A DNA stretch of 34,310 nucleotides, from IMG/VR virus record IMGVR_UViG_3300033892_000029; one strand, 5' to 3'. Both the position numbers and the translations under genes were made by a program. This document shows, piece by piece, positions 1-34,310 of this stretch (positions are counted from its first letter, which is position 1; each line of letters begins with the position of its first letter). Source of the DNA: a virus. The notes under the pieces are model-generated. The model ran no database searches. It had not been told where the DNA came from and saw only the letters and a program-made list of their open reading frames with translations.

Positions 1-127
1 TCGACATTTTCCGCTCGGATGACTTCGCGAGGGTCAAGATGCTCACGATCTTCAATCCAGTGCGCCGGCACGCGCACGCCATGCCAGTGGTAAAGCGACC
101 AACCGTCGCGCCAGCGATGCGAGGGTC
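1..127. repeat. Terminal direct repeat, left copy (identical to 34184-34310); most likely the overlap left by circular assembly
   Basis: Read directly: bases 1-127 (tcgacattttccgctcgg...ccagcgatgcgagggtc) recur exactly as the last 127 bases. A minus-strand reading frame runs straight through the repeat. Confidence 0.95.
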
Positions 128-1316
128 CCGCTTCACTGTGAGGGCGGTTTTGCTCGTCCACTTTCAGGATCTCTGGGAAATCGCACACCATGCAGAATTC
201 CTCGTGCGTCCACCGGAATCCTCCGTGGATGGCAGCCTGCTCCCAGGACGCATAAGCCTCATGAGGCGGCAAGCGCAGCCCGAGAATGTCTCTGGCCGCC
301 GAAAGATAGCAATCCCAAGCGGCCCACATGTTGCCGCCTTGGCAGGGGTTCGCCCAGCGCGAAATGCACTGGCACATGAGAGGGGCGAGTTCAGGGCCGC
401 CAAGTTCAACGGCTAAAGGATAGACCCAAGCATAGGCGACCGTGGCGTCGTACGTGGCGGCGCGCGTGGCGGCGCGCGTGGCGGCGCGCGTGGCGGCGCG
501 CGTGGCGGCGATCGTGGCGGCGATCGTGGCGGCGTTCGTGGCGGCGATCGTGGCGTCGCGCGTGGCGGCGCGCGTGGCGGCGCGCGTGGCGGCGATCGTG
601 GCGGCGATCGTGGCGGCGATCGTGGCGGCGTTCGTGGCGGCGATCGTGGCGGCGTCCGTGGCGGCGTTCGTGGCGGCGTCCGTGGCGTCGCGCGTGGCGG
701 CGATCGTGGCGTCGCGCGTGGCGGCGATCGTGGCGTCGCGCGTGGCGTCGCGCGTGGCGGCGATCGTGGCGGCGATCGTGGCGGCGTTCGTGTCGGCGAT
801 CGTGGCGGCGATCGTGGCGGCGATCGTGGCGGCGCGCGTGGCGGCGTCCGTGGCGGCGTCCGTGGCGTCGTACGTGGCGTCGCGCGTGGCGGCGTACGTG
901 GCGTCGTCCGTGGCGGCGTCCGTGGCGGCGTCCGTGGCGGCGGCCGTGGCGGCGGCCGTGGCGGCGGCCGTGGCGGCGGCCGTGGCGGCGTCCGTGGCGG
1001 CGGCCGTGGCGGCGTCCGTGGCGGCGCGCGAAGGGGGCGCCTGTGGGTGCTTGCGCGCATGCCAAATGGCTGCGGCAAAGCCGCCGGCTATCGCCATGAC
1101 CAAGGGACTGGGTACGATAACGACACGCGGTTCTTTCAGTTTGGCCGCGCGATACATGCCGTGGATCGCGGACGTGATCTTGTCCGGTTCGATGGGATCG
1201 GTGCGGAAGGCACGCGCCGTCCATTGTTTGACGTGCTCGGCCATCGCGGCGCGCTCGGCCTCCGTCAGGCCACCGCCGGCGAAATCGGGACGACGGATGA
1301 TCTTTTCCTGCTTCAT
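1..1316 (-). CDS. N-terminal 1316 nt of a gene that wraps across the window ends: DUF6745-like protein with an internal 49-unit X-A-A-T repeat. It continues at 34183 and stops at 33883 (538 aa on the circle).
   Basis: Absent from the ORF track because the frame runs off the left edge. Hand translation, in the frame of ORF 33883..34260, finds ATG at 1316 with AAGGGGAG at 1325-1332. The product reads MKQEKIIRRPDFAGGGLTEAERAAMAEHVKQWTARAFRTDPIEPDKITSAIHGMYRAAKLKEPRVVIVPSPLVMAIAGGFAAAIWHARKHPQAPPS-(XAAT)x49-VAYAWVYPLAVELGGPELAPLMCQCISRWANPCQGGNMWAAWDCYLSAARDILGL... There is no stop between 1316 and 1. The DUF6745 assignment is from memory of that family's pattern and is unverified. Confidence 0.8.
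   Translation of the reverse strand, partial: MKQEKIIRRPDFAGGGLTEAERAAMAEHVKQWTARAFRTDPIEPDKITSAIHGMYRAAKLKEPRVVIVPSPLVMAIAGGFAAAIWHARKHPQAPPSRAATDAATAAATDAATAAATAAATAAATAAATDAATDAATDDATYAATRDATYDATDAATDAATRAATIAATIAATIADTNAATIAATIAATRDATRDATIAATRDATIAATRDATDAATNAATDAATIAATNAATIAATIAATIAATRAATRAATRDATIAATNAATIAATIAATRAATRAATRAATRAATYDATVAYAWVYPLAVELGGPELAPLMCQCISRWANPCQGGNMWAAWDCYLSAARDILGLRLPPHEAYASWEQAAIHGGFRWTHEEFCMVCDFPEILKVDEQNRPHSEAGPSHRWRDGWSLYHWHGVRVPAHWIEDREHLDPREVIRAENV
442..1029. repeat. Perfect-period 12-bp tandem array, 49 units, plus-strand consensus GTGGCG(G/T)CGNNC
   Basis: Counted from the sequence and from the VAxx periodicity of plus ORF 442..1344. Variation is confined to unit position 7 (G/T) and positions 10-11 (CG, AT, TT, TC, TA, GC), with one unit reading GTGTCGGCGATC. 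All three minus frames and one plus frame stay open across the array. Confidence 0.97.
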
Positions 1317-1350
1317 GCTGGGTACTCCCCTTGGTGGTGGATAAAGGATG

Positions 1351-1629
1351 TCAGGCAATGCGCTGGACGCGAACACAGGGAGCGCCATCTTCGGCGCGCA
1401 CCATGCGCTGGACGCGGTACGTATGGCCCAGGCGCCGCGCTTGTTGGCTTGCGCGTACACGCACGGCATGATCCAGTTCGCGCGGCACATCGAAGTAATG
1501 ACCGATGTCCATGGCGCGAAACGGGTACTTCTCGCGCGGCTCTTCGGGCGGCACCGGCTTCTTGTGCAACGTGAAGAAGGGAGCGGATGCGCGAGGGCGC
1601 TTGCGGGCGTTGACAGGTATGTTTTTCAT
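1351..1629 (-). CDS. Hypothetical small protein (92 aa)
   Basis: ORF track. Protein-like composition (MKNIPVNARKRPRASAPFFTLHKKPVPPEEPREKYPFRAMDIGHYFDVPRELDHAV...). Its start overlaps the upstream stop by 4 nt (1626-1629), so it sits in a tightly coupled operon. Confidence 0.7.
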   Translation of the reverse strand: MKNIPVNARKRPRASAPFFTLHKKPVPPEEPREKYPFRAMDIGHYFDVPRELDHAVRVRASQQARRLGHTYRVQRMVRAEDGAPCVRVQRIA

Positions 1630-1895
1630 GACAATGGATGATACCTTGATACATCGGGATAGTCAAGGGTGGAACGTTCATGACGCAAGCCGTACACCCA
1701 AGGCGCGCGGCCCTTGCCACGACGCACGTACGCCACGATCTGCACCACGTGTTGCGCCAGCAGCGTCCGCAGGGCTTTTTCGATGGCGCTCTCGCTGACG
1801 CCCACGCAAAGCGCCAAATCTCTTTTTGTCATTGGCTGCAGGCGCAGGACTTGCAGCAGGCGATGGCGCGCCGGTACGGGTGAGCGCGGGTTCAT
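1626..1895 (-). CDS. Putative winged-helix DNA-binding protein (89 aa)
   Basis: Internal ATG at 1895 within ORF 1626..1976, forming an ATGA overlap with the upstream small ORF. MNPRSPVPARHRLLQVLRLQPMTKRDLALCVGVSESAIEKALRTLLAQHVVQIVAYVRRGKGRAPWVY has a MarR/ArsR-like HTH-plus-wing pattern. The function is an inference. Confidence 0.6.
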   Translation of the reverse strand: MNPRSPVPARHRLLQVLRLQPMTKRDLALCVGVSESAIEKALRTLLAQHVVQIVAYVRRGKGRAPWVYGLRHERSTLDYPDVSRYHPLS

Positions 1896-2035
1896 GGCGC
1901 CATCGACAGGGCGGCAATGGCGCAGGCCAAGCCACCGATGGCGCCGACCATGAGCCCATAACCGAAGATGGCCCACAGGTCGCTGATAGCTACAAAGACC
2001 CGGCGGTTGAGGTAGTGCGAGAGGCGGCGGTTCAT
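1892..2035 (-). CDS. Small hydrophobic protein (47 aa)
   Basis: Hand translation (below the ORF-track size cut-off): MNRRLSHYLNRRVFVAISDLWAIFGYGLMVGAIGGLACAIAALSMAP. ATGA overlaps at both ends (2032-2035 and 1892-1895). One clear hydrophobic span and G/C-rich third codon positions. Confidence 0.55.
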   Translation of the reverse strand: MNRRLSHYLNRRVFVAISDLWAIFGYGLMVGAIGGLACAIAALSMAP

Positions 2036-2436
2036 GCGAGGCGCTCTTGGATTTGCTGGCGGCGGTATTCGGCGACCATCAGGTCGAGGAATTCCAGGGC
2101 GTGACGGGCGCGCAGCTGGGCGGTCGCCGCGACCACGACCGACTCCGGCGCCTGTACCGGTCCGTGCAGGGTATTCGGATAGACCTCGGCCAGGTCGAGT
2201 TGGTAGCCATCCGGCACGGCCTCCAAGAGCCGCTGGCGCAGACTGCGCGTGGCGCGCTGCTGTTGTTCCAGCGCTTCGCGCAGCGCCTCGATGTGCTGCT
2301 CCAGCGCCTGGATGCGCAGGCGCGCGGCGTCCAGCGTCGGCTGGGAGACGTCCTTGATCACCTGCACGCGTCCGGCCAGGGGCTGGAGCGAATCCAGCAC
2401 CTGGGCGATCAGCGGATCGACATGGGCGTTACTCAT
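2032..2436 (-). CDS. Hypothetical coiled-coil protein (134 aa)
   Basis: ORF track. Heptad-like Leu/Gln/Glu-rich middle (LDAARLRIQALEQHIEALREALEQQQRATRSLRQRLLEAV). Confidence 0.7.
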   Translation of the reverse strand: MSNAHVDPLIAQVLDSLQPLAGRVQVIKDVSQPTLDAARLRIQALEQHIEALREALEQQQRATRSLRQRLLEAVPDGYQLDLAEVYPNTLHGPVQAPESVVVAATAQLRARHALEFLDLMVAEYRRQQIQERLA

Positions 2437-2578
2437 GACCGACTCCGACAGTGAAGAGGTCGAGCAGGCGATGCCACCAGGGGCGGCGTGGGCGTGGGCG
2501 CGGTAGGCAGCAGCGCACGTGCTCGCGTGGGTTGCGATGATGGAAGGGATGGCGGTTGCGCAGGTCTTGGCGGTTCAT
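2429..2578 (-). CDS. Possible small His/Arg/Pro-rich protein (49 aa)
   Basis: Hand translation: MNRQDLRNRHPFHHRNPREHVRCCLPRPRPRRPWWHRLLDLFTVGVGHE. It fills the gap between neighbouring genes, overlaps the next start by 8 nt and has G/C-rich third positions. The composition is odd, so confidence is low. Confidence 0.35.
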   Translation of the reverse strand: MNRQDLRNRHPFHHRNPREHVRCCLPRPRPRRPWWHRLLDLFTVGVGHE

Positions 2579-2581
2579 CGC

Positions 2582-2830
2582 TCACGCCTCCCGCAACGGC
2601 TTGAACTCGGCGACCGCGGCCCAGTAGGCGTTGGGCATCTCGCCGCTACACACGACGGTGTAGCCGTGCTGGCGCAACCACACTTCCCCGATATCGAACG
2701 GGTTGGCGTAGTCGTAGTCATACGGGAGGATTACCGCATCCCGCTCGAAACGTTGCGACGTGAGCTTGACGCGCGCGCCGCGCGACATGGTTGGGCCAAG
2801 GAAAGCGATCTTGATCAGGTGAGCGTTCAT
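2582..2830 (-). CDS. Hypothetical protein (82 aa), first CDS of the leftward operon
   Basis: ATG at 2830 inside ORF 2582..2959, preceded by AAGGGG. MNAHLIKIAFLGPTMSRGARVKLTSQRFERDAVILPYDYDYANPFDIGEVWLRQHGYTVVCSGEMPNAYWAAVAEFKPLREA. The upstream part of the listed ORF is the tRNA-like element read as protein. Confidence 0.7.
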   Translation of the reverse strand: MNAHLIKIAFLGPTMSRGARVKLTSQRFERDAVILPYDYDYANPFDIGEVWLRQHGYTVVCSGEMPNAYWAAVAEFKPLREA

Positions 2831-2852
2831 GGGGTGCCCCTTGTGAGATGGA

Positions 2853-2923
2853 TGGCGCCGGGAGCGGGAGTCGAACCCGCTGTCAGAACCTATGTTCAGG
2901 TAGGACCGCCCTACTTCCCCGAC
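2853..2923 (-). tRNA. tRNA-like element (71 nt with encoded CCA) with a truncated anticodon arm; not an ordinary tRNA by my folding
   Basis: The minus strand reads GTCGGGG-AA-GTAG-GGCGGTC-CTAC-CTGAACATAGGTTCTGACA-GCGGG-TTCGACT-CCCGC-TCCCGGC-G-CCA. It has a 7-bp acceptor stem (two G-U pairs), a 4-bp D stem, a canonical T arm with TTCGAnT loop, a discriminator base and CCA. Only 19 nt lie between the D and T arms where about 22-23 are needed. The only pairing there is GAAC/GTTC around a 4-nt loop, so there is no 7-nt anticodon loop. Confidence 0.5.
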
Positions 2924-2931
2924 GTGTTGCC

Positions 2932-2959
2932 AATCTATCACGTCTGACACGTATGTCAA
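2932..2959 (-). promoter_or_regulatory. Sigma-70-type promoter for the leftward operon
   Basis: The minus strand reads TTGACA (2959-2954), a 16-nt spacer, then TAGATT (2937-2932). The predicted start is about 7 nt downstream, 1-2 nt before the 5' end of the tRNA-like element at 2923. Confidence 0.5.
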
Positions 2960-3075
2960 GCATTATTTCCCTTCCATCCGTGGCCTTTCCCCTTGTTTCG
3001 TCCATCGATTCAGCATTCGTTCACCCGATTGCCGCCAAGCGCTTCCTCTATTGCTCCATCCATGGCTTGAGCTAA

Positions 3076-3095
3076 GGATGAATCCTTTCTATGCA
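3076..3095. repeat. 20-bp direct repeat, copy A (GGATGAATCCTTTCTATGCA)
   Basis: 17/20 identical to 3301-3320. Each copy has a CCATGG close to its left side. Confidence 0.7.
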
Positions 3096-3300
3096 TGGAC
3101 CATCAATGACTTAGCAAGGTTACCGTGTGTGTGTAGCAGCAGTAGGGTAGTGAGTTCTAACACTGTAACTCCTGATCCATCTTCTTCCATATCATAGTTA
3201 AATCATCACTCGCATAAGCTGTAACATTTGACTAATCCATAGATATAGCTTAAGAAGCGACAGCGGCTGTAGCATGAGTTCAAGCACAGGATGTAGCCAT

Positions 3301-3320
3301 GGATGGATCTTTTCTGTGCA
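3301..3320. repeat. 20-bp direct repeat, copy B (GGATGGATCTTTTCTGTGCA)
   Basis: 17/20 identical to 3076-3095, 225 bp away. The two copies bracket the AT-rich island. Confidence 0.7.
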
Positions 3321-3592
3321 GGAGGACAGCTCAGGCGGGAAGAGGCTGGAACGCGCTGTGAGCGTCTGTGCGGCGTTTCCAGCGTGGGGTCGGTAGGGTG
3401 GTAGCGGCCCCCTCCCTGGCTGGCGCTCTGGATCGATCCTGATCGGTTCCAGCCCCCTCCGATCCCTCCCTTCCGACTCCCGACCCGGCGCTTTGGGCTT
3501 TTCGCTCGATCAACAGAGAGGCTCCACCCTCCCCCACCCCAGGAAAAAATTCGGTGGAGAGGGCTTAATCACCCTCCCCCTTTCTGGCACCC

Positions 3593-3632
3593 CCGTAGCT
3601 AACGAAGCTCCCCATAGGCGTCTTAGCTACGG
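3593..3632. promoter_or_regulatory. Inverted-repeat pair 1: CCGTAGCTAA-20 nt-TTAGCTACGG (candidate operator, pac-type site or RNA hairpin)
   Basis: Perfect 10-bp arms at 3593-3602 and 3623-3632 with an exact 20-nt spacer. The right arm extends as TTAGCTACGGACCCC. Confidence 0.6.
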
Positions 3633-3666
3633 ACCCCATGGGCGGGAACAGTGGGTCAAAAACCCT

Positions 3667-3706
3667 CCGTAGCCAACGGATACAAAAATGGACGGCTTAG
3701 CTACGG
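3667..3706. promoter_or_regulatory. Inverted-repeat pair 2: CCGTAGCCAA-20 nt-TTAGCTACGG
   Basis: Arms at 3667-3676 and 3697-3706 (one mismatch), again with an exact 20-nt spacer and the same TTAGCTACGGACCCC extension. Offset from pair 1 is 74 bp. Confidence 0.6.
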
Positions 3707-3813
3707 ACCCCTGGGATGGATCGGTGACCCGGAAATCCCACCCCTTATCGGGCCATGGCTGACGCAGTAAGCTTGACCTGCAGCCGGCCTGTTGCTGGCG
3801 CGGGAGAAGAAAC

Positions 3814-4032
3814 ATGGCACGCAGCAAGGTCGATCAGCCGGTGGTGCGTTTGAGCGTGGGGCAGATGACGCCGGGCAATGTGAAGGAGCGCACGTTCCAT
3901 CCGAACGGGGTGGACGGCTATACCGGTCCCAGCTACAGCAACCGGCGAGGCAACAGCAACGTCCAGGGCACGTCCAAGCCGGTGGCCCGGTTTGGGGTGG
4001 CGACGGGCAACCGCGGCGAGTGGAAGCGGTGA
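3814..4032 (+). CDS. Hypothetical protein (72 aa), first CDS of the rightward block
   Basis: ORF track. GGGAGA lies upstream of the ATG, third codon positions are strongly G/C, and the stop overlaps the next start (GTGA at 4029-4032). Confidence 0.7.
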   Translation: MARSKVDQPVVRLSVGQMTPGNVKERTFHPNGVDGYTGPSYSNRRGNSNVQGTSKPVARFGVATGNRGEWKR

Positions 4033-4289
4033 GCGCAAAGCCTGGCAAGGAAGCCAAGTCGGGGAATGTGAAACGCCTGTTGCTCCCGGTGGAGCGCTGC
4101 AACCAAGAGTGCGTCGCCAAGTTGGAGCAGCTTCTGGCCATGGCGAAGGCCGGGGAAATCGTCAGTGTTCACGGCATCGCCGAATCAGGTGGAACGTACT
4201 TCATCTACTCGACCCGGACGGCATCGCGCACCCAGACTGCGGGCGCGCTGCTGGACGCCGCCATCGAGCGGCTGAAGGACGACGAATGA
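4029..4289 (+). CDS. Hypothetical protein (86 aa)
   Basis: GTG at 4029 in the frame of ORF 3792..4289. VSAKPGKEAKSGNVKRLLLPVERCNQECVAKLEQLLAMAKAGEIVSVHGIAESGGTYFIYSTRTASRTQTAGALLDAAIERLKDDE. The upstream part of the listed ORF looks like an out-of-frame read of the previous gene. Confidence 0.6.
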   Translation: MSAKPGKEAKSGNVKRLLLPVERCNQECVAKLEQLLAMAKAGEIVSVHGIAESGGTYFIYSTRTASRTQTAGALLDAAIERLKDDE

Positions 4290-4615
4290 AAACCGCCGCC
4301 GGTATCCGCGCCTATATCCGCCGTTCCCGGGTGCCGATCGCCGACTGGGCGCGGGCGCTGGGCGTGCACTACACCTCGCTCTACCGCATGGTCTGCGGGG
4401 TGAGCGGGATGCAGGAGGGGCCCTTGATGCGGCGCGCCATGTGGATGGTGCAGGCGCTGGAGGAAGGGCAGGCCCGCTGGGAGCGCAGCACGCTGCCCGA
4501 CGGCCATGGCGCATGGCGCATCCAGGGCCTGGCCTTCACGCCGACCACGATGGTCACCTACCGGGCCAATTTCCTCGGCGGTACGTTCCAGCGCATCGAG
4601 GGCGTCGAAACGTGA
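4286..4615 (+). CDS. HTH-containing small protein (109 aa); small-terminase/DNA-recognition candidate by position
   Basis: ATG at 4286 (ATGA overlap) in the frame of ORF 3992..4615. MKTAAGIRAYIRRSRVPIADWARALGVHYTSLYRMVCGVSG has a helix-turn-helix pattern. It lies immediately upstream of, and is translationally coupled to, the large terminase (GTGA at 4612-4615). The role is inferred from synteny only. Confidence 0.55.
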   Translation: MKTAAGIRAYIRRSRVPIADWARALGVHYTSLYRMVCGVSGMQEGPLMRRAMWMVQALEEGQARWERSTLPDGHGAWRIQGLAFTPTTMVTYRANFLGGTFQRIEGVET

Positions 4616-6417
4616 AGTTCCCTCGCCAGCAGTTCGAGACGTTCTGCAGCCGCCTGGTGCTGAACTCCAAGGAGCAGGGCCGGGTGCCGTTCCGGTGGAA
4701 CGGGGCACAGGTGCGTTTCGTGGATGAAATGGAAAAGGGCTTAGGCCGCGAGCAGCACAAGATCGTCGTGTGCAAGGCCCGCCAGCTGGGCATCACCACG
4801 ATGACGCTGGCGCTGGACCTGTTCTGGCTGTTCCGCCATCCAGGTACGCAGGGGGCGCTGGCGGTCAGCAACGAGTCGGTCCGCGACCTGTCGCGCAACA
4901 TCCTGACCAACTACCTGGACGGGTTGCCCAACGGCATGAAGGTGCCGGTGAAGATCGACAACCGCACCGAGATCCGTTTCACCAACACCTCGCGTCTGGC
5001 CCACATGATCGCCGGCGGCCGCAACTCCGGCGCGCTGGCTCGCGGCCAGGGTCTCAACTACGCCCACATGACCGAGATGAGCAGTTGGGCGGACCCGGAG
5101 GGGGTGGTGTCGCTGGATGCCTCGCTCGCCGAAACGCACCCCAACCGCCTCTACATTGCCGAGTCCACCGCGCGCGGGTTCAACGTCTTCCACGACATGT
5201 GGGAGGACGCCGAGCGCTCGCTCTCGACCAACGCGATCTTCATCGGCTGGTGGGCGAAGGAGGACTATCGCATGCCGCGCACCTCGCGGCTGTGGGATAC
5301 CTATGGACGCGCCCGGCCCAGCCGCGACGAGCAGGCGTGGGCACGCGAGGTGAAGAAGCGCTACGGCCACGAGATCACCCCCGAGCAGTTCGCCTGGTGG
5401 CGCTGGAAGTGGGCCGAATCGGGCGAGAGCCGCCTCCTGGTCGCCGAGTATCCCTGGACCGCCGACCAGGCCTTCGTCATGACCGGCGACCAGTTCTTCG
5501 GCGCGCAGACGCTCAAGAAAATCAAGGAAGCCGCGTTGCAGGTGCCGCGGCAGTGCTGGCGCTACGTGATCGGCCCGCGCTTCGAGGACACGGCGTTGGA
5601 GCCCGATGAGGACGGTCCGCTGTCGATCTTCGAGGAGCCGCGTTCGGACGCCGAGTACGTGATCGCCGCCGATCCGGCCTACGGGGAGAGCGAGTGGGCC
5701 GATCACTTCTGCGCCCAGGTGCTGCGCTGCGAGCGCGACCGCGTGGTGCAGGTGGCGGAGTTCAACTCTCCCGATTGCACCATGTACGGCTTTGCCTGGA
5801 TTCTTGCCCACCTGGCCGGCGCCTATTCCTCGATCGCCAAGCCGGCCACCCTGATCATCGAGCTGGGCGGCCCGGGGCGGGGCGTGCTGCAGGAGCTGCA
5901 GCGCATGCCCGAGCAGTACGCCGACCGCATCGACTCGCTCAGCCCCAGCGCGCAGCGGGCGCTTCAGAACCTGTTCGGTTCGATCCGCCACTACCTGTAC
6001 CGTCGCCCCGACAGCCTCTCCGGCGGCCGGCTGCTGCAATGGGAGACGACCTGGAAGACCAAGCAGATCATGATGAACCTGTTGCGCGACGGCATCGAGC
6101 GCGGCATGGTCACGGTCAACAGCCCCGAATGGCCCGAGGAGGCGCGCTACGTCACCCAGAACGGCAGCCGCATCCAAGCCGAAGGCCAGCACAAGGACGA
6201 CCGCGTGGTGGCGATGGCGCTGGGCGTGGTGGCCTGGCAGCAGCAGGTGCTGCCCGAACTCCTGGCCGCCCATGCCGAAGCCGGCTACGGCCGCGGGCCG
6301 GCCGCGCCGCTGGATCGCGCGGTGCACAACTGGCTGGACGGCATCCGCTCGGGCGCCGAGGATGCGCTCTGGTCCACGCCTTCCTACGGCTACGCATCCT
6401 GGGACGAGTTGCAGTAG
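4612..6417 (+). CDS. terL: Terminase large subunit (601 aa)
   Basis: GTG at 4612 in the frame of ORF 4441..6417. Walker-A-like VVCKARQLGITT, then LAHMIAGG...GQGLNYAHMTEMSSW, ESTARG, and a C-terminal nuclease-type HKDDRVVAMALGVVAW. The gene sits upstream of the portal. Confidence 0.88.
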   Translation: MKFPRQQFETFCSRLVLNSKEQGRVPFRWNGAQVRFVDEMEKGLGREQHKIVVCKARQLGITTMTLALDLFWLFRHPGTQGALAVSNESVRDLSRNILTNYLDGLPNGMKVPVKIDNRTEIRFTNTSRLAHMIAGGRNSGALARGQGLNYAHMTEMSSWADPEGVVSLDASLAETHPNRLYIAESTARGFNVFHDMWEDAERSLSTNAIFIGWWAKEDYRMPRTSRLWDTYGRARPSRDEQAWAREVKKRYGHEITPEQFAWWRWKWAESGESRLLVAEYPWTADQAFVMTGDQFFGAQTLKKIKEAALQVPRQCWRYVIGPRFEDTALEPDEDGPLSIFEEPRSDAEYVIAADPAYGESEWADHFCAQVLRCERDRVVQVAEFNSPDCTMYGFAWILAHLAGAYSSIAKPATLIIELGGPGRGVLQELQRMPEQYADRIDSLSPSAQRALQNLFGSIRHYLYRRPDSLSGGRLLQWETTWKTKQIMMNLLRDGIERGMVTVNSPEWPEEARYVTQNGSRIQAEGQHKDDRVVAMALGVVAWQQQVLPELLAAHAEAGYGRGPAAPLDRAVHNWLDGIRSGAEDALWSTPSYGYASWDELQ

Positions 6418-6499
6418 CATCGCACGCAAAGCATGCTCTGAGCGTTGGCTTTACCAACGATCATCGCCGCATAGCCACCCTAAGACCGGAGGACTGTCC

Positions 6500-6727
6500 A
6501 TGAGCCGTCTGACCGCCGCGGAACGTCGCAAGCGCCCGGCGCGGGATTTCGCGGGGCCGGACAAGACCTTTCCGGACTACGACCGCAAGCACCAGCGCGC
6601 GGCGATCTCCGGTGCCTCGCGCGCCTACCATGCCGGCCACATCAGCAAGGCGACCGAGCAGCGCATCCAAGCCCGCGAGCGCCGCAAGCTGTCCTCCCGC
6701 TCCACCCGCAAAGGATCTTCCCGATGA
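6500..6727 (+). CDS. Small basic protein (75 aa)
   Basis: ATG at 6500 with GGAGGA at 6488-6493. MSRLTAAERRKRPARDFAGPDKTFPDYDRKHQRAAISGASRAYHAGHISKATEQRIQARERRKL... From memory it resembles the DUF6582-type small proteins; unverified. Confidence 0.6.
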   Translation: MSRLTAAERRKRPARDFAGPDKTFPDYDRKHQRAAISGASRAYHAGHISKATEQRIQARERRKLSSRSTRKGSSR

Positions 6728-6864
6728 TTACCGCCCTGTTCTGGATCTTGATCGCCCTCGTGGCGCTCGACGTCATTGCCCACCTTCAGCACATCACGGT
6801 CGTGGATGAGCTGAAAAAGGACCTGGCATGGATCAAGTCCAAGCTGGAGGGAGGCTCTTCGTGA
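6724..6864 (+). CDS. Small membrane protein (46 aa)
   Basis: Hand translation: MITALFWILIALVALDVIAHLQHITVVDELKKDLAWIKSKLEGGSS. ATGA overlaps at both ends and an N-terminal hydrophobic helix. Confidence 0.5.
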   Translation: MITALFWILIALVALDVIAHLQHITVVDELKKDLAWIKSKLEGGSS

Positions 6865-7388
6865 TGAAGCGCTGGCGCTGTCTCCACTGCTGGGCGCCGG
6901 AGGTGGCGGAGGCCGAGTGGGAAGACCATCTCACGCAGTCGTTCTGCCGCCTGTGCGGGAGCGCCGGCACGCGCATCTACGAATTCGGCTGCTTCGTGTG
7001 CGACGACCAGGGCGTGATCTTCTGGGGCGAGGAGGCGCCCAGCCACCCCTGTCCGGACTGCAACAGCCCGTCCTACCGCATCGTGCATGCGCCCTACGTC
7101 GCCAGCCCCGAGCGCCGTGCCGATTTCAAGGCCGCCGACCGACTGCTGGAGACCGAGTTGACGAACCAGAACCGCTCCCTCTCCACCTTCGAGCGCAACG
7201 CCAAGCCGGTGGACGAGCGCGTGGCGGCCGCGCGGGCGCAAGCACAAGCGAATGGCGGCCTGGCCGGCGGCTGGGTCGCGCCGGCGCAGGTGATCGGTCG
7301 TGCGATGCCAGGCAGTCAGGCGAACCCGCTGGGCACGATGCCGCGGCCCACGACGATCATCGCCGGCAAATACGACAAGGTGGACTAG
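6864..7388 (+). CDS. Double zinc-ribbon protein (174 aa) between terminase and portal
   Basis: ATG at 6864 in ORF 6828..7388. Four CxxC pairs: CLHC, CRLC, CFVC and CPDC. Confidence 0.65.
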   Translation: MKRWRCLHCWAPEVAEAEWEDHLTQSFCRLCGSAGTRIYEFGCFVCDDQGVIFWGEEAPSHPCPDCNSPSYRIVHAPYVASPERRADFKAADRLLETELTNQNRSLSTFERNAKPVDERVAAARAQAQANGGLAGGWVAPAQVIGRAMPGSQANPLGTMPRPTTIIAGKYDKVD

Positions 7389-7391
7389 CTC

Positions 7392-9065
7392 ATGCGCATC
7401 CCGAAGGCGCCGGCGGAACGGATCGACTGGCTGTACAGCACGCTCGCCCGCCTGCGTCGCTCGATGGACGACCGGCGCGCCAAGGCGCGCACGTGGCGCA
7501 GCTGGTACCTGCATGGCGCCCCGGAGTGGGGCGCGCGCTACAACATGATCTGCCCGCAGGTGAACACCCTGGCCGGCTACCTGTACGCGCCGCGCAGCGT
7601 GCGTTTCAGCCTCAACGCCGGGCCGGTGGCCAAGGCCGGCAAGATCGCCCTGTTCGAGACCGCCGCGGTGCGCCTGCGCACGCTGTGGAACGAGTCCTGC
7701 GCGGATGAGGCCTACAGCAACCAGACGCTCTGGAGCCTGGTCTATGGCTCGAGCTTCCTGAAGTTCCGCTGGGCCGAGGGCAAGCCGCGCTGCCTGCCGG
7801 TGGCGGCCTTTGACCTGGGCGTGTGGCGCGACGACCTGCCGGACCTGGAAGATCAACAGGCGATCCTGCACACCTATCGGCTGGATGGGGAGACCGTGCG
7901 CCTGTGGCTGGTCTCCGCCGGCATGCCCGGACCGGAGGTGGACGCGTGGATGCGCCGCTTGGGCAACGGCAACAGCGGCGAAAGCCCCAGCCGCGGCGCG
8001 GTTGCAGTGGGCCAGATGAACCCGATCGGGTGGTCCGGCGGCGTCTCGCAGGGCGTGGCCGGCGCGGTGACCGACTGGGGCAGCGTCAGTGCCGACTACG
8101 GCGGTGATTCGCCGACGCTGGAGATCGAGGAGATGTGGGTGCGCGACGATGCGACCCGCGACTGGCGCATCTTCCAGATCATCGAGAAGGACCTGATCCT
8201 GTCCGATCGGCCGAACGATTTCCTGCCCGAGCACCATCCGTTCGTCAAACTCACCCCGGACCCGGTGGATGAATGGTTCTGGGGCCGCTCGACGGTGGAG
8301 CAGCTGATTCCGCTGCAGGCCCTGCGCGAGAAGCGCATGAACCAGCTCGACCGCCTGTGCGCGCGCCAGGCCAACCCGCCGATGGTGGCCAGCGGCCTGA
8401 GCGGCGTGACCGACGAGAAGGCGGCGGCCGTGATGCGCCGCGGCGGCCTGCTGGGTTCCTCGCAGGTGCCCGGCGCCAAGATCGACCTGCTCACGCCGCA
8501 GGTCTCGGAAATCAGCTTCGCGCTGATCAACGACATCGACGCGATGTTTTCCAACACGCTTGGCCTCACCGACATGCTGCAGGGCCAATCCTCAGGCAAC
8601 GAGCGTGGCGGCGCGCACGCGCGGGCGATGATGGAAGCGGGCGCCAGCCGCCTGACGCGCCGGATGCAGAACGTGGAGCGCGCAGTGGCGGAAGGCGCCT
8701 CGCTGCTGATGGAGCTGGCCAAGCGCTACGACGACACGGTGCTGGTCGATGATGACGATCAGCGCTACCTCATGGCGCAGGTGCCGGAGGAAGCGATGGT
8801 GGAAGTGGCCGCGCATTCGGCCTCGCCGCTGTTCGCCACCCGCGCGCAGCAGGACGCCGCGCAGCTGATGGAGCTGGGCATCATCGACAAGACCGATTTC
8901 CTGGACCTGGCCGATCCGCCGATGTCCGAGGCGCTCAAGATGCGCATGAAGGCGCGCGACAAGCAGCACCAGAAGCAGGTCCAGCAGGCCATCCAGCAGA
9001 CCCCCGAGAACGACCGCTGGCAGCTGTTTACCAGCCTGCTGGGCCTCGGCAAGAAGCGCGCCTGA
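7392..9065 (+). CDS. Portal protein (557 aa)
   Basis: ORF track. The size, the position after the terminase and ahead of scaffold and capsid, and the acidic/basic helical C-terminus all fit. No search was run. Confidence 0.75.
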   Translation: MRIPKAPAERIDWLYSTLARLRRSMDDRRAKARTWRSWYLHGAPEWGARYNMICPQVNTLAGYLYAPRSVRFSLNAGPVAKAGKIALFETAAVRLRTLWNESCADEAYSNQTLWSLVYGSSFLKFRWAEGKPRCLPVAAFDLGVWRDDLPDLEDQQAILHTYRLDGETVRLWLVSAGMPGPEVDAWMRRLGNGNSGESPSRGAVAVGQMNPIGWSGGVSQGVAGAVTDWGSVSADYGGDSPTLEIEEMWVRDDATRDWRIFQIIEKDLILSDRPNDFLPEHHPFVKLTPDPVDEWFWGRSTVEQLIPLQALREKRMNQLDRLCARQANPPMVASGLSGVTDEKAAAVMRRGGLLGSSQVPGAKIDLLTPQVSEISFALINDIDAMFSNTLGLTDMLQGQSSGNERGGAHARAMMEAGASRLTRRMQNVERAVAEGASLLMELAKRYDDTVLVDDDDQRYLMAQVPEEAMVEVAAHSASPLFATRAQQDAAQLMELGIIDKTDFLDLADPPMSEALKMRMKARDKQHQKQVQQAIQQTPENDRWQLFTSLLGLGKKRA

Positions 9066-9079
9066 CACTCACCCAAAAA

Positions 9080-9118
9080 GAAGGCCCCGACACCCAAGGG
9101 GTAGATGTCGGAGCCTTC
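9080..9118 (+). terminator. Strong stem-loop just after the portal stop (possible terminator or processing site; no U-tract)
   Basis: GAAGGCCCCGACA (9080-9092) pairs with TGTCGGAGCCTTC (9106-9118): 12 of 13 bp around a 13-nt loop. A perfect GGAGAC-TTGC-GTCTCC hairpin follows at 9121-9136. Confidence 0.3.
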
Positions 9119-9556
9119 AAGGAGACTTGCGTCTCCAGCCGGTGAGGGCTATGCTCGTCCCGCGACGGACTTGCGGGACCCATCTTACCTCTTTTTTCGG
9201 GAACTGCAAGCCTGTCGCCGTCAAGACGCACGACAGTCGTGGGCCTGTATGGGCTGCCCGTCAGAGTACACCGAGGCGCGGAGCACACTCTCCGCGACCC
9301 TCGCCCCGGCGTTCCTCCAGCGACCGGGTAGAGCCGTGGCAAGTGACGTCGGCGTGAGCCGGCCCAGAGTCATGGCGAAAGGAATGGGGGCGTCCCGCGA
9401 CACGGGTTCCTTTCACCGGGCAGAGGTCCACTCTTTCTGCCAGGAACGAGAAGGGAATGAGTGACGATGACCGCTACGGTTTCTCCACCGGCCTAGAGCG
9501 CCGGATCGAGCAGAAGCCATAGGTCACGTCTGGGCAGACCGTGCCTCGAAAAAACC

Positions 9557-9586
9557 TTGACTTCTTGCGTGAACCGGTTCTAGAAA
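9557..9586 (+). promoter_or_regulatory. Candidate internal sigma-70-type promoter for the capsid gene set
   Basis: TTGACT (9557-9562), an 18-nt spacer, then TAGAAA (9581-9586), preceded by an A-tract. This would give a leader of about 120 nt containing the 9664-9680 hairpin and AAGGAG at 9701-9706. Confidence 0.3.
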
Positions 9587-9712
9587 GGCGACAGTGCGGT
9601 GCCTTGGCATGCGCACGGGTTCCCCGTCAGGGGATGAAAGAGAACCAGGGTGATCTCTGAAAAGGTTCCACTTAGGAACCGTTCGTCCGCCCGTCAATCG
9701 AAGGAGAGCGTC

Positions 9713-9769
9713 ATGGCTCGCAAGTCGCATCGCAAGGCCCGCAAGGGCGGTCGCAAGGCCCGCAAGTAA
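9713..9769 (+). CDS. Micro-ORF encoding an 18-aa Arg/Lys-rich peptide (MARKSHRKARKGGRKARK)
   Basis: ATG at 9713 lies 6 nt after a strong AAGGAG. 10 of 18 residues are Arg/Lys, built from five x-CGC-AAG units. The stop overlaps the next ATG (TAATG). Confidence 0.45.
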   Translation: MARKSHRKARKGGRKARK

Positions 9770-9870
9770 TGGCAACCGCCATGCAAACGGGTGCGGCCAA
9801 GCGCAACATCAAGAAGGCCATCGCCGCGCGCAGTTCGGGCCGCAAGCCCACGCGCAAGGCGATGCGCTGA
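9769..9870 (+). CDS. Micro-ORF encoding a 33-aa basic peptide (MATAMQTGAAKRNIKKAIAARSSGRKPTRKAMR)
   Basis: ATG at 9769 is coupled to the previous stop; an alternative ATG lies at 9781. 10 of 33 residues are Arg/Lys. The TGA at 9868-9870 is in frame with the ATG at 9874, one codon later. Confidence 0.4.
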   Translation: MATAMQTGAAKRNIKKAIAARSSGRKPTRKAMR

Positions 9871-9873
9871 CGC

Positions 9874-10224
9874 ATGGCCACGCCGAATCTCGGCACGCTG
9901 TCGCAGCCGTTGCCCATGGGTGGGCAGACCCAGGGCGCGGCTGCGCCGGCACCGGCCACCAACCAAGCCTCGCCGGACGGCCAGACCGCGCTCTCGCGCG
10001 GCAAGGTCATGCAGGCGATCCAGGCGATCAGCACGGAACTGCCCAACTTCCCGGTCGGCTCCGAAGAGCACACCGCGCTGCTCGATACGGTGAAGAAGCT
10101 CGGCAAGTATTTCTCCGGCTGGAGCACGTCGGCCCAACCGGCACCCCAGACGCAACAGGCCGCCCAGCAGGTCGCGGGTTCGCCCGCCATGGGTGGCGCC
10201 CCGTCCCCTCAGGAGGCAGCCTAA
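9874..10224 (+). CDS. Hypothetical virion-module protein (116 aa)
   Basis: ORF track. Gln/Ala/Pro-rich ends around a helical core (GKVMQAIQAISTELPNFPVGSEEHTALLDTVKKLGKYF). Confidence 0.65.
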   Translation: MATPNLGTLSQPLPMGGQTQGAAAPAPATNQASPDGQTALSRGKVMQAIQAISTELPNFPVGSEEHTALLDTVKKLGKYFSGWSTSAQPAPQTQQAAQQVAGSPAMGGAPSPQEAA

Positions 10225-10428
10225 ATGGCCATCCGTCCGAACAACCTGACGCCCAACAAGGGCGGTGATGTCACGGCGCCGACCGTGGATGACAAGCCGC
10301 GCCGCTACTCCAACCTCATCAACCAGCCGTGGGTGCCGCAGTTCGGGGGCGCCAAGGCGGTGGCGAACGCGGTCAAGAAGGCTCCGTACGGCCGCATCGC
10401 GCACGTCGGCAAGCGCGGGAACCCGTAA
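10225..10428 (+). CDS. Hypothetical protein (67 aa)
   Basis: ORF track. Directly abuts the previous stop, and its own stop overlaps the next start (TAATG). Confidence 0.6.
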   Translation: MAIRPNNLTPNKGGDVTAPTVDDKPRRYSNLINQPWVPQFGGAKAVANAVKKAPYGRIAHVGKRGNP

Positions 10429-10658
10429 TGGCCAGCAACCGGCCCTCGCTGTCCGCGCCGACCTACGGTTCCCTCACCGGGAACATCAACTGGTCGCGCG
10501 GCATCGGTGAGCAGCTGGCGCAAACCGCGACCACCGCGACCACCACGCCGACCACCACCACTACGGCGGCCCCGACCACCGCGACGAGCAACTTCGGCGG
10601 CGGTGGCGGCGGTGCGTCGTCGCCCGGTCCCTTCCTTTCGATCATTGCCCAGAGGTAA
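10428..10658 (+). CDS. Hypothetical Thr-rich protein (76 aa)
   Basis: ATG at 10428 in the frame of ORF 10329..10658. MASNRPSLSAPTYGSLTGNINWSRGIGEQLAQTATTATTTPTTTTTAAPTTATSNFGGGGGGASSPGPFLSIIAQR. Confidence 0.55.
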   Translation: MASNRPSLSAPTYGSLTGNINWSRGIGEQLAQTATTATTTPTTTTTAAPTTATSNFGGGGGGASSPGPFLSIIAQR

Positions 10659-10662
10659 CGTC

Positions 10663-11205
10663 ATGCCTGCCCTTGACGAACAAGAAATTGCCGTCCTCGC
10701 GGAACTGAAGAGCAGTGACCCCGCGCTGTACCGCAAGATCCGCGGCGAGGCGCTGCGCGCCGCCGCCAAGCTGCATCCGGACATCGTGGTGCCGGAAGTG
10801 GAGATGGGCCATGCGATCGAGCAACTGCGCGCCGATCACGAGAAAAGCCTGACCGAGGTCAAGGCGCAGCTGGACGCCGAGCGCGCGGCGCGGGCCAAGG
10901 CTGAAGCGCTGGCGGCGGCCCGCGAGAAACATGGGCTGGCGCCGTCCGAGATCGGCCAGGTCGAGAAGTTCATGAAGGACAACCAGATCCAGGACTTCGA
11001 GGCAGGCGTGCGCTTCATGCGCCTGCAGCAGGCCGAGGGTGCCAAGATGAGGAACGGCGTCCCCACCAGCGGCATGATGGAGCTGCCGACGAACTTCGCG
11101 GAAGCGCTGAAGGATCGCCGCGGCGCCCGCCGTCGCAACCTCTTTGCTGCCGTGTCGGACCTGCGCAAGGCGCAGAACCGCGCGGATTTCCTCGCAACGA
11201 ACTGA
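10663..11205 (+). CDS. Scaffolding protein candidate (180 aa)
   Basis: ATG at 10663 in the frame of ORF 10507..11205. Charged, Ala-rich helical sequence (EKSLTEVKAQLDAERAARAKAEALAAAREKHG) immediately upstream of the major capsid gene. The role is inferred from synteny. Confidence 0.6.
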   Translation: MPALDEQEIAVLAELKSSDPALYRKIRGEALRAAAKLHPDIVVPEVEMGHAIEQLRADHEKSLTEVKAQLDAERAARAKAEALAAAREKHGLAPSEIGQVEKFMKDNQIQDFEAGVRFMRLQQAEGAKMRNGVPTSGMMELPTNFAEALKDRRGARRRNLFAAVSDLRKAQNRADFLATN

Positions 11206-11221
11206 TTGAAGGAAAGCCGTC

Positions 11222-12217
11222 ATGCCTCAATTCGGAAGCGGTATCGTACCCAGTGGGGCCCTCGGGACCCAGCTCTCTGCCGTCACCCGTCGCGGCATCA
11301 CCGAAGATGCCATCGTCGCCCTCTACCAAGCCTCGCCCACGCTGGCGCTGCTGTTCTCCAAGGCCAACGCCGCCTCCGGCGGTGTGTCGTCGGTGACGGT
11401 GCCGGTGCAGCTCTCGCCGCTAACGGCGGGCAGCTGGACGGACTTCGGCGGCGCCTTCCCCGCGCCGCAGGTCATGTCCGGTCTGGTGCCGGCGGAGTTC
11501 AACCTGAAGGGCCTGGTGGTCCCGGTACCGCTGCTCGGCATGCAGTCGATGCTGCAGGTGGACGAGACGGTGGTCTCGCTGCTGGAAGCGACCATGGACG
11601 ACGCCAGCAACCAGGCGGTCTCCATGCTGACCAACGCGCTCTTCAACAACGCCTCGAACGCGCAGCAGCTCGGCGGCTTCCCGCTGGCGATCAGCAATAC
11701 CGGCACCTACGGCGGCATCAACCGTGCGACCTACACGAACTGGCAGTCGAACGTGATCGCCGAGGGCACCGTGGCGCCCACGCGCAACTCGACCCTGCTG
11801 GACGTCATCAAGACCACCAGCGCGGGCTTCGGCGAGCGGCCGACCTTCGGCGTGACCGGTCCGCTGACCTGGCACAATCTGGCGACCGACTTCACCTCGC
11901 AGGAACGCTACAACGTCAACCCGGGCGGCACCTACGCCGACAGCCAGTTCGGCGCCGCGGCGATGTTCCAAGCGCTGTCGGTCGGCGGCGTGCCGATCTA
12001 CCTGGACGCGAACGCGACCGAGGGCGAGATCTACTACCTCAACGAGAACTACGTGTCGCTGTACATCCACCAGGATGTGAGCTTCGGCTTCACGGGGTTC
12101 GAGTCCACCCTGATCAACAACCAGATCGGTTTCATCGGCGCGCTCTTGAGCCTGCTCGAACTGGTCGTGTCCAAGCCCTCCACCTGCACGGTGGCGACCG
12201 GCTACACCCATTCCTAA
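11222..12217 (+). CDS. Major capsid protein (331 aa)
   Basis: ORF track. The size, the position after the scaffold, and a sequence typical of podovirus HK97-fold capsid proteins (..TGTYGGINRATYTNWQSNV.., C-terminal ..IGFIGALLSLLELVVSKP) all fit. No search was run. Confidence 0.8.
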   Translation: MPQFGSGIVPSGALGTQLSAVTRRGITEDAIVALYQASPTLALLFSKANAASGGVSSVTVPVQLSPLTAGSWTDFGGAFPAPQVMSGLVPAEFNLKGLVVPVPLLGMQSMLQVDETVVSLLEATMDDASNQAVSMLTNALFNNASNAQQLGGFPLAISNTGTYGGINRATYTNWQSNVIAEGTVAPTRNSTLLDVIKTTSAGFGERPTFGVTGPLTWHNLATDFTSQERYNVNPGGTYADSQFGAAAMFQALSVGGVPIYLDANATEGEIYYLNENYVSLYIHQDVSFGFTGFESTLINNQIGFIGALLSLLELVVSKPSTCTVATGYTHS

Positions 12218-12229
12218 CGAGGACGTGCC

Positions 12230-12532
12230 ATGAGCCTGATTTCGGCCAAGACGCTACTCCCGGGGACCGGCATTGCGATGGGCGGCGCCGGTTCGGCCTA
12301 CACCACCTACAACAGCAACGTGTTCAGCGCGGCAGGCAACTTCACGCTGCCGGCCGGCGACTGGTGGGTGCTCCCGACCGCCGACACGTCGGTGCAGGTA
12401 TCCATCGATGGCGGCACCACGTGGGAGACGGTCTACCCGGTCACCACCGGCGGCTTCATCCGCTCCGATGGCGCCAACGCCCGCATCAACGCGACGGCGG
12501 CCATCACCGTCTACTACTTCGGTCCGGCGTGA
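12230..12532 (+). CDS. Small beta-rich virion protein (100 aa); capsid decoration/cement candidate by position
   Basis: ORF track. Lies directly after the capsid gene. The role is an inference. Confidence 0.6.
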   Translation: MSLISAKTLLPGTGIAMGGAGSAYTTYNSNVFSAAGNFTLPAGDWWVLPTADTSVQVSIDGGTTWETVYPVTTGGFIRSDGANARINATAAITVYYFGPA

Positions 12533-12542
12533 ACCGTGAACG

Positions 12543-13652
12543 GTGAGCAACTATACCGATAACGGGGACGTCCTGTGGGCGTATCTGCTGGATACGCGCA
12601 CACTGTTGCACGACGCCTCGGGCGACTATTTCACCGACACCCAGCTGGTCAACTTCGTCAATCAGGCCCGGGTCCACACGGCGGTGGACACGGGCTGTCT
12701 GCGCACGCGCGAGACGATCGTCCTGCCGGCTGGCATCGAGCAGTTCAACATCGGCGGCGTCATCTCCCTGACCGGCGTCGCCACGCCCTCCGGCGGCACG
12801 CCGCCTTACAGCCTGGTCAGCGGCGGGGGGGCGGTCGCGGTCGCCAATGTGGACAATTCGCCCGGTACCTCGCTGTCGGTCGGCGTGGTGGACGGCGGTA
12901 CCTATTACCAGCCCCCGCTGGTCACCTTCGATGGGGCGCCGGTGCCGCTGTCGGCCACCGCGACCGCGGTGCTGAGCAGCACCTTGCCCTCGGCCGTCAC
13001 GCAGGTGGTGGTGAATCAGGACGCGGGCCTTTATGCCTCCGGCGGCGTCACGCCCAACGTGATCTTCACGCCCGCTGGCACCGCTGGCACCGCGCAGGAC
13101 AATGGCTCGGGCCAGCTGGAGGTCGTCACCCAAGGCTCGGGCCAGGTCGGTGGCATCGTGATCCAGGACGCGGCGGGCGTGATCACCAGCGTGCCGGCGT
13201 CGTCGGCCCTCATCTTGGATGCGCGCATCGCCAGCATCGATCAGGTCACCTGCAACGTGGGCTACCGCATTGCGCTGAAATCGATGGCCTATTCGGACTT
13301 CAACGTGGCCTATCGCGGCCAGCCGAATTACCAAGCTTGGCCCAACGCCTTCGCCATCTACGGCAACAGCCTGTTCCTGGGGCCGGTGCCCAGCAACGCC
13401 TACACCTACGAGCTGGACTGCATCCTCTACCCGTTGCCGTTGACGAGTGTCGGCCAGATGGGCCAGATCGCCGATCGGATGTGTCGCCAGCCGGTGCCGT
13501 ACTACGCGGCCTACCTGGCGCGGCTGTCGCAGGGTGAAGCCGATCAGGCCTCGCAGTTCCTGCAGCTCTACGAACGCATGACAGCGATGGCCGTCAATCG
13601 CTTCACCACCCGGCTTTCGACCCTCTGGCCCGACAACGAAAACCTCTACTGA
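12543..13652 (+). CDS. Virion structural protein (369 aa); head-tail adaptor candidate
   Basis: ORF track (GTG start). The conserved-looking N and C termini flank a Gly/Val/Thr-rich insertion. The role comes from gene order only. Confidence 0.65.
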   Translation: MSNYTDNGDVLWAYLLDTRTLLHDASGDYFTDTQLVNFVNQARVHTAVDTGCLRTRETIVLPAGIEQFNIGGVISLTGVATPSGGTPPYSLVSGGGAVAVANVDNSPGTSLSVGVVDGGTYYQPPLVTFDGAPVPLSATATAVLSSTLPSAVTQVVVNQDAGLYASGGVTPNVIFTPAGTAGTAQDNGSGQLEVVTQGSGQVGGIVIQDAAGVITSVPASSALILDARIASIDQVTCNVGYRIALKSMAYSDFNVAYRGQPNYQAWPNAFAIYGNSLFLGPVPSNAYTYELDCILYPLPLTSVGQMGQIADRMCRQPVPYYAAYLARLSQGEADQASQFLQLYERMTAMAVNRFTTRLSTLWPDNENLY

Positions 13653-13656
13653 TGCC

Positions 13657-15105
13657 ATGGCCGCCCCGTCCAACGCCTCGCCGCAACAGCCCCGCAGCCT
13701 GACGCTGATCGAGCGCAGCTTCCGCACGCTCAACCTGACCACCGGACCCACTGCGCTCAAGGACGGCGAATACCTGGAGCTGGAGAACCTGATGCCCTAT
13801 GGCGAGGGGCATCTGACCGTCTTCCCGGGGCCGGGCAATGCCATCGCCGCTCCCAGCGGCAAGACCATCAGCGCCACGTGGGGCATCGTGATCGCCTCGC
13901 AGCCCTACATCATCGGGCAAATGAGCGATGGCTCCGTGTATGCCGCCAAGCCGGGCAGCACCTTTGTGCTGATCGCCGCGGCCGGCAGTACCACCGTGGG
14001 CGGCCTGCACATCGACAAGTGGCAGGCCACCGATGCCGATGGCAATCCCGAGGCCATGCTGTGGGTGGACGTGGCCAAGGGCTATGGGTCGTGGACGGGT
14101 TCCACGTGGAACGTGTTGAACGCGGCGCGGACCGGTCAGTGTCTGGCGGTCTATGCCGGACGGGTGTGGATCGGTGTTGGCCAGGAAATCGTCTACACGG
14201 CGCCGGACTGCTACAACGATTTCAACGACGCCGACTACGCCGGCGCCTTTGCGATCACCGATCCGTCCATGAACGGCTTCATCATCGCCCTGCGGGCGAC
14301 CCAGAATTGGCTCTACATCATCGGCTCGGGCATGATGGCACTGAACAACGTGCAGGTGCAGAACGTGGCCGACTCCTCCGCCCTGTCCACGACCTTCTTC
14401 GTCACCCCCGTCTCCTCCTCGGTAGGACTGGTCACCGACCGCGCGGCGGTGGTACTGGACAACGTGCTGTTCCTGGTGACCAACACGGGCCTCTGGGGCT
14501 ACCGCGGGCTCAATGGCCAGAACATCGCCAACAACATGGGCGACAACTTCGACGGCTCGCAGGCGCTGTTCGCCTCGCAGGTGTACGGCCGCAATGTGCT
14601 GACCACCAGCGCGGGCTACAACCTGCTGGTCGATACCGGCCAGTGGTTCTCCACCATCACCGATTCCCTGAGCTGGGTGTCCACGGCGACGATCATCTGG
14701 GAAGGCCTGTCCGGCTGGGTGACCAACGGCGCCTACGTCTACCAATTCGGCTCGGATTTCGTGACCGTGCGCAATGCGGTCATGCACAGCAAGCTGTTCG
14801 ATTGCGGCAACGGCGCCGCCAACAAGCGGGCGATCAACGCGGGCTTCGAGCTGTATCAGGATGGCCTGCTGCCCTCGCCGCCGACCGGCCGCAGCATCAC
14901 CGGCACGTGGAACCTGGTCGGCTACAAGAGCACGTCACCGTCGCAGTCCTTCGGCGCGCTGGACGTGACGCAGAACCACTGGGTGCACGGCACCACCTCC
15001 CTGACCGACCGCTATCTGGGGCTCGAGCTGAACCTGTCCGCGCCGCCCTCCTGCGCGGTGGGCGCCTTCATGATCCAGTTCCAGGAGTCCACCGAATGGC
15101 CGTGA
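13657..15105 (+). CDS. Virion structural protein (482 aa); tail hub/nozzle-type candidate
   Basis: ORF track. Repetitive beta-strand-like sequence. The role comes from gene order only. Confidence 0.65.
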   Translation: MAAPSNASPQQPRSLTLIERSFRTLNLTTGPTALKDGEYLELENLMPYGEGHLTVFPGPGNAIAAPSGKTISATWGIVIASQPYIIGQMSDGSVYAAKPGSTFVLIAAAGSTTVGGLHIDKWQATDADGNPEAMLWVDVAKGYGSWTGSTWNVLNAARTGQCLAVYAGRVWIGVGQEIVYTAPDCYNDFNDADYAGAFAITDPSMNGFIIALRATQNWLYIIGSGMMALNNVQVQNVADSSALSTTFFVTPVSSSVGLVTDRAAVVLDNVLFLVTNTGLWGYRGLNGQNIANNMGDNFDGSQALFASQVYGRNVLTTSAGYNLLVDTGQWFSTITDSLSWVSTATIIWEGLSGWVTNGAYVYQFGSDFVTVRNAVMHSKLFDCGNGAANKRAINAGFELYQDGLLPSPPTGRSITGTWNLVGYKSTSPSQSFGALDVTQNHWVHGTTSLTDRYLGLELNLSAPPSCAVGAFMIQFQESTEWP

Positions 15106-16145
15106 TCGTCGGTCAAGGCGTCCAGGCCTCTCCCGCCACACCCACGGCGCAGGAGCTGCTGTCGATCTTGAGTGGCCAGCTGACGCTTTCGGATGTGGCC
15201 GACAGCCCGCAGGCGGCGCGTTATGCGGTGGCATCCGTGGATGCCGCCAACATGCCGCTGCTGCAAGGCGTGACGCCGGTCGCCGGCACGCCGTGGCCGG
15301 ACAGTGCGGGGGTGACGCAATTCAATGGACGTACGGGATCGGTCACTGTGCAATCGACCGATCTGCCGCAGGTGCAGGCGGGCGGCGTGCGCAGCGTGCT
15401 CTCGACCTCGCCGCTCACCTACAGCACGATCGGCACGGCCGCTCCCTACACCATCCAGTTCAGCTGTGCGGCGGTGTCGGTGACCTATGGCGGCGAGACG
15501 GTCAGTTACAATGCGGCCGCGCCGGTGGACGCTACCCAAGGCGCAAGCAGCACCGTCACCTACTACCTCTATTATCTCGACCCCACCTACAGCGGCGGCA
15601 CGAAAACGCTGCAGGTCACCACGTCGGTACAGACGCTCTCCTCCGCGGCCGGCATCCTGAACCTGGGCTCCTGCACGGTGACCACGCCGGCGTCGGGTAG
15701 CGGCAGTGGCGGCGGCGGCAGTGGCGGCGGCGGCCTGTGCGTGACCGAGACCATGTGGTTGCGCGAGGGGCTGCAGGCGAAGGATGCCCAGCTCGGCGAC
15801 GAATTCGATTGCCTGGACCTGCCCCGCGGCCTCGATCGGCATAGGCGCCCGCTGCTGTCGTTCGAGATCGGCGAGGAGCCGTGCGTGCGCCTGACTGCCG
15901 ACGACGGCTGCCAGCTGGAATGCAGCGTCAGTACGCCCTTCGACCTGCCGGGCGGCGGCAGCGCGCGGGCGCCGGATATGCTGCAGCGGCAGGTGATCAC
16001 GGATCGGGGGATGGCCACCGTGCAGCAGGTGGAACCGCTGGGCGTGCGCCGGGTGCTACGCTTCCACCTGGGCGGCGTCAGCTATGCGGCCGGCGTCGAA
16101 CCCACAGCACGCATCTATTCCCACAACGCGACCGAGAAGCCCTGA
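15096..16145 (+). CDS. Tail-region protein (349 aa) with a Gly/Ser linker and a C-terminal Hint (intein-like) domain
   Basis: ATG at 15096 in the frame of ORF 13878..16145, a 10-nt overlap with the previous gene. ...TTPASGSGSGGGGSGGGGL then CVTETMWLREGLQAKDAQLGDEFDCLD...RLTADDGCQLECSVSTPF...ARIYSHN-ATEKP. Confidence 0.7.
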   Translation: MAVIVGQGVQASPATPTAQELLSILSGQLTLSDVADSPQAARYAVASVDAANMPLLQGVTPVAGTPWPDSAGVTQFNGRTGSVTVQSTDLPQVQAGGVRSVLSTSPLTYSTIGTAAPYTIQFSCAAVSVTYGGETVSYNAAAPVDATQGASSTVTYYLYYLDPTYSGGTKTLQVTTSVQTLSSAAGILNLGSCTVTTPASGSGSGGGGSGGGGLCVTETMWLREGLQAKDAQLGDEFDCLDLPRGLDRHRRPLLSFEIGEEPCVRLTADDGCQLECSVSTPFDLPGGGSARAPDMLQRQVITDRGMATVQQVEPLGVRRVLRFHLGGVSYAAGVEPTARIYSHNATEKP

Positions 16146-16157
16146 GGTGACCGAACC

Positions 16158-16433
16158 ATGTACTGCGTCCACCTGTGTCCGAATCCGCCTGCCCTGCCGG
16201 TCGCCCGGGAGGAGTACCACTGGCTGCCGGTCGCGGGGAATCAGGTGCTGCTGATCCATCCGGATTGCCATCACTGCGGGCAACCGTCCACGCGGCTGCC
16301 GCATGTGCTGGCCGGGGAAGCGGTGGGCACCACCGTGGCGACGGCGCTGGCCGCCTTCGGGGTGGTGGAAAGCGACACCCTTCTGCACGCCATGCTCAAG
16401 GTCGCGCCGAGCTGGGCGCAGGCTTGGCCCTGA
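16158..16433 (+). CDS. Hypothetical protein (91 aa)
   Basis: ORF track. Cys/His-containing N-terminal half (CVHLC...HPDCHHC). Confidence 0.55.
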   Translation: MYCVHLCPNPPALPVAREEYHWLPVAGNQVLLIHPDCHHCGQPSTRLPHVLAGEAVGTTVATALAAFGVVESDTLLHAMLKVAPSWAQAWP

Positions 16434-16449
16434 TCGACGGAGACGGCTC

Positions 16450-16629
16450 ATGCCCCTGCATCGTGGCACCTCACCGAAGACCGTTCGTCGCAACATCCGG
16501 GAATTTCGCACCGGCACCACCTACGCGCGCACGAAACGCAAGTACGGCGCGAAGGTCGCCAACCGTCAGGCCATCGCGGCCGCCCTGCATGAGAAGCGCC
16601 GTTCCGGGCGCAAAGGACATCGCACATGA
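16450..16629 (+). CDS. Small basic protein (59 aa)
   Basis: ATG at 16450 in the frame of ORF 16303..16629. MPLHRGTSPKTVRRNIREFRTGTTYARTKRKYGAKVANRQAIAAALHEKRRSGRKGHRT. From memory it resembles the DUF6496-type small proteins; unverified. Confidence 0.5.
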   Translation: MPLHRGTSPKTVRRNIREFRTGTTYARTKRKYGAKVANRQAIAAALHEKRRSGRKGHRT

Positions 16630-18149
16630 GTTACCCCGCAGGCTGGGATCTGGTCACCGTCACCGGGACCTACATTGGCAAGAATGGCGTACCGTGCGCC
16701 GGCTCGGTCACGTTCTCCTCGCCGCAACTGGTGTTGCGCTCGGGCACCGTGGTGCCGGCGGCCGACATCGTGTTCGACCTCAACAGCAGTGGCGCGTTCA
16801 GTGGGCAGGTGCCGGCCACCGATGATCCCAACGCGCAGCCGACCGGCTGGCTCTACACGGTGACTGAGAATGTGCCCGGCGGTCGCCAGGGCCTTCTGAT
16901 CGCCGCGCCGAATGCCTCCCCCGGCATCGACATGTCCACCGTGGTGCCGGTCACCATGCCGGTGCCACCCTCGTATCCCTACCCGCTGGCGACCCTGCAG
17001 CAACTGGCCTCCGAAGTCGCGCCCACCGGTGCCTCGCTGATCGGATTCCTGCAGGTGGGTACCGGCGCGGTCGGGCGCACGCTGCAGAACAAGGTGCAGG
17101 AACGCGTCTGCCTGAACGACTTCGGCGCCACCGGCTTCACTGCCATGACAGCCGCGGTCGATGCCATCCAGGCCATCGGCGGTGGCACCCTGCGCATGCC
17201 CAACGGCACGCAGAACACGCCCGTGCCCGGCAACTACTGGGGCGGCACGCTGCAGCCGGGCAACATCGGCGGCGTGCTGGTCGATTATGACGGCCCCTAT
17301 GTGCCGGTGGCGATGTTCCTGGAGCAGTACGGCACGTCCTACTACTCGGAGAAGGTCTACCGCTTCTACGAGAACCAAGCGCACGCCGGCTACGGGCACA
17401 GCGTGGTGCACATCGAGAACGAGGCCTATGGTACCGGCGCGATCGGTCCGACCAACGCGGACTTCGCGCTGACCATCAACTTGCGCAAGCAGGGCGCGGG
17501 CAGCGGTTCGGCGGTCGCGGGCGAACTCGATGGCGCGTACATCGGTGTGCGTAACGACGGCAGCAATTCCGACACGACCGGCTTCCTGATCGACGTGGGC
17601 CAGTACGGCACCGGCTTCAACGCGGCGTTCGAGGCGAACATCGAATCGTTCGTGTCCGGATCGGTGGCGTTGCAAATGGACGTCCAGTGCGGCGTCATCG
17701 ACACGCGCACCAACAACCAGTACGGGCTGGTGCTGAATGCAGAGAAGGGCACGCTGGGCTATGGCATCCTCCTCCAGTCCGTATCGGGCGCCAACTGGAC
17801 CAACTTCATCGTCGGCTCCTACAACCAGAAGAACGTCTATCAGCTGAGCGCCAGCGGCGAGACCTATATCACCAGCACGGATGGCACGCACAACGTATCC
17901 TTCGGCATTGACCCGTCTTCATACGTGTACTACATCAATGTGGCCTCGAATACCTCCCGCATTGTTTCGCTCGACCAGTCCGGCAATCTCTCGCTGGCCG
18001 GCTGGCTGAATGTGGGCGGCACCGAGATCCTGGGTGCGGTAGCGACCACGGCCACGGCCGGCACCGCCACATTGCCGTCCAATCCGGTCGGCTTCATGAC
18101 CATCAGCAACGGTGGCACGACCTACAAGATCCCCTACTACCACACCTGA
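16626..18149 (+). CDS. Tailspike/tail fiber with a pectate-lyase-like beta-helix (507 aa); depolymerase candidate
   Basis: ORF track. GASLIGFLQVGTGAVGRTLQNKVQERVCLNDFGATG followed by GGGTLRMPNG matches the N-terminal signature of pectate_lyase_3-type phage tailspikes. The rest is Gly/Asn/Thr-rich and periodic. Confidence 0.7.
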   Translation: MSYPAGWDLVTVTGTYIGKNGVPCAGSVTFSSPQLVLRSGTVVPAADIVFDLNSSGAFSGQVPATDDPNAQPTGWLYTVTENVPGGRQGLLIAAPNASPGIDMSTVVPVTMPVPPSYPYPLATLQQLASEVAPTGASLIGFLQVGTGAVGRTLQNKVQERVCLNDFGATGFTAMTAAVDAIQAIGGGTLRMPNGTQNTPVPGNYWGGTLQPGNIGGVLVDYDGPYVPVAMFLEQYGTSYYSEKVYRFYENQAHAGYGHSVVHIENEAYGTGAIGPTNADFALTINLRKQGAGSGSAVAGELDGAYIGVRNDGSNSDTTGFLIDVGQYGTGFNAAFEANIESFVSGSVALQMDVQCGVIDTRTNNQYGLVLNAEKGTLGYGILLQSVSGANWTNFIVGSYNQKNVYQLSASGETYITSTDGTHNVSFGIDPSSYVYYINVASNTSRIVSLDQSGNLSLAGWLNVGGTEILGAVATTATAGTATLPSNPVGFMTISNGGTTYKIPYYHT

Positions 18150-18156
18150 GGTGCCT

Positions 18157-18453
18157 ATGCAGCGCGATTTTTCCGTAGCCCTGAAGTCGATCGGCGACAT
18201 CGCCATTGTCGATAACGGCCAGCCCGTCACCCTGAAGATGGTGGCGATCAATGCCTTGCTGTCCAACGACGAGGCCGACAGGGGACAGAGCGGGGAGGAG
18301 AAATACAAGCGCTTCAAACTGGCCGATCGCATCCATGCCTCCGATACGGTCGAGGTGTCGGTTGAGGAGCTGGCGCTCATCAAGCGGCTGATCGGGCTGA
18401 TCTATCCGCCGGTGATCGTCGGTTCGGCCTATGCCGCGCTGGAAAGCACCTGA
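18157..18453 (+). CDS. Hypothetical protein (98 aa)
   Basis: ATG at 18157 in the frame of ORF 18112..18453. GAGG lies upstream. Confidence 0.6.
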   Translation: MQRDFSVALKSIGDIAIVDNGQPVTLKMVAINALLSNDEADRGQSGEEKYKRFKLADRIHASDTVEVSVEELALIKRLIGLIYPPVIVGSAYAALEST

Positions 18454-18460
18454 GATCGCC

Positions 18461-18736
18461 ATGACGAGCCAGGACTTCGATGCCGCCAATTACCTCACGG
18501 CCATTGCGATATGGTCAACCGAGGGCGTGCTCGGCCTGACCGTCATGGGCTTGTTGTACCTGTGGCAGGCGCACTACCGATTCCGCGAGCAGGTGGCCAA
18601 CACTTACGTCAAGCACAACGACCTGATCACCAAGATCAGCAAGGTGGAAAACGACATCGGCGAAATGCGGAAAATGCAGGAGCGCATCTTGGTTCTGGTC
18701 GCTGAATTGCGAGGATCGCATCATGGAAAGGCATGA
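18461..18736 (+). CDS. Membrane protein (91 aa), one TM segment plus a coiled-coil tail
   Basis: ATG at 18461 (alternative at 18431). LTAIAIWSTEGVLGLTVMGLLYLW is hydrophobic. Confidence 0.55.
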   Translation: MTSQDFDAANYLTAIAIWSTEGVLGLTVMGLLYLWQAHYRFREQVANTYVKHNDLITKISKVENDIGEMRKMQERILVLVAELRGSHHGKA

Positions 18737-19019
18737 CAACGAACGCGAATTGATGGAGACGCTGGAGCGTTTCGAGTCGGTGCTTCGCGGCGCCCATATC
18801 AGCGCCGGCAGCTCCTCCGTCAACGTGAACGTGCAGGATAGCAAGCGCGTGACGGTGGCCGTCTGCTGCGCGATCTTCTCGGCCGTGATGTTCCTGGCCA
18901 TGCTGATCATCGGCAGCGTGTTGTACATCGACATGGCCGATCATCTGGATGCGATCTACATGATCGCGCCCAGTCTCAACCACCCCACTCCCGGAGTCAC
19001 CCATGAGCAGCACCCCTGA
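18723..19019 (+). CDS. Membrane protein (98 aa)
   Basis: ORF track. The hydrophobic span is VTVAVCCAIFSAVMFLAMLIIGSVLYI. Confidence 0.55.
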   Translation: MERHDNERELMETLERFESVLRGAHISAGSSSVNVNVQDSKRVTVAVCCAIFSAVMFLAMLIIGSVLYIDMADHLDAIYMIAPSLNHPTPGVTHEQHP

Positions 19020-19134
19020 ACCCAAGGAAGCCCGTGAATTCACCTCGCGCCTGGACGCCATTGCGTTCCTGAGCGAGATGACCACCGAGCCGGCCAGCAT
19101 TATCATCCTGACGCCGCCGCCACCCCCCCAGTAA
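19003..19134 (+). CDS. Possible small protein (43 aa)
   Basis: Hand translation: MSSTPEPKEARELTSRLDAIAFLSEMTTEPASIIILTPPPPPQ-like sequence. Overlaps the previous gene by 17 nt and ends 2 nt before the next ATG. Confidence 0.35.
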   Translation: MSSTPEPKEAREFTSRLDAIAFLSEMTTEPASIIILTPPPPPQ

Positions 19135-19136
19135 TC

Positions 19137-19394
19137 ATGTTCGCGTTCCTTTCACGCGGCATCGACTGGATGATGGCCGAGACGCCCAACCTGGAGCGTC
19201 TGTCCATCGCCTCCAGCGTGCCGGTGTATCTGGGGCTGGCGATCTTCCACACGCTGAAGACGCACGACTTCAATGGCGGCGACTTCGGCGCGGGCTTGGC
19301 CGCCCTGGTCGGCGGCATCTCGGGTGCGATCGGGCTCAATACGTGGGTGCGCTCGCGCCCGGGCGGCCGCGACAGGGACGGCCCGGGACCATGA
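19137..19394 (+). CDS. Membrane protein (85 aa), two hydrophobic segments; holin-class candidate
   Basis: ORF track. SVPVYLGLAIFHTL and GAGLAALVGGISGAIGL, followed by a charged C-terminus. Confidence 0.5.
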   Translation: MFAFLSRGIDWMMAETPNLERLSIASSVPVYLGLAIFHTLKTHDFNGGDFGAGLAALVGGISGAIGLNTWVRSRPGGRDRDGPGP

Positions 19395-19473
19395 TCGCTT
19401 GCCTCGCAAGCTCCCAGAGCAGCGGAGCTGCGATGATCGTTTGCTCGCAAACGCTCAGAGCAGGGGACCTGCG
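19391..19473 (+). repeat. Tandem duplication (42 + 41 nt, about 83% identical) of a unit starting ATGATCG; the third ATGATCG at 19474 starts the next gene
   Basis: Unit 1 is ATGATCGCTTGCCTCGCAAGCTCCCAGAGCAGCGGAGCTGCG. Unit 2 is ATGATCGTTTGCTCGCAAACGCTCAGAGCAGGGGACCTGCG. Each contains a short hairpin (GCTTGC-CTC-GCAAGC and GTTTGC-TC-GCAAAC). Confidence 0.8.
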
Positions 19474-19860
19474 ATGATCGCCCGGATCACCGGTCTGGCC
19501 TGCGCCCTGTACCGTCAGCGGATCAAGGCGCTGGCGACGGTGGCCTGTCTGCGCCTGCCCTACCGGTATGACCCGGAAGCGGTGTACCGGGACTGTCTCG
19601 CTGGCGTGCAGGAGCTGTGGACGGACGGGGTGACCTATTGCATCGTGGAAACGCTGGAGCGCACGGATGGGCGCTTCCTGTGGCTGGCCTTTGCCGCCGG
19701 TCGCCTGCGTGAGGCGCTGGCCTGCTATACGCAGGTGGAGGAGGCCGCGCGCGCCTTGGGGTATGATGCGATTGCATTTACCGGGCGCCGGGGCTGGTCG
19801 CAGGTGCTGCCGGGGTTCGTGCGCCATGACGATGACGGTTGGATCAAGAGGCTACACTGA
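19474..19860 (+). CDS. Hypothetical protein (128 aa)
   Basis: ATG at 19474 in the frame of ORF 19273..19860. MIARITGLACALYRQRIKALATVACLRLPYRYDPEAVYRDCLAGVQELWTDGVTYCIVETLERTDGRFLWLAFAAGR... Confidence 0.6.
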   Translation: MIARITGLACALYRQRIKALATVACLRLPYRYDPEAVYRDCLAGVQELWTDGVTYCIVETLERTDGRFLWLAFAAGRLREALACYTQVEEAARALGYDAIAFTGRRGWSQVLPGFVRHDDDGWIKRLH

Positions 19861-20411
19861 TGGGTGGCAAAGGTGGCAGCAGCACGCCCTCGACCACGCC
19901 CGCCGAACAGCAGGCGTCGGCGTCGGCCCAGCCGTACCTGGCGGAATACAACTCCGGCACGCTGAATGCGACCGATCAGGCAACCGTCAATCTGGCCGAT
20001 ACCAACCAGACGGCCGCGACGTTGCAGTCCTTCGCCGAGAGCGGCATGGGCGCCTCGACCAGTCTGGGACAGGCGGTGGGCACCGTCACCAAGGGCACCA
20101 GCACGACGGGCATGCAGGCCGGCGCCGGGAGTGCCGTGGACCTGTCCAAGCTGTCGCTGACCAACCAGATCCTCAACTACGACCTGCAGATGGGGCAGGC
20201 CTACCTGCAGATCAGCAGCGGCCAGGCCGCCGATCTGGCCACGATCCAGGAGGATCAGGCGCAGGCCACGGCGGCGGCCTTCTCCAAGGTGTCGCAGTCC
20301 TTCGCCCAGATCCTGGGGACGCCGGAGACCAGCACCGACCTGGGGGGCGGCTATGGCGGGGACGACAGTGATGCCGGCGCCAGTTCGCAATCCGCTTGGC
20401 TGGGAGACTGA
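19860..20411 (+). CDS. Internal virion/ejection-type protein candidate (183 aa)
   Basis: ATG at 19860 (TGATG overlap). Ser/Thr/Gln/Ala/Gly-rich with a low-complexity start (MGGKGGSSTPSTTPAEQQ...). The role is inferred from composition and position ahead of the giant gene. Confidence 0.6.
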   Translation: MGGKGGSSTPSTTPAEQQASASAQPYLAEYNSGTLNATDQATVNLADTNQTAATLQSFAESGMGASTSLGQAVGTVTKGTSTTGMQAGAGSAVDLSKLSLTNQILNYDLQMGQAYLQISSGQAADLATIQEDQAQATAAAFSKVSQSFAQILGTPETSTDLGGGYGGDDSDAGASSQSAWLGD

Positions 20412-20417
20412 GATCTC

Positions 20418-21014
20418 ATGACCACGACCACTACCACGACGCCCTTGGTTGCGGCCACGCCGACCGCCACACCGACGCCGACGCCGACGCCGACCTATCA
20501 GCCGGAGACCGCCACGCCCATCACCACGCGGGCGACCTCGACCGGGCCGATGCCGTCCAAGCAGGAAACGCTGCTGAACCAGATCGCCGGGCTGGCCTTG
20601 TCCTATAGCCAAGGCGTGGCGCCCGGACAGGTCAACGCCCAGCAGCAGCAGGTGTTGAGCGCGTGGCGCAACAATGCCGATTCCGACTACAGCCAGTTCA
20701 TGGCTAACCAGGGGCTGTCGATGGTGTCTTCCAACCCGGGCGTGCTGTTCAACGAGGAACTGGCCACGGCCCAGTCGCAGTGGTCGATGCAGGATGCGCA
20801 GGGCGCCCTGTCGATGCTGGGGCTGTCGGCCAAGGACTGGGACGAATACCAGAAGCTGAAGGAAGAAGACGAGCAGCGTCACGACAACTTCCTGTTCGGC
20901 GCGGTCGAGACCGTGGCGGGCGCGGCACTGACCTTCTTCTCCGCCGGCACCCTGAGTGCCGCGGGCGTGCCCCTGATGGCGCAGGGCGTCGGCGCGATGG
21001 CCGGCAATTCCTGA
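20418..21014 (+). CDS. Internal virion-type protein candidate (198 aa) with a Thr/Pro-rich N-terminus and hydrophobic C-terminus
   Basis: ORF track. MTTTTTTTPLVAATPTATPTPTPTPTYQPE... at the start and ...FGAVETVAGAALTFFSAGTLSAAGVPLMAQGVGAMAG at the end. Confidence 0.6.
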   Translation: MTTTTTTTPLVAATPTATPTPTPTPTYQPETATPITTRATSTGPMPSKQETLLNQIAGLALSYSQGVAPGQVNAQQQQVLSAWRNNADSDYSQFMANQGLSMVSSNPGVLFNEELATAQSQWSMQDAQGALSMLGLSAKDWDEYQKLKEEDEQRHDNFLFGAVETVAGAALTFFSAGTLSAAGVPLMAQGVGAMAGNS

Positions 21015-21018
21015 GGAT

Positions 21019-22242
21019 ATGACGATGGCAACCGCAACGGCTTCCGCACCGACCCCGACCCCGACCCCGACTCCCGCTCCGGCACCGGCCCCTACTCCTG
21101 CTCCGGCGATGCCGCAGAGTATGGACGGCATGAGCCAGGTGGCCAGTGCCTTGCCCAAGGGCGATCCGGGTCAGGCGTTGGCGCAAGCGGAAGTAGCACA
21201 GGGCACGCAGCTCGACCAGCGCATGGGCGAGGACGATGCCGAGCTGGCGCATCTGGATCAGGCGCAGCAGGCCAATTGGCAGATGATGCAGCGCCAGCGG
21301 CTGGTGACGGTGAACCAGGCGCAGATCCTGCGCAAGGTGCTGCCGGTGATCGGCATCTTCACCCTGATCGCCGGCAAGGCCGGTGGCATGGACAGCGCGC
21401 TGGCTGCGCTGGGCGGCGGCATGGCCGGCCTGACCAAGGGCCTGGACCAGAAGATGCAGGATGCGTGGAAGCAGTACACCGCCAGCTACAACCAGATGAT
21501 GGCGCGAGTGAAGGAGACCCAGGCGCAGATCAAGGCTGTCATCGACGACCGCGACAAGACGCAGGCGCAGAAGACCGACCTGTACAAGGCGCTGGGTTCG
21601 CAGGTGGCATCCTACCGGCTGGCGCTGAGCAAGGCGCAGAGCGATGCTTCGCGCATGCAGGCGGCCCAGCTGCGCGCCTCCACGGAAGCGGCCGACACCG
21701 CCGCGCACGACGCGACCGCCTTGGCGGTGGCGAAGACGCATGCCGACGTGGAACGGCAGGCGCGTATCGTCGCACAGCAGAAGCAGCTGGCCGACGTGGC
21801 GCTGAAGCCGCCCACCGTGAACGACATGCAGACCGCGCTGGGCGCGCTGTTCGGGGCGCCCGATGCCAAGGCGGTCAAAGCCGCGGCGGCGGCATCGGCC
21901 GATCCGCTGACCGGCAGCGGCAAGGCCGATCCCTTCGCCGGCTATGATGTGATGCAGCAGGCCGAGGCGCGGCAGTTGCTGTCGCAGACCAACGTCTACA
22001 TCGCCCAGCATCCGAACGTGCCGCGTTTCACGGCCATGCAGCGCGTGCAGGCGGGACTGTTTCAGCAGGGCTTGAGCAATGTGCCCGGCTTGCGTCTGCC
22101 GACATCGCAGGGGCGCGCCGCGCCGTCGGGCAAGACCGTGAGCATGGACGCGGTGCGCGCCTACATGGCCAGCCATCAGGGCTACACCCAGCAGCAGGTG
22201 ATCGACACGCTGAAGGCGCAGGGGTATGTCGTCCAACCCTGA
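21019..22242 (+). CDS. Internal virion-type protein candidate (407 aa), Thr/Pro/Ala-rich N-terminus, one hydrophobic segment, long helical region
   Basis: ORF track. MTMATATASAPTPTPTPTPAPAPAPTPAPAMPQ..., then VLPVIGIFTLIAGKAGG, then a Gln/Ala/Lys-rich helix. Confidence 0.65.
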   Translation: MTMATATASAPTPTPTPTPAPAPAPTPAPAMPQSMDGMSQVASALPKGDPGQALAQAEVAQGTQLDQRMGEDDAELAHLDQAQQANWQMMQRQRLVTVNQAQILRKVLPVIGIFTLIAGKAGGMDSALAALGGGMAGLTKGLDQKMQDAWKQYTASYNQMMARVKETQAQIKAVIDDRDKTQAQKTDLYKALGSQVASYRLALSKAQSDASRMQAAQLRASTEAADTAAHDATALAVAKTHADVERQARIVAQQKQLADVALKPPTVNDMQTALGALFGAPDAKAVKAAAAASADPLTGSGKADPFAGYDVMQQAEARQLLSQTNVYIAQHPNVPRFTAMQRVQAGLFQQGLSNVPGLRLPTSQGRAAPSGKTVSMDAVRAYMASHQGYTQQQVIDTLKAQGYVVQP

Positions 22243-25200
22243 GGACATCATCGCGCAGGCCATGGCGAACGGTCCGTCCGGCGCACCGGATATTGGCGCC
22301 ATCATGGCGAAGGCCGGTGTAGAGCCGGCGCATCCCTATACGGACGCGCAAGTAGCCTTCCCGATGCCCAAGCCCGATCCGATGGCGGCGGCCATCGGTG
22401 GCGTCCTGCGCGATGAGGCTATGCATCCCAGCGCCCAATCGGTCAAGGACGACATCGACAATCGCATTGCCGAGGAGCGCGACTACCTGACCGTGGGCGG
22501 GTTCACCGGCGCCGCGCGGGCGATGGGCCGATTCGTGACCAACTACGGTCGGACCGTGGCGGCCGCCGAGAAAGACGTCTTCTCGCACCAGACGCTTGAG
22601 GGCGAGTCCTTCCTGCAAAGTCCCGTCAAGAGCGTGACGCAGGTGGCGGGCCAGGTGCCGCAGTTCGTGGCTTCCGTGGCCGGGACCATCGCGGGCGTGG
22701 CGGATACGCGCCTGTACAATCCCCAGACCGGGGCGCGGATCGAATCGGATTTCGACCAGGCGCTGCCCGCCCTGACCCATGGCTACATCGCCGAGGGGCA
22801 ACCCAGCACGGCGCTGGGGCGCGAGGTCAATGCGGCGGTGGGTTTCCTGTTCGCGCCCGTCACGTCGATTGGCCCTGCCTTTGCCACGACGCAGCACGAG
22901 ATCACCGGTACGACGTCGCCCTACCTGCACTATGTCTCCGAAGGCCTGTCGGATGTTGCCGGCATCGCGGCGGGGGCTGGGCTTGGCCAGGCGGCGGCCG
23001 GGTTGCGCGGCCGGCCGGCCGCGGCGGCGGAAGCGCCTGCGGCCGCGCCAGCACCGCCGCCCACCGAATCAGCCGCCGCTGCGCCGCCTCCCGAGCCCGA
23101 TCTTCAGGCGGCACGCGAAGCGATGGGCACCGCGCTCGCCAATCACCGCGGCGCGCAGGCCGCCTATCGTGAGGCGCTCAAGACTTCCGCCACCCGCGGC
23201 AGCGCGGCCGTCCAGGAGGCGCAAGCCGCCCGCCAGCAGGCCGCCCAGCGCGCCCAGCCCTCGGCCGTGCGGCGCGAGCTGGAGGACGAATACCGGGCCA
23301 TGGATGTCCGCGCGGCCGGTCCGCGCGCGGCGGACGATCCCACGCTGGTCCGCCAGCGCCGCAAGCTGGTGGCCCGCGACCTGGCCGCCCGGCAGGCGCT
23401 GCGCAGCCAGGAAGCGGCCGAGGCCGCCCGGCTGCACGACAAGCTGGCGCGCCAGCATGTCACGCGCTTGAACAAGCAGGCGGCGGCCTTTGAGGAAGCC
23501 GTCAAGGCCGCGCCCCACGATGCGCTGGCCGGCCTGCCGCCGCATATCCGCACCCCGCTCGAACGTGCCCTGACCGAGGCCCAGCAGCGCTACCTGCGCG
23601 CCCTGCAGACCACGCAGGCGCCCCCGGAAGGCTATGCGCATTCGCTGGAGGTGCGTGAGCTGGACGAAGCCAGTCTGTCGCCGGAGGATCGCGCGCTGGT
23701 ACAGGGCGTGCGCGAGCGCGCGGCGCAGGCGCTGGAGCGACGCCGGGCCGGCGCCGCGGCCGATGTGCAACGCATGCTCACCTCGCGCAAACTGGGTGAG
23801 CAGGCCGCCGCGGAACGCGGTCTGCGCCAGCATATCGCCACCGTGCTGGGACCCGAGCTGGCGCAGCGCGTCAGGTTCGTGAAAGATAGCTCCGGCCTGC
23901 CGGGTCAGGCGGGCGTGGTCGGAGAGGCCATCGATCCGCGTCTGCGCGTGGCGGGCTTGCATACCGGCGAAGGCCATGCCTATGTGGTCACCGATGCCGT
24001 ACCGACGCCCGAACGCGCCGTCTGGACTGCCATCCATGAGGTGGCCGGCCATGGCGGCATGGCGGCGCTGGTGGACCGTTTTGGCCATCTGGCCAGCGAC
24101 GGCGAGAACATTCGATCCCTCTACACCCGCGCTCGCACCGCGCTCCTGACCAATCCCACGGTCAAGGCACTGGCCGATCGCATTGCCGCGGAGCGCAAGT
24201 CCACCGACCTGCCGCGCATGGCCGAGGAAGCGGCGGCCGAACTGCAGGCCGCGCGCCTGACCGGCGACTGGCAGACGATCGCGCGCCGCTACGGCATCGA
24301 AGCCTCCGAGGCGCTGAAGACCGGCGTGGAGCAGGTGCTCTCGCCGTGGCGGCGCGCGCTCAAGCGCATCATGACCGCCATCGGCGAGCACGTACTGGGC
24401 CGTACGCCGATGACGCCGTTCGAGCGGGCGATGAAGGGCGACGCGGTGTTCTCCGATGCGGACGTGAATCACCTGCTGCAGCAGATGCATGAGCACGCGC
24501 GGCGCGGCGCGGGGGCGCCCGAAGCCATGGAAAGCCGGGTGCCGTCGGTTCCCCCGTCGCCCTTCACGCCGGAGGAACAGGCGCAGCTCGACGCGGCCGC
24601 CCGCAGTCTGGGCTTCTCCGATCGCCTGAACACGCGGCTGGCCGGCGAACAGACTGCGGCGAAGGAGTCGCACGCATTCGATGAGGCGCAGCAGGCGGCC
24701 GCGCGCATCGAGCGGGCGGCGGCGGCGGCCTTCGGGCCGGAGGATGCGGTCACCGTGGCGCACGTGGCCGAGGAAGGGCGCGGGCCGGCCTATGCGGCGG
24801 CGGCGCAGCCGTTCCGGGTGGATGCCCAGGGCGATATCGATTTCGCCGATCTGGACACGCTCAACGAGGAAATCCCGGTTGGCGGCCGACGCGGCGCCCG
24901 GGCGGCCTTCGAGGGCTGGTTCCCCACGCGCGAGCCGGGCCTGACGGAAGCCGGCGTGCGCGCCCTGCAGAACCTGTCCGATGCCGAGGGCACGGTGGCG
25001 AAGGGCGTGGCCGCCATGAAGAAGCTCTGGCAGGGGATGCAGACGATGTTCCCCGACATCACCAAGCCGGAGATTGCCAAGGCGGCGGCGGCGATGCTCG
25101 AGCGCGTCTCCTCGGCGCGCGCGGAGGCGGCGCGCTACAGTCGCAACATGCGCAGCTTCGCGCGCCTGATTGCCAAGCTGACGCCAGAGCAGCAGGCGGC

Positions 25201-27595
25201 GGTGTACCGCTTGGCCGAGCAGGGAACCACGCGCGATGCGGTGCGTGGGGTGGACGTGCCCCTGCCGGAGAACGTGGACTGGCAAGGCTGGTTCCGCTAC
25301 ATCCGCCACGTGCACGACCGTGCCTTCGAGGCGATCAACCGGGCGCGTGGTGCGCCGGTGGTGCGCTACCGCGAGAACCACTTCGCCCGCTTTGTGAAAG
25401 CGCCGGACGGCACCGTGCACGACTCGGCTATGGCGAGTGTAGCCAGCGAGGCCTTCGAGCACGCGCGCCAGTTCCCGACCATGGACAGTATCCTGAACCA
25501 GCCGGCCGACGCGCCGCGCTGGAAGCCGTACTCGCTCAATCTCGCCATGAATGAGATTCGTTGGGCGCAGTCGGTGCAGCGTTACGTCGCGCGCTGGGAA
25601 ACCACCCGCACGCTGGCGCGCATGGGGGCGATCCGCACGGTGCCGGAAGGCTACGTGCCCACGCCCGATGAGGTGAAGTTCCTGGCGCCCGACCGGCACA
25701 GCTGGCTGAGCGGTCCGCGCACCTTGGTCGCGGCCATGCACAACGGCCCCTTCGCCGAGCCACTGATGGGCCGATACGCCCGGCTGGCCTCCGCCGGCAT
25801 GGTGCTGCGGCCGGTGTGGAACAGCGTCACACAATCTGCGCTGGCGCTGTCGCTCTACCATCCCTTCGCCATCACTTTCTACTCGGCGCCCGTGCACGCG
25901 CTCACCGAGTCGCTGGCGCGGGTCAGCGATCCGTGGTCCGTACAAGGCGTGGTGGACATCGCCAAGGCGTTTGCCAAGGCGCTTCCCGGGGCGCCCGGGC
26001 GCTCCTTCGTGGCCGGCGAACACGTGCCGGCGCACGAGGCGCTGGCGCTCCTGGCCGGCAAGAAGGGCGGCCTCACCGTGGACAAGGCGACCGGCAAGGT
26101 CATGATGCCCGACGAGGACCCGGCTGAGGTGGCGCTGGACGTGATGCGCGGCCTGCGGCCGGTGTCCGATGCCGCGCCGGCCCACGTCGAGCTGATGCGT
26201 CGGGTGGCGATCGGCGGCATGCATGTGTGGGGCAAGGGCGAATTCCGCAACGAGGCGATGGACCATTTCCGCGACGCCATCGACCAGCACAAGCCGCTGG
26301 CGGCGACCGGCTGGGCCTTGCCGGCGTTCCTGCGCTCGCTCGGTACGCCGATCATGGACGGCTTCATCCCGTGGATGAAGGTGCGTGCCTACCTCGCCGA
26401 CACCGAGGGCTGGGCCCGCGCCAACCCGGGGCAGATCGGCAGCGAGGCCGAGCGCCTGGCCTTCCAGCGCTACGCCCGGGAGATCGACCAGCGCTTCGGC
26501 GAGATGGCGACCAGCAACCTGTTCTGGAACCGCTGGATCACCGGTTTGCTGCATGGCTCGATGCTGTCCTTCGGCTGGAATTACGGCCTCGTGAGCCAGA
26601 TGCTGGGCGGCGGCAAGGACGTGGCGCAGCGCGCGACACGCCTGATCCAGGGGCGTGAGCTCGATACGCTGCGCACCCGCCTGCCCTACGCCACGCTCTA
26701 CACCGCCTACGGGCTGGGGCTGGGCTTCCTGATGACGCGCTTCATCGGCAACCAGCCGATCCAGTCGCTCAAGGACGGCGTGTATCCGGTGATGCGCATG
26801 GAGCCGGACGGCACCGCCTACCGGGTGAAGATGCCCGGCTGGTTGCAGGACGTCGGCGCGACCTACTACCACGTGCAGGTGGAAGGCATGACCGCGGGGC
26901 TGGCCGACGAAGCGGCCAACAAAGGCGCGCCGATGCTGTCGTTGCTGCATCAGCTCTGGTCCAACCAGAACTACTATGGCCAGCAGATCCGCGATCCAAT
27001 GGACCCGTGGACCATGCAGCTGGCCGAGTCGGCGCATGCCGCCTTTTCCGCCACCGTGCCGTTCACGCTGGAGAATTTCCTGCAACAGCAGCACGACCCG
27101 CAGGGACCGGGCACGCTGGTCGATTTGACCACCAACGCGCTGGGCATCACCCAGGCCGCCAGCTACACGCGCGAGCCGATCCCGGTGCAGAAGATCTTCT
27201 GGCTCGAGCACTCGCAGGGCCTCTCGGGCGTGACGCCCTATGCCAGCGCCGTGCGGGACGACGGCCTGCGAGCCTATCACTTGCGCGAGCTCTACAGCCA
27301 GGGACGCCAGAGCGGCGACTACACGGCGTTCCTGAAGGCGATGCGCGAGGTGCAGGCGCAGTACGGTCTGACGCGGCGCCAAGCGCTCTATGAGGTCGAG
27401 AAGCTCAAGGCTCCGACCGGTGCCTTCACATTGCGCGAGCTGCCGCTCTCGGACCAGCGCGCCGTCTGGAACGACATGAGGGACGATCCGGCCTTGCTGC
27501 GGAAATACTATCCGTACTTCAACCAGCAGTTCAGGAATCAACAGCTGCGGGACGATCCGGCGTTGCTGGAGGCACTGCGCAACGCCCCTCCCTGA
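22226..27595 (+). CDS. Giant virion-associated protein (1789 aa); ejection/internal-core or polyvalent-type protein
   Basis: ORF track. A single uninterrupted frame with consistent coding composition. It has an Ala/Pro linker (AAAEAPAAAPAPPPTESAAAAPPPEP), an Ala/Arg/Gln-rich helical region, AIHEVAGHGG at 24029-24058 and a large Trp/Tyr-rich C-terminal half. The function is inferred from size and position. Confidence 0.85.
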   Translation: MSSNPEDIIAQAMANGPSGAPDIGAIMAKAGVEPAHPYTDAQVAFPMPKPDPMAAAIGGVLRDEAMHPSAQSVKDDIDNRIAEERDYLTVGGFTGAARAMGRFVTNYGRTVAAAEKDVFSHQTLEGESFLQSPVKSVTQVAGQVPQFVASVAGTIAGVADTRLYNPQTGARIESDFDQALPALTHGYIAEGQPSTALGREVNAAVGFLFAPVTSIGPAFATTQHEITGTTSPYLHYVSEGLSDVAGIAAGAGLGQAAAGLRGRPAAAAEAPAAAPAPPPTESAAAAPPPEPDLQAAREAMGTALANHRGAQAAYREALKTSATRGSAAVQEAQAARQQAAQRAQPSAVRRELEDEYRAMDVRAAGPRAADDPTLVRQRRKLVARDLAARQALRSQEAAEAARLHDKLARQHVTRLNKQAAAFEEAVKAAPHDALAGLPPHIRTPLERALTEAQQRYLRALQTTQAPPEGYAHSLEVRELDEASLSPEDRALVQGVRERAAQALERRRAGAAADVQRMLTSRKLGEQAAAERGLRQHIATVLGPELAQRVRFVKDSSGLPGQAGVVGEAIDPRLRVAGLHTGEGHAYVVTDAVPTPERAVWTAIHEVAGHGGMAALVDRFGHLASDGENIRSLYTRARTALLTNPTVKALADRIAAERKSTDLPRMAEEAAAELQAARLTGDWQTIARRYGIEASEALKTGVEQVLSPWRRALKRIMTAIGEHVLGRTPMTPFERAMKGDAVFSDADVNHLLQQMHEHARRGAGAPEAMESRVPSVPPSPFTPEEQAQLDAAARSLGFSDRLNTRLAGEQTAAKESHAFDEAQQAAARIERAAAAAFGPEDAVTVAHVAEEGRGPAYAAAAQPFRVDAQGDIDFADLDTLNEEIPVGGRRGARAAFEGWFPTREPGLTEAGVRALQNLSDAEGTVAKGVAAMKKLWQGMQTMFPDITKPEIAKAAAAMLERVSSARAEAARYSRNMRSFARLIAKLTPEQQAAVYRLAEQGTTRDAVRGVDVPLPENVDWQGWFRYIRHVHDRAFEAINRARGAPVVRYRENHFARFVKAPDGTVHDSAMASVASEAFEHARQFPTMDSILNQPADAPRWKPYSLNLAMNEIRWAQSVQRYVARWETTRTLARMGAIRTVPEGYVPTPDEVKFLAPDRHSWLSGPRTLVAAMHNGPFAEPLMGRYARLASAGMVLRPVWNSVTQSALALSLYHPFAITFYSAPVHALTESLARVSDPWSVQGVVDIAKAFAKALPGAPGRSFVAGEHVPAHEALALLAGKKGGLTVDKATGKVMMPDEDPAEVALDVMRGLRPVSDAAPAHVELMRRVAIGGMHVWGKGEFRNEAMDHFRDAIDQHKPLAATGWALPAFLRSLGTPIMDGFIPWMKVRAYLADTEGWARANPGQIGSEAERLAFQRYAREIDQRFGEMATSNLFWNRWITGLLHGSMLSFGWNYGLVSQMLGGGKDVAQRATRLIQGRELDTLRTRLPYATLYTAYGLGLGFLMTRFIGNQPIQSLKDGVYPVMRMEPDGTAYRVKMPGWLQDVGATYYHVQVEGMTAGLADEAANKGAPMLSLLHQLWSNQNYYGQQIRDPMDPWTMQLAESAHAAFSATVPFTLENFLQQQHDPQGPGTLVDLTTNALGITQAASYTREPIPVQKIFWLEHSQGLSGVTPYASAVRDDGLRAYHLRELYSQGRQSGDYTAFLKAMREVQAQYGLTRRQALYEVEKLKAPTGAFTLRELPLSDQRAVWNDMRDDPALLRKYYPYFNQQFRNQQLRDDPALLEALRNAPP

Positions 27596-27598
27596 GCC

Positions 27599-27865
27599 TT
27601 AGCGCTCCGCCCATAGGCCGATCAGCTGCGACAGCAGCGTGAAACCGGCGAAGCCCGCGGCAATGGCGGCCCGCAGGAGCGTGGGCTCCCACATCGCCCA
27701 GCCAGCCAGCACCGCCACCAGCACCGCGCCAGCGGCCCGTAGCGCGCGCCCGGCCAGCACCCTTGCCAACATACGCCCCAAGACCGCGTTCGCGTCCTGC
27801 GTGGCGGCAGGTGCCTTGGCGGGGGTTTCCAAGGGGACTTCCTCGGGGAGCAGTTCACCGTTCAC
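27599..27865 (-). CDS. Membrane protein (88 aa), two hydrophobic segments; last gene of the leftward block (holin candidate)
   Basis: ORF track (GTG start overlapping the upstream stop, GTGA). AAGAVLVAVLAGWAMW and AAIAAGFAGFTLLSQLIGLW. Confidence 0.55.
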   Translation of the reverse strand: MNGELLPEEVPLETPAKAPAATQDANAVLGRMLARVLAGRALRAAGAVLVAVLAGWAMWEPTLLRAAIAAGFAGFTLLSQLIGLWAER

Positions 27866-28062
27866 GGGTCATTTCCTTCGTCGGGCTGGTTGAAGAAGCT
27901 GCCAAAGGCATCGTCGCCCCCTTTCTTGGTGGCCTTGATCCAAGCCACCCCCATCTTGATCGCTTCGAAGCGCTGGTCGGGATCGAGGGCGCTGTAGTCG
28001 CTGGTCAGGAGATCCCGGATGCGTTTCTCGATCTGTTTTTCGAGCGGAAGAGGGGAGGGCAT
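27862..28062 (-). CDS. Hypothetical protein (66 aa)
   Basis: ORF track. Protein-like sequence (MPSPLPLEKQIEKRIRDLLTSDYSALDPDQRFEAIKMGVAWIKATKKGGDDAFGSFF...). Confidence 0.6.
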   Translation of the reverse strand: MPSPLPLEKQIEKRIRDLLTSDYSALDPDQRFEAIKMGVAWIKATKKGGDDAFGSFFNQPDEGNDP

Positions 28063-28185
28063 AAGGCACCTGAACGGGTGAACTCGGGTGGATTTCGGGA
28101 GGAACTGAGCCTACTGCAGGGTGGGTGATTAAGCACAAGTACTTGATTCATCAACACCCAAACGTAGGCCGATCTGACCGTTCGC

Positions 28186-28623
28186 TCACGAACTCGGCCA
28201 CTGCCCGCTTTCGATCATCGTGGCCAGCCGCTCGTAACGGGCCGGGAGCTGCTGATAGACCAGCGTGTCGCGCAGGTCCGCGGCGGCCGCCGTCCACTGG
28301 CTGGCGCCCATGTAGTTGAGGAAGCCGGCAAAGAGGCTGAACGCGGTCAGGCCGAGGTTGAAGGCCATGTCGATCAGCGCCGCCTGGCGTACTGGATCGA
28401 GGGTGGCAAACCACGGCCACCGCTGGAGCCCCTGGACCACGGCGTCCTGGTCGTGCTGGAACTGCCGGTCGATCGCCTGATCCAAAAGCGCCTGCACATC
28501 GGCCGCCACCCCGTTGGACAGGCGGTGGCCGATGCCCCAGGTCAGGTTGCCGCGGGTGTCGGTGTAGGGCCAGGTGCGTCGGCCCTCGTCCTGTTCGAGT
28601 AATTCCTGTACTGACGAGATCAT
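28186..28623 (-). CDS. Endolysin, T4-lysozyme-type (GH24) muramidase (145 aa)
   Basis: ATG at 28623 (GGAGGTAATTATG) in the frame of ORF 28186..28800. MISSVQELLEQDEGRRTWPYTDTRGNLTWGIGH matches the GH24 catalytic E-x8-D-x5-T pattern with the GIGH motif. Confidence 0.85.
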   Translation of the reverse strand: MISSVQELLEQDEGRRTWPYTDTRGNLTWGIGHRLSNGVAADVQALLDQAIDRQFQHDQDAVVQGLQRWPWFATLDPVRQAALIDMAFNLGLTAFSLFAGFLNYMGASQWTAAAADLRDTLVYQQLPARYERLATMIESGQWPSS

Positions 28624-28625
28624 AA

Positions 28626-28988
28626 TTACCTCCGGGGAGTAGCCAGGGCGCGCTGAATCCAGTCCAGTGCCAAGCCCTTCTTCACCTGCTCCGGGGTGAC
28701 GGCCATGACGGTGAAGCCCAGCGCGACGGCCTCGGCGGTCTTGGCGCAGTCGCGGGTGATGCCCGTGCCGGAGCTGTGGCCGGACGCGCCCTTCGCCCAC
28801 ACGCCGCCGTTCACTTCCACCAGCAGCCAGCCCAGCTGGAAGTCGAAGCGGTAGCGGCGCTCGGGGATCACCTTGGCCTCGCGCTGGTAAGGCAGGCCGG
28901 CGGCCTTGAGCTGGAAGGCCAAGAGCGCCTCGGGCTTGGACTCGCGCGCGGCGCGGCGCAACTGACGGATCGATTCAATGGTGGTCAT
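28626..28988 (-). CDS. Vsr/DUF559-like PD-(D/E)XK endonuclease (120 aa)
   Basis: ORF track. ...PYQREAKVIPERRYRFDFQLGWLLVEVNGGVWAKGASGHSSGTGITRDCAKTAEAVALGFTVMAVT follows the E..RFDF..VEV.G..H....D..K pattern of that fold. Assigned from memory. Confidence 0.55.
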   Translation of the reverse strand: MTTIESIRQLRRAARESKPEALLAFQLKAAGLPYQREAKVIPERRYRFDFQLGWLLVEVNGGVWAKGASGHSSGTGITRDCAKTAEAVALGFTVMAVTPEQVKKGLALDWIQRALATPRR

Positions 28989-29054
28989 GCCACACGCCTC
29001 GCAGGATCATTTTGATTTCCTGAAGTCGTTGGATTTTGGCATCCAGCGTCCGGA

Positions 29055-29258
29055 TCAGCGCCTGGCGTTGTTCAGGGGTGGCGTTTTGCGCGTCTTCTTC
29101 CATCGCTGCTGCAGCGAGGCGATCTGCCATTGCGAGCGCAGCCACGGTGTGATGGAAGCCCGAATCGCCGGGTCCAATCGATCCAGCGCTTCCTTCCACT
29201 GCGCCCGCGGCAAGCGGGCGATCGCCATCTTCTCCTGCAGGTAGTTCTCGACCGGCAT
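29055..29258 (-). CDS. Hypothetical protein (67 aa)
   Basis: ORF track. About 88% G/C at third positions by hand count over the whole length, against about 59% for the overlapping alternative frame. Confidence 0.6.
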   Translation of the reverse strand: MPVENYLQEKMAIARLPRAQWKEALDRLDPAIRASITPWLRSQWQIASLQQRWKKTRKTPPLNNARR

Positions 29259-29621
29259 TCATAGGTCCTCCTTGGGAAAATAATCCACCCACCCCATGCG
29301 CGGCTTCTTGCCGCCCTTGGTGAAGATGGGTTTGCCCGCATCGTCCTTGAGCTGGCGCCAAGCGCGGACGTGCAGGTTGCGATGTGCGCCAGCGCGCCGC
29401 ATCAGTACGATGAATTGCTGTGCCACCTGCGGCATATCGAATTTGTCCGACAGCTGCTTGATCTGGCTTCCGCGCATGATGGCATCCGTGGCGCCCTCTA
29501 CTCGCCGCGTCCACTCCGATTCGGGGATGACGGTGCCATCGGGCAAGACGGCGGGCGTTTTCTGGAGGGCGATGGAACGAGCACGTAATATCGTCATGCC
29601 CCACACGGCAAAGTCACTCAT
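29259..29621 (-). CDS. Hypothetical protein (120 aa)
   Basis: ORF track. Good coding composition. The stop abuts the next ATG. Confidence 0.65.
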   Translation of the reverse strand: MSDFAVWGMTILRARSIALQKTPAVLPDGTVIPESEWTRRVEGATDAIMRGSQIKQLSDKFDMPQVAQQFIVLMRRAGAHRNLHVRAWRQLKDDAGKPIFTKGGKKPRMGWVDYFPKEDL

Positions 29622-29630
29622 GATGACACC

Positions 29631-29900
29631 TCACGGATGGGCCTGAGTGTTCAGGCGTTTCAGGTCGCTGATCTGCGCATCGCAGATCGCCAGGGCTTGC
29701 AGCGCGTGCTGCCACGCATCCACCACATCGGCACCGGTACGGATCGGACCGGACGTGACGGTGCAGGGCAAGAGGTCCGCCGCCGGCATCGGCACATAGC
29801 GCACCTTGGTCACGGTCACCAGCTGCGGCGGCGCGGCCACGGGCGTGCTGGCGCAGGCGGTGAGGGAGATGCAAACCAACAGCATCAGCACGATCCTCAT
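29631..29900 (-). CDS. o-spanin (outer-membrane lipoprotein, 89 aa)
   Basis: ATG at 29900 in the frame of ORF 29631..30350. MRIVLMLLVCISLTAC-ASTPVAAPP is a signal peptide with an L-T-A-C lipobox. The start overlaps the i-spanin stop (ATGA). Confidence 0.8.
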   Translation of the reverse strand: MRIVLMLLVCISLTACASTPVAAPPQLVTVTKVRYVPMPAADLLPCTVTSGPIRTGADVVDAWQHALQALAICDAQISDLKRLNTQAHP

Positions 29901-30307
29901 GGCGCCCCTCCCGTATTGAGGGCTTGCTGGATCGACGTCGGCAAAGGACCCAGCCACGTGGCCGCTGCCGTGTCGGAGGAGGGAATGGCATGCAGCTTCT
30001 GCTGCAATGCGATCACCTGTTTGGTTTGTGCTTGGACCAAGGCTTCGCGTTGGGAGGCCGCTTCTTGGGCCGCGGTTGCCGCGTCCTGCGCCTGAATAAG
30101 CTGCGCCGCGTCGGCCTGTGCCTGTGCCTGCTGCGCGGCGGTAGAGGCTCGAGTGATGGCCTGCGCCTGCGTGGCTTTGTACTGCGCCAGCGCCGCCGCA
30201 CCCGCTTGCGCGCCTTCGTGGTGGCCATAGAGGTAGCCGCCCAGCAGGCAGGCAAATAGCAGCAGGAGCGCGGCGAGAATCTTGATAGCGAGACTTTGCA
30301 GGTTCAT
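29897..30307 (-). CDS. i-spanin (136 aa)
   Basis: ORF track. N-terminal TM helix (LAIKILAALLLLFACLLGGYLY) followed by an Ala/Gln-rich coiled coil, immediately upstream of the lipoprotein gene. Confidence 0.8.
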   Translation of the reverse strand: MNLQSLAIKILAALLLLFACLLGGYLYGHHEGAQAGAAALAQYKATQAQAITRASTAAQQAQAQADAAQLIQAQDAATAAQEAASQREALVQAQTKQVIALQQKLHAIPSSDTAAATWLGPLPTSIQQALNTGGAP

Positions 30308-30597
30308 ACCTTTGACTCCTTCGCCATGGCGGCATCGATGGATGCATCAAGTTGTAGTGGGCCGCTTCGATACGTGCCGTAGTAGAGCTGTGCTGCCTCT
30401 CCGTATTCGCCGGTTAGTTCCGTCGCATTTATCTTGAGCCACCGATACCGCGCCGCATCCTTTGCGTCCTGCTCGATCTGGGCAGCGTGGCGCTTGATGA
30501 ATAGACGCAGAGCGAGTTCCGTGTCAGAAAGCGGCAGGCAACTTCTTGTATCGGCGCATGCCTGCACAACCTCGCACAAGTCTTCAAGCATGGTCAT
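30304..30597 (-). CDS. Hypothetical protein (97 aa)
   Basis: ORF track. Protein-like, with a 4-nt overlap with the i-spanin start. Confidence 0.6.
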   Translation of the reverse strand: MTMLEDLCEVVQACADTRSCLPLSDTELALRLFIKRHAAQIEQDAKDAARYRWLKINATELTGEYGEAAQLYYGTYRSGPLQLDASIDAAMAKESKV

Positions 30598-30907
30598 GGC
30601 TGTCTCCGATAGCGCGGCGCAGCTTGTCAGCTTGCTCAGCCATGCCTGGGACTTCTACAACAGCATGCTCTGCAAGCCAATCAGCCACCTCCCGCACCTG
30701 CTCCATCATCTGCGCGTGGGCGGTGAGGTGGGCACGATGATTCCAGCAGCTAGCAGACGAGAACTTCCGGTCTTCAAGAATGCAATTGCCGCTTGGATGC
30801 TCAGGGTGGTACACGTACCAGAATTCGCGGCCATAGCTGACCGGTCGGGTCACGTACTCAACTTCCATGCCGCAGAACGGGCACGGCTCCAACGTCATCG
30901 CGCTCAT
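30584..30907 (-). CDS. Lar-like zinc-ribbon protein (107 aa); restriction-alleviation candidate
   Basis: ORF track. The N-terminal LEPCPFCG motif plus a later Cys/His (GNC...SCWNH) resembles Lar-family proteins. Assigned from memory; the function is unverified. Confidence 0.45.
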   Translation of the reverse strand: MSAMTLEPCPFCGMEVEYVTRPVSYGREFWYVYHPEHPSGNCILEDRKFSSASCWNHRAHLTAHAQMMEQVREVADWLAEHAVVEVPGMAEQADKLRRAIGDSHDHA

Positions 30908-31170
30908 TTCGTCACCTCGGGCTGCGGGGCTGCGGCGAGTATGGCCGTATAAGCCGCGTTCAACAGAATGCGCTCCTGCGCTTCCGACTTGCGCGGCGGC
31001 TCGCCATCGACACGGAAATTAGCGGCCACGGTTGCGGTGCGCGCCCTTTCGATCATCTCCCGCGTTGCGATAAGTGGCACCAGCTTCCACCCCTCCGGCG
31101 CCGCCTTAGCCGTTGATAGGTTGGCGGCGAAGGATTCGAGCGCGGCGCGCATGCATTCCCGGTTATGCAT
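30904..31170 (-). CDS. Hypothetical protein (88 aa) with a PEGWKLVP...REM motif
   Basis: ORF track. An alternative ATG lies at 31152. The motif recurs in many small phage early proteins, from memory. Confidence 0.6.
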   Translation of the reverse strand: MHNRECMRAALESFAANLSTAKAAPEGWKLVPLIATREMIERARTATVAANFRVDGEPPRKSEAQERILLNAAYTAILAAAPQPEVTK

Positions 31171-31280
31171 TGCACGATCTGCGCGGCTTGGCGGAGCATG
31201 TCCTGAGCTGGGCTCCCTCTCAGCATTTTTTCAGCCATTGCCTCGTACTGCTCCGCCGTGTATTTCGGTTCGTTAGTCAT
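31053..31280 (-). CDS. Possible small protein; only the first ~37 codons look coding (MTNEPKYTAEQYEAMAEKMLRGSPAQDMLRQAAQIVQ)
   Basis: ORF track. The 3' 118 nt overlap the next gene out of frame and translate to an Arg-rich, unprotein-like tail. Confidence 0.3.
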   Translation of the reverse strand: MTNEPKYTAEQYEAMAEKMLRGSPAQDMLRQAAQIVQCITGNACAPRSNPSPPTYQRLRRRRRGGSWCHLSQRGR

Positions 31281-31292
31281 GGCGCTTTCTCC

Positions 31293-32078
31293 TCATGCAG
31301 GCGCGTAGCGGTTCTTGAGCTGCCACAGCGCCAGCGCGTGCTGAAACATCTGCCAGCCCCGTTCCGCTTCCGCCGGTTCCCAGATCTTCACCATCACCGC
31401 GGCCGGCCGAATGCCGACCATGATCGACACCAGGGGGGCAATCAGGGAGCCGCAGCGATGGACATCGCAGCGACCGGCATAACCCACACCGACAACACAT
31501 TCCTCGAAATGCAGCCCACGGTCGGGATTCTTGAGCGCGCGCGCATAGGCCGCCAGCTGCATCACGTGTTCGTCGTAGAACAGGTCACGTTCCAGCTTGC
31601 CCTCGAGCGTGTCCTTGGACTTGAAATCGCCCACGAAGGCCAGCGGGAGTTGTTCCAGCTTCTGTCTCACCAGCGCCACGTGATCGTAGAACGCCGGATC
31701 GAACGGCTCGTCCCGGAAAGCCTGCTCGATGGCGGCATGCAGTCGCGTGCCTTCGTCGGCACGTTTGGCCGCCCAAGCGCGCGAGTCTTCTTCCACCCGA
31801 CGCAGGAAGCGCTCGTCAGGCTCGTTTTCCAGCCGCGTCAGCGTCAGTGCCGACAGCGCAAACTGTTCACGCTTCCAGCGCTCCAGCCCCGGGGCGGCGA
31901 GCACGCGCATGACTGTGGTCACGCTGGGCAGCAGCCCCAGCTTGCGCGCGTGGCGGATATCCGGATTGATCATCTTGCTGCCGTCGGCGTTGGGCACTTC
32001 GTACGCGGGGCGACCGTCCGGGTAGTACCAGTGCAGGGACTCGGCAGCGCGCGGGAACATCGGAATGGGCAGATTCAT
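31293..32078 (-). CDS. PD-(D/E)XK exonuclease (RecB/Cas4/YqaJ-like, 261 aa)
   Basis: ORF track. ...LPSVTTVMRVL..., EGTRLHAAIE, FVGDFKSK and VMQLAAYARAL follow the motif order of the phage recombination exonuclease fold (D..., D/E-x-K, QxxxY). Confidence 0.65.
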   Translation of the reverse strand: MNLPIPMFPRAAESLHWYYPDGRPAYEVPNADGSKMINPDIRHARKLGLLPSVTTVMRVLAAPGLERWKREQFALSALTLTRLENEPDERFLRRVEEDSRAWAAKRADEGTRLHAAIEQAFRDEPFDPAFYDHVALVRQKLEQLPLAFVGDFKSKDTLEGKLERDLFYDEHVMQLAAYARALKNPDRGLHFEECVVGVGYAGRCDVHRCGSLIAPLVSIMVGIRPAAVMVKIWEPAEAERGWQMFQHALALWQLKNRYAPA

Positions 32079-32169
32079 GACATGCTCCGTGGTGAGAAAG
32101 GGATCGGACAGATGACGGCAGGTCTCATCAGCTGTCAGATGCCGCCTGTTGCGCGAGGCGGCGGCGCGT

Positions 32170-32604
32170 TTATGGACTGATACCTTTTTGCCTCATTTCG
32201 GCGTGGCGTTGACGGTGGTGTGTGTTGCAAAGCCACCTTACGACGAGCGGTTGGCTGTAATCCTCGTGATGAGCTTCCGTCGTTGGATTTCCACAAACCT
32301 CGCAAGGCTGCCGAAATAATTTGCCATCCCGTAACGCATTTCCCACTGCCATTCTTGCTTTTCGTTTCTTTGGATTGGAAGCGTAGTAACGACGAGATAT
32401 CTCACGAACAACCAATTTTCCTCGCTCGGTTTGTCTGTAAGCCTTGCGCGCTTGGGCTCTGTGAGGATCTTTGGCGCGATTTTTGTCGTAAGCCTTTTGG
32501 CATTCCTTGCATTTTGCCGCCAATCCATCTGAACTCGCTGCTCGCAATCCGAAATCACTGGCCGGTTTAACCGTACCGCAGGTGTTGCAGTGTTTGGTGT
32601 TCAT
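32170..32604 (-). CDS. Free-standing HNH endonuclease (144 aa) in a low-GC island
   Basis: ORF track. N-terminal CNTCG...CKEC zinc ribbon and C-terminal CEVCG...EAHHEDYSQPLVVRWLCNTHHRQRH (HNH core). Strong AAGGAGG lies before the ATG. GC is about 46% by hand count over 32281-32400. Confidence 0.85.
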   Translation of the reverse strand: MNTKHCNTCGTVKPASDFGLRAASSDGLAAKCKECQKAYDKNRAKDPHRAQARKAYRQTERGKLVVREISRRYYASNPKKRKARMAVGNALRDGKLFRQPCEVCGNPTTEAHHEDYSQPLVVRWLCNTHHRQRHAEMRQKGISP

Positions 32605-32657
32605 AGGCCCTCCTTTCGAAAGAGCCTATGTCATTCAAGGAATATGTGCAAGGAACA

Positions 32658-33272
32658 TCAAAATGGAATGTCAGAGTCTTCCCACGGCTGGTACTCGCTC
32701 TCACTGGGCTGACTGCCCCCTTGTGCCGTCATCGGCGGCGCATTCTCGATCCGCTTGCGCAGCCAGTCCGGCAGCTTCTCGAACACTTCCTTCGGCGTGC
32801 CGGGCGCCCAGAACAAGAGCGGATTCTCGGCCTTGAGGACGGTGCCCTTGGGCGCCGGCCCGATCATGCGGATATTGCTGTAGGTGCGGCCGCCCTGCTC
32901 GGCTTCCGTCACCATCAAGGTGCACGGCTTGCCCAGCACCGTTTCGATGTCGAAGGCCGCCGCTTCCTCGTCGGTGAATTTGCGTCCGCGCCATCCCTCC
33001 AGATGCTGGCGCAGGATCGCCTTGGCGTTCATGGAAGCGACGTACCAGGCGCCGATGGTCAGCGGGCCTTCGATGCGCTTGCCCTGATGTTCGTATTCGA
33101 TGCGATGCTCGGGCACCTCGAAGCGCAGGTACAGTCGGTGCTTGAGCGCGGGGTAGCGGGAGGAGCCTGGCTGCATGCCGGCATCCACCAGCAGGTTGCA
33201 AACGGCCAGATGCATACCGGCGGGCACGCGCTCGAAATCGCGTCCGCCGGAGACAGGAAGGTTCAAAGCCAT
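32658..33272 (-). CDS. Single-stranded DNA-binding protein (204 aa) with an acidic C-terminal DIPF tip
   Basis: ATG at 33272 in the frame of ORF 32658..33365; the 31 codons upstream have low third-position GC. MALNLPVSGGRDFERVPAGMHLAVCNLLVD... at the start, ending ...SEYQPWEDSDIPF, the hallmark SSB partner-binding tail. Confidence 0.7.
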   Translation of the reverse strand: MALNLPVSGGRDFERVPAGMHLAVCNLLVDAGMQPGSSRYPALKHRLYLRFEVPEHRIEYEHQGKRIEGPLTIGAWYVASMNAKAILRQHLEGWRGRKFTDEEAAAFDIETVLGKPCTLMVTEAEQGGRTYSNIRMIGPAPKGTVLKAENPLLFWAPGTPKEVFEKLPDWLRKRIENAPPMTAQGGSQPSESEYQPWEDSDIPF

Positions 33273-33361
33273 GAGATTCACTCCAGAAGGTTCAGAAAGT
33301 GCGGGTGGTATCCGACCCGCGGCGGCGCGCTGCCCTTCATCGGTCCACAGCGCTGGACCCT

Positions 33362-33481
33362 TCACCCGGTGGCCGGCGGCGGTCCATCGGCCATGCCGGC
33401 GAAGTAGGCTTCCCGATACTGCGATTCGGGATCGTCGGGATCGTCTTCGGGATAGTCCAGTGCCTGTTCGTACGCGTTCAC
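33362..33481 (-). CDS. Possible acidic micro-protein (39 aa)
   Basis: GTG at 33481, just after the upstream stop. VNAYEQALDYPEDDPDDPESQYREAYFAGMADGPPPATG. Confidence 0.3.
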   Translation of the reverse strand: MNAYEQALDYPEDDPDDPESQYREAYFAGMADGPPPATG

Positions 33482-33485
33482 GACG

Positions 33486-33836
33486 TCAGTCCTGCACCAG
33501 GCGCGCTTGCTCCAGGAACGGGTTGTACTCGCGGCTGATGCGGAACTCGTAGATACCCGCCGGCAACTCAAAATGCTCGTGCGGTACGGGCGCATCCTGC
33601 TCCAGCAGGCAGTCCGCCGACAGGCACGCATAGATGATGCGCATGCCATCGGGCACCGCATCCGTGCGCTCCATGACCTCGGCGCCCTCGCCCGCAAGCA
33701 CATGGTGATGGCCGCTTTCGGAGTGGCTGATGATGGCGCCGTGCGCATTGCGCTCGACCGGTTTGTGCTGCATGGCGGGCAGCGTATCAATGCGGATGAT
33801 GGTGATTTCGCCTTGGGCTCCGACAATCTGTTTCAT
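33486..33836 (-). CDS. Hypothetical beta-rich protein (116 aa)
   Basis: ATG at 33836 with AGGAGA upstream, in the frame of ORF 33486..34016. MKQIVGAQGEITIIRIDTLPAMQHKPVERNAHGAIISHSESGHHHVLAGEGAEVMERTD... Confidence 0.65.
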   Translation of the reverse strand: MKQIVGAQGEITIIRIDTLPAMQHKPVERNAHGAIISHSESGHHHVLAGEGAEVMERTDAVPDGMRIIYACLSADCLLEQDAPVPHEHFELPAGIYEFRISREYNPFLEQARLVQD

Positions 33837-33882
33837 GGGGTTCTCCTGGTGGGCTGCAGTGGTGGACTGTTGAGGGGTGGGA

Positions 33883-34310
33883 TTAGGTACGGCGCGGCGG
33901 ATGGATGTATTCGGCCTGCGGATCGCCGATGCGCCACGCCTGCGCGGCGAGGGCCGTGTCGATGGGAAGGTTGTCGATATCGGAAACGCGCGGCACCCCT
34001 TCCACGATCGTGCCATTGCGCGGGCATTCGGCTTTAAGGAAGCGGCCCGGTTCAGCCAATCCCGGGAGATCCAGCTCGATGAGTTGGCCGATGGTCGGCG
34101 AGCCGCTATCGTGGATCACGCGCGCTTTGAGCACTTGCAACATCTTCGGCCACCCGACAATAGCAGCCCCGGCGGCGCGCTGTTCGACATTTTCCGCTCG
34201 GATGACTTCGCGAGGGTCAAGATGCTCACGATCTTCAATCCAGTGCGCCGGCACGCGCACGCCATGCCAGTGGTAAAGCGACCAACCGTCGCGCCAGCGA
34301 TGCGAGGGTC
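33883..34310 (-). CDS. C-terminal part of the wrap-around DUF6745-like gene (see 1..1316); 34184-34310 duplicates 1-127
   Basis: ORF 33883..34260 is listed with an internal GTG, but the frame stays open to the window end and continues at base 128 on the circle. ...SHRWRDGWSLYHWHGVRVPAHWIEDREHLDPREVIRAENVEQRAAGAAIVGWPKMLQVLKARVIHDSGSPTIGQLIELDLPG... Confidence 0.8.
   Translation of the reverse strand, partial: PSHRWRDGWSLYHWHGVRVPAHWIEDREHLDPREVIRAENVEQRAAGAAIVGWPKMLQVLKARVIHDSGSPTIGQLIELDLPGLAEPGRFLKAECPRNGTIVEGVPRVSDIDNLPIDTALAAQAWRIGDPQAEYIHPPRRT
34184..34310. repeat. Terminal direct repeat, right copy (identical to 1-127)
   Basis: Exact 127-nt identity read by eye. Confidence 0.95.

Follow-up and report, generated by a model that had tools for sequence, protein, structure and literature searches.

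A phage gene split between the ends of a circular assembly encodes a DUF6745 protein with a variable tetrapeptide array

Introduction

Toward one end of a phage genome, several hundred base pairs consist of a 12-bp tandem repeat. To what gene, if any, does this repeat belong, and what might a phage gain from it? The genome is IMG/VR virus record IMGVR_UViG_3300033892_000029, a stretch of 34,310 nt that was analysed whole and that we call the window. An earlier note, drawn up without database searches, had proposed that a 538-codon gene crosses both the repeat and the circular junction, that its product belongs to the uncharacterised DUF6745 family, and that it is a candidate host-takeover or anti-defence factor. 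Here, we describe the gene, its family and its repeat, and consider what the repeat may do.

Results

The two ends of the window are identical over exactly 127 bp, giving a circular unit of 34,183 bp. Since 127 is a typical largest k-mer in de Bruijn assemblers, we read this duplication as assembly overlap rather than as a biological terminal repeat; it marks a circular or circularly closed assembly. The circle was linearised inside a gene, which therefore lies in two pieces (Table 1). The minus-strand frame of the ORF at 33883..34260 is open to the window end, resumes at base 128 and continues through the array to the ATG at 1316..1314. Translation of the rotated sequence joins the pieces into one ORF of 538 aa that ends at the stop codon 33885..33883. 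Only a 125-aa fragment (33883..34260) appears in the ORF list, because the ORF tool leaves out any frame that extends past an end of the sequence. The predicted start is preceded by the Shine-Dalgarno-like sequence AAGGGGAG, as the earlier note had said, and homologue N-termini coincide with it (MKK...IRRPDFAGGGIT); the N-terminal peptide quoted in that note is likewise present in the translation. In an independent assembly of this phage, 34,281 bp long and opened elsewhere, a 538-residue call occupies this locus and is followed by the same 116-aa gene. The proposed gene model thus stands.

Three further long ORFs over 406-1344 had been taken for the other open frames of the array, correctly so: those at 406..1224(-), 413..1078(-) and 442..1344(+) encode RRHx, PPRx and VAAx repeats, respectively, and none of the six frames is interrupted by a stop within the array. 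We reject the plus-strand ORF, 442..1344, as a real gene; its high GC3 stems from the repeat, and all homology lies in the minus-strand frame.

Table 1. Features of the junction-spanning gene, its product and its neighbour in the window
Feature	Position	Strand	Description
Terminal duplication	1..127 = 34184..34310	.	exact 127-bp match between window ends
Junction-spanning CDS, piece 1	1..1316	-	codons 1 to 439 (439 partial); ATG 1316..1314; rotated translation
Junction-spanning CDS, piece 2	33883..34183	-	remainder of codon 439 to codon 538, plus stop 33885..33883
Shine-Dalgarno-like sequence	1332..1325	-	8 nt upstream of ATG; read from sequence
N-terminal domain, aa 1-97	1026..1316	-	beta-beta-alpha-alpha-beta-alpha; AF2 pLDDT 92-97 over aa 11-90; conserved alignment columns
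Tetrapeptide array, aa 98-293	438..1025	-	49 twelve-bp units (GCC GCC ACG NNC) = [A/D]-A-T-x; TRF and unit table
C-terminal domain part 1, aa 294-439	1..437	-	Pfam PF20530; AF2 pLDDT mostly >90
C-terminal domain part 2, aa 439-538	33886..34183	-	completes DUF6745 domain; Pfam, AF2
Partner gene, 116 aa	33486..33836	-	all-beta; invariant HSExGHHH, QDA, PH, FR..RE; starts 46 nt after DUF6745 stop

Might the gene model or the array be an artefact of assembly, the circle having been wrongly joined or the repeat collapsed or expanded? The window comes from a short-read metagenome assembly, and related contigs often break inside the array. We regard this explanation as most improbable. Besides the independent contig with its intact 538-residue call, there are four other assemblies that match at 100% identity over 4.3 kb, a stretch that takes in the last 12-23 units. 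Exact internal repeats in the array reach 62 bp at most, so every 127-mer within it is unique, and the gain or loss of whole units leaves the frame intact.

With the repeat removed, the protein matches 1,312 database proteins (clusters at 90% identity), many of them over 99-100% of the query, which makes the gene more than a chance reading frame. They come from both phages and prophages, whose hosts include Alpha-, Beta- and Gammaproteobacteria and Actinobacteria, among others. Through its C-terminal domain, the protein is a member of the DUF6745 family: Pfam PF20530 matches aa 354-466 at E=1.2e-13, its 51.3 bits lying above the cut-off of 27, the alignment covering only positions 28-140 of the 206-position model. 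A precomputed PF20530 assignment is attached to 120/120 homologues among the matches listed, and the C-terminal domain as such is represented by 8,646 clusters at 50% identity. When predicted structures were compared with one another, the top Foldseek match in BFVD was the DUF6745 protein of Microcystis phage Ma-LMM01 (E=4.9e-11, probability 1.00). The earlier note had assigned both flanking domains to DUF6745. This holds for the C-terminal domain; the N-terminal domain matches no Pfam, PHROG or NCBIfam model. Its helix at aa 64-85 was considered as a membrane anchor and rejected, the equivalent helix carrying polar residues in distant homologues and AF2 placing these residues within the globular domain.

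Pfam describes DUF6745 only as a domain of unknown function, and other resources had little to add. NCBIfam has no family for the protein, a profile search of PDB sequences returned nothing below E=0.24, and Foldseek of the full AF2 model against the PDB gave a best E of 2.6, hence no match to a solved structure. Among GenBank phages, megablast with 25 kb of the window gave no match, and tblastn with the C-terminal domain gave only 7 distant matches, all annotated 'hypothetical protein'. Full-text literature searches found no paper that mentions DUF6745 or PF20530, and the literature searched offered no functional evidence for any DUF6745 protein. Nor did any paper found in this way describe the tetrapeptide arrays, the N-terminal companion domain or the partner gene.

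The repeat itself is highly regular. TRF places a 12-bp array of 48.8 copies at 441..1026, and the codon register refines this to 49 units at 438..1025. At the variable residue, these units carry I (15), R (13), D (9), A (5), N (4) and Y (3). Within the unit, variation is confined to nucleotides 2, 5, 10 and 11, all first or second codon positions, and third codon positions hold 0/74 of the non-consensus bases. AF2 predicts helices at aa 97-181 and 196-287; pLDDT rises to 84 close to the flanking domains and is 38-58 at the centre of the array. The array is probably, on this model, a long alpha-helix or a helical hairpin; the hairpin turn at its midpoint may be an artefact.

Two other ways of accounting for such a segment were considered and rejected. 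We do not consider the protein to be the variable protein of a diversity-generating retroelement (DGR): no second copy of the array sequence, as a template would be, was seen elsewhere in the window, its variable sites use all four bases without adenine bias, and the proteins scanned, which cover part of the ORFs, include no reverse transcriptase. Nor does the array resemble a DNA mimic, its net charge at the variable position being close to zero (mean -0.5 per array).

Sequence comparison shows the array to be a trait of the family: (A-T-x-x)n stands between the N-terminal domain and DUF6745 in nearly all full-length homologues, with 3 to about 70 units. In distant members of the family, the same position is taken by arrays that also have period 4 but are built on other constant motifs (SSLx, xQLx, xNLx, SAVx). 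Within any one array the Ala and Thr codons are uniform, and they differ between arrays (GCC, GCG, GCA or GCT; ACG, ACC, ACT or ACA); the Arg codon at the variable site also differs by array (CGC, CGT, AGA or AGG). This pattern bears on the idea that the repeat works as DNA, for example as origin iterons, a packaging site or a recombination hot spot, with its open frames incidental. It is true that all six frames are open here, and phage origins are sometimes iteron arrays inside genes. A DNA-level role is nonetheless very unlikely. The DNA unit differs among relatives while the encoded A-T-x-x is conserved, the array always leaves the N- and C-terminal domains in frame, and the arrays of distant members agree in period and position though their DNA units are unrelated.

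The linker is also hypervariable, as the earlier note had suspected, both across the family and between phages that are 99% identical. In phage L170, which is 99.1% identical to the window phage, the flanking domains are 100% identical and a clean loss of units 26-40 leaves 34 units versus 49; two prophages in one chromosome, with flanking DNA 97-99.8% identical, have 35 and 9 units, all of these lengths being taken from short-read assemblies. Further alleles were sought in two ways. An exact-pattern scan of viral contigs returned no further allele of the same phage, and two scans of metagenome contigs yielded one short contig only, its gene diverging just before the array.

Alongside this unit-level polymorphism there is constraint on the protein. 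Over 1,933 units, the hypervariable site is occupied by D (24%), R (24%) and Y (18%), with P at 0.2%. Between residues i and i+4, opposite charges are enriched (z=+5.2) and like charges depleted (z=-5.6), scores obtained from proteins that are related rather than independent; this pairing also speaks for the helix. These data must be set against the view that function lies wholly in the globular domains and the partner, as in an enzyme or regulator, the array being a tolerated, slippage-prone spacer whose variation is neutral. Some homologues do manage with little or no array: P0002 has only 5 units, and the DUF6745 protein gp174 of Ma-LMM01 has a non-repetitive linker, so the array is not indispensable to the fold. 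In addition, H371, C375, H393, C492 and the WRDG motif of the C-terminal domain are invariant within the close subfamily and could form a metal or active site. A neutral spacer should drift, however, whereas here the A-T scaffold persists although arrays differ in their synonymous codons. The commonest variable residues are D, R and Y in any codon family, with Pro almost absent, and neighbouring variable residues show charge complementarity. Third codon positions are invariant while first and second positions vary, and the recurrence of period-4 arrays with other motifs at the same position in distant members is likewise not what a neutral spacer would predict. For these reasons we consider a neutral spacer unlikely.

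Immediately downstream of the DUF6745 gene lies a gene of 116 codons. This partner directly follows the homologue in 106/160 loci, and in 94/103 of those where the C-terminal domain is at least 50% identical, which makes the two genes a module. The partner has 759 homologues, none of them named and none with a Pfam assignment. Its AF2 model (pLDDT 81) gave a best E of 0.1 in a Foldseek search against the PDB, with weak matches to beta-rich chains (glycosidases, lipid-binding proteins).

The window phage is a tailed phage of ~34 kb with an SU10-type portal. Its DUF6745 gene lies in the non-structural, minus-strand arm, a placement that fits the phage gene described in the earlier note; the early expression claimed there may be supposed from this position. 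Both in this phage and in its relatives, the gene shares a same-strand block with exonuclease and lysis genes, a block where neither an integrase nor a repressor was found. The pair is also found in a prophage, between RecT and an integrase, and in a 77-kb siphovirus, beside an integrase; prophages of Rhizobium, Mesorhizobium and Xanthobacter are among its carriers. It is thus accessory and mobile in character, placed in unrelated phage backbones.

Such settings call to mind a module that acts as a weapon on other phages, or that serves lysogenic conversion or exclusion; made by the phage or prophage, it would block competitors, and its array would track proteins of rival phages instead of host defences. 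Homologues sit in integrated prophages near immunity and integration genes, two copies can occur in one chromosome, and fast-evolving accessory genes at such prophage positions are often exclusion or defence genes. Yet in the window phage the gene travels with exonuclease and lysis genes, in a block where no integrase or repressor was found, and 0 of the 5,027 PADLOC defence models match the DUF6745 protein at E<=1. Moreover, the sole characterised analogue, mycobacteriophage Tweety gp54, is a counter-defence protein. An anti-phage function accordingly seems doubtful to us.

Discussion

We tentatively favour a different reading, to which we give a little less than an even chance: the gene may encode a rapidly tunable host-interaction or counter-defence factor of the non-structural arm, acting with its 116-aa partner. 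The product comprises a conserved 97-aa N-terminal domain, an Ala/Thr-rich tetrapeptide array and a conserved DUF6745 C-terminal domain. The array gains and loses whole 12-bp units, on this reading by slippage or unequal recombination; since it changes by whole units, the reading frame is never lost while helix length and surface residues change fast. Selection holds the A-T scaffold and favours a mixed stripe of Asp/Arg/Tyr type at the fourth position. By analogy with Tweety gp54, the DUF6745 protein would cooperate with the 116-aa protein encoded immediately downstream, and changes in the number and order of the repeats would readjust how well it fits a host target.

A counter-defence role for the DUF6745 protein is likewise suggested by analogy with Tweety gp54. 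That gene has 12-bp units with invariant third codon positions, in 15, 26 or 48 copies in related phages (PMC2884959). The review PMC9262239 relates that defence-escape mutants alter the gp54 repeat number; citing Dedrick et al. 2017, it presents gp54 as a tunable counter-defence against Phrann gp29/gp30, a (p)ppGpp-synthetase-like prophage defence. Neither this precedent (PMC2884959, PMC9262239) nor the 116-aa downstream partner figured in the earlier note.

Tweety gp54 is the nearest known analogue, and the likeness between the two proteins is close in several respects. In Tweety gp54, as also in Che8 gp57 and PMC gp51, the unit is likewise 12 bp, in frame, with an Ala-rich constant part and a variable part. 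Dozens of copies are present (48 in Tweety, 49 in the window protein), and the window array has invariant third positions over its 49 units. In both cases, copy number varies among close relatives while the N- and C-terminal flanks are conserved, and each gene belongs to the non-structural region of its genome. There are differences, too. The unit reads A-A-[G/W/Q]-[S/Y] in Tweety gp54 and [A/D]-A-T-x in the window protein. Tweety gp54 has about 40 residues after its array and no match to DUF6745 or any other Pfam family; no partner gene is described for it, and its host is an actinobacterium. Its flanks are unrelated to the window protein (hhalign probability 2.3%), so that the analogy is one between arrays. 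Our literature search found no demonstrated role for a tetrapeptide-repeat phage protein besides Tweety gp54, and full-text searches on '12-bp tandem repeat' with phage and on 'tetrapeptide repeat protein' returned nothing relevant.

A bolder version places recognition in the array itself. The long helix or hairpin would display a stripe of Asp, Arg, Tyr, His and Trp, rewritten by shuffling of 12-bp cassettes. Phages of several bacterial phyla would then share a repeat-based binding diversity that dispenses with reverse transcriptase, built on the DUF6745 scaffold and the 116-aa partner and tracking host defence proteins, with Tweety gp54 as one convergent example. We think this unlikely.

Tweety gp54 has hitherto been treated as a mycobacteriophage curiosity. 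The same repeat logic is now seen in a large family whose flanking domains are not homologous to those of gp54; the family is accompanied by a conserved partner gene, and the residues used at its variable site are strongly non-random. Should the analogy with counter-defence hold, such arrays would mark arms-race genes in a way that is widespread and easy to recognise. It also becomes clear why many phage contigs end inside the gene, and why the gene is systematically missed or shortened in annotation.

Other known proteins resemble the window protein to varying degrees. Ma-LMM01 gp174 and gp38 of the Mycobacterium abscessus prophage prophiGD102-1 have a homologous DUF6745 C-terminal domain and the same layout of N-terminal domain, linker and DUF6745; gp38 has a period-4 array too, of about 50 [G/D]-Q-L-[W/R/G] units. 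Bordetella phages BPP-1 and BMP-1 carry, in the VR2 region of Bbp36, another in-frame tandem array between unique N- and C-terminal parts of a non-structural protein. Its copy number ranges from 9 to 20 between isolates, and the gene is reported to be non-essential (PMC2884959). The VR2 unit is 24 bp, encoding the octapeptide GTATAGYR, versus 12 bp in the window array, and we reject homology to BPP-1 Bbp36 (hhalign probability 0.1%).

Finally, the array bears some resemblance to pentapeptide-repeat proteins (A[D/N]LXX; Qnr, MfpA), in which short repeats likewise combine a constant small or hydrophobic core with variable outward positions. Their period is 5 residues versus 4 (12 bp) in the window array, they form a beta-helix whereas the window array is predicted to be helical, and Pfam pentapeptide models do not match the window protein at E<=1. 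Some distant DUF6745 arrays nevertheless read A-N-L-x or E-N-L-x, recalling pentapeptide repeats.

A single gene across the circular junction

Bases 1..127 of the window recur unchanged as its final 127 bases, which makes it a closed circle of 34,183 bp whose ends overlap as written. The minus-strand frame in which the fragment 33883..34260 is listed is open up to the window end, resumes at base 128, crosses the 12-bp array and reaches an ATG at 1316..1314, giving an ORF of 538 aa when joined across the junction. This ORF is missing from the ORF listing because the tool skips ORFs left incomplete by a sequence end. The long ORFs listed over 406-1344, three in all, translate as RRHx, PPRx and VAAx repeats, which identifies them as the array's alternative frames. 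The N-terminal part has a GC3 of 0.74, the array 0.99 and the C-terminal part 0.70, values described as somewhat lower than in the other minus-strand genes (0.67-0.93). With the repeat removed, the protein matches 1,312 database proteins, whose N-termini align with the start codon at 1316. For many, with lengths of 340-390 aa, the match spans 99-100% of the query, indicating that the N- and C-terminal parts form one continuous polypeptide elsewhere.

The partner, a 116-aa protein encoded directly downstream, is recorded with its exact sequence on 42 contigs, which opens other assemblies of the same phage to examination. One of these, a 34,281-bp contig opened elsewhere, carries a 538-residue call at the equivalent position followed by the identical 116-aa gene. 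Four others are 100% identical to the window across 4.3 kb and start within the array. The longest exact repeat within the array is 62 bp; hence every 127-mer of the array is unique and the assembled path unambiguous. An assembly artefact, one of the rival readings, is nearly excluded. The 538-aa sequence is a real phage gene, as the earlier note had proposed from the open frame, and the homologues aligned end to end and the call in a separate assembly bear this out.

The same note's assignment to DUF6745 also stands. Pfam places PF20530 at aa 354-466 (E=1.2e-13; 51.3 bits, cut-off 27). AlphaFold2 models aa 1-89 and 291-538 confidently, and the single significant structural match to the model is the predicted structure of the DUF6745 protein from Microcystis phage Ma-LMM01 (E=4.9e-11). 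The PHROGs match is an unnamed family; sequence and fold searches of the PDB found nothing similar, PADLOC and NCBIfam gave zero matches, and no paper in the literature searched mentions the family. No separate model covers the N-terminal domain, yet it accompanies the C-terminal domain family-wide. We hold the anatomy of gene and array with high confidence.

Locations of the features discussed
Feature	Location	Strand	Remarks
AAGGGGAG before the DUF6745-gene ATG	window 1332..1325	-	read from sequence
Tetrapeptide array	window 438..1025	-	49 units of GCC GCC ACG NNC in codon register
Partner ORF, 116 aa	window 33836..33486	-	starts 46 nt downstream of DUF6745 gene
Prophage pair, OZ244212.1 (Azotimanducaceae MAG chromosome)	L085 6001-7437; L090 6001-7113		copies ~500 kb apart
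Distant period-4 arrays	L083 2386-3663; L165 1634-3079		also proteins P0159, P0168, P0178
ORF two genes upstream of DUF6745 gene	window 1626..1976	-
Tandem repeat, 41 bp	window 19391..19481		2.2 copies, 84% match
Adjacent structural-arm ORFs	window 20418..21014; 21019..22242	+
Structural-arm ORF, 1,789 aa	window 22226..27595	+

A hypervariable array under selection

In the window, the array encodes [A/D]-A-T-x, where x is I, R, D, A, N or Y. Variation is confined to unit nucleotides 2, 5, 10 and 11, and none of the 74 non-consensus bases falls at a third codon position (P ~1e-13 under uniform placement). An (A-T-x-x)n array of 3 to more than 60 units lies at the equivalent place in almost every full-length homologue, and fetched loci have up to 72-74. 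Ala and Thr codons are uniform inside an array and differ from array to array (GCC, GCG, GCA or GCT; ACG, ACC, ACT or ACA), and variable-site Arg is encoded by CGC, CGT, AGA or AGG depending on the array. This pattern implies homogenisation of the units array by array, with conservation of A-T at the protein level; a role for the array as DNA is nearly excluded.

In a tally of 1,933 units, D (24%), R (24%) and Y (18%) lead at the variable site, followed by His, Leu, Ala, Ser and Trp, with Pro at 0.2%. The window array is unusual for its richness in Ile, the most frequent residue at its variable site (15 of 49 units, versus 0.9% family-wide). Within it, a first-position Asp is preceded much more frequently by Arg or Tyr than by Ile. 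Successive variable residues stand at i and i+4, and against within-array shuffles opposite charges are enriched (z=+5.2), whereas like charges (z=-5.6) and identical residues (z=-5.1) are depleted, though the related sequences in this test are not independent. Such pairing fits contacts from i to i+4 along an alpha-helix. In the AlphaFold2 prediction the array forms two long helices (97-181 and 196-287), with pLDDT ~80 near the domains and <50 at the midpoint. The linker is an array under selection; a neutral spacer within an enzyme is one of the rival readings.

Unit number changes rapidly. In L170, a phage 99.1% identical at the DNA level, both domains are 100% identical to those of the window, and a clean loss of units 26-40 leaves 34 units rather than 49. 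Two prophage copies in one chromosome have flanks 97-99.8% identical and 35 versus 9 units, the longer array containing irregular VSPT/VSPA units. Near-identical database proteins likewise fall into groups differing chiefly in unit number. The linker is thus as hypervariable as first suspected, both family-wide and between near-identical phages.

The array is also a systematic assembly breakpoint. Contigs of related phages very often start or stop inside it (L005, L007, L018, L022, L166, L167, L171-L174 and many others), which accounts for many shortened versions of 209-340 aa in databases (e.g. P0055, P0070). The exact 538-aa sequence is absent from a collection of ~15 billion proteins, in agreement with a gene usually truncated by assembly. 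The contig ends could reflect heterogeneous populations or difficulty for the assembler.

At the equivalent position, distant DUF6745 proteins have arrays of period 4 with other constant parts: S-S-L-x in a 77-kb siphovirus, [G/D]-Q-L-[W/R/G] in gp38 of the M. abscessus prophage prophiGD102-1, and elsewhere x-N-L-x (including ENLx), S-A-V-x and A-S-V-x. Some are long degenerate versions of several hundred residues. In these distant proteins the variable site mostly holds Trp, Arg, Gly, Asp or Glu. No repeat is present in Ma-LMM01 gp174. The distant arrays may have arisen independently or diverged from one ancestral array.

A two-gene module

The DUF6745 gene and its partner form a two-gene module. 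By tblastn, 106 of 160 loci have the partner directly behind the DUF6745 homologue (median gap ~35 bp), as do 94 of the 103 where the C-terminal domain is at least 50% identical. None of its 759 homologues is named or has a Pfam domain. Invariant residues include H38, H44, H45, H86, E56, R57, D81, R99, R102 and E103, and the His-rich motif HSESGHHH is strikingly conserved. The model of this uncharacterised protein is all-beta (pLDDT 81), with no significant PDB neighbour. Genes upstream of the DUF6745 gene show no conservation from locus to locus, and the pair occurs in unrelated phage backbones in the manner of accessory cassettes.

Possible role

The closest described system is mycobacteriophage Tweety gp54, with 48 units of A-A-[G/W/Q]-[S/Y]. 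Each 12-bp unit is invariant in its first six bases and at the third position of its two remaining codons, and the Che8 and PMC versions have 26 and 15 units between flanks >95% identical (PMC2884959). PMC9262239 reports that the repeat number of gp54 rises or falls in mutants escaping the Phrann gp29/gp30 prophage defence, and its authors propose that the change retunes how the N- and C-terminal parts are juxtaposed. Our array shares the array design of gp54, whereas the flanks are not homologous; the 538-aa protein is therefore gp54-like in sequence design and outside the gp54 family. VR2 of Bbp36 in Bordetella phage BPP-1, with an octapeptide unit, is a third, unrelated case.

By this analogy, and from the accessory, fast-evolving character of the module, the most likely role would be that of a rapidly retunable host-interaction or counter-defence protein, a reading we put at slightly under even chances; any specific function is more doubtful still. 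An anti-phage exclusion function is one competing interpretation.

Genomic context

The window encodes a large terminase, portal, major head protein, tail fibre, exonuclease and lysozyme, and a 33.9-kb relative (L001) has the same layout, with an SU10-type portal. The 1,789-aa ORF, which has a 1,802-aa counterpart in L001 and no significant Pfam domain, could be a large protein of the tail or the virion interior. The two adjacent structural-arm ORFs open with Thr/Pro-rich low-complexity stretches (TTTTTTTP..., TPTPTPTPAPAPAP...) and contain short 6-bp and 24-bp repeats (TRF). The 41-bp repeat sits at the end of a small ORF, between called structural-arm genes. Finally, the ORF at 1626..1976 may regulate the gene block of the DUF6745 gene; its winged-helix/HTH matches (TrmB, MarR, ArsR-like) are weak, all under gathering scores.

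What the first reader, a model, noticed from the sequence alone, without database searches (positions are those of the whole stretch)
442..1029. 49 tandem copies of a 12-bp unit encoding an (R/I/N/D/Y/A)-(A/D)-A-T tetrapeptide repeat
- The array keeps a perfect 12-nt period for 588 nt.
- Differences between units are restricted to one G/T position and two adjacent positions (plus strand GTGGCG[G/T]CG[NN]C).
- In the real (minus) frame this varies only the first residue (codons CGC, ATC, AAC, GAC, TAC, GCC, all of form NNC) and sometimes the second (GCC or GAC).
- The result is RAAT/IAAT/DAAT/NAAT/YDAT/AAAT blocks arranged in runs.
- Such a long, in-frame, position-restricted minisatellite is rare in a phage. 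It should be highly prone to slippage or unequal recombination, giving copy-number and composition variants as in a contingency locus.
- The Ala-Ala-Thr core recalls Ala/Thr-rich antifreeze-type or O-glycosylated linkers, but that comparison is only an analogy.
- Short-read assembly of this array is also intrinsically unreliable.
Basis: partly seen in the sequence, partly recalled or inferred. Interest (0 to 1): 0.85.

Follow-up and report, generated by a model that had tools for sequence, protein, structure and literature searches.

The report
Hypervariable tetrapeptide-repeat array in phage gene
The 49 tandem 12-base repeats are real and encode a fast-changing four-residue repeat in the middle of an early phage protein; the only studied parallel lets a mycobacteriophage retune itself against a bacterial defence, and here the design marks a large uncharacterised phage protein family.

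Summary
There are 49 gap-free 12-bp units at 441-1028, coding on the minus strand.

The window is a complete circular 34,183-bp phage genome. The gene wraps across its ends and encodes 538 aa: a ~96-aa N-domain, 49 X1-X2-A-T units, then a DUF6745 domain.

The array is not an assembly artefact. All k-mers of 77 or longer are unique, and an independent assembly gives an identical gene.

It is polymorphic. Another population of the same phage has 34 units, through a 180-bp in-frame deletion between 31-bp direct repeats.

Such arrays are a hallmark of the family (flavours xxAT, xxQL, xxQV, xxNL, xxSV, xSSL). Variation is confined to nt 1, 2 and 5 of the unit. Synonymous sites are frozen within arrays but differ between arrays.

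A 116-aa partner gene is conserved immediately downstream.

The closest known case is mycobacteriophage Tweety gp54, a counter-defence protein tuned by repeat number. Its flanking domains are not homologous to this protein.

The function here is inferred: a tunable host-interaction or counter-defence protein. The antifreeze/glycosylation analogy, a diversity-generating retroelement (DGR) and an iteron role are not supported.

The parts
441..1028 (-). Tandem array: 49 units of 12 bp, encoding residues 98-293, X1-X2-A-T (X1 = R/I/D/A/N/Y; X2 = A/D; one unit is IADT)
   Evidence: TRF; unit table; pattern search 48 matches vs 0.01 expected
1029..1316 (-). 5' part of the gene. Start ATG at 1316-1314. 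Encodes the conserved N-terminal domain (aa 1-96).
   Evidence: Translation. N-termini of homologues align (MK..I.R.PDFAGGGIT..E). AF2 pLDDT is 83-96 over the first 90 residues. The N-domain matches that of the Mycobacterium prophage homologue (hhalign 94%).
1325..1332 (-). Shine-Dalgarno-like AAGGGGAG, 8 nt upstream of the ATG
   Evidence: Read directly from the sequence; inference
1..440 (-). First part of the C-terminal DUF6745 domain (aa 294-439); the gene runs off the window start
   Evidence: Pfam PF20530, 43.4 bits vs cutoff 27
33883..34183 (-). Last 99 codons and stop codon of the same gene, joined across the circular junction
   Evidence: Circular reconstruction gives one 538-aa ORF. 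The same gene is contiguous and 538 aa long in other assemblies.
34184..34310 (.). 127-bp terminal overlap identical to 1-127. It marks a circular contig of 34,183 bp.
   Evidence: Script; sequence
537..716 (-). 15 units (180 bp) missing in the 34-unit variant from assembly ERZ27247211. Placement is ambiguous by 31 bp (equally 568-747), because identical 31-bp direct repeats lie at 537-567 and 717-747.
   Evidence: the rest of the gene on both sides of the deletion is 100% identical at nucleotide level
33486..33836 (-). Conserved 116-aa partner gene immediately downstream. All-beta protein with no known family.
   Evidence: tblastn finds it just downstream of the DUF6745 gene in 24 of 34 fetched loci. 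759 homologues. AF2 pLDDT 83.7. No Pfam or PHROG match and no PDB fold match.
1638..1666 (-). Sigma-70-like promoter match (TTGACT-17-TATCAT) upstream of the 92-aa gene and the repeat gene
   Evidence: Consensus scan only; not evidence of function

Best explanation
SHOWN:
- The array is the central part of a real early-region phage gene on the minus strand. It encodes 538 aa and wraps across the ends of the circular contig.
- The protein belongs to the DUF6745 family. It has a conserved N-domain, 49 tetrapeptides X1-X2-Ala-Thr, and a conserved C-domain.
- Arrays of this design are a hallmark of the family.
- They change by in-frame gain or loss of whole units through recombination or slippage between direct repeats.
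- They also change by amino-acid-altering substitutions confined to the first two codons of the unit. Synonymous sites stay identical within an array.

INFERRED:
- The array is a variable-length spacer or arm with a variable surface. AlphaFold models it as helical, but only with moderate confidence.
- It sets the geometry and/or contact surface between the two conserved domains.
- Copy-number and X1/X2 changes retune the protein's interaction with a host target. The target is most likely a component of an anti-phage defence.
- The protein probably works together with the conserved 116-aa partner.
- This is the mechanism proposed for mycobacteriophage Tweety gp54, where escape mutants against a prophage (p)ppGpp-synthetase-type defence differ only in repeat number.

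The confidence value refers to the inferred function. The structural and evolutionary description is about 0.9.
For: Coding and architecture:
- Pfam DUF6745 scores above its cutoff.
- More than 1000 homologues were found, and the 33 full-length proteins read directly among the best 120 hits all show the same N-domain, array and C-domain layout.
- Both flanking domains are conserved as far as a Mycobacterium abscessus prophage protein that carries about 46 xxQL units.

Reality of the array:
- All k-mers of 77 or longer are unique.
- The gene is nucleotide-identical in assembly ERZ27247219, and a 538-aa gene is called in JGI 3300059473.

Tunability:
- A 34-unit variant of the same phage differs only by a 180-bp deletion between 31-bp direct repeats.
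- L002 and L003 differ by a 72-bp insertion, while the 3 kb downstream is 99.97% identical.
- Homologues with C-domains 81-85% identical carry only 4 to about 14 units. In the 54 aligned homologues the range is 0-25 units.

Selection on the peptide:
- Over 21 homogeneous arrays, the extra alleles per unit position are [44 18 5 8 22 5 1 1 1 4 1 1].
- Ala and Thr codons differ between arrays: GCC/GCA/GCT/GCG and ACG/ACC/ACA.
- A strict period-4 pattern of T/I/V/L/M persists in decayed arrays, with autocorrelation +0.3 to +0.5 at lags 4, 8 and 12.

Context:
- In prophages the gene sits among the first genes after the cI/Cro-type switch, next to recombination or replication genes.
- In one prophage an Acb2/Tad1-hairpin anti-defence gene lies two genes downstream.

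Precedent:
- Tweety gp54 is described in PMC2884959 and PMC9262239.
- Its array shows the same nucleotide pattern of variation.
Against: - Tweety gp54's flanking domains are not homologous to this protein (hhalign probability 0.3%; no Pfam match). The functional transfer is therefore by analogy only.
- Nothing identifies the biochemical activity of either domain or of the partner. There is no PDB sequence hit, no Foldseek PDB hit and no PADLOC or NCBIfam hit.
- Some family members have no array: Microcystis phage LMM01 gp174, and P0269 and P0273. The array is therefore dispensable for the core fold.
- The helical model has only moderate confidence (10-residue block mean pLDDT 41-87). An exact period of 4.0 is not what an amphipathic alpha-helix gives.
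- The Acb2/Tad1 neighbour was seen in only one of five contexts examined.
Confidence: 0.4

Rival explanations
1. Neutral expansion in a tolerant linker. The 12-bp repeat behaves as a self-propagating minisatellite in an inter-domain linker that tolerates almost any length. The array has no adaptive role.
For: Array length ranges from 0 to more than 68 units in the family. Some members have an ordinary non-repeat linker. Arrays decay into degenerate sequence in some lineages.
Against: The same four-position design (variable, semi-variable, small/polar, beta-branched or Leu) recurs in at least six sequence flavours and across phyla. Variation is almost exclusively non-synonymous and position-specific in 21 arrays. 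Period 4 is kept after DNA-level decay. In Tweety, repeat number changes phenotype (PMC9262239).
Confidence: 0.22
2. Defence or superinfection-exclusion sensor rather than counter-defence. The DUF6745 protein and its 116-aa partner form a two-gene phage or prophage module that senses competing phages, and the hypervariable array acts as the recognition surface.
For: It is a conserved two-gene module. In prophages it lies close to the immunity region. X1 is dominated by D, R and Y, residues typical of binding surfaces (the link to binding surfaces is from general knowledge).
Against: No PADLOC model matches. No integrase was found in the searched parts of the window phage: the Pfam lists cover most of the genome and PHROGs covers selected other ORFs. 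It therefore looks virulent, which fits counter-defence better. The gene lies in operons that look lytic-early, not next to the repressor on the lysogenic strand.
Confidence: 0.12
3. DNA-level element. The 12-bp units would be protein-binding iterons (an origin inside a gene, as in lambda O) or a recombination or packaging signal, and the peptide would be a by-product.
For: The array is highly regular, and third-codon positions are invariant within each array. No replication genes were recognised among the window ORFs searched.
Against: Between arrays the DNA differs while the peptide pattern is kept, through synonymous codon differences and six flavours all in the same frame. There are 49 copies at a 12-bp spacing and no adjacent AT-rich stretch (GC 0.72), unlike known iteron origins. 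Related prophages encode separate DnaA_C-type initiators elsewhere. The variable bases are exactly the amino-acid-changing ones.
Confidence: 0.05
4. Targeted hypermutation by a diversity-generating retroelement or a similar system. The NNC codons would reflect adenine-directed mutagenesis of an AAC-rich template.
For: The variable codons have the form NNC and GNC, as in DGR variable regions. An A allele is present at each of the three strongly variable sites.
Against: No reverse transcriptase appears among the called genes, by Pfam lists for most of the genome or by PHROGs for selected other ORFs. No second copy of the unit exists anywhere in the genome that could serve as a template. The A in ACG (and in CAG in other flavours) never varies. 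The array is 588 bp long and lies in the middle of the gene, not at the 3' end.
Confidence: 0.02
5. Assembly artefact. The array length or unit order would be an invention of short-read assembly.
For: The contig shows a short-read assembler signature (127-bp terminal overlap). Several assemblies of the same phage break inside the array.
Against: No k-mer of 77 or longer is repeated, and the longest internal exact repeat is 62 bp. The gene is nucleotide-identical in an independent k141 assembly, and a 538-aa gene is called in a JGI assembly. Four partial contigs show the same unit order.
Confidence: 0.02
6. Antifreeze-like or O-glycosylated Ala/Thr linker.
For: There is one Thr per unit and the sequence is Ala-rich.
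Against: The period is 4, not the AAT tripeptide of fish antifreeze glycoproteins (general knowledge). Sister arrays replace A-T with Q-L, Q-V, N-L, S-V or S-S-L, so Thr is not required in the family. The protein looks cytoplasmic and early, and no signal peptide was seen by eye.
Confidence: 0.02

Closest known systems
Mycobacteriophage Tweety gp54 (with Che8 gp57 and PMC gp51): a tetrapeptide-repeat protein and tunable counter-defence against Phrann gp29/gp30
   Same: It has a central array of 12-bp units (48, 26 and 15 copies in the three phages) between unique N- and C-terminal regions. Two residues of each unit are fixed (Ala-Ala) and two vary. Variation lies at first and second codon positions, with third positions invariant (PMC2884959; recomputed). 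It is an early-region gene. Copy number differs between relatives, and defence-escape mutants differ in copy number (PMC9262239).
   Different: Its flanking domains are not homologous to this protein (hhalign 0.3%), and it has no DUF6745 domain. The unit is [G/W/Q][S/Y]AA rather than X-[A/D]-A-T. No homologue of the 116-aa partner was detected in the fetched Tweety region. Function has been tested for gp54 only.
DUF6745 (PF20530) proteins, e.g. M. abscessus prophage prophiGD102-1 gp38 and Microcystis phage Ma-LMM01 gp174
   Same: The C-domain is homologous and so is the N-domain. gp38 carries about 46 [W/R/G][D/G]QL units in the same position.
   Different: The repeat flavour differs. LMM01 gp174 has no array at all. 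The family is uncharacterised, and no paper in the searchable library mentions DUF6745.
Bordetella phage BPP-1/BMP-1 Bbp36 'variable region 2'
   Same: It is an in-frame Ala/Thr/Gly-rich tandem array with a 24-bp (8-aa) unit GTATAG[YR/ES/EK]. Copy number is 9-20 between isolates (PMC2884959). The gene lies in the early operon between the repressor and the exonuclease/SSB genes.
   Different: The unit is an octapeptide. The gene was not found by tblastn with the DUF6745 domain. Its function is unknown.
DGR variable proteins (e.g. BPP-1 Mtd)
   Same: Hypervariability is focused on NNC-type codons in a phage protein.
   Different: There is no RT, no template repeat and no adenine specificity, and the structure is a tandem array rather than a single variable region.
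Bacterial contingency loci and parasite repeat antigens, e.g. Plasmodium CSP (NANP)n (from general knowledge)
   Same: They are in-frame short tandem repeats whose copy number changes by slippage or recombination. They sit in genes involved in host-parasite conflict.
   Different: Here changes keep the frame, so this is tuning rather than on/off phase variation. The protein is an intracellular phage protein, not a surface antigen.

Membership tests
DUF6745 (Pfam PF20530) protein family | Match to the Pfam model above the gathering score | tested here: met
   43.4 bits (truncated protein) and 53.4 bits (C-domain) against a cutoff of 27
DUF6745 (Pfam PF20530) protein family | Full-length homology (N-domain plus C-domain) to other members | tested here: met
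   More than 1000 hits, best 79-88% identical. Alignment A1 has 42 invariant columns. hhalign to Mycobacterium gp38 gives 98.9% for the C-domain and 94.4% for the N-domain.
Tweety gp54-type tetrapeptide-repeat proteins | Central array of 12-bp / 4-residue units with two fixed and two variable residues | tested here: met
   49 units of X1-X2-A-T
Tweety gp54-type tetrapeptide-repeat proteins | Variation at first and second codon positions, with third positions invariant within the array | tested here: met
   Alleles per position are 4 4 1 1 2 1 1 2 1 1 1 1 for the window and 3 3 1 2 2 2 1 1 1 1 1 1 for gp54
Tweety gp54-type tetrapeptide-repeat proteins | Repeat number differs between closely related phages | tested here: met
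   49 vs 34 units in the same phage; 0-25 units in close homologues
Tweety gp54-type tetrapeptide-repeat proteins | Sequence homology of the N- and C-terminal regions to gp54 | tested here: not met
   hhalign probability 0.3%, E 0.19. The window protein is therefore not filed as a gp54 family member, only as working like one.
Tweety gp54-type tetrapeptide-repeat proteins | Counter-defence activity that is tuned by repeat number | not testable with these tools
   Needs plaque assays on hosts carrying defence systems. The only contextual hint is an Acb2/Tad1-hairpin gene two genes away in one prophage.
Diversity-generating retroelement target | Reverse transcriptase and a near-identical template repeat nearby | tested here: not met
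   No RT appears in the Pfam or PHROG results. The unit pattern occurs only in the array.
Diversity-generating retroelement target | Substitutions only at template adenines | tested here: not met
   The A of ACG never varies, and one C>A change occurs in codon 3
Lambda-type origin iterons inside an initiator gene | A few (about 4-6) 18-20-bp iterons next to an AT-rich region | tested here: not met
   49 units of 12 bp, with flanks of about 70% GC
Antifreeze glycoprotein-like (Ala-Ala-Thr)n | Tripeptide period AAT | tested here: not met
   The period is 4 residues, and family members replace A-T with Q-L, Q-V, N-L or S-V
Pentapeptide-repeat proteins | 5-residue period A(D/N)LXX; Pfam Pentapeptide models | tested here: not met
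   Period 4; no Pfam pentapeptide hit

The most novel reading that the evidence does not exclude
DUF6745 proteins and their 116-aa partners are a widespread phage 'contingency' system, previously unrecognised and found from Actinobacteria to Proteobacteria. About 4,800 protein clusters at 50% identity match the C-domain. In this reading, an in-frame tetrapeptide array works as a rapidly re-programmable ruler and recognition surface: copy number changes through recombination, and two hypervariable residues per unit change through selection. Phage populations could then retune an early protein against diverse host immune systems. This would generalise the single Tweety gp54 case into a common strategy that arose in unrelated protein scaffolds.
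Probability: 0.25. Interest if true: 0.75.

Novelty: new variant of a known kind. Interest (0 to 1): 0.58.

Why it matters
Only one tetrapeptide-repeat phage protein, Tweety gp54, has been tied to a phenotype. It remains a curiosity of mycobacteriophages.

This window shows the same array design in an unrelated scaffold:
- the same 12-bp unit;
- two fixed and two hypervariable residues;
- frozen synonymous sites;
- copy-number polymorphism.

The scaffold is a large uncharacterised family. phmmer finds 4,819 cluster representatives at E<=1e-3. It comes with a conserved partner gene and sits in early operons of phages of Alphaproteobacteria, Actinobacteria and other hosts.

If the arrays tune counter-defence, they would be a general and easily recognised marker of phage genes engaged in arms races. 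They would also be a natural example of evolvability built into a gene.

The natural 49-unit and 34-unit variants give a concrete experiment.

Tried and rejected
Searches that found nothing:
- Megablast of 1030-9000 against INPHARED phages: no match.
- tblastn of the C-domain against the same collection: only 4 records.
- NCBIfam, PADLOC and PDB sequence search: no hits.
- Foldseek of the full model against PDB: nothing below E=1. Against BFVD only two hits reached E<=0.01: the DUF6745 protein of phage LMM01 and an uncharacterised fragment from an uncultured phage.
- Partner protein model against PDB: nothing significant.
- PHROGs and Pfam on neighbouring early genes: mostly unknown function. 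They gave an exonuclease, a weak Rz-like spanin match and weak winged-helix matches.
- Exact DNA scans with both array flanks: no match in viral contigs with the C-side flank, and none in metagenome contigs with either flank.
- Cluster look-up of the 538-aa and 478-aa proteins: not in the collection.
- Rfam and tRNA scans of the window: nothing.
- Literature: no paper mentions DUF6745, and nothing was found on tetrapeptide-repeat counter-defence beyond Tweety.

- Dedrick et al. 2017 (PMC5508108) is not held. Its content is cited through the review PMC9262239.

Readings considered and rejected, for the reasons given under the rival explanations: DGR target, iterons/origin, assembly artefact, antifreeze or glycosylated linker, pentapeptide-repeat fold.

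AlphaFold's helical model of the array was not taken at face value. Its 10-residue block mean pLDDT is 41-87, and a strict 4.0 periodicity does not fit an ordinary amphipathic helix.
Full report
**1. The observation**

Tandem Repeats Finder reports one dominant array at 441-1026:
- period 12;
- 48.8 copies;
- 89% matches;
- no indels;
- score 668.

Cutting 441-1028 into 12-mers gives 49 units of 10 distinct sequences, and the next 12-mer is unrelated. A two-unit pattern matches 48 times, all inside the array, against 0.01 expected from shuffles.

In the coding orientation the unit is NNC-G[C/A]C-GCC-ACG.
- Codon 1 is CGC, ATC, GAC, GCC, AAC or TAC.
- Codon 2 is GCC or GAC.
- One unit (789-800) has GAC in codon 3 (IADT).
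- All four third-codon positions are invariant.

**2. The gene**

The last 127 bases of the window repeat the first 127, so the contig is a circular genome of 34,183 bp.

The array lies in a minus-strand gene.
- It starts at the ATG at 1316, preceded by AAGGGGAG.
- It runs through position 1 and continues from 34183 to a stop at 33883.
- It encodes 538 aa.

Open frames are no guide here, because several frames are open through the array. Homology fixes the frame.
- The C-terminal 245 aa match Pfam DUF6745 above the gathering score.
- Both flanks align with more than 1000 proteins.

The phage is tailed. It has a terminase, an SU10-type portal, a major head protein and a tail fibre. No integrase and no reverse transcriptase appear among the genes searched.

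The repeat gene lies in the leftward early region, behind small winged-helix regulators. A sigma-70-like site lies upstream.

**3. Is the array real?**

The longest exact internal repeat is 62 bp, and every k-mer of 77 or longer is unique. Reads of 150 bp can therefore resolve it.

The same phage was recovered from other assemblies through exact look-ups of the two neighbouring proteins.
- In ERZ27247219 the gene is nucleotide-identical, with 49 units.
- JGI 3300059473 also calls a 538-aa product.
- Four further contigs start inside the array and show the same unit order.

**4. Polymorphism**

In ERZ27247211 the gene has 478 aa (34 units). Outside the deleted segment the rest of the gene is 100% identical at nucleotide level.

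The difference is a 180-bp in-frame deletion (window 537-716, or equally 568-747). It is bounded by identical 31-bp direct repeats. This is the footprint of recombination or slippage between units.

One contig (L044) begins exactly at that junction. This suggests both alleles coexist in that sample.

Other comparisons point the same way.
- L002 and L003 differ by a 72-bp insertion in the array, while the 3 kb downstream is 99.97% identical.
- Homologues whose C-domains are 81-85% identical have only 4 to about 14 units.
- Across the 54 aligned homologues the range is 0-25 units, so 49 is the maximum in that set.

**5. A family hallmark**

Related loci from viral and bacterial contigs show the same architecture with different repeat flavours:
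- xxAT;
- [W/G/R][D/A/G]QV;
- [W/G/R][D/G]QL;
- [G/W/R/K][D/A/E]NL;
- [G/R/W][A/E]SV;
- [R/W/G/E]SSL.

A Mycobacterium abscessus prophage protein (prophiGD102-1 gp38) has about 46 xxQL units. Both its C-domain and its N-domain are homologous to the window protein.

Some members have decayed arrays several hundred residues long, and some have none.

phmmer against 1.84 billion cluster representatives finds 4,819 proteins at E<=1e-3 and 1,631 at E<=1e-10.

**6. The pattern of variation**

I counted extra alleles per unit position over 21 homogeneous arrays, rotated so the variable codons come first. The counts are [44 18 5 8 22 5 1 1 1 4 1 1].

Variation is therefore concentrated at nt 1, 2 and 5, which are amino-acid-changing positions. 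Synonymous positions hardly vary within an array.

Between arrays, the fixed residues use different codons: Ala GCC/GCA/GCT/GCG and Thr ACG/ACC/ACA. So the peptide is what is conserved, not the DNA word.

Decayed arrays keep an exact period-4 pattern of T/I/V/L/M, with autocorrelation +0.3 to +0.5 at lags 4, 8 and 12.

Together this indicates two processes: concerted evolution of units, and selection for diversity at X1 and X2. Pham et al. drew the same conclusion for Tweety gp54 (PMC2884959).

In the xxAT subfamily X1 is mostly D, R or Y, and X2 is mostly A, S, N or D.

**7. Structure**

The AlphaFold2 prediction used a 55-sequence alignment.
- The N-domain is modelled with confidence (10-residue block means 83-96).
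- The DUF6745 domain is also modelled with confidence (block means mostly 80-97).
- The array is modelled as four long helices at moderate to low confidence (block means 41-87).

I treat the helical model as tentative. An exact 4.0 periodicity is not what an amphipathic alpha-helix produces.

Neither the full model nor the partner model has a significant match in the PDB. In the viral library only two hits reach E<=0.01: the DUF6745 protein of Microcystis phage LMM01 and an uncharacterised fragment.

**8. Partner and context**

A 116-aa all-beta protein (33486-33836, minus strand) is encoded immediately downstream.
- Homologues occupy the same position in 24 of the 34 fetched loci.
- It has 759 homologues, all unannotated.

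In prophages the pair sits among the first genes after a cI/Cro-type switch, next to recombination or replication genes. In one prophage an Acb2/Tad1-hairpin anti-defence gene lies two genes downstream.

This is the usual place for early host-takeover and anti-defence genes. The evidence is circumstantial.

**9. What is known**

Mycobacteriophage Tweety gp54 has 48 units of a 12-bp repeat encoding AA[G/W/Q][S/Y]. Third-codon positions are invariant, and Che8 and PMC carry 26 and 15 copies (PMC2884959).

Defence-escape mutants that overcome the Phrann gp29/gp30 (p)ppGpp-synthetase-type system differ in repeat number. The authors propose that the spacing of the terminal domains tunes the protein (PMC9262239).

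I retrieved gp54.
- Its array shows the same nucleotide pattern.
- Its flanks are not homologous to the window protein.
- It has no Pfam domain.

BPP-1 Bbp36 'VR2' is an octapeptide analogue in a similar early position.

No paper in the library mentions DUF6745.

**10. Interpretation**

Shown: a real, coding, recombination-prone array under peptide-level constraint, with diversification at two residues per unit. It is a hallmark of a large phage protein family, and it is polymorphic in nature.

Inferred: it acts as a tunable spacer or surface in an early host-interaction protein, most likely counter-defence. This rests on analogy with gp54 and on gene context. I put this at about 0.4.

The main rival is neutral expansion in a tolerant linker (about 0.22). 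A defence or exclusion sensor comes next (about 0.12).

Four readings are disfavoured by specific tests, given under the rival explanations and the membership tests:
- a DNA-level iteron role;
- DGR mutagenesis;
- an assembly artefact;
- the antifreeze or glycosylation analogy.

**11. Verdict**

This is a new variant of a known kind. It works like Tweety gp54 but is not a member of that family. It extends a one-off curiosity to a large uncharacterised family with a conserved partner gene. Interest is moderate to high (0.58).

Noticed in passing
window 1-127 and 34184-34310: The two ends of the window are identical over 127 bp. The window is a complete circular contig of 34,183 bp, probably from an assembler run at k=127. 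The gene under study is split across the ends.
   Followed up: yes
window 33486-33836 (-): A 116-aa all-beta protein with invariant H38/S39/H44/H45 (SHSESGHHH motif) is a near-obligate downstream partner of DUF6745 genes. It has no known family or fold match.
   Followed up: partly
L048:11641-11856 (prophage in a 5-Mb genome, ERZ25072999): An Acb2/Tad1-hairpin (PF24729) anti-defence gene lies two genes downstream of the DUF6745 gene and its partner. A faint Fic match, a DNA methylase and an integrase lie further along.
   Followed up: no
L051:12777-13706 (Bordetella phage BPP-1 bbp36): The gene has 14 tandem octapeptides GTATAG[YR/ES/EK] ('VR2'), between the repressor and the exonuclease genes. 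This is an analogous repeat protein in an analogous position, in the classic DGR phage.
   Followed up: partly
L028 (Sphingobium jiangsuense), L001 (IMG/VR UViG 2651869794), L033 (M. abscessus prophage): Arrays as long as or longer than the window's occur elsewhere: at least 68 xxQL units (L028, interrupted by N-runs), about 54 xAAT units (L001) and about 46 xxQL units (L033).
   Followed up: partly
P0244, P0306, P0333 (875-980 aa): These are DUF6745 proteins with inter-domain regions of 500-650 aa. They look like decayed tetrapeptide arrays and still show period-4 autocorrelation.
   Followed up: partly
L008-L012, L015, L017: A second subfamily differs from the window protein after the WHG..VP motif (e.g. 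...MVERYG.ARYL..., not ...KAECPRNG...) and lacks the downstream 116-aa partner. The exception is L010, where a weak partner-like hit (E 5e-5) lies upstream of the gene instead.
   Followed up: no
window 22226-27595 (+): A 1,789-aa ORF follows the tail genes, with only a weak PHROG match of unknown function. It is probably an internal virion or ejection protein.
   Followed up: no
window 20418-21110 (+): Thr/Pro-rich low-complexity stretches (TTTTTTTP..., TPTPTPTP...) lie at the N-termini of two adjacent ORFs. TRF reports a 6-bp and a 24-bp repeat here.
   Followed up: no
window 3000-3800: This is the lowest-GC stretch of the genome (about 57%), with few convincing ORFs. It lies between the leftward early genes and the rightward packaging genes and is probably a divergent regulatory region.
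   Followed up: no
window 19391-19481: A 41-bp direct repeat of 2.2 copies (84% matches), in or next to small ORFs.
   Followed up: no
L035-L039 (contigs carrying fragment P0043): Five short assemblies of the same phage all begin about 180-230 bp downstream of the array, inside the C-domain, rather than in the array. The reason is not known.
   Followed up: no

Follow-up and report, generated by a model that had tools for sequence, protein, structure and literature searches.

The question raised by this locus is why the early leftward operon of a phage should open with an RNA that resembles a tRNA in most of its parts yet carries only a miniature anticodon arm, and what such an RNA might do at that place. 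The window (i.e., the whole stretch of DNA that was analysed, 34,310 nt) is a complete circular genome of ca. 34.2 kb and ca. 66% G+C from an uncultured tailed phage, as follows from its gene content, from the presence of contigs of 34.1–34.3 kb with the same genes in several ENA and JGI samples, and from a terminal overlap of 127 nt. The samples that contain the phage include ENA ERZ27247211/15/19 and JGI 3300033491 and 3300059473. Its nearest database phages are two uncultured Manatee Spring genomes (MW202753 and MW202825), the large terminases of which show 40–43% identity to that of the phage studied here. The following genes were assigned in the window:

4441–6417: large terminase
7392–9065: SU10-type portal
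11210–12217: major head protein
16593–18149: tail fibre
28186–28800, minus strand: endolysin
minus strand: spanin-like protein, endonuclease VII, and exonuclease

The early leftward promoter and the first gene

The features of the locus itself, ordered in the direction of transcription, are as follows:

2954–2959, minus strand: −35 hexamer TTGACA (from the sequence; invariant in the relatives L007 and L013 in alignment A1)
2932–2940, minus strand: extended −10 element TG-n-TAGATT (from the sequence and the promoter scan)
2923–2926, minus strand: predicted transcription start zone (from the usual −10-to-start spacing)
2853–2923, minus strand: the whole tRNA-like element, 71 nt (from MFE folding, shuffles, and a custom covariance model)
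2917–2923, minus strand: 5′ strand of the acceptor stem, GUCGGGG (pairs 7/7 with 2857–2863)
2900–2914, minus strand: D arm, with stem strands GUAG and CUAC around the loop GGCGGUC (from sequence and fold)
2886–2897, minus strand: miniature anticodon arm, with stem strands GAAC and GUUC around the loop AUAG (from sequence and fold)
2864–2880, minus strand: T arm, GCGGG-UUCGACU-CCCGC (from the sequence)
2853–2863, minus strand: 3′ strand of the acceptor stem (UCCCGGC), discriminator G73, and encoded CCA (from the sequence)
2831–2852, minus strand: 22-nt spacer, UCCAUCUCACAAGGGGCACCCC (from the sequence)
2582–2830, minus strand: first CDS of the leftward operon, 82 aa, with no family assignment (from homologues)

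A promoter scan recovered the same near-consensus promoter (TTGACA-16-TAGATT) that the original prediction had placed ahead of the element. This early leftward promoter is sigma-70-like and scores 10/12 with a TG, which is located at 2940–2939 and precedes the −10 hexamer TAGATT at 2937–2932, while 16 nt separate the −35 from the −10 hexamer (all on the minus strand). Only one other site in the whole window reaches at least 10/12, and the early leftward promoter is the better of the two. Moreover, the −10 region is kept in L007 and L013 (aligned as GTGATAcATT), and in both of these relatives the conserved promoter drives the homologous first gene in the alignment. The position of the element directly 3′ of this conserved early promoter is genuine: it begins 9 nt past TTGACA-16-TGnTAGATT, with 8 nt (GGCAACAC) lying between the −10 hexamer and the element on the minus strand. 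Judging from the usual spacing, transcription would most likely start 6–9 nt after the −10 hexamer, with A2925 as the favoured nucleotide, and a start at A2925 would leave a leader of only 0–2 nt before G1 of the element.

On the other side of the element, the ATG of the first CDS is located at 2830, i.e., 22 nt past the CCA as had been predicted. This start is fixed by 11 homologues, which show 58–76% identity and a common N-terminus, and which all open with ATGAAC or ATGAAT at the point matching 2830. Since the homologues fix the CDS start there, the element is non-coding. Two ORFs that overlap it, i.e., an in-frame TTG-extended ORF (2582–2959) and a plus-strand ORF (2848–3075), were rejected because of this homologue-supported start and because neither was called by any gene caller. 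The 22-nt spacer holds an SD-like AAGGGG at 2842–2837 (minus strand), and no terminator was found between the element and the CDS, with which it is therefore co-transcribed. The 82-aa protein yielded no family or PDB matches, its 90% cluster contains, beyond an identical full-length protein, just a fragment of 68 aa, and nothing tRNA-related was found among the early proteins.

Anatomy of the element and comparison with known RNA classes

The acceptor stem of the element consists of five G-C or C-G pairs plus U2·G71 and G7·U66, and its stack on the T stem amounts to 12 bp. A8 and A9 sit between the acceptor stem and the D stem, which has 4 bp and closes a loop with GG at the expected positions 18–19. 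The D arm is followed by CU and the miniature hairpin, and UGACA lies between this hairpin and the T arm, where G53, U54, U55, C56, G57, A58, and C61 are all canonical. At 2878–2868 on the minus strand, the element contains GGTTCGACTCC, which corresponds to the GGTTCRANYCC motif. The MFE fold of the 71 nt (RNAfold) is exactly the cloverleaf, at −28.9 kcal/mol, so that the 7-bp acceptor stem, D arm, canonical T arm, discriminator, and CCA that had been noted earlier were all recovered in both sequence and fold.

The anticodon arm is non-canonical, as had also been proposed, with 4 bp and a 4-nt AUAG loop. The interval between the D and T arms measures 19 nt, which is 3–4 nt under that of a normal tRNA (22–23 nt). 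The claim that these 19 nt can form only a 4-bp stem with a 4-nt loop held for the stem and the loop themselves, but the stem may have a fifth position, since a U·U mismatch (2898/2885) could extend it. On one reading, numbering of the 19 nt gives C26, an anticodon stem of five positions (the U27·U43 mismatch plus four pairs), and a 4-nt variable loop; under that numbering the hairpin loop would be A32-U33-A37-G38, as if only the anticodon bases 34–36 were missing.

Universal tRNA positions, taken from established knowledge, served for comparison with the rest of the element. All of its 20 stem pairs are intact, and the nine elbow and T-arm invariants (i.e., G18, G19, G53, U54, U55, C56, G57, A58, and C61) are unchanged. 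Four core invariants are replaced (U8 by A, A14 by G, A21 by C, and Y48 by A), and the shortened anticodon loop likewise counts as part of the core. When a canonical ancestor is assumed, the core has thus changed at 4/5 positions versus 0/9 for the elbow (Fisher p of ca. 0.005). In short, the element keeps the top half of a tRNA, and not the bottom half.

The structure is backed by these tRNA-specific motifs and not by thermodynamics alone. Specifically, the fold is no more stable than that of shuffled sequences (z = −1.12), and the predicted MFE structure differs from the cloverleaf once 65 nt of downstream mRNA are added. As for the motifs, a 5-bp stem with a TTCRANY loop occurred 0.318 times per dinucleotide-shuffled window and the same T arm with an adjoining 7-bp acceptor stem 0.013 times, whereas the combination of T arm, acceptor stem, and CCA was found in 0/1000 dinucleotide shuffles and once in the real window. 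Since the full combination was absent from all 1000 shuffles, its chance origin was ruled out and the observation is real. A custom covariance model built from the element gave a single match in the window (106.5 bits) and none in the relatives.

Despite its canonical features (i.e., the 7-bp acceptor stem, T-arm invariants, G18 and G19, discriminator, and CCA), the element was not reported as a tRNA. ARAGORN found 0 tRNA or tmRNA genes in the whole window and Rfam returned 0 matches at gathering thresholds, and the check for a standard tRNA fold with a 7-nt anticodon loop, as set out in the original prediction, was therefore negative with both tools. A canonical tRNA gene could be ruled out on account of the 4-nt loop, the residues A8, G14, C21, and A48, and the lack of a call by either tool. 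With a lowered threshold, ARAGORN reported a 2-nt “anticodon”. Re-insertion of each of the 64 triplets resulted in 0/64 ARAGORN calls at default settings; a call was obtained only when the threshold was set to 90%, and then with the acceptor register shifted. Since replacing the triplet did not produce a call at default settings, the body of the element is non-canonical as well.

Rfam in E-value mode yielded a 17-nt T-arm match to the tmRNA model (13.8 bits, model positions 347–363), below which any tRNA-clan match scored, and a full-length alignment to Tymo_tRNA-like (RF00233; 15.2 bits versus a cut-off of 40, E = 0.5). The mascRNA family returned no Rfam match in this permissive search. The tRNA-like domain of tmRNA likewise combines an acceptor and T arm without an anticodon, but the element lacks the G3·U70 pair, the tag reading frame, and the pseudoknots of tmRNA, and it has a true D stem. 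A tmRNA was ruled out because 3:70 is C-G instead of G·U, because ARAGORN was negative, and because the Rfam match comprised 17 nt of the T arm. The 3′ tRNA-like structures of plant RNA viruses (RF00233) resemble the element in being viral cis elements that mimic a tRNA and end in CCA, and they provide its best full-length Rfam alignment, albeit below gathering. However, these structures have an acceptor pseudoknot, keep an anticodon-like arm, and stand at the 3′ end of an RNA genome, whereas the element is located 5′ in an mRNA of a DNA phage. Together with the score of 15.2 versus 40 bits, this ruled them out.

One feature combination of t-elements was found, i.e., a non-canonical cloverleaf with the GGTTCRANYCC motif that is co-transcribed with a CDS without an intervening terminator. 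No catalogued family includes the element, for which the most fitting description is a variant on the known theme of tRNA-like modules for processing or mimicry. In the literature, of which our coverage is incomplete, we found no precedent for a phage early operon that opens with a tRNA-like element devoid of an anticodon.

Distribution and possible origin of the element

Every recovered copy of this near-clonal phage carries the same element sequence, and the contigs are 99.76–100% identical overall (i.e., differ by at most 0.24%). Neither the exact-match pattern scans nor the custom covariance model revealed a diverged homologue with compensatory changes, the copies recovered all being identical ones of the same phage. 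Because all copies of the element are identical, there is no covariation to draw on, and the earlier argument that the G-U pairs of the acceptor stem point to selection was not supported; two wobble-compatible transitions would be expected by chance about one time in four. Everything past the anatomy rests on this single invariant instance.

Synteny was compared across the loci of eight first-gene homologues (L005–L014 and L037–L041) together with MW202753 and MW202825. The motif scan, ARAGORN, and the covariance model all indicated that the element is absent from every sampled relative that keeps the promoter and the first gene, and it is also absent from the two Manatee Spring genomes. L013 and L014 contain the same promoter and a short leader (35 nt from the −10 hexamer to the ATG) followed by the gene, such short UTRs of the relatives being ca. 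28 nt long. L007, L005, L006, L009–L012, and L038–L040 contain one or two small, unrelated ORFs in the slot of the element, the number across the relatives being 0–2. The element thus represents an acquisition specific to this lineage, placed in a slot of variable content just 3′ of the conserved early promoter, and the fact that relatives have the same promoter and first gene without it counts against a core function.

Such an orphan in a single lineage, dispensable in relatives that carry a ca. 28-nt UTR or small ORFs in its place, might be an inert relic, i.e., a tRNA gene that was captured from the host or another phage into the 5′UTR, lost 3–4 nt of its anticodon loop, and has remained there harmlessly. 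The length deficit, which can be read as exactly the anticodon triplet, and the failure of the detectors (ARAGORN, Rfam at gathering, and all 64 triplet rescues at default) are in line with such a relic, and unusual tRNAs that share this acceptor/T-arm 3′ end do occur in phages (e.g., L044). Nevertheless, we consider this origin rather unlikely, albeit the main rival to the reading favoured below. The contrast between intact stem pairs (20/20) and elbow and T-arm invariants (9/9) on the one hand and four differing core invariants on the other is unlike uniform decay, and the compactness of phage genomes argues against it as well. If the element is nevertheless an inert relic, it would mainly serve as a warning that tRNA-like fragments in phage leaders are overlooked by standard finders.

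The searches for a donor also bear on this origin. In DNA pattern scans, which need exact matches and are insensitive to diverged copies, the viral_contigs set gave none or only chance matches with the exact 28-mer, loop-specified, stem-specified, and 5′-half patterns, and the loop-specified pattern recovered the same phage plus one chance match from metagenome_contigs. The matches of the T-arm/acceptor pattern in genome_contigs were for the most part archaeal, and those of them that were checked proved to be tRNA-Ser; the remainder were a few bacterial fragments without relation to the element. With its 23 nt, this pattern revealed no bacterial tRNA with the 3′ half of the element in 185,579 species genomes, among which the host may be unsampled. 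The tRNA matches that were recovered share only the 3′ acceptor/T-arm sequence, by construction of the pattern. Similarly, blastn against 50,697 phage records covered only 28–39 nt of the 3′ half, mostly in tRNA T-arm/acceptor ends, and gave no match to the 5′ 30 nt. Both results speak against a relic of a captured tRNA gene, and with no donor tRNA recovered from any of the three kinds of collection (genomes, metagenomes, and viruses), there is no sign of a very recent passive capture.

The same searches address the question whether the element could be an attachment-site or recombination scar, i.e., a piece of a host tRNA gene left behind by integration and excision. In blastn, its last 28 nt are 89–93% like tRNA 3′ ends and attP-type sequences of Pseudomonas phages, which would fit such a scar. 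However, the scan of the phage ORFs revealed neither an integrase nor a recombinase, many samples yield the genome as a free circular assembly, and the element includes a 5′ acceptor strand and a D arm that att cores do not need. Moreover, the near-identical 3′ half of a host tRNA gene that, according to the original prediction, would point to an attachment-site remnant was missing from the 185,579 species genomes. This highly improbable reading is hence largely refuted, and we regard it as essentially excluded.

Proposed processing by host tRNA enzymes and other possible roles

In its sequence and fold, the element presents, in canonical form, all the features that are read by bacterial RNase P and other tRNA-end enzymes. 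We tentatively favour, while acknowledging considerable doubt, the possibility that it is a mimic of the top half of a tRNA (i.e., the acceptor/T-arm stack, the D-loop/T-loop elbow, and the 3′ GCCA end) that is read by host tRNA-maturation enzymes, with the release of a stable small RNA and the setting of the 5′ end of the early mRNA as a result. The decoding half would then be crippled, whether deliberately or tolerably. Specifically, the strongest host-type promoter of the phage would place the element in the opening 71 nt of the early leftward RNA, and the tRNA-maturation machinery of the host would take it for a pre-tRNA. RNase P would remove the 0–2 nt leader, and an endonuclease would cut just past the CCA (presumably RNase E, as in proteobacteria), after which exonucleases would trim the end. 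This would yield one nuclease-resistant RNA of 71–74 nt per early transcript and leave an early mRNA with its 5′ end ca. 20 nt before the start codon. Among the three roles suggested in the original prediction, that of a processing signal is the most defensible, although its basis is known enzyme specificities.

These specificities have been described in other systems. The part played by the distance from acceptor to elbow has been described (PMC4919913), as has RCCA dependence (PMC12710915), and RNAs in E. coli that retain the acceptor, T, and D arms while the anticodon arm is swapped for a hairpin stay recognised and protect their cargo (PMC3753655). On E. coli pre-tRNAs, RNase E cuts 1–3 nt past the encoded CCA and RNase P generates the 5′ end, followed by exonucleases (PMC2190699). 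Furthermore, phage RNAs that are not tRNAs can be substrates of RNase P, as is the case for M3 RNA and C4 antisense RNA (PMC11143913), and in plant mitochondria t-elements, i.e., non-canonical cloverleaves with the GGTTCRANYCC motif, set mRNA ends (PMC1920247).

Several observations count against processing by host tRNA enzymes. Comparative support is absent, the element being present as identical copies in a single near-clonal phage, and all sampled relatives as well as the two nearest database phages do without it. A leader of 0–2 nt, as predicted from the promoter, would offer RNase P little for binding or removal, and the non-canonical residues at positions 8-14-21 and 15-48 may block a proper L-shape. 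In addition, stability equals that of the shuffles and another MFE structure wins when downstream mRNA is included. Finally, no phage-encoded tRNA-related enzyme linked to the element was found.

The position of the element also allows for another role, in which it would stay attached to the mRNA as a 5′-terminal stabiliser, its paired and compact domain blocking decay that depends on the 5′ end (via RppH and RNase E, or via RNase J). The predicted start at 0–2 nt from the paired G1 and the lack of a terminator ahead of the CDS would be compatible with this role. It is well established that E. coli mRNAs gain stability from stem-loops at their very 5′ end that are preceded by hardly any unpaired nucleotides, with ompA as the paradigm. 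However, any hairpin would do for this purpose, which leaves the consensus T loop, the D-loop GG, G73, and the CCA unexplained, and the leader of the relatives is short and unstructured. We therefore deem a mere stabiliser improbable.

A trans-acting role might instead be conceived, in which the RNA, once released, would be abundant, uncharged, and devoid of an anticodon, and would bind or titrate a host factor that recognises the acceptor end or the elbow, e.g., an immune toxin that modifies the 3′ CCA end. The element occupies the first-expressed slot after the early promoter, and this slot is variable in the relatives (0–2 unrelated small ORFs), as is often the case for accessory and counter-defence genes. 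Defence toxins that act on the CCA end or acceptor stem of tRNAs are known, i.e., toxSAS/FaRel2 (PMC11559606), CapRel (PMC9712102), and MenT (PMC10435456), and phage tRNAs have been proposed to counter tRNA-targeting defences (PMC10264068). In its most far-reaching form, the very first product of the phage could be an RNA-only counter-defence that acts as a sponge or decoy for readers of the acceptor end or the elbow, such as CCA-end toxins of the CapRel/toxSAS or MenT type, which we put forward as speculation with a slim chance of being correct. A trans-acting mimic is attractive in view of the first-expressed, variable slot, but the points in its favour are purely contextual, with neither a partner nor conservation found, and we judge it quite unlikely. 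The suggestion that the element is a decoy for anticodon nucleases is weak, as these nucleases recognise the anticodon loop, which the element lacks.

With regard to the favoured processing by host tRNA enzymes, the closest parallels are the t-elements of plant mitochondria (PMC1920247), which likewise are non-canonical cloverleaves that have kept GGTTCRANYCC and lie inside mRNA precursors beside coding regions. They are proposed (and in the case of cox1 were shown) to direct tRNA enzymes that set mRNA ends, and they can build up as stable small RNAs (PMC1920247). In contrast to the element, t-elements are organellar, depend on RNase Z and on protein-only or organellar RNase P, and occur as dispersed copies derived from mitochondrial tRNAs. 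The phage has just one copy of the element, which is placed at the predicted +1 of a promoter, has an encoded CCA, and is known here from its sequence.

The tRNA scaffold used in E. coli shares with the element the retention of the acceptor, T, and D arms and the replacement of the anticodon stem-loop by a hairpin, and it is recognised by cellular factors and stable in vivo (PMC3753655). This scaffold is artificial and carries cargo at the anticodon position, whereas the element has a minimal 12-nt hairpin there and is an RNA fused 5′ to an mRNA. Among phages, M3 RNA and the P1/P7 C4 RNA (PMC11143913) as well as RNAC and RNAD of T4 (PMC3014915) are not tRNAs but either mature through the tRNA pathway or are transcribed together with it, and RNAC and RNAD still have no known function (PMC3014915). 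None of these four has a sequence relationship to the element, and none is a complete cloverleaf at the 5′ end of an early mRNA.

If functional, the element would represent a bacterial-virus counterpart of the mitochondrial t-elements and of the eukaryotic and herpesviral tRNA-like RNAs. The latter comprise mascRNA (from MALAT1) and the tRNA-like RNAs of gammaherpesvirus-68, which have a reduced or abnormal anticodon arm, do not decode, are excised by tRNA enzymes, and end in CCA. Being eukaryotic, these RNAs are cut by RNase Z and receive their CCA post-transcriptionally. A functional element would further imply that the top half of a tRNA has been reused as a module for processing, stability, or mimicry in the first thing that the phage transcribes, and it might indicate RNA-based interference with tRNA-directed host functions. 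With its 71 nt, known promoter, and one downstream gene, it would also provide a compact natural test of the minimal tRNA that is needed for bacterial maturation in vivo.

Divergent intergenic region and its lineage-specific insertion

The leftward and rightward operons are separated by a divergent stretch of approximately 980 nt without genes (window 2831–3813), which shares conserved blocks with two related phage loci that carry first-gene homologues but not the element, i.e., L007 and L013, at a mean column identity of 67%. CCATCC/GGATGG motifs recur within this region, and one motif copy (2848–2858) overlaps the CCA end of the 71-nt anticodon-less cloverleaf. The region may serve as an operator or origin. 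Comparison with L007 and L013 reveals another lineage-specific insertion, of approximately 200 nt, at window positions ~3560–3760, containing two hairpin units (CCGTAGCTAA/TTAGCTACGG) situated 74 nt apart. One of these units is followed on the minus strand by a T-run that is terminator-like (3680–3666). The inverted repeat and the hairpin units in this region are:

3055–3067 / 3295–3307, perfect 13-nt inverted repeat among the CCATCC/GGATGG motifs
3590–3637, hairpin unit within the ~200-nt insertion
3664–3711, hairpin unit within the ~200-nt insertion

Leftward operon and genome circularity

Besides the early promoter, only a single sigma-70-like site with at least 10 of 12 matches was present in the genome, and this site, located within the leftward operon, is possibly an internal promoter. 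The operon also contains a large early gene carrying DUF6745:

1631–1666, minus strand, sigma-70-like site (TTGACT-17-TATCAT; at least 10 of 12 matches)
start near 1316, crossing the window ends, minus strand, large early gene carrying DUF6745

Within this gene lies a tandem repeat (441–1026) of the 12-nt unit CGTGGCGGCGTT, present in 48.8 copies with 89% matches, which on the coding strand reads as a 4-residue unit repeated approximately 49 times over. Contigs differ in the length of the DUF6745 protein (538 aa in some, 478 aa in another), a difference that fits a varying repeat copy number. Furthermore, 127 nt are identical at both window ends (1–127 and 34184–34310; an assembly overlap), and the phage genome is therefore a circle of approximately 34,183 bp, so that the leftward operon runs on from position 1 into the right end of the window.

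Small ORFs (43–64 aa) separate the early promoter from the conserved first gene in related phages, and several of them have the N-terminal motif M-T-R-Q-x-L/I-...-Y-P-F-H in common. The slot that they occupy is an accessory-gene hot spot. The ORFs lie at (coordinates of each related locus):

L005, 2776–2964
L006, 2643–2968
L009, 430–701
L038, 2120–2308

Unusual tRNA-like loci from the pattern scans

Pattern scans of genome and viral collections also recovered two unusual loci. In a Hyphomicrobiaceae MAG (JAWKVY010000005.1; L024, ~200–340), a tRNA 3′ half with a GCCA end is followed, after 2 nt, by the matching tRNA 5′ half (i.e., GCCGGGA and a D arm), with both halves enclosed, according to the MFE fold, by a long stem. 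This layout resembles a circularly permuted tRNA-like gene and yielded no ARAGORN call at default settings. The second locus, on a phage (IMGVR_UViG_2895767234_000001; L044, 3089–3168), holds an odd tRNA of 80 nt, called as tRNA-Gly(ccc) by ARAGORN. In the MFE fold of this tRNA (z = –4.3), the anticodon stem extends over 9 bp and its loop comprises 5 nt. The acceptor/T-arm 3′ end that it has in common with the element is there only because the search pattern selected it.

Follow-up and report, generated by a model that had tools for sequence, protein, structure and literature searches.

The two inverted repeat pairs that lie upstream of the late operon of this phage are, on alignment, diverged tandem copies of one discrete palindromic cassette of ~50 bp. 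It is probably a portable cis-element of small size, rather than a conserved switch for the late genes or a packaging site of this phage. As judged from comparison with related genomes, it is discrete, optional among relatives and recurrent in a second lineage (L066), where it occupies other positions and another orientation; among the aligned units, constancy is limited to the arms, the 20-bp spacing and the left G-tract. Such scattered distribution points to a portable unit. The favoured reading, with a probability of roughly 0.4, is that of an accessory portable palindromic cis-element which would serve at the DNA level as a site for a symmetric protein, with an add-on architectural or regulatory role. 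The term window is used here for the whole stretch of DNA analysed (34,310 nucleotides).

Genome organization and the divergent control region

The first 127 bases of the window are the same as its last 127 bases (1-127 and 34184-34310). It is probably a complete, circularly assembled tailed-phage genome of ~34.18 kb, the circularity resting solely on this 127-bp assembly overlap. The G+C content of the window is ~66%. Identical gp1, representing the same phage, was found on dozens of contigs from many samples, and no nucleotide similarity to isolated phages was detected with the whole genome, the region 3000-7000 or the element. Early genes are directed leftward and late genes rightward, and both diverge from a single control region (2960-3813). 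The rightward structural operon is long and extends to 27595, and the stop and start codons of gp1, gp2, gp3 and TerL overlap. The leftward operon crosses the circle, and its last genes code for an exonuclease, a spanin-like protein and an endolysin. The early proteins are mostly without annotation, and the window ORFs scanned yielded no integrase, transposase or recombinase. Mosaicism extends to the beginning of the late operon, since the presence of gp2 varies among lineages: it is found in the window, L023, L024, L026 and L027 and is missing from L066, L028, L031 and L019.

The control region contains other signals beside the palindromic units (Table 1). A classical operator is more plausibly sought in the palindrome overlapping the leftward promoter than in the flagged 10-mer element. 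Both this promoter and its palindrome are kept in L001. The TAAGCT box is a candidate -10 element of a late promoter. A small hairpin is situated at ~3781-3799, just 5' of the gp1 Shine-Dalgarno, and reads GCCGG...CTGGC in the window (alignment A3). Its counterparts in other lineages read GCCGG...CCGGC, CCAGC...GCTGG and similar, with two-sided changes which apparently keep the pairing, and it may stabilise the 5' end of the late mRNA.

Table 1. Positions of the features discussed, in the window and in the second carrier L066
Feature	Position	Strand or direction	Remarks
Leftward sigma70-type promoter TTGACA-16-TAGATT, extended -10 TG	2932..2959	-	Promoter scan 2800-4100
Palindrome TGACACGTATGTCA	2945-2958		Overlaps leftward promoter
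Conserved non-coding block, ~500 bp	3050..3550		Alignment A4; 11 lineages
Promoter-like site TTGACT-17-TAAGAA	3228-3256	rightward	Read from sequence; scan tool made no call
Lineage-specific insert, ~210 bp	~3553..3763		Holds both units and other small hairpins
Unit u1, GGGGT-CCGTAGCTAA-GACGCCTATGGGGAGCTTCG-TTAGCTACGG-GGGTG	3588..3637	-	nhmmer profile, alignment A8, folds
Pair 1 left arm CCGTAGCTAA	3593..3602	+	
Pair 1 right arm TTAGCTACGG	3623..3632	-	Perfect complement of left arm; 20-nt spacer
Unit u2, GGGGT-CCGTAGCTAA-GCCGTCCATTTTTGTATCCG-TTGGCTACGG-AGGGT	3662..3711	-	nhmmer profile; alignment with L066 u3
Pair 2 left arm CCGTAGCCAA	3667..3676	+	One mismatch: C.A on + strand, G.U on - strand
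Pair 2 right arm TTAGCTACGG	3697..3706	-	20-nt spacer
TAAGCT box	3768..3773	+	Alignment A3; ~40 nt before gp1 ATG; aligns with TAGGAT elsewhere
gp1, 72 aa	3814..4032	+	Opens rightward operon; ATG at 3814
gp2, 86 aa	4029-4289	+	Second gene of rightward operon
gp3, HTH protein	4286-4615	+	Small-terminase candidate; precedes TerL
TerL	4612-6417	+	Rightward operon
Portal, SU10-type	7392-9065		Rightward operon
L066 u3, GGGGG-CCGTAGCTAA-N20-TTAGCGACGG-GGGGG	left of conserved block		In ~116-bp insert
L066 u4, GGGGT-CTGTAGCTAA-N20-TTAACTACAG-ACCCT	directly 3' of A-run		

Two palindromic units in the window

An earlier, sequence-only reading had described four copies of a 10-mer arranged as two inverted pairs with identical spacers. 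This description was confirmed in its details. All four 10-mers are present (Table 1), both spacers are exactly 20 nt, the first pair is perfect and the second has one mismatch. The pairs are offset by 74 bp, or nearly 7 helical turns, and each right arm extends as TTAGCTACGGACCCC. The distances given for the first rightward gene (ATG 3814) and for the HTH gene (4286) are likewise correct. The exact motif is absent elsewhere in the 34.3-kb window, and the sole match with one mismatch is at 33883. The claim that this geometry is hard to get by chance holds for the recurrence of the same arms and spacing but not for one pair alone, as the genome contains 5 perfect 10-nt inverted repeats with a 3-40 nt spacer against 4.2 expected from first-order Markov simulations. 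A chance origin was rejected for the recurrence, in which the same arms and spacing occur twice here and twice in the second lineage.

The consensus of the ~50-bp unit on the minus strand is GGGGT-CCGTAGCTAA-N20-TTRGCTACGG-RGGG. The two window copies, u1 and u2, are 73% identical over 48 nt. On alignment, the unit is tandemly duplicated in the window lineage, and u2 is closer to L066 u3 than to u1.

A second carrier with other unit positions and orientation

Relatives were gathered by TerL and gp1 searches, which gave 11 lineages with the gp1-gp3-TerL arrangement; four further contigs belong to the window phage itself, and across the element they show 100% identity. L066, a 33.9-kb contig with gp1 71% and gp3 75% identical to those of the window, has two copies of the unit, and the known units are four, in two lineages. 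The L066 copies, u3 and u4, are situated on opposite sides of the conserved non-coding block, u3 being ~660 bp to the left of u4; the two are separated by 614 bp, as against 25 bp for the window units. The ~116-bp insert which holds u3 is missing from L028, the closest relative of L066. Local alignment of window u2 (minus strand) with u3 gave 41 identical positions of 49, with 16 of 20 in the loop; the homology ends at the unit edges and the flanks are without homology. By this alignment u2 is the ortholog of L066 u3.

With an nhmmer profile built from the four units, the scores of the window copies were 45 and 39 bits for the minus strand and 7-8 for the plus strand (38.6 against 7.9 bits for u1). 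According to these strand scores, the window copies are inverted relative to the L066 copies with respect to the late operon. When the four units are aligned in common orientation, the left G-tract, the 10-bp arms and the exactly 20-nt spacer are constant in all of them, and five of the eight half-sites are exactly CCGTAGCTAA. The loops diverge by 50-85% between paralogs, and the four spacers contain zero indels.

The slot insert of L066 also contains a strong intrinsic terminator (4199-4219) with the T-run TTTTCGTTTG on the plus strand, just before the TAGGAT box of gp1. A second set of promoter-like boxes (GTGGTAGTGAGAT... and TAAGCT) is found after u4 at L066 4110-4230, and the terminator lies ~50-70 nt beyond these boxes. 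The stretch 4110-4230 may be a small RNA gene or a recombination relic. No regulator gene exclusive to both carriers was found in the L066 sequence covered (14.5 kb). The sole extra protein common to the carriers (window 30304-30597 and L066 1071-1508) shows 35% identity over 57 aa, and no DNA-binding signature was found in it.

An optional insert in a hypervariable slot

Extension of the 10-mer search to related genomes, as the sequence-only reading had proposed, went against that reading: the unit is absent in 9 of the 11 lineages, including the two nearest relatives. The nhmmer profile of the four units revealed no degenerate units in relatives, and no unit was found within 10.9 kb of L018. 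Seven lineages (L019, L023, L026, L028, L031, L076/77 and L078) are without an inverted repeat, and in all seven the A-run is followed by the box within ~25 bp. Situated ~40 nt ahead of the gp1 start, this box reads TAAGCT in the window, L023 and L024, whereas most lineages have TAGGAT. The slot measures 46 bp in L001/L024 and ~20-25 bp in compact relatives, and L027 has a different insert of ~45 bp. Altogether the slot after the A-run shows five different contents over the 11 lineages. Since the slot contents of relatives are compact or different, the element is regarded as an optional insert in a hypervariable slot.

L001/L024 is the nearest relative of the window (TerL 94% and gp3 93% identical), and its slot has an unrelated dyad, CTGCAGT-N20-ACTGCAG, with a spacer which is likewise 20 nt. 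This dyad is positioned at L001 4131-4164 and L024 1404-1437 and ends 17-18 bp 5' of the TAAGCT box. It could be a coincidence, or the same architecture with other specificity. The L002-L004 group is more distant (TerL 64% identical); here the slot, at 3270-3830 of L004, has TTTTGATC/GATCAAA repeats in a cluster, a single TTGGCTACGGG and an additional winged-helix gene. The promoter of this gene, TTGACG-17-TATAGT, is bracketed by a 16-bp inverted repeat.

The conserved non-coding block beside the element

The conserved block ends with CCCCACCCC and the A-run (A6-7), directly left of the insert. Its mean column identity is 75%, which is similar to the divergence of the flanking proteins, and its plus strand is very C-rich. 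The invariant motifs in the block are GTGTGTGTGTAGCAG, GAGTTCCAACACTGTAAC, GGTAGGrTGGTAGC..CCCCCTCCC and CCGACCCGGCGCTTTGGG. RNAalifold gave no support for RNA structure in the block, with a covariation term of merely -0.33 kcal/mol. The promoter-like site at 3228-3256 is kept in all lineages, as TTGACG-17-TATAAG in some, and is directed through the block toward the late operon. The scan tool misses it because the final T is absent from its -10. The block may be an origin, a packaging region, a leader RNA or a rut site, and it is probably more important than the flagged element. For core functions such as origin, packaging or leader RNA, it is a more promising target than the palindromes.

Two partial contigs of different lineages, L022 and L029, start <=~17 bp apart at the window-equivalent position ~3446-3463, near GGTTCCAGCC. 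This shared start could be a physical genome end or a coverage break, and with two data points it may also be coincidence. A sub-threshold Rfam match to the Na+ riboswitch (DUF1646) at 3528-3580 on the minus strand (21.9 bits against a gathering threshold of 40.5, E = 0.05) is most likely a chance match in a G-rich stretch.

Reading of the unit as a DNA-level site

A DNA-level reading is favoured because the orientation is flipped between the lineages despite the kept u2/u3 loop, and because the sequence of the arms is conserved beyond structure. The lack of spacer indels together with strongly diverged loops and a kept, unpaired left G-tract argues for a geometric constraint of the protein type over a free loop. 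Moreover, u3 is situated between the leftward promoter and the conserved block, so that the promoter-like sites recognised give no sign of transcription through it. In the proposed mechanism, the cassette is carried by the ~210-bp insert in the slot between the conserved block and the promoter-proximal leader of the terminase/structural operon, and it would be read at the DNA level as duplex or as extruded hairpin. The putative reader, encoded by phage or host, would be a protein with two-fold symmetry which contacts half-sites 30 bp apart centre-to-centre, over a centre that is usually an A/T-tract. With such a reader, the unit may serve the late and early promoters as an accessory roadblock, insulator or upstream site, and it would spread between phages through recombination.

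Several features do not fit easily with this picture. The centre-to-centre distance of 30 bp is unusual for simple dimeric HTH operators, the C-G to T-A change and the 18-bp stem of u4 fit base-pairing selection, and the unpaired G-tracts, present at both ends of one strand, add a polarity which a symmetric dimer does not need. The positions of the units also vary relative to the candidate promoters, and the units known amount to four, from two lineages. The search for a binding protein gave no candidate: gp3 shows no co-variation, and the winged-helix protein is without a homolog in the L066 part covered.

Possible mobility without a phage role

That the unit is a selfish miniature palindrome of the REP/REPIN/MITE type, having no phage role, spread by recombination or by a hairpin-recognising enzyme and then tandemly duplicated, is doubtful but deserves to be weighed seriously. 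It would account for a discrete 49-50-bp module without flank homology, found at varied sites and in varied orientations in two non-sister lineages and lacking in the closest relatives of each carrier. All four units can form hairpins on either strand. Each arm contains GTAG and polar G-tracts flank the unit, and GTAG-tagged REPs have been described (PMC3733652). However, the GTAG of the units is paired within the stem and is not an unpaired terminal tag, and the copy number is merely 2 per genome.

The database searches also weaken this explanation. When 596 Gb of sequence from 185,579 species representatives was scanned with a degenerate form of the inverted repeat (20-nt gap), there were 6 single hits against roughly nine expected by chance, in unrelated taxa and with unrelated loops and flanks, and no multi-copy genome was present among these representatives. 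A host REP-like repeat was rejected, as the genome-wide scan is at chance level. No homolog of the unit was found in IMG/VR by exact arms, degenerate arms or the u2/u3 loop signature, and a scan with a 16-mer of the conserved block retrieved just the already known relative. Among the window ORFs scanned (Pfam, PHROGs), no RAYT, IS200-like, HUH or transposase gene was detected. The inserted segments (about 116, 195 and 210 bp) exceed the unit and show no evident target-site duplication. Finally, a spacer of exactly 20 nt in four of four units despite 50-85% loop divergence argues for functional constraint.

Folding of the units and a possible role in RNA

The four units fold as hairpins on either strand. 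As RNA, hairpin 1 of the plus strand has a folding energy of -19.7 kcal/mol (z = -5.0), and in u4 an extended complementarity produces an 18-bp stem of -31 to -33 kcal/mol (z about -8 to -10). Pairing is retained in 38 of 40 cells over the four units, with one wobble change and two broken pairs, and there is one compensatory pair, C-G to U-A (T-A) in u4. The stability of hairpin 1 and of u4, the lengthened u4 stem and the retained pairing would suit transcribed RNA stem-loops in a leader which runs from 3228-3256 into the late operon and acts in RNase III-type processing, stability, pausing or anti-readthrough, or PeSL-like insulation. This role is unlikely, although it too deserves to be weighed. 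It would be in line with the plus-strand terminator of L066, which shows that rightward transcription crosses the slot, with the unrelated inverted repeat with a 20-nt loop that fills the slot of L001/L024, and with the G-tracts, which make an otherwise symmetric unit polar, as expected for a hairpin or for transcription. The stem-loops of PeSLs also offer a precedent (PMC2839356).

Other results stand against transcribed stem-loops. The covariation analysis recommended by the sequence-only reading did yield the compensatory pair, but this is not significant, since 122 of 500 shuffles reach it. Folding of the 271-nt region does not surpass that of shuffled sequence, with z = -0.74 and -1.02 for the two strands. 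The orientation is flipped between lineages though 16/20 of the u2/u3 loop is kept, u3 is upstream of both flanking candidate promoters, and the imperfections are not consistently wobble pairs on one unit strand. Rfam 15 gave no family match at the gathering threshold, and ARAGORN detected no tRNA and no tmRNA. An intrinsic terminator was rejected for the 20-nt loops and the lack of a U-tract or T-run abutting the 10-bp stems. The sole call of the terminator scan is a 5-bp sub-hairpin on the minus strand (3680-3666) followed by GGGTTTTTGA, and no terminator-type call spans a whole unit. No promoter was found in the insert (3553-3763), the scan of 2800-4100 having detected only the leftward promoter (2959-2932).

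Still less probable, and put forward as speculation, is that phages carry a family of miniature polar hairpin cassettes, composed of a G-tract, a 10-bp stem, a 20-nt loop and another G-tract, of which these units are the first representatives. A structure-specific enzyme, such as an HUH/Y1-type nickase, a primosome factor or a terminase accessory factor, would read them in the form of single-stranded DNA hairpins, and this reading would move them between control regions and give them a role in replication start or concatemer processing beside the conserved block.

gp3 and the idea of a late switch or packaging site

The sequence-only reading considered the pairs as operators or RNA hairpins and gave a late-gene regulatory switch or a pac-type terminase site as its leading ideas. 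Matched palindromes with fixed spacing in the main regulatory region are indeed present, but the late-switch or pac role proposed for the 4286-4615 HTH protein was not borne out: the unit is optional, and gp3 is near-invariant regardless of its presence. The gp3 HTH segment is near-invariant in the 9 lineages aligned, just 2 of which have the unit. The few HTH variants fall in two groups, each with one carrier and several non-carriers. gp3 of L024 and L023, which are without the motif, is 91-93% identical to that of the window, while the motif-bearing L066 has 75% identity. gp3 as the reader of the unit was rejected, as it does not co-vary with the unit. A search by sequence found no PDB relative of gp3. 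For the winged-helix protein at 1626-1976, no homolog was found in 14.5 kb of L066, and the BrxR-like winged-helix protein of L066 is unrelated to it.

The architecture of lambda cosB (R3-I1-R2) resembles the inverted half-sites of the unit round an A/T-rich centre. Paired operators or a pac/cosB-type site for gp3 or the 1626-1976 winged-helix protein, acting in late control or packaging start, could draw on this geometry, on a site ~100 bp upstream of the operon encoding gp3 and TerL and on an offset close to 7 helical turns, but are very improbable given the motif-free L024 and L023 with their nearly identical gp3, the absence of the unit from L018 (10.9 kb) and the remaining relatives, the separation of 614 bp in L066 against 25 bp in the window, the L066 copies placed elsewhere in the control region in opposite orientation, and a winged-helix protein without homolog in the L066 part covered. 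A striking dyad near terminase genes need not be a pac site or a late switch; the relatives show the present one to be optional. If the unit is a portable binding or hairpin module, small soil phages would swap non-coding regulatory parts as units, like genes, and the unit would offer a compact 50-bp handle toward the factor which reads it.

Comparison with known systems

Lambda cosB-type sites (R3-I1-R2) possess inverted elements with a bendable A/T-rich centre, are situated upstream of terminase and go with an HTH small subunit. The units are similar in their inverted elements, A/T-rich centre and position just upstream of terminase/HTH genes, but a cosB-type site should persist with its terminase and the unit is absent where gp3 is 91-93% identical. 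Like phage immunity operators, the units are repeated dyad sites in a divergent promoter region, and the L001/L024 dyad, with other arms and the same spacer, recalls the exchange of operator specificity in immunity regions. Unlike classical operators, they have half-sites spaced far wider (30 bp centre-to-centre), no co-varying regulator and no fixed promoter distance.

Some other repeat classes could be set aside. CRISPR-like repeats are near-identical repeats of 25-37 nt, and u1 and u2 are just 73% identical over 48 nt. TIGR arrays have an adjacent Tas protein with a Nop domain and loops with two spacers of 8-12 nt and box C/D motifs (PMC12045711); no Nop domain was found in the ORFs scanned, among them the flanking ones, and a 20-nt loop is too short for the dual-spacer layout (PMC12045711). 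Comparison by eye with Sigma54 UAS, LexA, IHF, attC, the CRISPR I-F repeat and TIGR, using known consensus sequences or PMC12045711, revealed no fit.

The nearest analogues on record are GTAG-type REPs and, in T4-type phages, the PeSL cassettes (Arbiol et al. 2010, PMC2839356), which are small, conserved, non-coding and contain a stem-loop, often of GGGG...CCCC form. PeSLs are situated in the most plastic part of the genome, where they border the insertions, deletions and replacements that distinguish close relatives, and recombination is thought to move them (PMC2839356). The present units are similarly placed in a hypervariable slot at indel or replacement boundaries and have G-tract flanks. 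However, a PeSL comprises a terminator-type stem-loop together with a strong sigma70 promoter, and PeSLs are numerous in a genome and flank ORFan genes (PMC2839356), whereas the units have no promoter called in the insert, no U-tract, a 20-nt loop, two copies per genome and no ORF.

GTAG REPs (Di Nocera et al. 2013, PMC3733652) are imperfect palindromes of 20-50 bp with stems of 6-13 bp and, in some families, loops of up to 27 bp, and REPs can form head-to-tail or inverted dimers 20-100 bp apart (PMC3733652). Like REP, BIME and REPIN elements, the units are short imperfect palindromes in a dimer arrangement and contain GTAG. REPs differ in being high-copy chromosomal elements with an unpaired terminal GTAG (or CGTC), often linked to RAYT (PMC3733652). 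In the units, GTAG is at stem positions 3-6 of both arms and is paired, there are 2 copies, and no RAYT was found in the window ORFs scanned. Since the unit departs from PeSLs in promoter and copy number and from REPs in the unpaired terminal tag and high copy number, it is a member of neither family, but a variant of the small palindromic intergenic cassette.

Follow-up and report, generated by a model that had tools for sequence, protein, structure and literature searches.

ColE1 RNA I, lambda OOP and P22 sar are antisense RNAs of ~100 nt that fold into several stem-loops and have their own promoter and terminator, and the lambda nut boxB and HK022 put sites are structured leaders that lie immediately downstream of phage promoters. 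Complex-folded RNAs of more than 300 nt other than rRNA, RNase P, introns and the known ornate RNAs are, to our knowledge, rare, and each such large RNA that we know of has pointed to new biochemistry. GOLLD, ROOL and OLE are large 'ornate' RNAs of bacteria and phages without known function (PMC12286853, PMC5737381), while sX13 has three stem-loops whose loops each carry a 4C/5C motif (PMC3771888).

Here we analyze a gap in the head-morphogenesis operon of a viral genome record (IMG/VR IMGVR_UViG_3300033892_000029; the whole stretch of 34,310 nucleotides is referred to as the window), which we interpret, with moderate confidence, as three independent units: a minus-strand sRNA gene (unit 1), a core RNA domain (unit 2), and a promoter-like element with its leader (unit 3). 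The core resembles GOLLD, ROOL and OLE in that it extends over several hundred nucleotides, combines many helices with a pseudoknot, has highly conserved unpaired nucleotides and is phage-borne. Unlike them, it has no covariance-model match, is smaller (~320 nt) and GC-rich, is found in 12 soil-phage genomes only, and lies in a head-morphogenesis operon, where it is paired with an antisense sRNA gene. The predicted sRNA shares with sX13 a length of about 105–115 nt, consecutive stable stem-loops and an apical-loop CCCC, which, as in sX13, could pair with G-rich ribosome-binding regions; it is phage-borne, whereas sX13 sits at the polA locus. As with ColE1 RNA I, OOP and sar, the sRNA would be convergent with, and fully complementary to part of, a longer RNA, which holds only if that longer RNA is read-through from the portal operon. 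Unlike those systems, the cassette has no recognized promoter for the long RNA, no tie to an origin or immunity gene and no plasmid similarity, and the segment complementary to the sRNA precedes the core and is not part of it. Unit 3 is comparable to the nut boxB and put leaders, with 2–4 conserved hairpins and several GNRA-type loops directly after the promoter-like element and ahead of a long structural operon. A boxA and homologues of N or Q were not identified.

A non-coding gap between the portal gene and the capsid operon

The first-pass annotation of the window had described positions 9066–9712 as a 647-nt non-coding gap, and these limits are correct: the portal ORF (Pfam SU10_portal) stops at 9065 and the next start codon is the ATG at 9713. 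The GC content of the gap is 0.57–0.65, and that of the flanking genes ~0.67–0.70. A protein homologue for one of the frames in the gap had been named among the findings that would overturn the annotation; every ORF, including 9105–9464 and those on the minus strand, was searched against Pfam and PHROG, and none had a match. Across 11 homologous gaps no ORF is kept as a reading frame, since frames shift, in-frame stops occur and indels measure 1, 2, 4 and 5 nt. The fraction of invariant columns in the core is 0.58/0.44/0.44 by phase (portal gene, by codon position: 0.58/0.78/0.16). The frame-breaking indels and the absent codon periodicity exclude coding, and the gap was thus rightly called non-coding. 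Two individual candidates were rejected on similar grounds, namely a minus-strand ORF ending at an invariant TCA (~9221–9403), whose frame shifts among relatives and which has in-frame stops in L001 and L004, and a peptide starting at the invariant ATG 9249, whose length and frame are not kept and whose third positions are invariant (alignment A3).

The annotation had also considered a decayed gene. Roughly one ungapped core column in two is invariant, a share similar to that of the portal gene, in which only 16% of third codon positions are invariant. By this measure purifying selection acts on the core as strongly as on the portal protein, which rules out decay. The tight gene packing that the annotation had noted for the rest of the genome has an exception at ~2960–3813, which likewise lacks a coding-like ORF.

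Searching the whole window against Rfam 15 at the gathering score gave no match, and the gaps of six homologous loci likewise gave nothing. Relaxing the search to E ≤ 10 over 8900–9900 returned only weak, chance-level matches, and the kinship to GOLLD-, ROOL- or HEARO-type RNAs that had been suggested found no Rfam match even at this level. ARAGORN detected no tRNA or tmRNA. Group I introns, RNase P, tmRNA, hammerhead ribozymes, and cobalamin and ZTP riboswitches were each rejected, as the helix order misfits and no covariance model matched. For a group I intron there is furthermore no interrupted gene, the flanks being non-coding, and the portal of the cassette-less relatives L013, L014 and L010 ends equivalently, with a Gly/Lys/Arg-rich tail and stop. 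In BLAST searches, the gap had no match in GenBank phages, PLSDB plasmids or E. coli genomes, and a search of the rest of the genome for sequences repeating or complementary to it gave chance 10–12-mers only. The features assigned to the gap and its 3' border are listed in Table 1.

Table 1 Positions of predicted features in and beside the gap (window coordinates)
Feature	Position	Strand	Details
Predicted sRNA (unit 1), ~105 nt	9073..9178 (about 9178 to 9073)	−	SL1 variable, SL2 ACCC..GGGU, SL3, terminator
sRNA sigma-70-type promoter	9182..9209	−	−35 TTGCAG (9209 to 9204), 16-nt spacer, −10 TAAGAT (9187 to 9182)
SL3 of sRNA	9122..9137	−	GGAGAC-GCAA-GUCUCC, GNRA tetraloop on minus strand
sRNA intrinsic terminator	9070..9118	−	17-bp stem (9118 to 9080), loop invariant CCC(C), T-run
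Core structured RNA (unit 2), ~320 nt	9217..9533	+ (most likely)	About ten helices and a pseudoknot
Nearly invariant 57-nt block of core	9217..9273	+	GCCGTCAAGACGCACGA.AGTCGTGGGCCTG.ATGGGCTGCCCGTCAGA..CACCG
Core closing helix P1	9217-9231/9389-9401	+	Alternative to helix A
Core closing helix A	9236-9243/9394-9401	+	Competes with P1
Core invariant hairpin	9245-9264	+	
Core helix C	9272-9275/9300-9303	+	Compensatory changes
Core helix D	9278-9295	+	Compensatory changes
Core helix E	9305-9328	+	
Core helix F	9334-9340/9369-9375	+	Inner hairpin 9349-9363, GUGA loop
Core pseudoknot strand B	9364..9368	+	CCAGA, within helix F internal loop
Core helix H	9406-9414/9450-9458	+	Compensatory changes
Core helix I	9468-9472/9522-9526	+	Hand check on ungapped sequences
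Core pseudoknot strand B'	9529..9533	+	UCUGG, 3' limit of core
Capsid-operon promoter-like element (unit 3)	9556..9587	+	−35 TTGACT (9557-9562), 18-nt spacer, −10 TAGAAA (9581-9586)
Palindrome	9571-9580		GAACCGGTTC, inside spacer of promoter-like element
Structured 5' leader (unit 3)	9594..9712	+	Hairpins 9594-9616, 9622-9633, 9640-9657, 9664-9680, then SD
SD	9700-9708	+	GAAGGAGAG, precedes ATG 9713
Tiny ORF, 18 aa, basic	9713..9769	+	MARKSHRKARKGGRKARK, first gene beyond gap

A predicted sRNA gene on the minus strand

The minus-strand unit is predicted to be an independent sRNA gene with its own sigma-70-type promoter and intrinsic terminator. In alignment A4 (12 homologues, RNAalifold), 20 of the 29 pairs of the sRNA are changed on both sides and its G-U pairs are those of the minus strand, and the z-score of the single sequence against dinucleotide shuffles is −4.84. 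The terminator, where 11 of 13 pairs are changed on both sides, adjoins the portal stop at a distance of ~5–15 nt and was detected by the terminator scan in the window, L003 and L002; read on the plus strand, the same hairpin has no U-tract. The loop of SL3 is invariant in 12 sequences and its stem covaries, with a minus-strand U-G in L016. The loops of SL1 and SL2 are variable, and of the four loops that of the terminator alone is C-rich.

Upstream of the sRNA, the promoter pattern TT[GA]NAN-N16-TANNNT has exactly one match in each of the 12 loci, and its −35 and −10 hexamers keep a fixed spacing, within the 16–17 nt expected of a sigma-70 promoter, around a spacer of varying sequence. It is the sole site in the promoter scan of L003 and L002 (10/12 matches, 0.1 expected). 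The copy in the window is the weakest; counted by hand it has 7/12 matches, and the scan does not detect it.

The best Rfam match of the locus was sX13, at 9078–9172 on the minus strand and thus coinciding with the sRNA. We rejected this identity, as the score of 19.7 bits (E = 0.34) compares with a gathering threshold of 50, the six homologous loci gave no match, and CCC(C) is found in the terminator loop alone, SL3 having GCAA and SL1 and SL2 varying. Were plus-strand transcription to read through from the portal gene, the predicted sRNA would be antisense to its product. Duplexes between the sRNA and the capsid-operon leader (duplexfold, unconstrained) had energies equal to those of shuffled controls.

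A core RNA with a pseudoknot proven by covariation

The annotation had treated the gap as one RNA, which does not agree with a core that spans 9217–9533 only and a first ~140 nt (9073–9209) that form a separate gene on the opposite strand. The core was modeled on alignment A3, which holds 12 sequences, 11 of them distinct. In the curated model of 60 pairs, 96.9% of the cells are canonical and 16 pairs are changed on both sides; none of 500 shuffles reached the observed values, and slid controls gave 34–45%. The predicted pseudoknot between 9364–9368 and 9529–9533 is proven by covariation: it occurs in the four haplotypes CCAGA/UCUGG, CCAGC/GCUGG, CCAAG/CUUGG and CCAAA/UUUGG, all of them Watson-Crick, and 100% of the cells are paired. 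A second pseudoknot stem, GUGAU (9343–9347) with AUCAC (9523–9527), is supported by a single compensatory change, in the window; as it would have to displace helix I, which is well supported, and its topology is strained, this stem was set aside. The proposed alignment of homologous gaps did reveal compensatory changes, namely in the core, the sRNA and the first leader hairpin.

The longest stretch without any change measures 17 nt in the 57-nt block and 12 nt in the entire portal gene, and loop and bulge positions of the block are fixed as well. Such near-invariance would imply a conserved trans partner of the core.

Folded as a single sequence, the core is no better than its shuffles (z = −1.35), and the density of hairpins that had been noted by eye is consequently not beyond chance; the evidence for the fold is comparative. 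Since this comparison covers ~9–11 distinct sequences from one narrow clade, several core helices never vary. Of the nested hairpins drawn by eye, 9272–9303 corresponds to helices C and D and is backed by compensatory changes. The other, 9405–9447, combines the 5' strand of helix H, which pairs with 9450–9458 and is likewise backed by compensatory changes, with a hairpin that is inserted in this genome alone and lies beyond comparative test. With compensatory changes above controls, the idea of a large, complex-folded RNA candidate without a known family holds up for the ~320-nt core, and we regard it as a genuine new structured-RNA candidate, previously undescribed and of narrow known distribution.

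A promoter-like element and leader ahead of the capsid operon

A sigma-70-like promoter had been annotated at 9557–9586 and said to account for at most the last ~150 nt of the gap. The motif does exist, is invariant across the clade and occurs once in the window, and the last ~150 nt are made up of this promoter-like element and its leader. A strict sigma-70 scan passes over 9556–9587, because the −10 hexamer is without T6. The first hairpin of the leader covaries (pairs 633-647, 634-646 and 635-645 of alignment A2), and leader loops in homologues are GNRA tetraloops on the plus strand (GAAA, GGAA, GCAA). Every relative with a portal identity of 40% or more keeps the 18-aa ORF. The core is itself encoded between the portal and capsid genes, beside extremely basic micro-proteins.

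Distribution and modularity among relatives

The 12 relatives whose portal is at least 72% identical all have a gap of 550–650 nt that is alignable throughout. Using nhmmer, the core was found in exactly the 12 loci with the cassette, with one copy in the window. Relatives at 40–71% portal identity keep the promoter-like element and the tiny ORF while the sRNA and the core are missing, which identifies these two as a clade-specific insertion. The core-less relatives have equivalent TTGACA/T..TATAxx elements, a leader match is also kept at 71% portal identity, and the core-less L013 matches the leader profile, in agreement with a promoter-like element and predicted leader that are an ancestral unit, independent of the core. 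In the genomes compared, the sRNA and the core are always inherited together, and their predicted insertion site is variable, between the portal stop and the promoter-like element. One cassette-less relative has an HTH_36 gene at the insertion site.

Exact-pattern scans of IMG/VR and JGI metagenomes with the invariant core motifs revealed no carriers beyond the known contigs. Three motif matches (in the integrase gene of L019, the RNase H gene of L023, and L024) were dismissed as chance, having no profile match.

Strand and possible functions of the core

The core most probably functions on the plus strand. Several features fit this strand only, namely GNRA loops (GUGA/GCGA, plus the GGAA of the hairpin inside helix I), A-rich unpaired columns (A/(A+T) = 0.66), invariant G-U pairs inside the core, and a C-G to G-U double change in the window (core pair 137-174). 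The same core pairs are canonical in 96.9% of cells on the plus strand versus 84.1% on the minus strand, a comparison that is biased because the curated helices were chosen from plus-strand predictions. Pairs that were predicted on either strand alike show a balance of one-sided changes (~20 G-U vs 18 A-C). We consider it unlikely that the core is instead encoded on the minus strand, where it would form with the sRNA one ncRNA of ~470 nt, or a nested pair, terminating beside the portal stop, in a moron-like antisense unit. The only terminator of the gap, beside the portal stop, is indeed on the minus strand, L013 has a minus-strand gene at the same site, and closing helix P1 is in slightly better agreement with the minus strand, whose pairing rules leave it fewer mismatches. 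RNAalifold energies are near-equal on both strands (−142.6 vs −140.1) and indecisive. Yet no sigma-70-like minus-strand promoter was found right of the core in scans of the window, L002 and L003. The same scans gave no plus-strand terminator left of the core, and there is no consistent −35/−10 pair for a plus-strand core promoter between the sRNA promoter and 9217.

With no promoter of its own and no plus-strand terminator after the portal gene, a plus-strand core would be made within the terminase/portal read-through transcript. We tentatively propose that it is a partner-binding RNA domain on this late transcript and that the sRNA is its cis-antisense regulator. The core would fold as a compact domain on the read-through transcript, and its invariant single-stranded stretches would be the binding site of a conserved partner in trans, whether a protein or an RNA of host or phage origin. 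The sRNA, perfectly complementary to the ~105 nt directly upstream of the predicted core, may set the amount and the 5' end of the core RNA, either by forming a duplex that is cleaved by an RNase III-type enzyme or by interfering with transcription, and may also act in trans via its C-rich loop. Our sequence analyses identified no partner, target or processing site for either RNA. A more ambitious version, in which the core represents a new class of large functional RNA, as a late-transcript ribozyme or a component of head assembly or packaging, seems to us doubtful. If the core were a packaging or assembly RNA, its role would be analogous to that of phi29 pRNA, its sequence not; and were the new class real, it would have a dedicated regulator in the antisense sRNA that is inherited with it.

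Other explanations fit the locus less well. A pseudoknotted, complex fold with long invariant unpaired stretches is the usual signature of a catalytic core, and its location at an operon boundary without a terminator would suit a large ribozyme that cleaves or processes itself and thereby severs the polycistronic late transcript where the portal operon meets the capsid operon. We nevertheless hold this to be quite improbable, given that no ribozyme family matched and no cleavage-site motif was recognized, the hammerhead-like CUGAAUGAG falling within helix H. Replication control as in ColE1, in which the long structured plus-strand RNA would act as the precursor of a primer and the sRNA of ~105 nt would inhibit it like RNA I, is less plausible still. 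It draws on a short multi-stem-loop antisense RNA that has its own promoter and terminator and is complementary to the region just 5' of a long structured RNA, and on the scanned proteins, among which no DNA polymerase or primase was recognized. Against it, the long RNA has no dedicated promoter past the sRNA terminator, the portal 3' end and the gap having no plus-strand site or conserved motif, and there is no similarity to any plasmid replicon. Cumulative GC skew has a maximum here and not a minimum (a weak test), the low-GC non-coding stretch 2960–3813 between divergent gene blocks is a better origin candidate, and close relatives replicate without the cassette.

Conservation might also reflect an element that acts as DNA, for example in regulator binding, packaging, recombination or single-strand initiation. 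Loop positions are among the 57 invariant bases, inverted CTTGAC motifs flank the core, and the strand signal is in part ambiguous, but 16 compensatory pairs and a pseudoknot with four Watson-Crick haplotypes are unexpected for duplex DNA sites, and neither iterons or repeats nor another match in the genome were found, which leaves such an element with very little likelihood. Least credible is the original reading of the whole 647 nt as a single RNA of the GOLLD, ROOL or HEARO kind, or as a decayed gene. The entire gap is conserved and hairpin-rich, as that reading would have it, yet promoter and terminator signals and strand-specific wobbles divide it into units on opposite strands, its 3' third stands alone in relatives, and neither the Rfam result nor the purifying selection is compatible with it.

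The strengths of the core as a candidate are its clean boundaries, the pseudoknot proven by covariation and the nearly invariant 57-nt block. For annotation, the locus illustrates that one apparent gap in a late operon may conceal three units on two strands. The adjacent convergent sRNA gene, always co-inherited in the loci compared, would offer a built-in genetic handle on the core, and the cassette-less relatives, with their surrounding genes intact, are natural 'knock-outs'; these handles would make the function of the core directly testable given a host or heterologous system. One of the relatives was binned with a Rhodanobacteraceae MAG.

A conserved non-coding gap composed of three units

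Comparison with related phages resolves the gap between the portal gene and the capsid operon into three units with defined boundaries, namely a predicted minus-strand sRNA gene, a candidate core RNA of ~320 nt and a promoter-like element with its leader (Table). The window is the nearly complete genome of a podovirus-like phage (~34.3 kb, GC ~66%), the longest contig in its portal cluster reaching 34,324 nt. The 647-nt length given in the first-pass annotation was confirmed by the flanking stop, ribosome-binding site and start codon. Its description of tight gene packing everywhere else did not hold, since a second stretch (~2960-3813, GC ~57%) contains no ORF of coding-like GC3; this stretch sits between divergently oriented gene blocks and is likely an early control region or origin.

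Relatives were gathered by portal-based searches of IMG/VR, MAG contigs binned to Rhodanobacteraceae and Terriglobales, JGI, ENA and Logan assemblies, giving a graded series from 86% to 40% portal identity, while GenBank phages contained nothing similar to the gap. At portal identities of at least 72%, 12 loci carry a 550-650-nt gap that aligns end to end with that of the window. Across these loci, 49% of ungapped columns are invariant in the core versus 51% in the portal gene (16% at third codon positions), and invariant runs reach 17 nt in the core compared to 12 nt across the whole portal gene, which argues that purifying selection on the gap matches in strength that on an essential protein.

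The view that the gap holds no convincing ORF was upheld. The proposed protein-homology check gave no Pfam or PHROGs match for any gap ORF on either strand, reading frames are not shared between the gaps of different genomes, frame-breaking indels of 1, 2, 4 and 5 nt are frequent, and invariance by phase in the core (0.58/0.44/0.44) lacks the codon-position pattern of the portal (0.58/0.78/0.16). A minus-strand frame ending at a constant, invariant TCA was rejected, as the frame shifts from one relative to another and is broken by in-frame stops in two. By these patterns the gap is non-coding. The Rfam search that had been proposed was also run: no Rfam 15 family matches the gap, and no tRNA or tmRNA was found.

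Coordinates of the gap, its units and neighbouring genes in the window
Feature	Position	Strand	Remarks
Large terminase	4441-6417		
SU10-type portal	7392-9065		stop at 9065
Unit 1, sRNA gene	9073-9209	minus	
Predicted sRNA transcript	~9178 to 9073	minus	four stem-loops, z = -4.84
Unit 2, core	9217-9533	plus favoured	
Helix A	9236-9243/9394-9401		
Invariant hairpin	9245-9264		
Helix C	9272-9275/9300-9303		
Helix D	9278-9295		
Helix E	9305-9328		
Helix F	9334-9340/9369-9375		encloses hairpin 9349-9363
Helix H	9406-9414/9450-9458		
Helix I	9468-9472/9522-9526		UGACC with GGUCA, read on ungapped sequences
Pseudoknot	9364-9368/9529-9533		CCAGA (internal loop of F) with UCUGG
Unit 3, promoter-like element and leader	9556-9712	plus	
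Shine-Dalgarno sequence	9700-9708		GAAGGAGAG
18-aa extremely basic ORF	9713-9769		MARKSHRKARKGGRKARK; 10 Lys/Arg residues; ATG at 9713, where unit 3 ends

Fold of the core RNA

In a single sequence the reported hairpin density is unremarkable (332-nt centre of the gap, z = -1.35 versus dinucleotide shuffles), and the case for structure therefore rests on comparison, which does reveal a conserved fold. Our curated model comprises 60 pairs on an alignment of 12 homologous sequences (11 distinct), with 96.9% canonical cells and both-sided changes in 16 pairs. None of 500 shuffles matched the observed paired percentage, double-change pair count or covariation score, and sliding the partners by 1-3 columns lowered pairing to 34-45%. 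The pseudoknot occurs as CCAGA/UCUGG, CCAGC/GCUGG, CCAAG/CUUGG and CCAAA/UUUGG, all Watson-Crick. Helix I is misaligned by MAFFT; its pairing is clear from the ungapped sequences, with the variants UGAUCG/CGAUCA, UGAUCC/GGAUCA and UGGUGG/CCAUCA. Helix A has a long competitor for the role of closing helix in P1 (9217-9231/9389-9401), and both are nearly invariant. The first 57 nt of the core (9217-9273) are almost invariant, loop and bulge positions included. Two insertions are specific to the window: the helix H loop contains an added hairpin (GGCAGA..TCTGCC, 9419-9447) and the helix I loop a ~48-nt extension (9473-9520), so these loops evidently tolerate added sequence. So far only a narrow clade of soil phages, all uncultured, is known to carry the core, which we regard as a genuine candidate for a structured RNA not described before, uncommon in both size and complexity. 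Like GOLLD, ROOL and OLE it is large, ornate and phage-borne, but it shares no model with them.

The predicted sRNA gene

An A-run precedes, in the plus-strand sense, the hairpin adjoining the portal stop, which marks this hairpin as a minus-strand intrinsic terminator; a terminator scan of the window and two relatives (L003 and L002) called a minus-strand terminator in all three and no plus-strand terminator in any. The sRNA promoter region lies ~100 nt further upstream in minus-strand terms; conservation within the gap is lowest here, and the sole invariant columns read TTG..A and TA...T. The pattern TT[GA]NAN-N16-TANNNT matches exactly once in each of the 12 loci, and the promoter scan found TTGAAA-16-TATCAT in L003 and TTTACA-17-TAGAAT in L002 (each the sole promoter-like site of its locus, at 10/12 versus 0.1 expected), the window having the weakest copy (TTGCAG-16-TAAGAT). 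Both-sided changes affect 20 of the 29 sRNA pairs (12 sequences), wobble pairs read G-U on the minus strand, and both the GCAA tetraloop of SL3 and the CCC(C) terminator loop are invariant. The sole notable Rfam match, a weak one to sX13, spans exactly the predicted sRNA. Membership was rejected, given a score of 19.7 bits where the threshold is 50, no recurrence in homologues and a single C-rich loop; in sX13 each of the three loops bears a 4C/5C motif (PMC3771888). This sRNA and sX13 may be alike in mode of action.

The promoter-like element and leader

The string CTTGACTT..TGCGTGAA..GGTTCTAGAAAG is invariant within the clade and unique in the genome. The sigma-70-like promoter placed at 9557-9586 in the first-pass annotation is present as an invariant promoter-like element, TTGACT-N18-TAGAAA (9556-9587); a strict sigma-70 scan misses it because its -10 box lacks the T at position 6. 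This -10 sequence and the palindrome GAAC-NN-GTTC (9571-9580) in the invariant spacer point to an operator or to a promoter that depends on an activator. Downstream follow two to four hairpins, the first covarying and several GNRA-looped on the plus strand. Relatives at 40-71% portal identity retain both a TTGAC(A/T)...TATAxx equivalent and the MARK... peptide, which indicates that unit 3 is ancestral, and one of the relatives (L013) matches the leader profile. The MARK... peptide (18-28 aa) stands at the head of the capsid operon in all relatives, even at 40% portal identity, and may bind or condense nucleic acid. A 33-aa basic peptide ORF (9769-9870) overlaps the 18-aa ORF, and both micro-ORFs head the capsid operon. 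Two relatives carry ~40 extra nt between core and promoter-like element (L001 ~8090-8135; L008 ~6095-6140), with a second CTTGAC and a GTCAAG inverted repeat in L001.

The sRNA and core as an inserted cassette

Both the sRNA and the core are missing from relatives at 40-71% portal identity, the pair being present in 12/12 clade members and 0/5 outgroup loci. In one outgroup locus (L014) the junction is empty (5678-5690), the promoter-like element beginning 14 nt past the portal stop. Others hold a gene for a small basic protein of ~55 aa with the motif ..KQAIAIAYA.. (L010 5680-5856, L015 5697-5852, L011 6870-7022), and L013 a minus-strand HTH_36 gene (5053-5766). A homologue of the basic protein lies at 16450-16611 in the window (61% identity), so this gene has moved within the structural module. 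From this distribution and the varied junction content, sRNA and core form one co-inherited cassette, the insertion site of which is variable and moron-like. Scanning IMG/VR and JGI metagenomes for exact motifs turned up no cassette copy in another context.

Strand and possible roles

The core probably functions on the plus strand. Its variable hairpins show GNRA loops there (GUGA/GCGA, plus GGAA in the hairpin inside helix I), unpaired columns are A-rich (A/(A+T) = 0.66), G and U are in excess among paired columns, core helices contain invariant G-U pairs, and a double change from C-G to G-U is seen in the window's core. Identical pairs are 96.9% canonical on plus versus 84.1% on minus, a comparison biased by the choice of these helices from plus-strand predictions. 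The promoter scan of the window, L003 and L002 found no promoter for the minus strand right of the core, and with no plus-strand terminator after the portal the expression logic likewise favours plus. A core within a long minus-strand RNA, an unlikely alternative, would fit the slightly better match of P1 to that strand; against the plus call are also the balanced one-sided changes in pairs predicted on both strands (~20 G-U versus ~18 A-C) and the equal Alifold energies.

We tentatively suggest, although as a whole it is rather unlikely, that the core would be made on a read-through transcript from the terminase/portal operon, that its invariant single strands would bind a conserved partner, and that the convergent sRNA, fully complementary to ~105 nt just upstream of the core, would control core production or 5' processing by duplex-dependent cleavage or transcriptional interference, and may additionally act in trans via its CCCC loop. 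A short antisense RNA paired with a long structured RNA recalls phage OOP and sar as well as ColE1 RNA I/RNA II, and the latter resemblance would fit a ColE1-like primer with a role in replication; this reading is opposed by the missing promoter for the long RNA, the missing plasmid similarity, a GC skew in the wrong direction, the better origin candidate at 2960-3813 and the relatives that replicate without the cassette. That the core is a ribozyme, or the conserved region a DNA element, is improbable. The earlier interpretation of a large structured RNA is partly supported, and the observation behind it is borne out; a single 647-nt RNA of GOLLD, ROOL or HEARO type, or a decayed gene, is very unlikely. 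Our overall explanation, with a read-through core and a controlling sRNA, is slightly favoured, most of this confidence being carried by the structural and compositional description.

Cumulative GC skew across the window is of small amplitude. It peaks close to 9 kb, where the gap lies, and is lowest around 17-18 kb, although genes from 3.8 to 27.6 kb all share one strand. In two relatives only, HNH_3 endonuclease genes, probably mobile homing endonucleases, lie just upstream of a 331-aa gene that probably encodes the major capsid protein (L008 7945-8331; L016 8136-8678).

Follow-up and report, generated by a model that had tools for sequence, protein, structure and literature searches.

An intein-like Hint domain at the C-terminus of a phage tail-tip protein, a candidate self-removing pro-domain

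Why does a phage tail protein end in an intein-like domain? The question is raised by a 349-aa protein encoded in a 34,310-nucleotide stretch of viral DNA (the window, meaning the whole stretch that was analysed), the last 135 residues of which are, according to an AF2 model of unambiguous fold, an intein-like Hint domain followed by a pentapeptide tail. The literature that we found on Hint or intein-like domains of phage tail proteins was limited to inteins in terminases and RNR, or to pretoxin-HINT domains. The gene is complete, with the start codon at 15096 and the stop codon at 16143–16145. Its ATG overlaps the stop codon of the upstream gene (ATGGCCGTGA), AGGAG at 15083–15087 lies 8 nt 5′ of the ATG, and GC content by codon position is 0.65/0.55/0.85. 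The original prediction had called the product a tail-region protein. This is borne out both by the position of the gene in a tail module, between the SU10-type adaptor and 482-aa genes on one side and a tail-fibre gene on the other, and by related Hint domains, which end TipJ-like, megatron-like and fibre proteins. The adaptor assignment was made via the 369-aa orthologue in two syntenic relatives (L005/L006), which carries PF24175 SU10_adaptor; the 369-aa upstream neighbour in the window has no PDB sequence match. The 482-aa protein matched no family and no PDB entry, and is presumed to be the nozzle only because of the position of its gene. In relatives, the slot of the downstream 507-aa fibre is occupied by a pectate-lyase tailspike. 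Coordinates of all features are collected in Table 1.

Table 1. Features of the tail-tip gene and its neighbours, in window coordinates
Feature	Position (nt)	Strand	Basis and remarks
SU10-type adaptor gene, upstream	12543-13652	+	via 369-aa orthologue
Gene of 482-aa protein, upstream, presumed nozzle	13657-15105	+	
Tail-tip or needle-like protein (349 aa) with C-terminal Hint domain	15096..16145	+	complete gene; ORF and translation
N-terminal region, aa 1-95	15096..15380	+	alignments; conserved only among related podophages; low AF2 confidence
β-sandwich "tip" domain, ~100 aa, aa 96-199	15381..15692	+	AF2
Gly/Ser-rich linker S200-G213 and Leu214 (-1 residue)	15693..15737	+	sequence
Hint (BIL-like) domain Cys215-Asn344, 130 aa	15738..16127	+	AF2 and Foldseek
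Cys215, predicted nucleophile for N-to-S acyl shift at the Leu214-Cys215 bond	15738-15740	+	conservation; role predicted from Hint-family chemistry (PMC4031507)
Block-B equivalent C276-S277-V-S-T280-P281-F282	15921..15941	+	in-register profile alignment
His343-Asn344, block-G dipeptide; Asn predicted to sever the C-terminal junction by cyclisation	16122..16127	+	conservation; type-A BIL/intein hallmark (PMC4031507)
C-terminal tail ATEKP	16128..16142	+	Lys348 at 16137-16139
Tail-fibre gene (507 aa), downstream	16626..18149	+	phrog_14726 tail fiber protein, E = 9.5e-14

The translation agrees with the architecture described originally, namely, a 214-aa N-terminal part, a Gly/Ser linker, a Cys, a terminal His-Asn dipeptide and the ATEKP tail. 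Residues 1–95 include a fibre-like motif (VTQFNGRTGSVTV) and presumably form the virion-attachment part. The tip domain that follows has five invariant residues (Y138, Y159, D162, G168 and G191) and was modelled with pLDDT of 80–91 over aa 105–205, the model of the N-terminal part as a whole being mediocre (pLDDT 68). With this AF2 model as a query, Foldseek returned no significant PDB match, the best being the tail fibre of cyanophage A-1(L) (E = 0.25). The tip domain is found 11–22 aa upstream of the first residue of the Hint domain (Cys1, here Cys215) in 115 of the best 177 of 1,329 family clusters. The linker S200-G213 is encoded by a duplicated AGTGGCGGCGGCGGC, and across the Hint family the 12 residues preceding Cys1 are 52% Gly. 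A phmmer search of the PDB with the full 349-aa protein recovered nothing but the artificial Gly-Ser linkers present in scFv constructs, which we discarded as a low-complexity artefact.

A Hint domain had been predicted at 15738–16127, coordinates that turn out to delimit exactly Cys215-Asn344, and a match to a Hint profile or fold had been set beforehand as the check on this assignment. The fold half of the check was positive. The AF2 model of the domain (pLDDT 89, pTM 0.85) has 37 Foldseek matches in the PDB at E ≤ 1e−3, those listed being inteins or BIL domains. Foremost among them is the BIL domain of Clostridium thermocellum (2LWY; E = 2.9e−6, TM 0.77/0.79), followed by the DnaB, gp41-1 and Npu inteins, Tetrahymena BIL2 and Hedgehog 1AT0 (E = 1.3e−3); a fold search of BFVD produced matches as well. 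The profile half was negative for the curated Pfam profiles (Hint, Hint_2, PT-HINT, Vint and intein models), since neither the window protein nor the Hint domain, scanned singly, matched Pfam even at E ≤ 10. Single-sequence scans of NCBIfam (protein) and PHROGs (protein and Hint domain) gave no match, and a Pfam scan of 33 homologues gave noise and a single Vint match (E = 0.21). When the profile of the Hint domain was compared with the PDB, however, the gp41-1 intein (E = 0.017) and 2LWY (E = 0.18) came out on top, both weakly but in register. Thus, the Hint identity is confirmed by the model and the fold search, and also by the weak profile similarity, in register, to one intein and one BIL domain.

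Sequence searches with the 349-aa protein identified an identical copy in a JGI metagenome and 33 homologues, in which nine residues of the domain are invariant (Cys215, Ala228, Gly234, Ser277, Pro281, Gly287, Gly316, His343 and Asn344). With the profile of the Hint domain we retrieved 1,329 clusters of proteins at 50% identity; for 1,040 of these the match had E ≤ 1e−10. Family statistics refer to the best 177 matches of the 1,329 clusters, and the profile used to find them covered the tail columns as well; residue counts refer to 179 Hint domains, and counts for the tail following the Asn to the 171 domains with HN. Cys1 is present in 178/179 domains, the C-terminal His in 176/179 and the Asn in 171/179, so that the combination of residues first noticed in a single sequence is not due to chance. 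Despite these conserved catalytic-type residues, identity within the family is only 20–50%: the best-conserved positions are Cys1, the block-B Ser, His-Asn and a Lys in the tail, and the remaining positions vary. The Hint domain is located at the extreme C-terminus in almost all the best 177 clusters, and the carriers are lambda TipJ-like proteins, GTA-megatron-like proteins, tail fibres and a few type IV pilin-like proteins. Xanthomonas phage XacN1 ORF231 and LucasX LUCX_306 are among the members, and two further culturable carriers are Xanthomonas phage PhiXhv-15 and Stenotrophomonas phage DLP6. The family is missed by Pfam, NCBIfam and PHROGs profiles. A C-terminal Hint domain could be removed harmlessly by any nonsense mutation, yet it has been kept, its key residues intact, in 1,329 clusters, which argues for selection for function.

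One element of the original prediction proved wrong. Block B had been assigned to RLTADDG (aa 265–271), but the true equivalent is C276-F282 (15921–15941), which lines up with "CSEEH" in gp41-1 and with "TFDHPF" in 2LWY and has Thr at the position of the His. In the family this motif reads S-x-x-[T/A]-P-F (Ser in 168/179 and Pro in 177/179 domains), position 280 being Thr in 123 and Ala in 56 of the 179 domains and never His. The canonical block-F Asp is also missing; its position is taken by Arg322 in the window protein and by mostly basic residues in the family. The N-terminal junction of Hint domains is usually activated by the block-B His and the block-F Asp, and in their absence the N-to-S shift could be slow, conditional or lost.

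The C-terminal flank has its own peculiarities. A Lys, missed by the original prediction, is present at +1 to +6 after the Asn in 171/171 HN domains (H-N-x(0-5)-K; overall Lys content 2.2%), and 98/171 tails end in K-P. The tail following the Asn is at most 30 aa long in 159/171 members. As originally noted for the window protein, the +1 residue is Ala and only five residues follow Asn344, leaving essentially no C-extein. Across the 171 domains the +1 residue is variable (A35, M24, P21, T19, V16, I15, L14, others), with Ser/Thr in only 24/171 and Cys in none, which excludes canonical class-1 splicing. To this extent the original view that true splicing is unlikely holds. It was too strong for ligation without a +1 nucleophile, because type-A BILs ligate their flanks by aminolysis and need no such residue (PMC4031507), and because orthologues devoid of the Hint domain look like the ligated product, a Gly linker joined to a short tail.

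Such Hint-less orthologues are instructive. The syntenic orthologues P0033 (with Hint) and P0190 (without), both located in a lambda-like tail module, align over the entire N-terminal part. Five more forms lack the domain (P0185, P0187, P0189, P0191 and P0192), which makes six Hint-less proteins among 42 tip-domain homologues, and the Hint-less orthologues keep both the Gly linker and the short tail. We considered whether they represent frameshift artefacts of the GGC-rich linker and rejected this: the ORFs downstream of P0185, P0187 and P0191 are unrelated and do not encode a split Hint domain, so at least those alleles are real. Judging from the alignments, the mature tip protein apparently works without the Hint domain, and Hint-plus and Hint-minus alleles exist.

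Taken together, we consider it probable (roughly 0.6) that the domain is a type-A-BIL-like Hint domain serving as a self-removing C-terminal pro-domain of a distal tail-tip protein of needle or central-fibre type. We infer self-processing from the conserved residues, and the chemical steps, the fate of the tail and the purpose given here are proposals. Cys215 would attack the Leu214-Cys215 bond (N-to-S acyl shift), placing the 214-aa part on a thioester via its flexible Gly-rich C-terminus, and Asn344, helped by His343, would cyclise and cut the bond to the ATEKP tail. Reaction of the thioester with water would yield a free 21.07-kDa N-terminal part, and reaction with an amine of the tail a 21.60-kDa N-terminal part carrying ATEKP; the amine could be the freed α-amine, as in type-A BILs, or the ε-amine of the invariant Lys348. 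The 14.3-kDa Hint domain would be discarded. The calculated masses are 35,918 Da for the precursor, 21,070 Da for the hydrolysed and 21,597 Da for the ATEKP-ligated N-terminal part, and 14,339 Da for the Hint domain (about 17 Da less as the succinimide) or 14,866 Da if it retains the tail. Activation, usually the task of the block-B His and the block-F Asp, may have passed to the invariant Lys of the tail and to the residue at the block-F position, which is mostly basic (here Arg322). The Lys would be either a catalytic helper or the acyl acceptor. The transient C-terminal cap might control folding or assembly of a trimeric tip.

The logic of such a cap, though not its chemistry, would be that of the S74 chaperone domains. 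Peptidase S74 of endosialidase, the T5 L-shaped fibre and other fibres and spikes is a self-cleaving C-terminal chaperone with a Ser-Lys dyad that is removed in maturation. Thus, a self-removed C-terminal domain on phage fibre proteins has a parallel, but fold and chemistry are unrelated, and S74 runs on directly from the trimeric fibre, with no counterpart of the flexible poly-Gly linker seen here. This long linker speaks against the pro-domain reading, since folding chaperones that act intramolecularly do not normally stand apart from the fibre. It also counts against this reading that a pro-domain leaving little or no trace offers no evident benefit. An actual Peptidase S74 was rejected: neither the window protein nor the 33 homologues match Pfam Peptidase_S74, and the fold is that of Hint.

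The pro-domain reading gains support from the signature of type-A BILs, namely, Cys1 and His-Asn with no +1 nucleophile (definition in PMC4031507), as read from the sequence. These domains combine a thioester with Asn cyclisation and mainly cleave, ligation being effected by the freed α-amine (PMC4031507, PMC7664689). The type-A BIL 2LWY is also the closest structure and shares the N-terminal Cys, His-Asn, the lack of a +1 nucleophile and a block B followed by Pro-Phe. The differences are nevertheless considerable: Thr/Ala replaces the block-B His, so that T-x-x-H is absent, a basic residue replaces the block-F Asp, and an invariant Lys follows 1–6 residues past the Asn. In addition, the domain nearly always sits at the extreme C-terminus with a flank of 3–8 aa, its carriers are phage tail-tip proteins and not secreted bacterial proteins, and no curated Hint profile recognises it.

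These differences could alternatively denote a new mechanistic class of Hint domains without the block-B His, in which an isopeptide bond joins the Gly-rich C-terminus of the tail-tip protein to the tail-peptide Lys or, in some members, to a Lys belonging to a different protein of the virion, pilus or host. We regard this as rather unlikely, but it has a parallel in the BIL2 domain of Tetrahymena thermophila BUBL (PDB 6Y75/6TMM), a eukaryotic domain that lies between two ubiquitin-like domains and possesses a block-B His (H69). The two share the Hint fold (TM 0.71–0.76) and an upstream partner ending in a flexible Gly-containing tail; they differ in that the downstream flank here is a pentapeptide and the context a virion protein. 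In BIL2 the final product is an isopeptide with a Lys in the downstream flank (PMC8616854). This sets a precedent for the invariant tail Lys to take part, and it counts in favour of the pro-domain reading as well. If true, the new class would represent enzyme-free and ATP-free protein conjugation in phage tail tips, the prokaryotic and viral counterpart of BUBL.

Quite unlikely, in our view, is a selfish or neutral insertion resembling a mini-intein, that is, a parasitic element which excises itself from Gly-rich C-termini of tail-tip proteins by the same chemistry without benefit to the phage. Presence/absence polymorphism between the syntenic P0033 and P0190 would be expected of such an element, and the Hint-less alleles, with their linker and short tail, resemble "empty sites". 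Moreover, two Hint subtypes only 22% identical to each other occur on N-terminal parts that are 59% identical, which implies horizontal exchange of the Hint domain. Yet there is no homing endonuclease, the domain of 130 aa being of mini-intein size without an insertion; most tip-domain homologues carry Hint (6 Hint-less among 42); and although loss by nonsense mutation or frameshift would cost nothing, the catalytic residues are kept in >1,000 clusters (E ≤ 1e−10). Furthermore, the domain is nearly always terminal and never lies inside conserved enzyme sites as inteins do. Class-1 mini-inteins (gp41-1, Ssp/Npu DnaB, Npu DnaE) have the same fold, Cys1 and terminal His-Asn, as well as plus/minus alleles among orthologues, and gp41-1 is the top sequence-profile match, but the window protein has no +1 Cys/Ser/Thr, essentially no C-extein and no TxxH, and the domain is not inserted at a conserved site in an enzyme of replication or packaging. 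A canonical intein was rejected for want of a +1 nucleophile and a C-extein.

We likewise find it improbable that the domain is an acyl-transfer module passing the Hint thioester to an outside amine, either a Lys of another virion protein, for covalent fixation of the tip, or an amine of the host envelope. The Gly-rich C-terminus would then be a ubiquitin-like flexible acyl donor operating without E1/E2 enzymes, like Tetrahymena BUBL. The flexible stretch preceding Cys1 (52% Gly) does resemble the GG-C junctions of BUBL and Hedgehog, and Hint domains also occur on type IV pilin-like proteins, where covalent linkage would fit. In Hedgehog/Hog proteins, which share the Hint fold (1AT0) and a Gly-Cys type of junction, the thioester releases or modifies the upstream part; Hedgehog has no His-Asn and carries a sterol-recognition extension. 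Indeed, as the Hedgehog case illustrates, His-Asn is unnecessary for an external acceptor, the invariant Lys in the tail of the Hint domain itself favours a reaction in cis, and orthologues lacking the Hint domain do their work in the same tail module with no conjugation chemistry. A point in favour of transfer is that BIL2, one of the top structural matches, attaches the domain upstream of it to Lys residues in several substrates (PMC8616854).

Finally, we give little credence to a catalytically dead Hint fold that is never processed and stays permanently at the distal end, either as a receptor-binding knob or as a structural cap. In its favour, the domain has neither the block-B His nor the block-F Asp, receptor-binding domains usually sit at the very C-terminus of tip proteins, and several additional conserved Cys (C263, C276) could have a structural role, but the best-conserved positions are exactly those of the reaction centre, receptor-binding domains normally diverge fast whereas the Hint profile retrieves 1,040 clusters at E ≤ 1e−10, and orthologues do without the domain. 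Pretoxin-HINT domains, used for autoproteolytic release in polymorphic toxins (PMC3482391), were rejected as an explanation, there being no toxin domain and only ATEKP following the Hint domain.

At least 1,329 clusters thus carry a Hint domain missed by Pfam, NCBIfam and PHROGs, the best matches being mostly tail-tip, TipJ-like, megatron-like and fibre proteins, and the family links BIL domains to phages, with a few members on type IV pilin-like proteins. Mature forms of the carriers are probably ~14–15 kDa shorter than annotated, which matters for virion proteomics, cryo-EM maps and engineering of receptor-binding proteins. The pattern of Cys1, S-x-x-T/A-P-F, His-Asn and x(0-5)-Lys, lacking both the block-B His and a +1 nucleophile, points to a different activation or resolution of the Hint thioester. 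If the Lys is the acceptor, these domains would provide compact natural modules for ligating C-termini without a Cys or for removing tags without a trace. If the pro-domain reading is true, a second and chemically unrelated self-removing C-terminal domain of fibre proteins besides S74 would suggest that tail assembly generally requires a transient capping of the distal tip.

Translation of the gene reproduced the 349-aa product laid out in the original prediction: a 214-aa N-terminal part (N-part) terminating in SGSGSGGGGSGGGG-Leu, a C-terminal domain that starts with Cys215-Val-Thr-Glu-Thr and ends with Ile-Tyr-Ser-His343-Asn344, and an ATEKP tail. The start ATG overlaps the stop of the upstream gene (ATGGCCGTGA), with AGGAG 8 nt upstream of the start, and GC3 of the gene is 0.85. 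The terminal repeat of the window is most likely a k-mer overlap left by the assembler on a circular contig, and, given circular assembly, the window is most likely a complete phage genome of ~34,183 bp, the length of its unique sequence (GC 65.8%), in agreement with the 33-34 kb of the contigs bearing homologues. The structural module extends from the large terminase to the tail-fibre gene and, some distance beyond it, the 1,789-aa protein. This protein is conserved in relatives, where it keeps its position (1,787 aa in locus L005), and may be internal to the virion or serve in ejection. The gap downstream of the Hint gene, which holds a 91-aa ORF in the window, holds one of 59 aa in relatives (L005, 11325-11504).

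Features of the window discussed in the text
Feature	Coordinates	Remark
Terminal direct repeat	1-127 and 34184-34310	exact, 127 bp
Large terminase	4441-6417	structural module
SU10-type portal	7392-9065	structural module
Major capsid protein	11222-12217	structural module
369-aa protein	12543-13652	orthologous to an SU10-type adaptor of syntenic relatives
482-aa protein	13657-15105	without family
Hint-bearing gene	15096-16145 (+)	349-aa product
Tip domain	15381-15692	aa 96-199
Linker repeat	15702-15734	duplicated AGTGGCGGCGGCGGC
Hint domain	15738-16127	Cys215-Asn344
Gap before the tail-fibre gene	16146-16625	480 bp
91-aa ORF in the gap	16158-16433	high GC3; several Cys and His residues
Tail-fibre gene	16626-18149	downstream of the Hint gene
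1,789-aa protein	22226-27595	weak PHROG match only, of unknown function

The Hint identity proposed for the C-terminal domain was borne out by its fold, but not by the profile match expected of it, curated profiles being silent: scans of the window protein against Pfam (even at E ≤ 10), PHROGs and NCBIfam gave no match, and a Pfam scan of 33 homologues gave no Hint-type match except one marginal Vint. [quoted passage not shown] AlphaFold2, run on the alignment of these domains, produced a confident all-beta model (pLDDT 89, pTM 0.85), for which Foldseek retrieved 37 PDB matches at E ≤ 1e-3, all of those listed being inteins or BIL domains. The best match was 2LWY from Clostridium thermocellum (E = 2.9e-6, TM 0.77/0.79, rmsd 2.6 Å), followed by the DnaB, gp41-1 and Npu mini-inteins and Tetrahymena BUBL BIL2; Hedgehog 1AT0 scored E = 1.3e-3. 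Taken together, the model and its structural matches establish, at the level of predicted structure, that the C-terminal domain has the Hint fold. Block B had been misplaced at RLTADDG; in the profile alignment it is C276-S277-V-S-T280-P281-F282 that aligns to the gp41-1 'CSEEH' and the 2LWY 'TFDHPF', Thr occupying the His position.

Homologues of the full protein comprise 34 metagenomic sequences, one from a Dyella prophage and one from an Acetobacteraceae MAG. No substitution occurs among them at Cys215, Ser277, Pro281, His343, Asn344 or several Gly/Ala residues. The family proved much larger when a Hint-only profile was searched against 1.84 billion representative proteins, yielding 1,329 clusters at E ≤ 1e-3, of which 1,040 at E ≤ 1e-10. 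Among the best 177 proteins (130-2,400 aa), Hint is nearly always the last element, and its partners include lambda TipJ-like proteins (FNIII-A_GpJ and Phage-tail_3; NF049904), GTA-megatron-like proteins (Rcc01698_C; NF048004), fibre-like proteins (PKD, CBM, fn3) and, in a few cases, type IV pilin-like proteins that carry a tandem pair of Hint domains. When three domains were used as queries (those of the window protein and of two other members), only about ten of 50,697 GenBank phage genomes were matched, all from phages infecting Xanthomonas or Stenotrophomonas (XacN1, LucasX, RTH11, PhiXhv phages, Ep026/Ep032 and DLP6); the proteins are labelled 'hypothetical' or 'VlrC protein', or carry no annotation, and the same uncharacterised proteins are the top BFVD matches. 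DLP6 (KU682439.2) has an unannotated 492-aa ORF with a C-terminal family Hint at its left genome end, just upstream of the neck genes (locus L002, 177-1655), and a second copy at the end of the 1,824-aa 'VlrC protein' AAY80_267 (L010).

The pilin-like proteins (P0035, P0037-P0039, P0047, P0055 and P0069), none of them in the window, have an architecture that is not that of a phage-tail protein. All three such members scanned (out of 45 proteins) have the N_methyl prepilin motif, joined in two by PilS. The tandem pair (…HHN-KKIGF-C…) occurs in P0035 and relatives, and in P0035, P0038 and P0055 its second copy lacks the terminal Asn (…HHD, …HHS, …HIG).

The N-part includes a ~100-aa beta-sandwich 'tip' domain (motif YYLYYxDPxYSGG) without significant match in the PDB or Pfam, and the same domain lies 11-22 residues upstream of the first Hint residue (Cys1) in 115/177 proteins, TipJ-like and megatron-like giants included. 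The N-part profile also retrieves proteins that terminate just past the Gly-rich linker with tails of 4-12 aa (P0185, P0187 and P0189-P0192; loci L011-L014), with ends such as ...GGGGRNKNYQ, ...GGSGGKFYQ, ...GGGGGSGDPPGYPVK and ...GGGGGSGPLPPREIENPL. For three of these genes, the downstream ORFs encode unrelated proteins and no frameshifted Hint, which rules out that these three are frameshifted Hint genes. P0190 (no Hint) and P0033 (Hint, Dyella prophage) come immediately behind the GpJ-like gene, the equivalent slot of two syntenic tail modules of lambda-like type (tape measure, DUF1833, NlpC/P60, J-like protein), and their alignment is collinear and spans the whole N-part. The presence or absence of Hint is an intein-like polymorphism among tip-protein orthologues. 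On a P22-like contig, a Hint-less homologue follows shortly after the gp10-type gene, near the site of the tail needle gene in P22. This placement, and that of the window gene behind the genes for the adaptor and the 482-aa protein, make a distal central tip or needle-type protein the most likely identity of the N-part.

In close podophage relatives, N-parts are ~59% identical, whereas Hint domains of the two subtypes (CV...SHN-x-KP and CP...HHN-MKPP) share ~22% identity (alignments A2 and A4). This difference in sequence identity implies modular exchange of Hint, the GGC-repeat linker being the probable site. Such exchange, together with Hint-plus and Hint-minus alleles, might indicate a selfish mini-intein-like element, an unlikely reading given how easily the domain could be lost from a C-terminus. 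A nonsense mutation there would delete it harmlessly, yet reaction-centre residues are kept in >1,000 lineages, which suggests that Hint is probably useful to its carrier and not merely parasitic. A transient Hint might serve to control assembly or folding, or to protect the Gly-rich end of the tip.

Over 179 family domains, Cys1 is present in 178, the block-B Ser in 168 and the next Pro in 177, and the terminal His and Asn in 176 and 171, respectively; the 12 residues preceding Cys1 are 52% Gly. The block-B His position is occupied by Thr (123) or Ala (56) and never by His, and the block-F Asp position by His, Arg or Lys in 145. These two missing residues would fit a dead Hint fold kept as a permanent knob, but conservation is concentrated on reaction-centre residues, so that we find this improbable. 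Past the Asn of the 171 domains with His-Asn, the +1 residue varies (A, M, P, T, V, I, L, Q...), with Ser/Thr in 24 and Cys in none. A feature that had escaped the original prediction is a Lys 1-6 residues past Asn in 171/171 of these domains, against an overall Lys content of 2.2%; in 98 of them Lys-Pro is the C-terminal end. Even the rare members with a long C-terminal extension (HN-VKMAPG..., HN-LKQVDGG...) keep the Lys, as do tandem copies (HHN-KKIGF-C...), and only 3/6 Hint-less homologues have one in their short tail, a pattern that ties it to the Hint reaction rather than to the mature protein.

Type-A BIL domains are defined by Cys1 and a terminal His-Asn in the absence of a +1 nucleophile; they form a thioester at the N-junction and cut the C-junction by Asn cyclisation, cleavage products dominating and ligation occurring via the freed alpha-amine attacking the thioester (PMC4031507, PMC7664689). 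Since the window domain has this pattern and its best structural match, 2LWY, is a type-A BIL domain, we propose a processing sequence, each chemical step of which is inferred. An N-to-S acyl shift at Leu214|Cys215 would be followed by cyclisation of Asn344, the thioester would be resolved by water or by an amine of the ATEKP tail, and the 14.3-kDa Hint would be released, leaving a predicted N-part product of 21.07 kDa (hydrolysed) or 21.60 kDa (ligated). In a family without block-B His and block-F Asp, the invariant tail Lys is an obvious candidate for junction activator or acyl acceptor; a precedent for the latter is the isopeptide bond that Tetrahymena BIL2 makes with a Lys in its downstream flank (PMC8616854). 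BUBL-like acyl transfer to another protein or host amine would suit the flexible Gly donor and the pilin-like members, but the Lys lies in cis, His-Asn is conserved and Hint-less orthologues exist, and we regard such transfer as doubtful.

The proposed processing thus resembles that of type-A BILs, with which the family shares the fold, Cys1, His-Asn and the absence of a +1 nucleophile. Unlike them, the family lacks the T-x-x-H motif, matches no curated profile, has an invariant downstream Lys and is set apart by its niche, the very C-terminal end of phage tail-tip proteins. In keeping with the expectation that Hint domains on phage tail proteins are not well described, no account of such a system turned up in the searchable literature, from which most subscription journals are excluded. 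The interest of the family rests on its size and its invisibility to annotation pipelines, as well as on a possible and testable Lys-dependence of the Hint mechanism.
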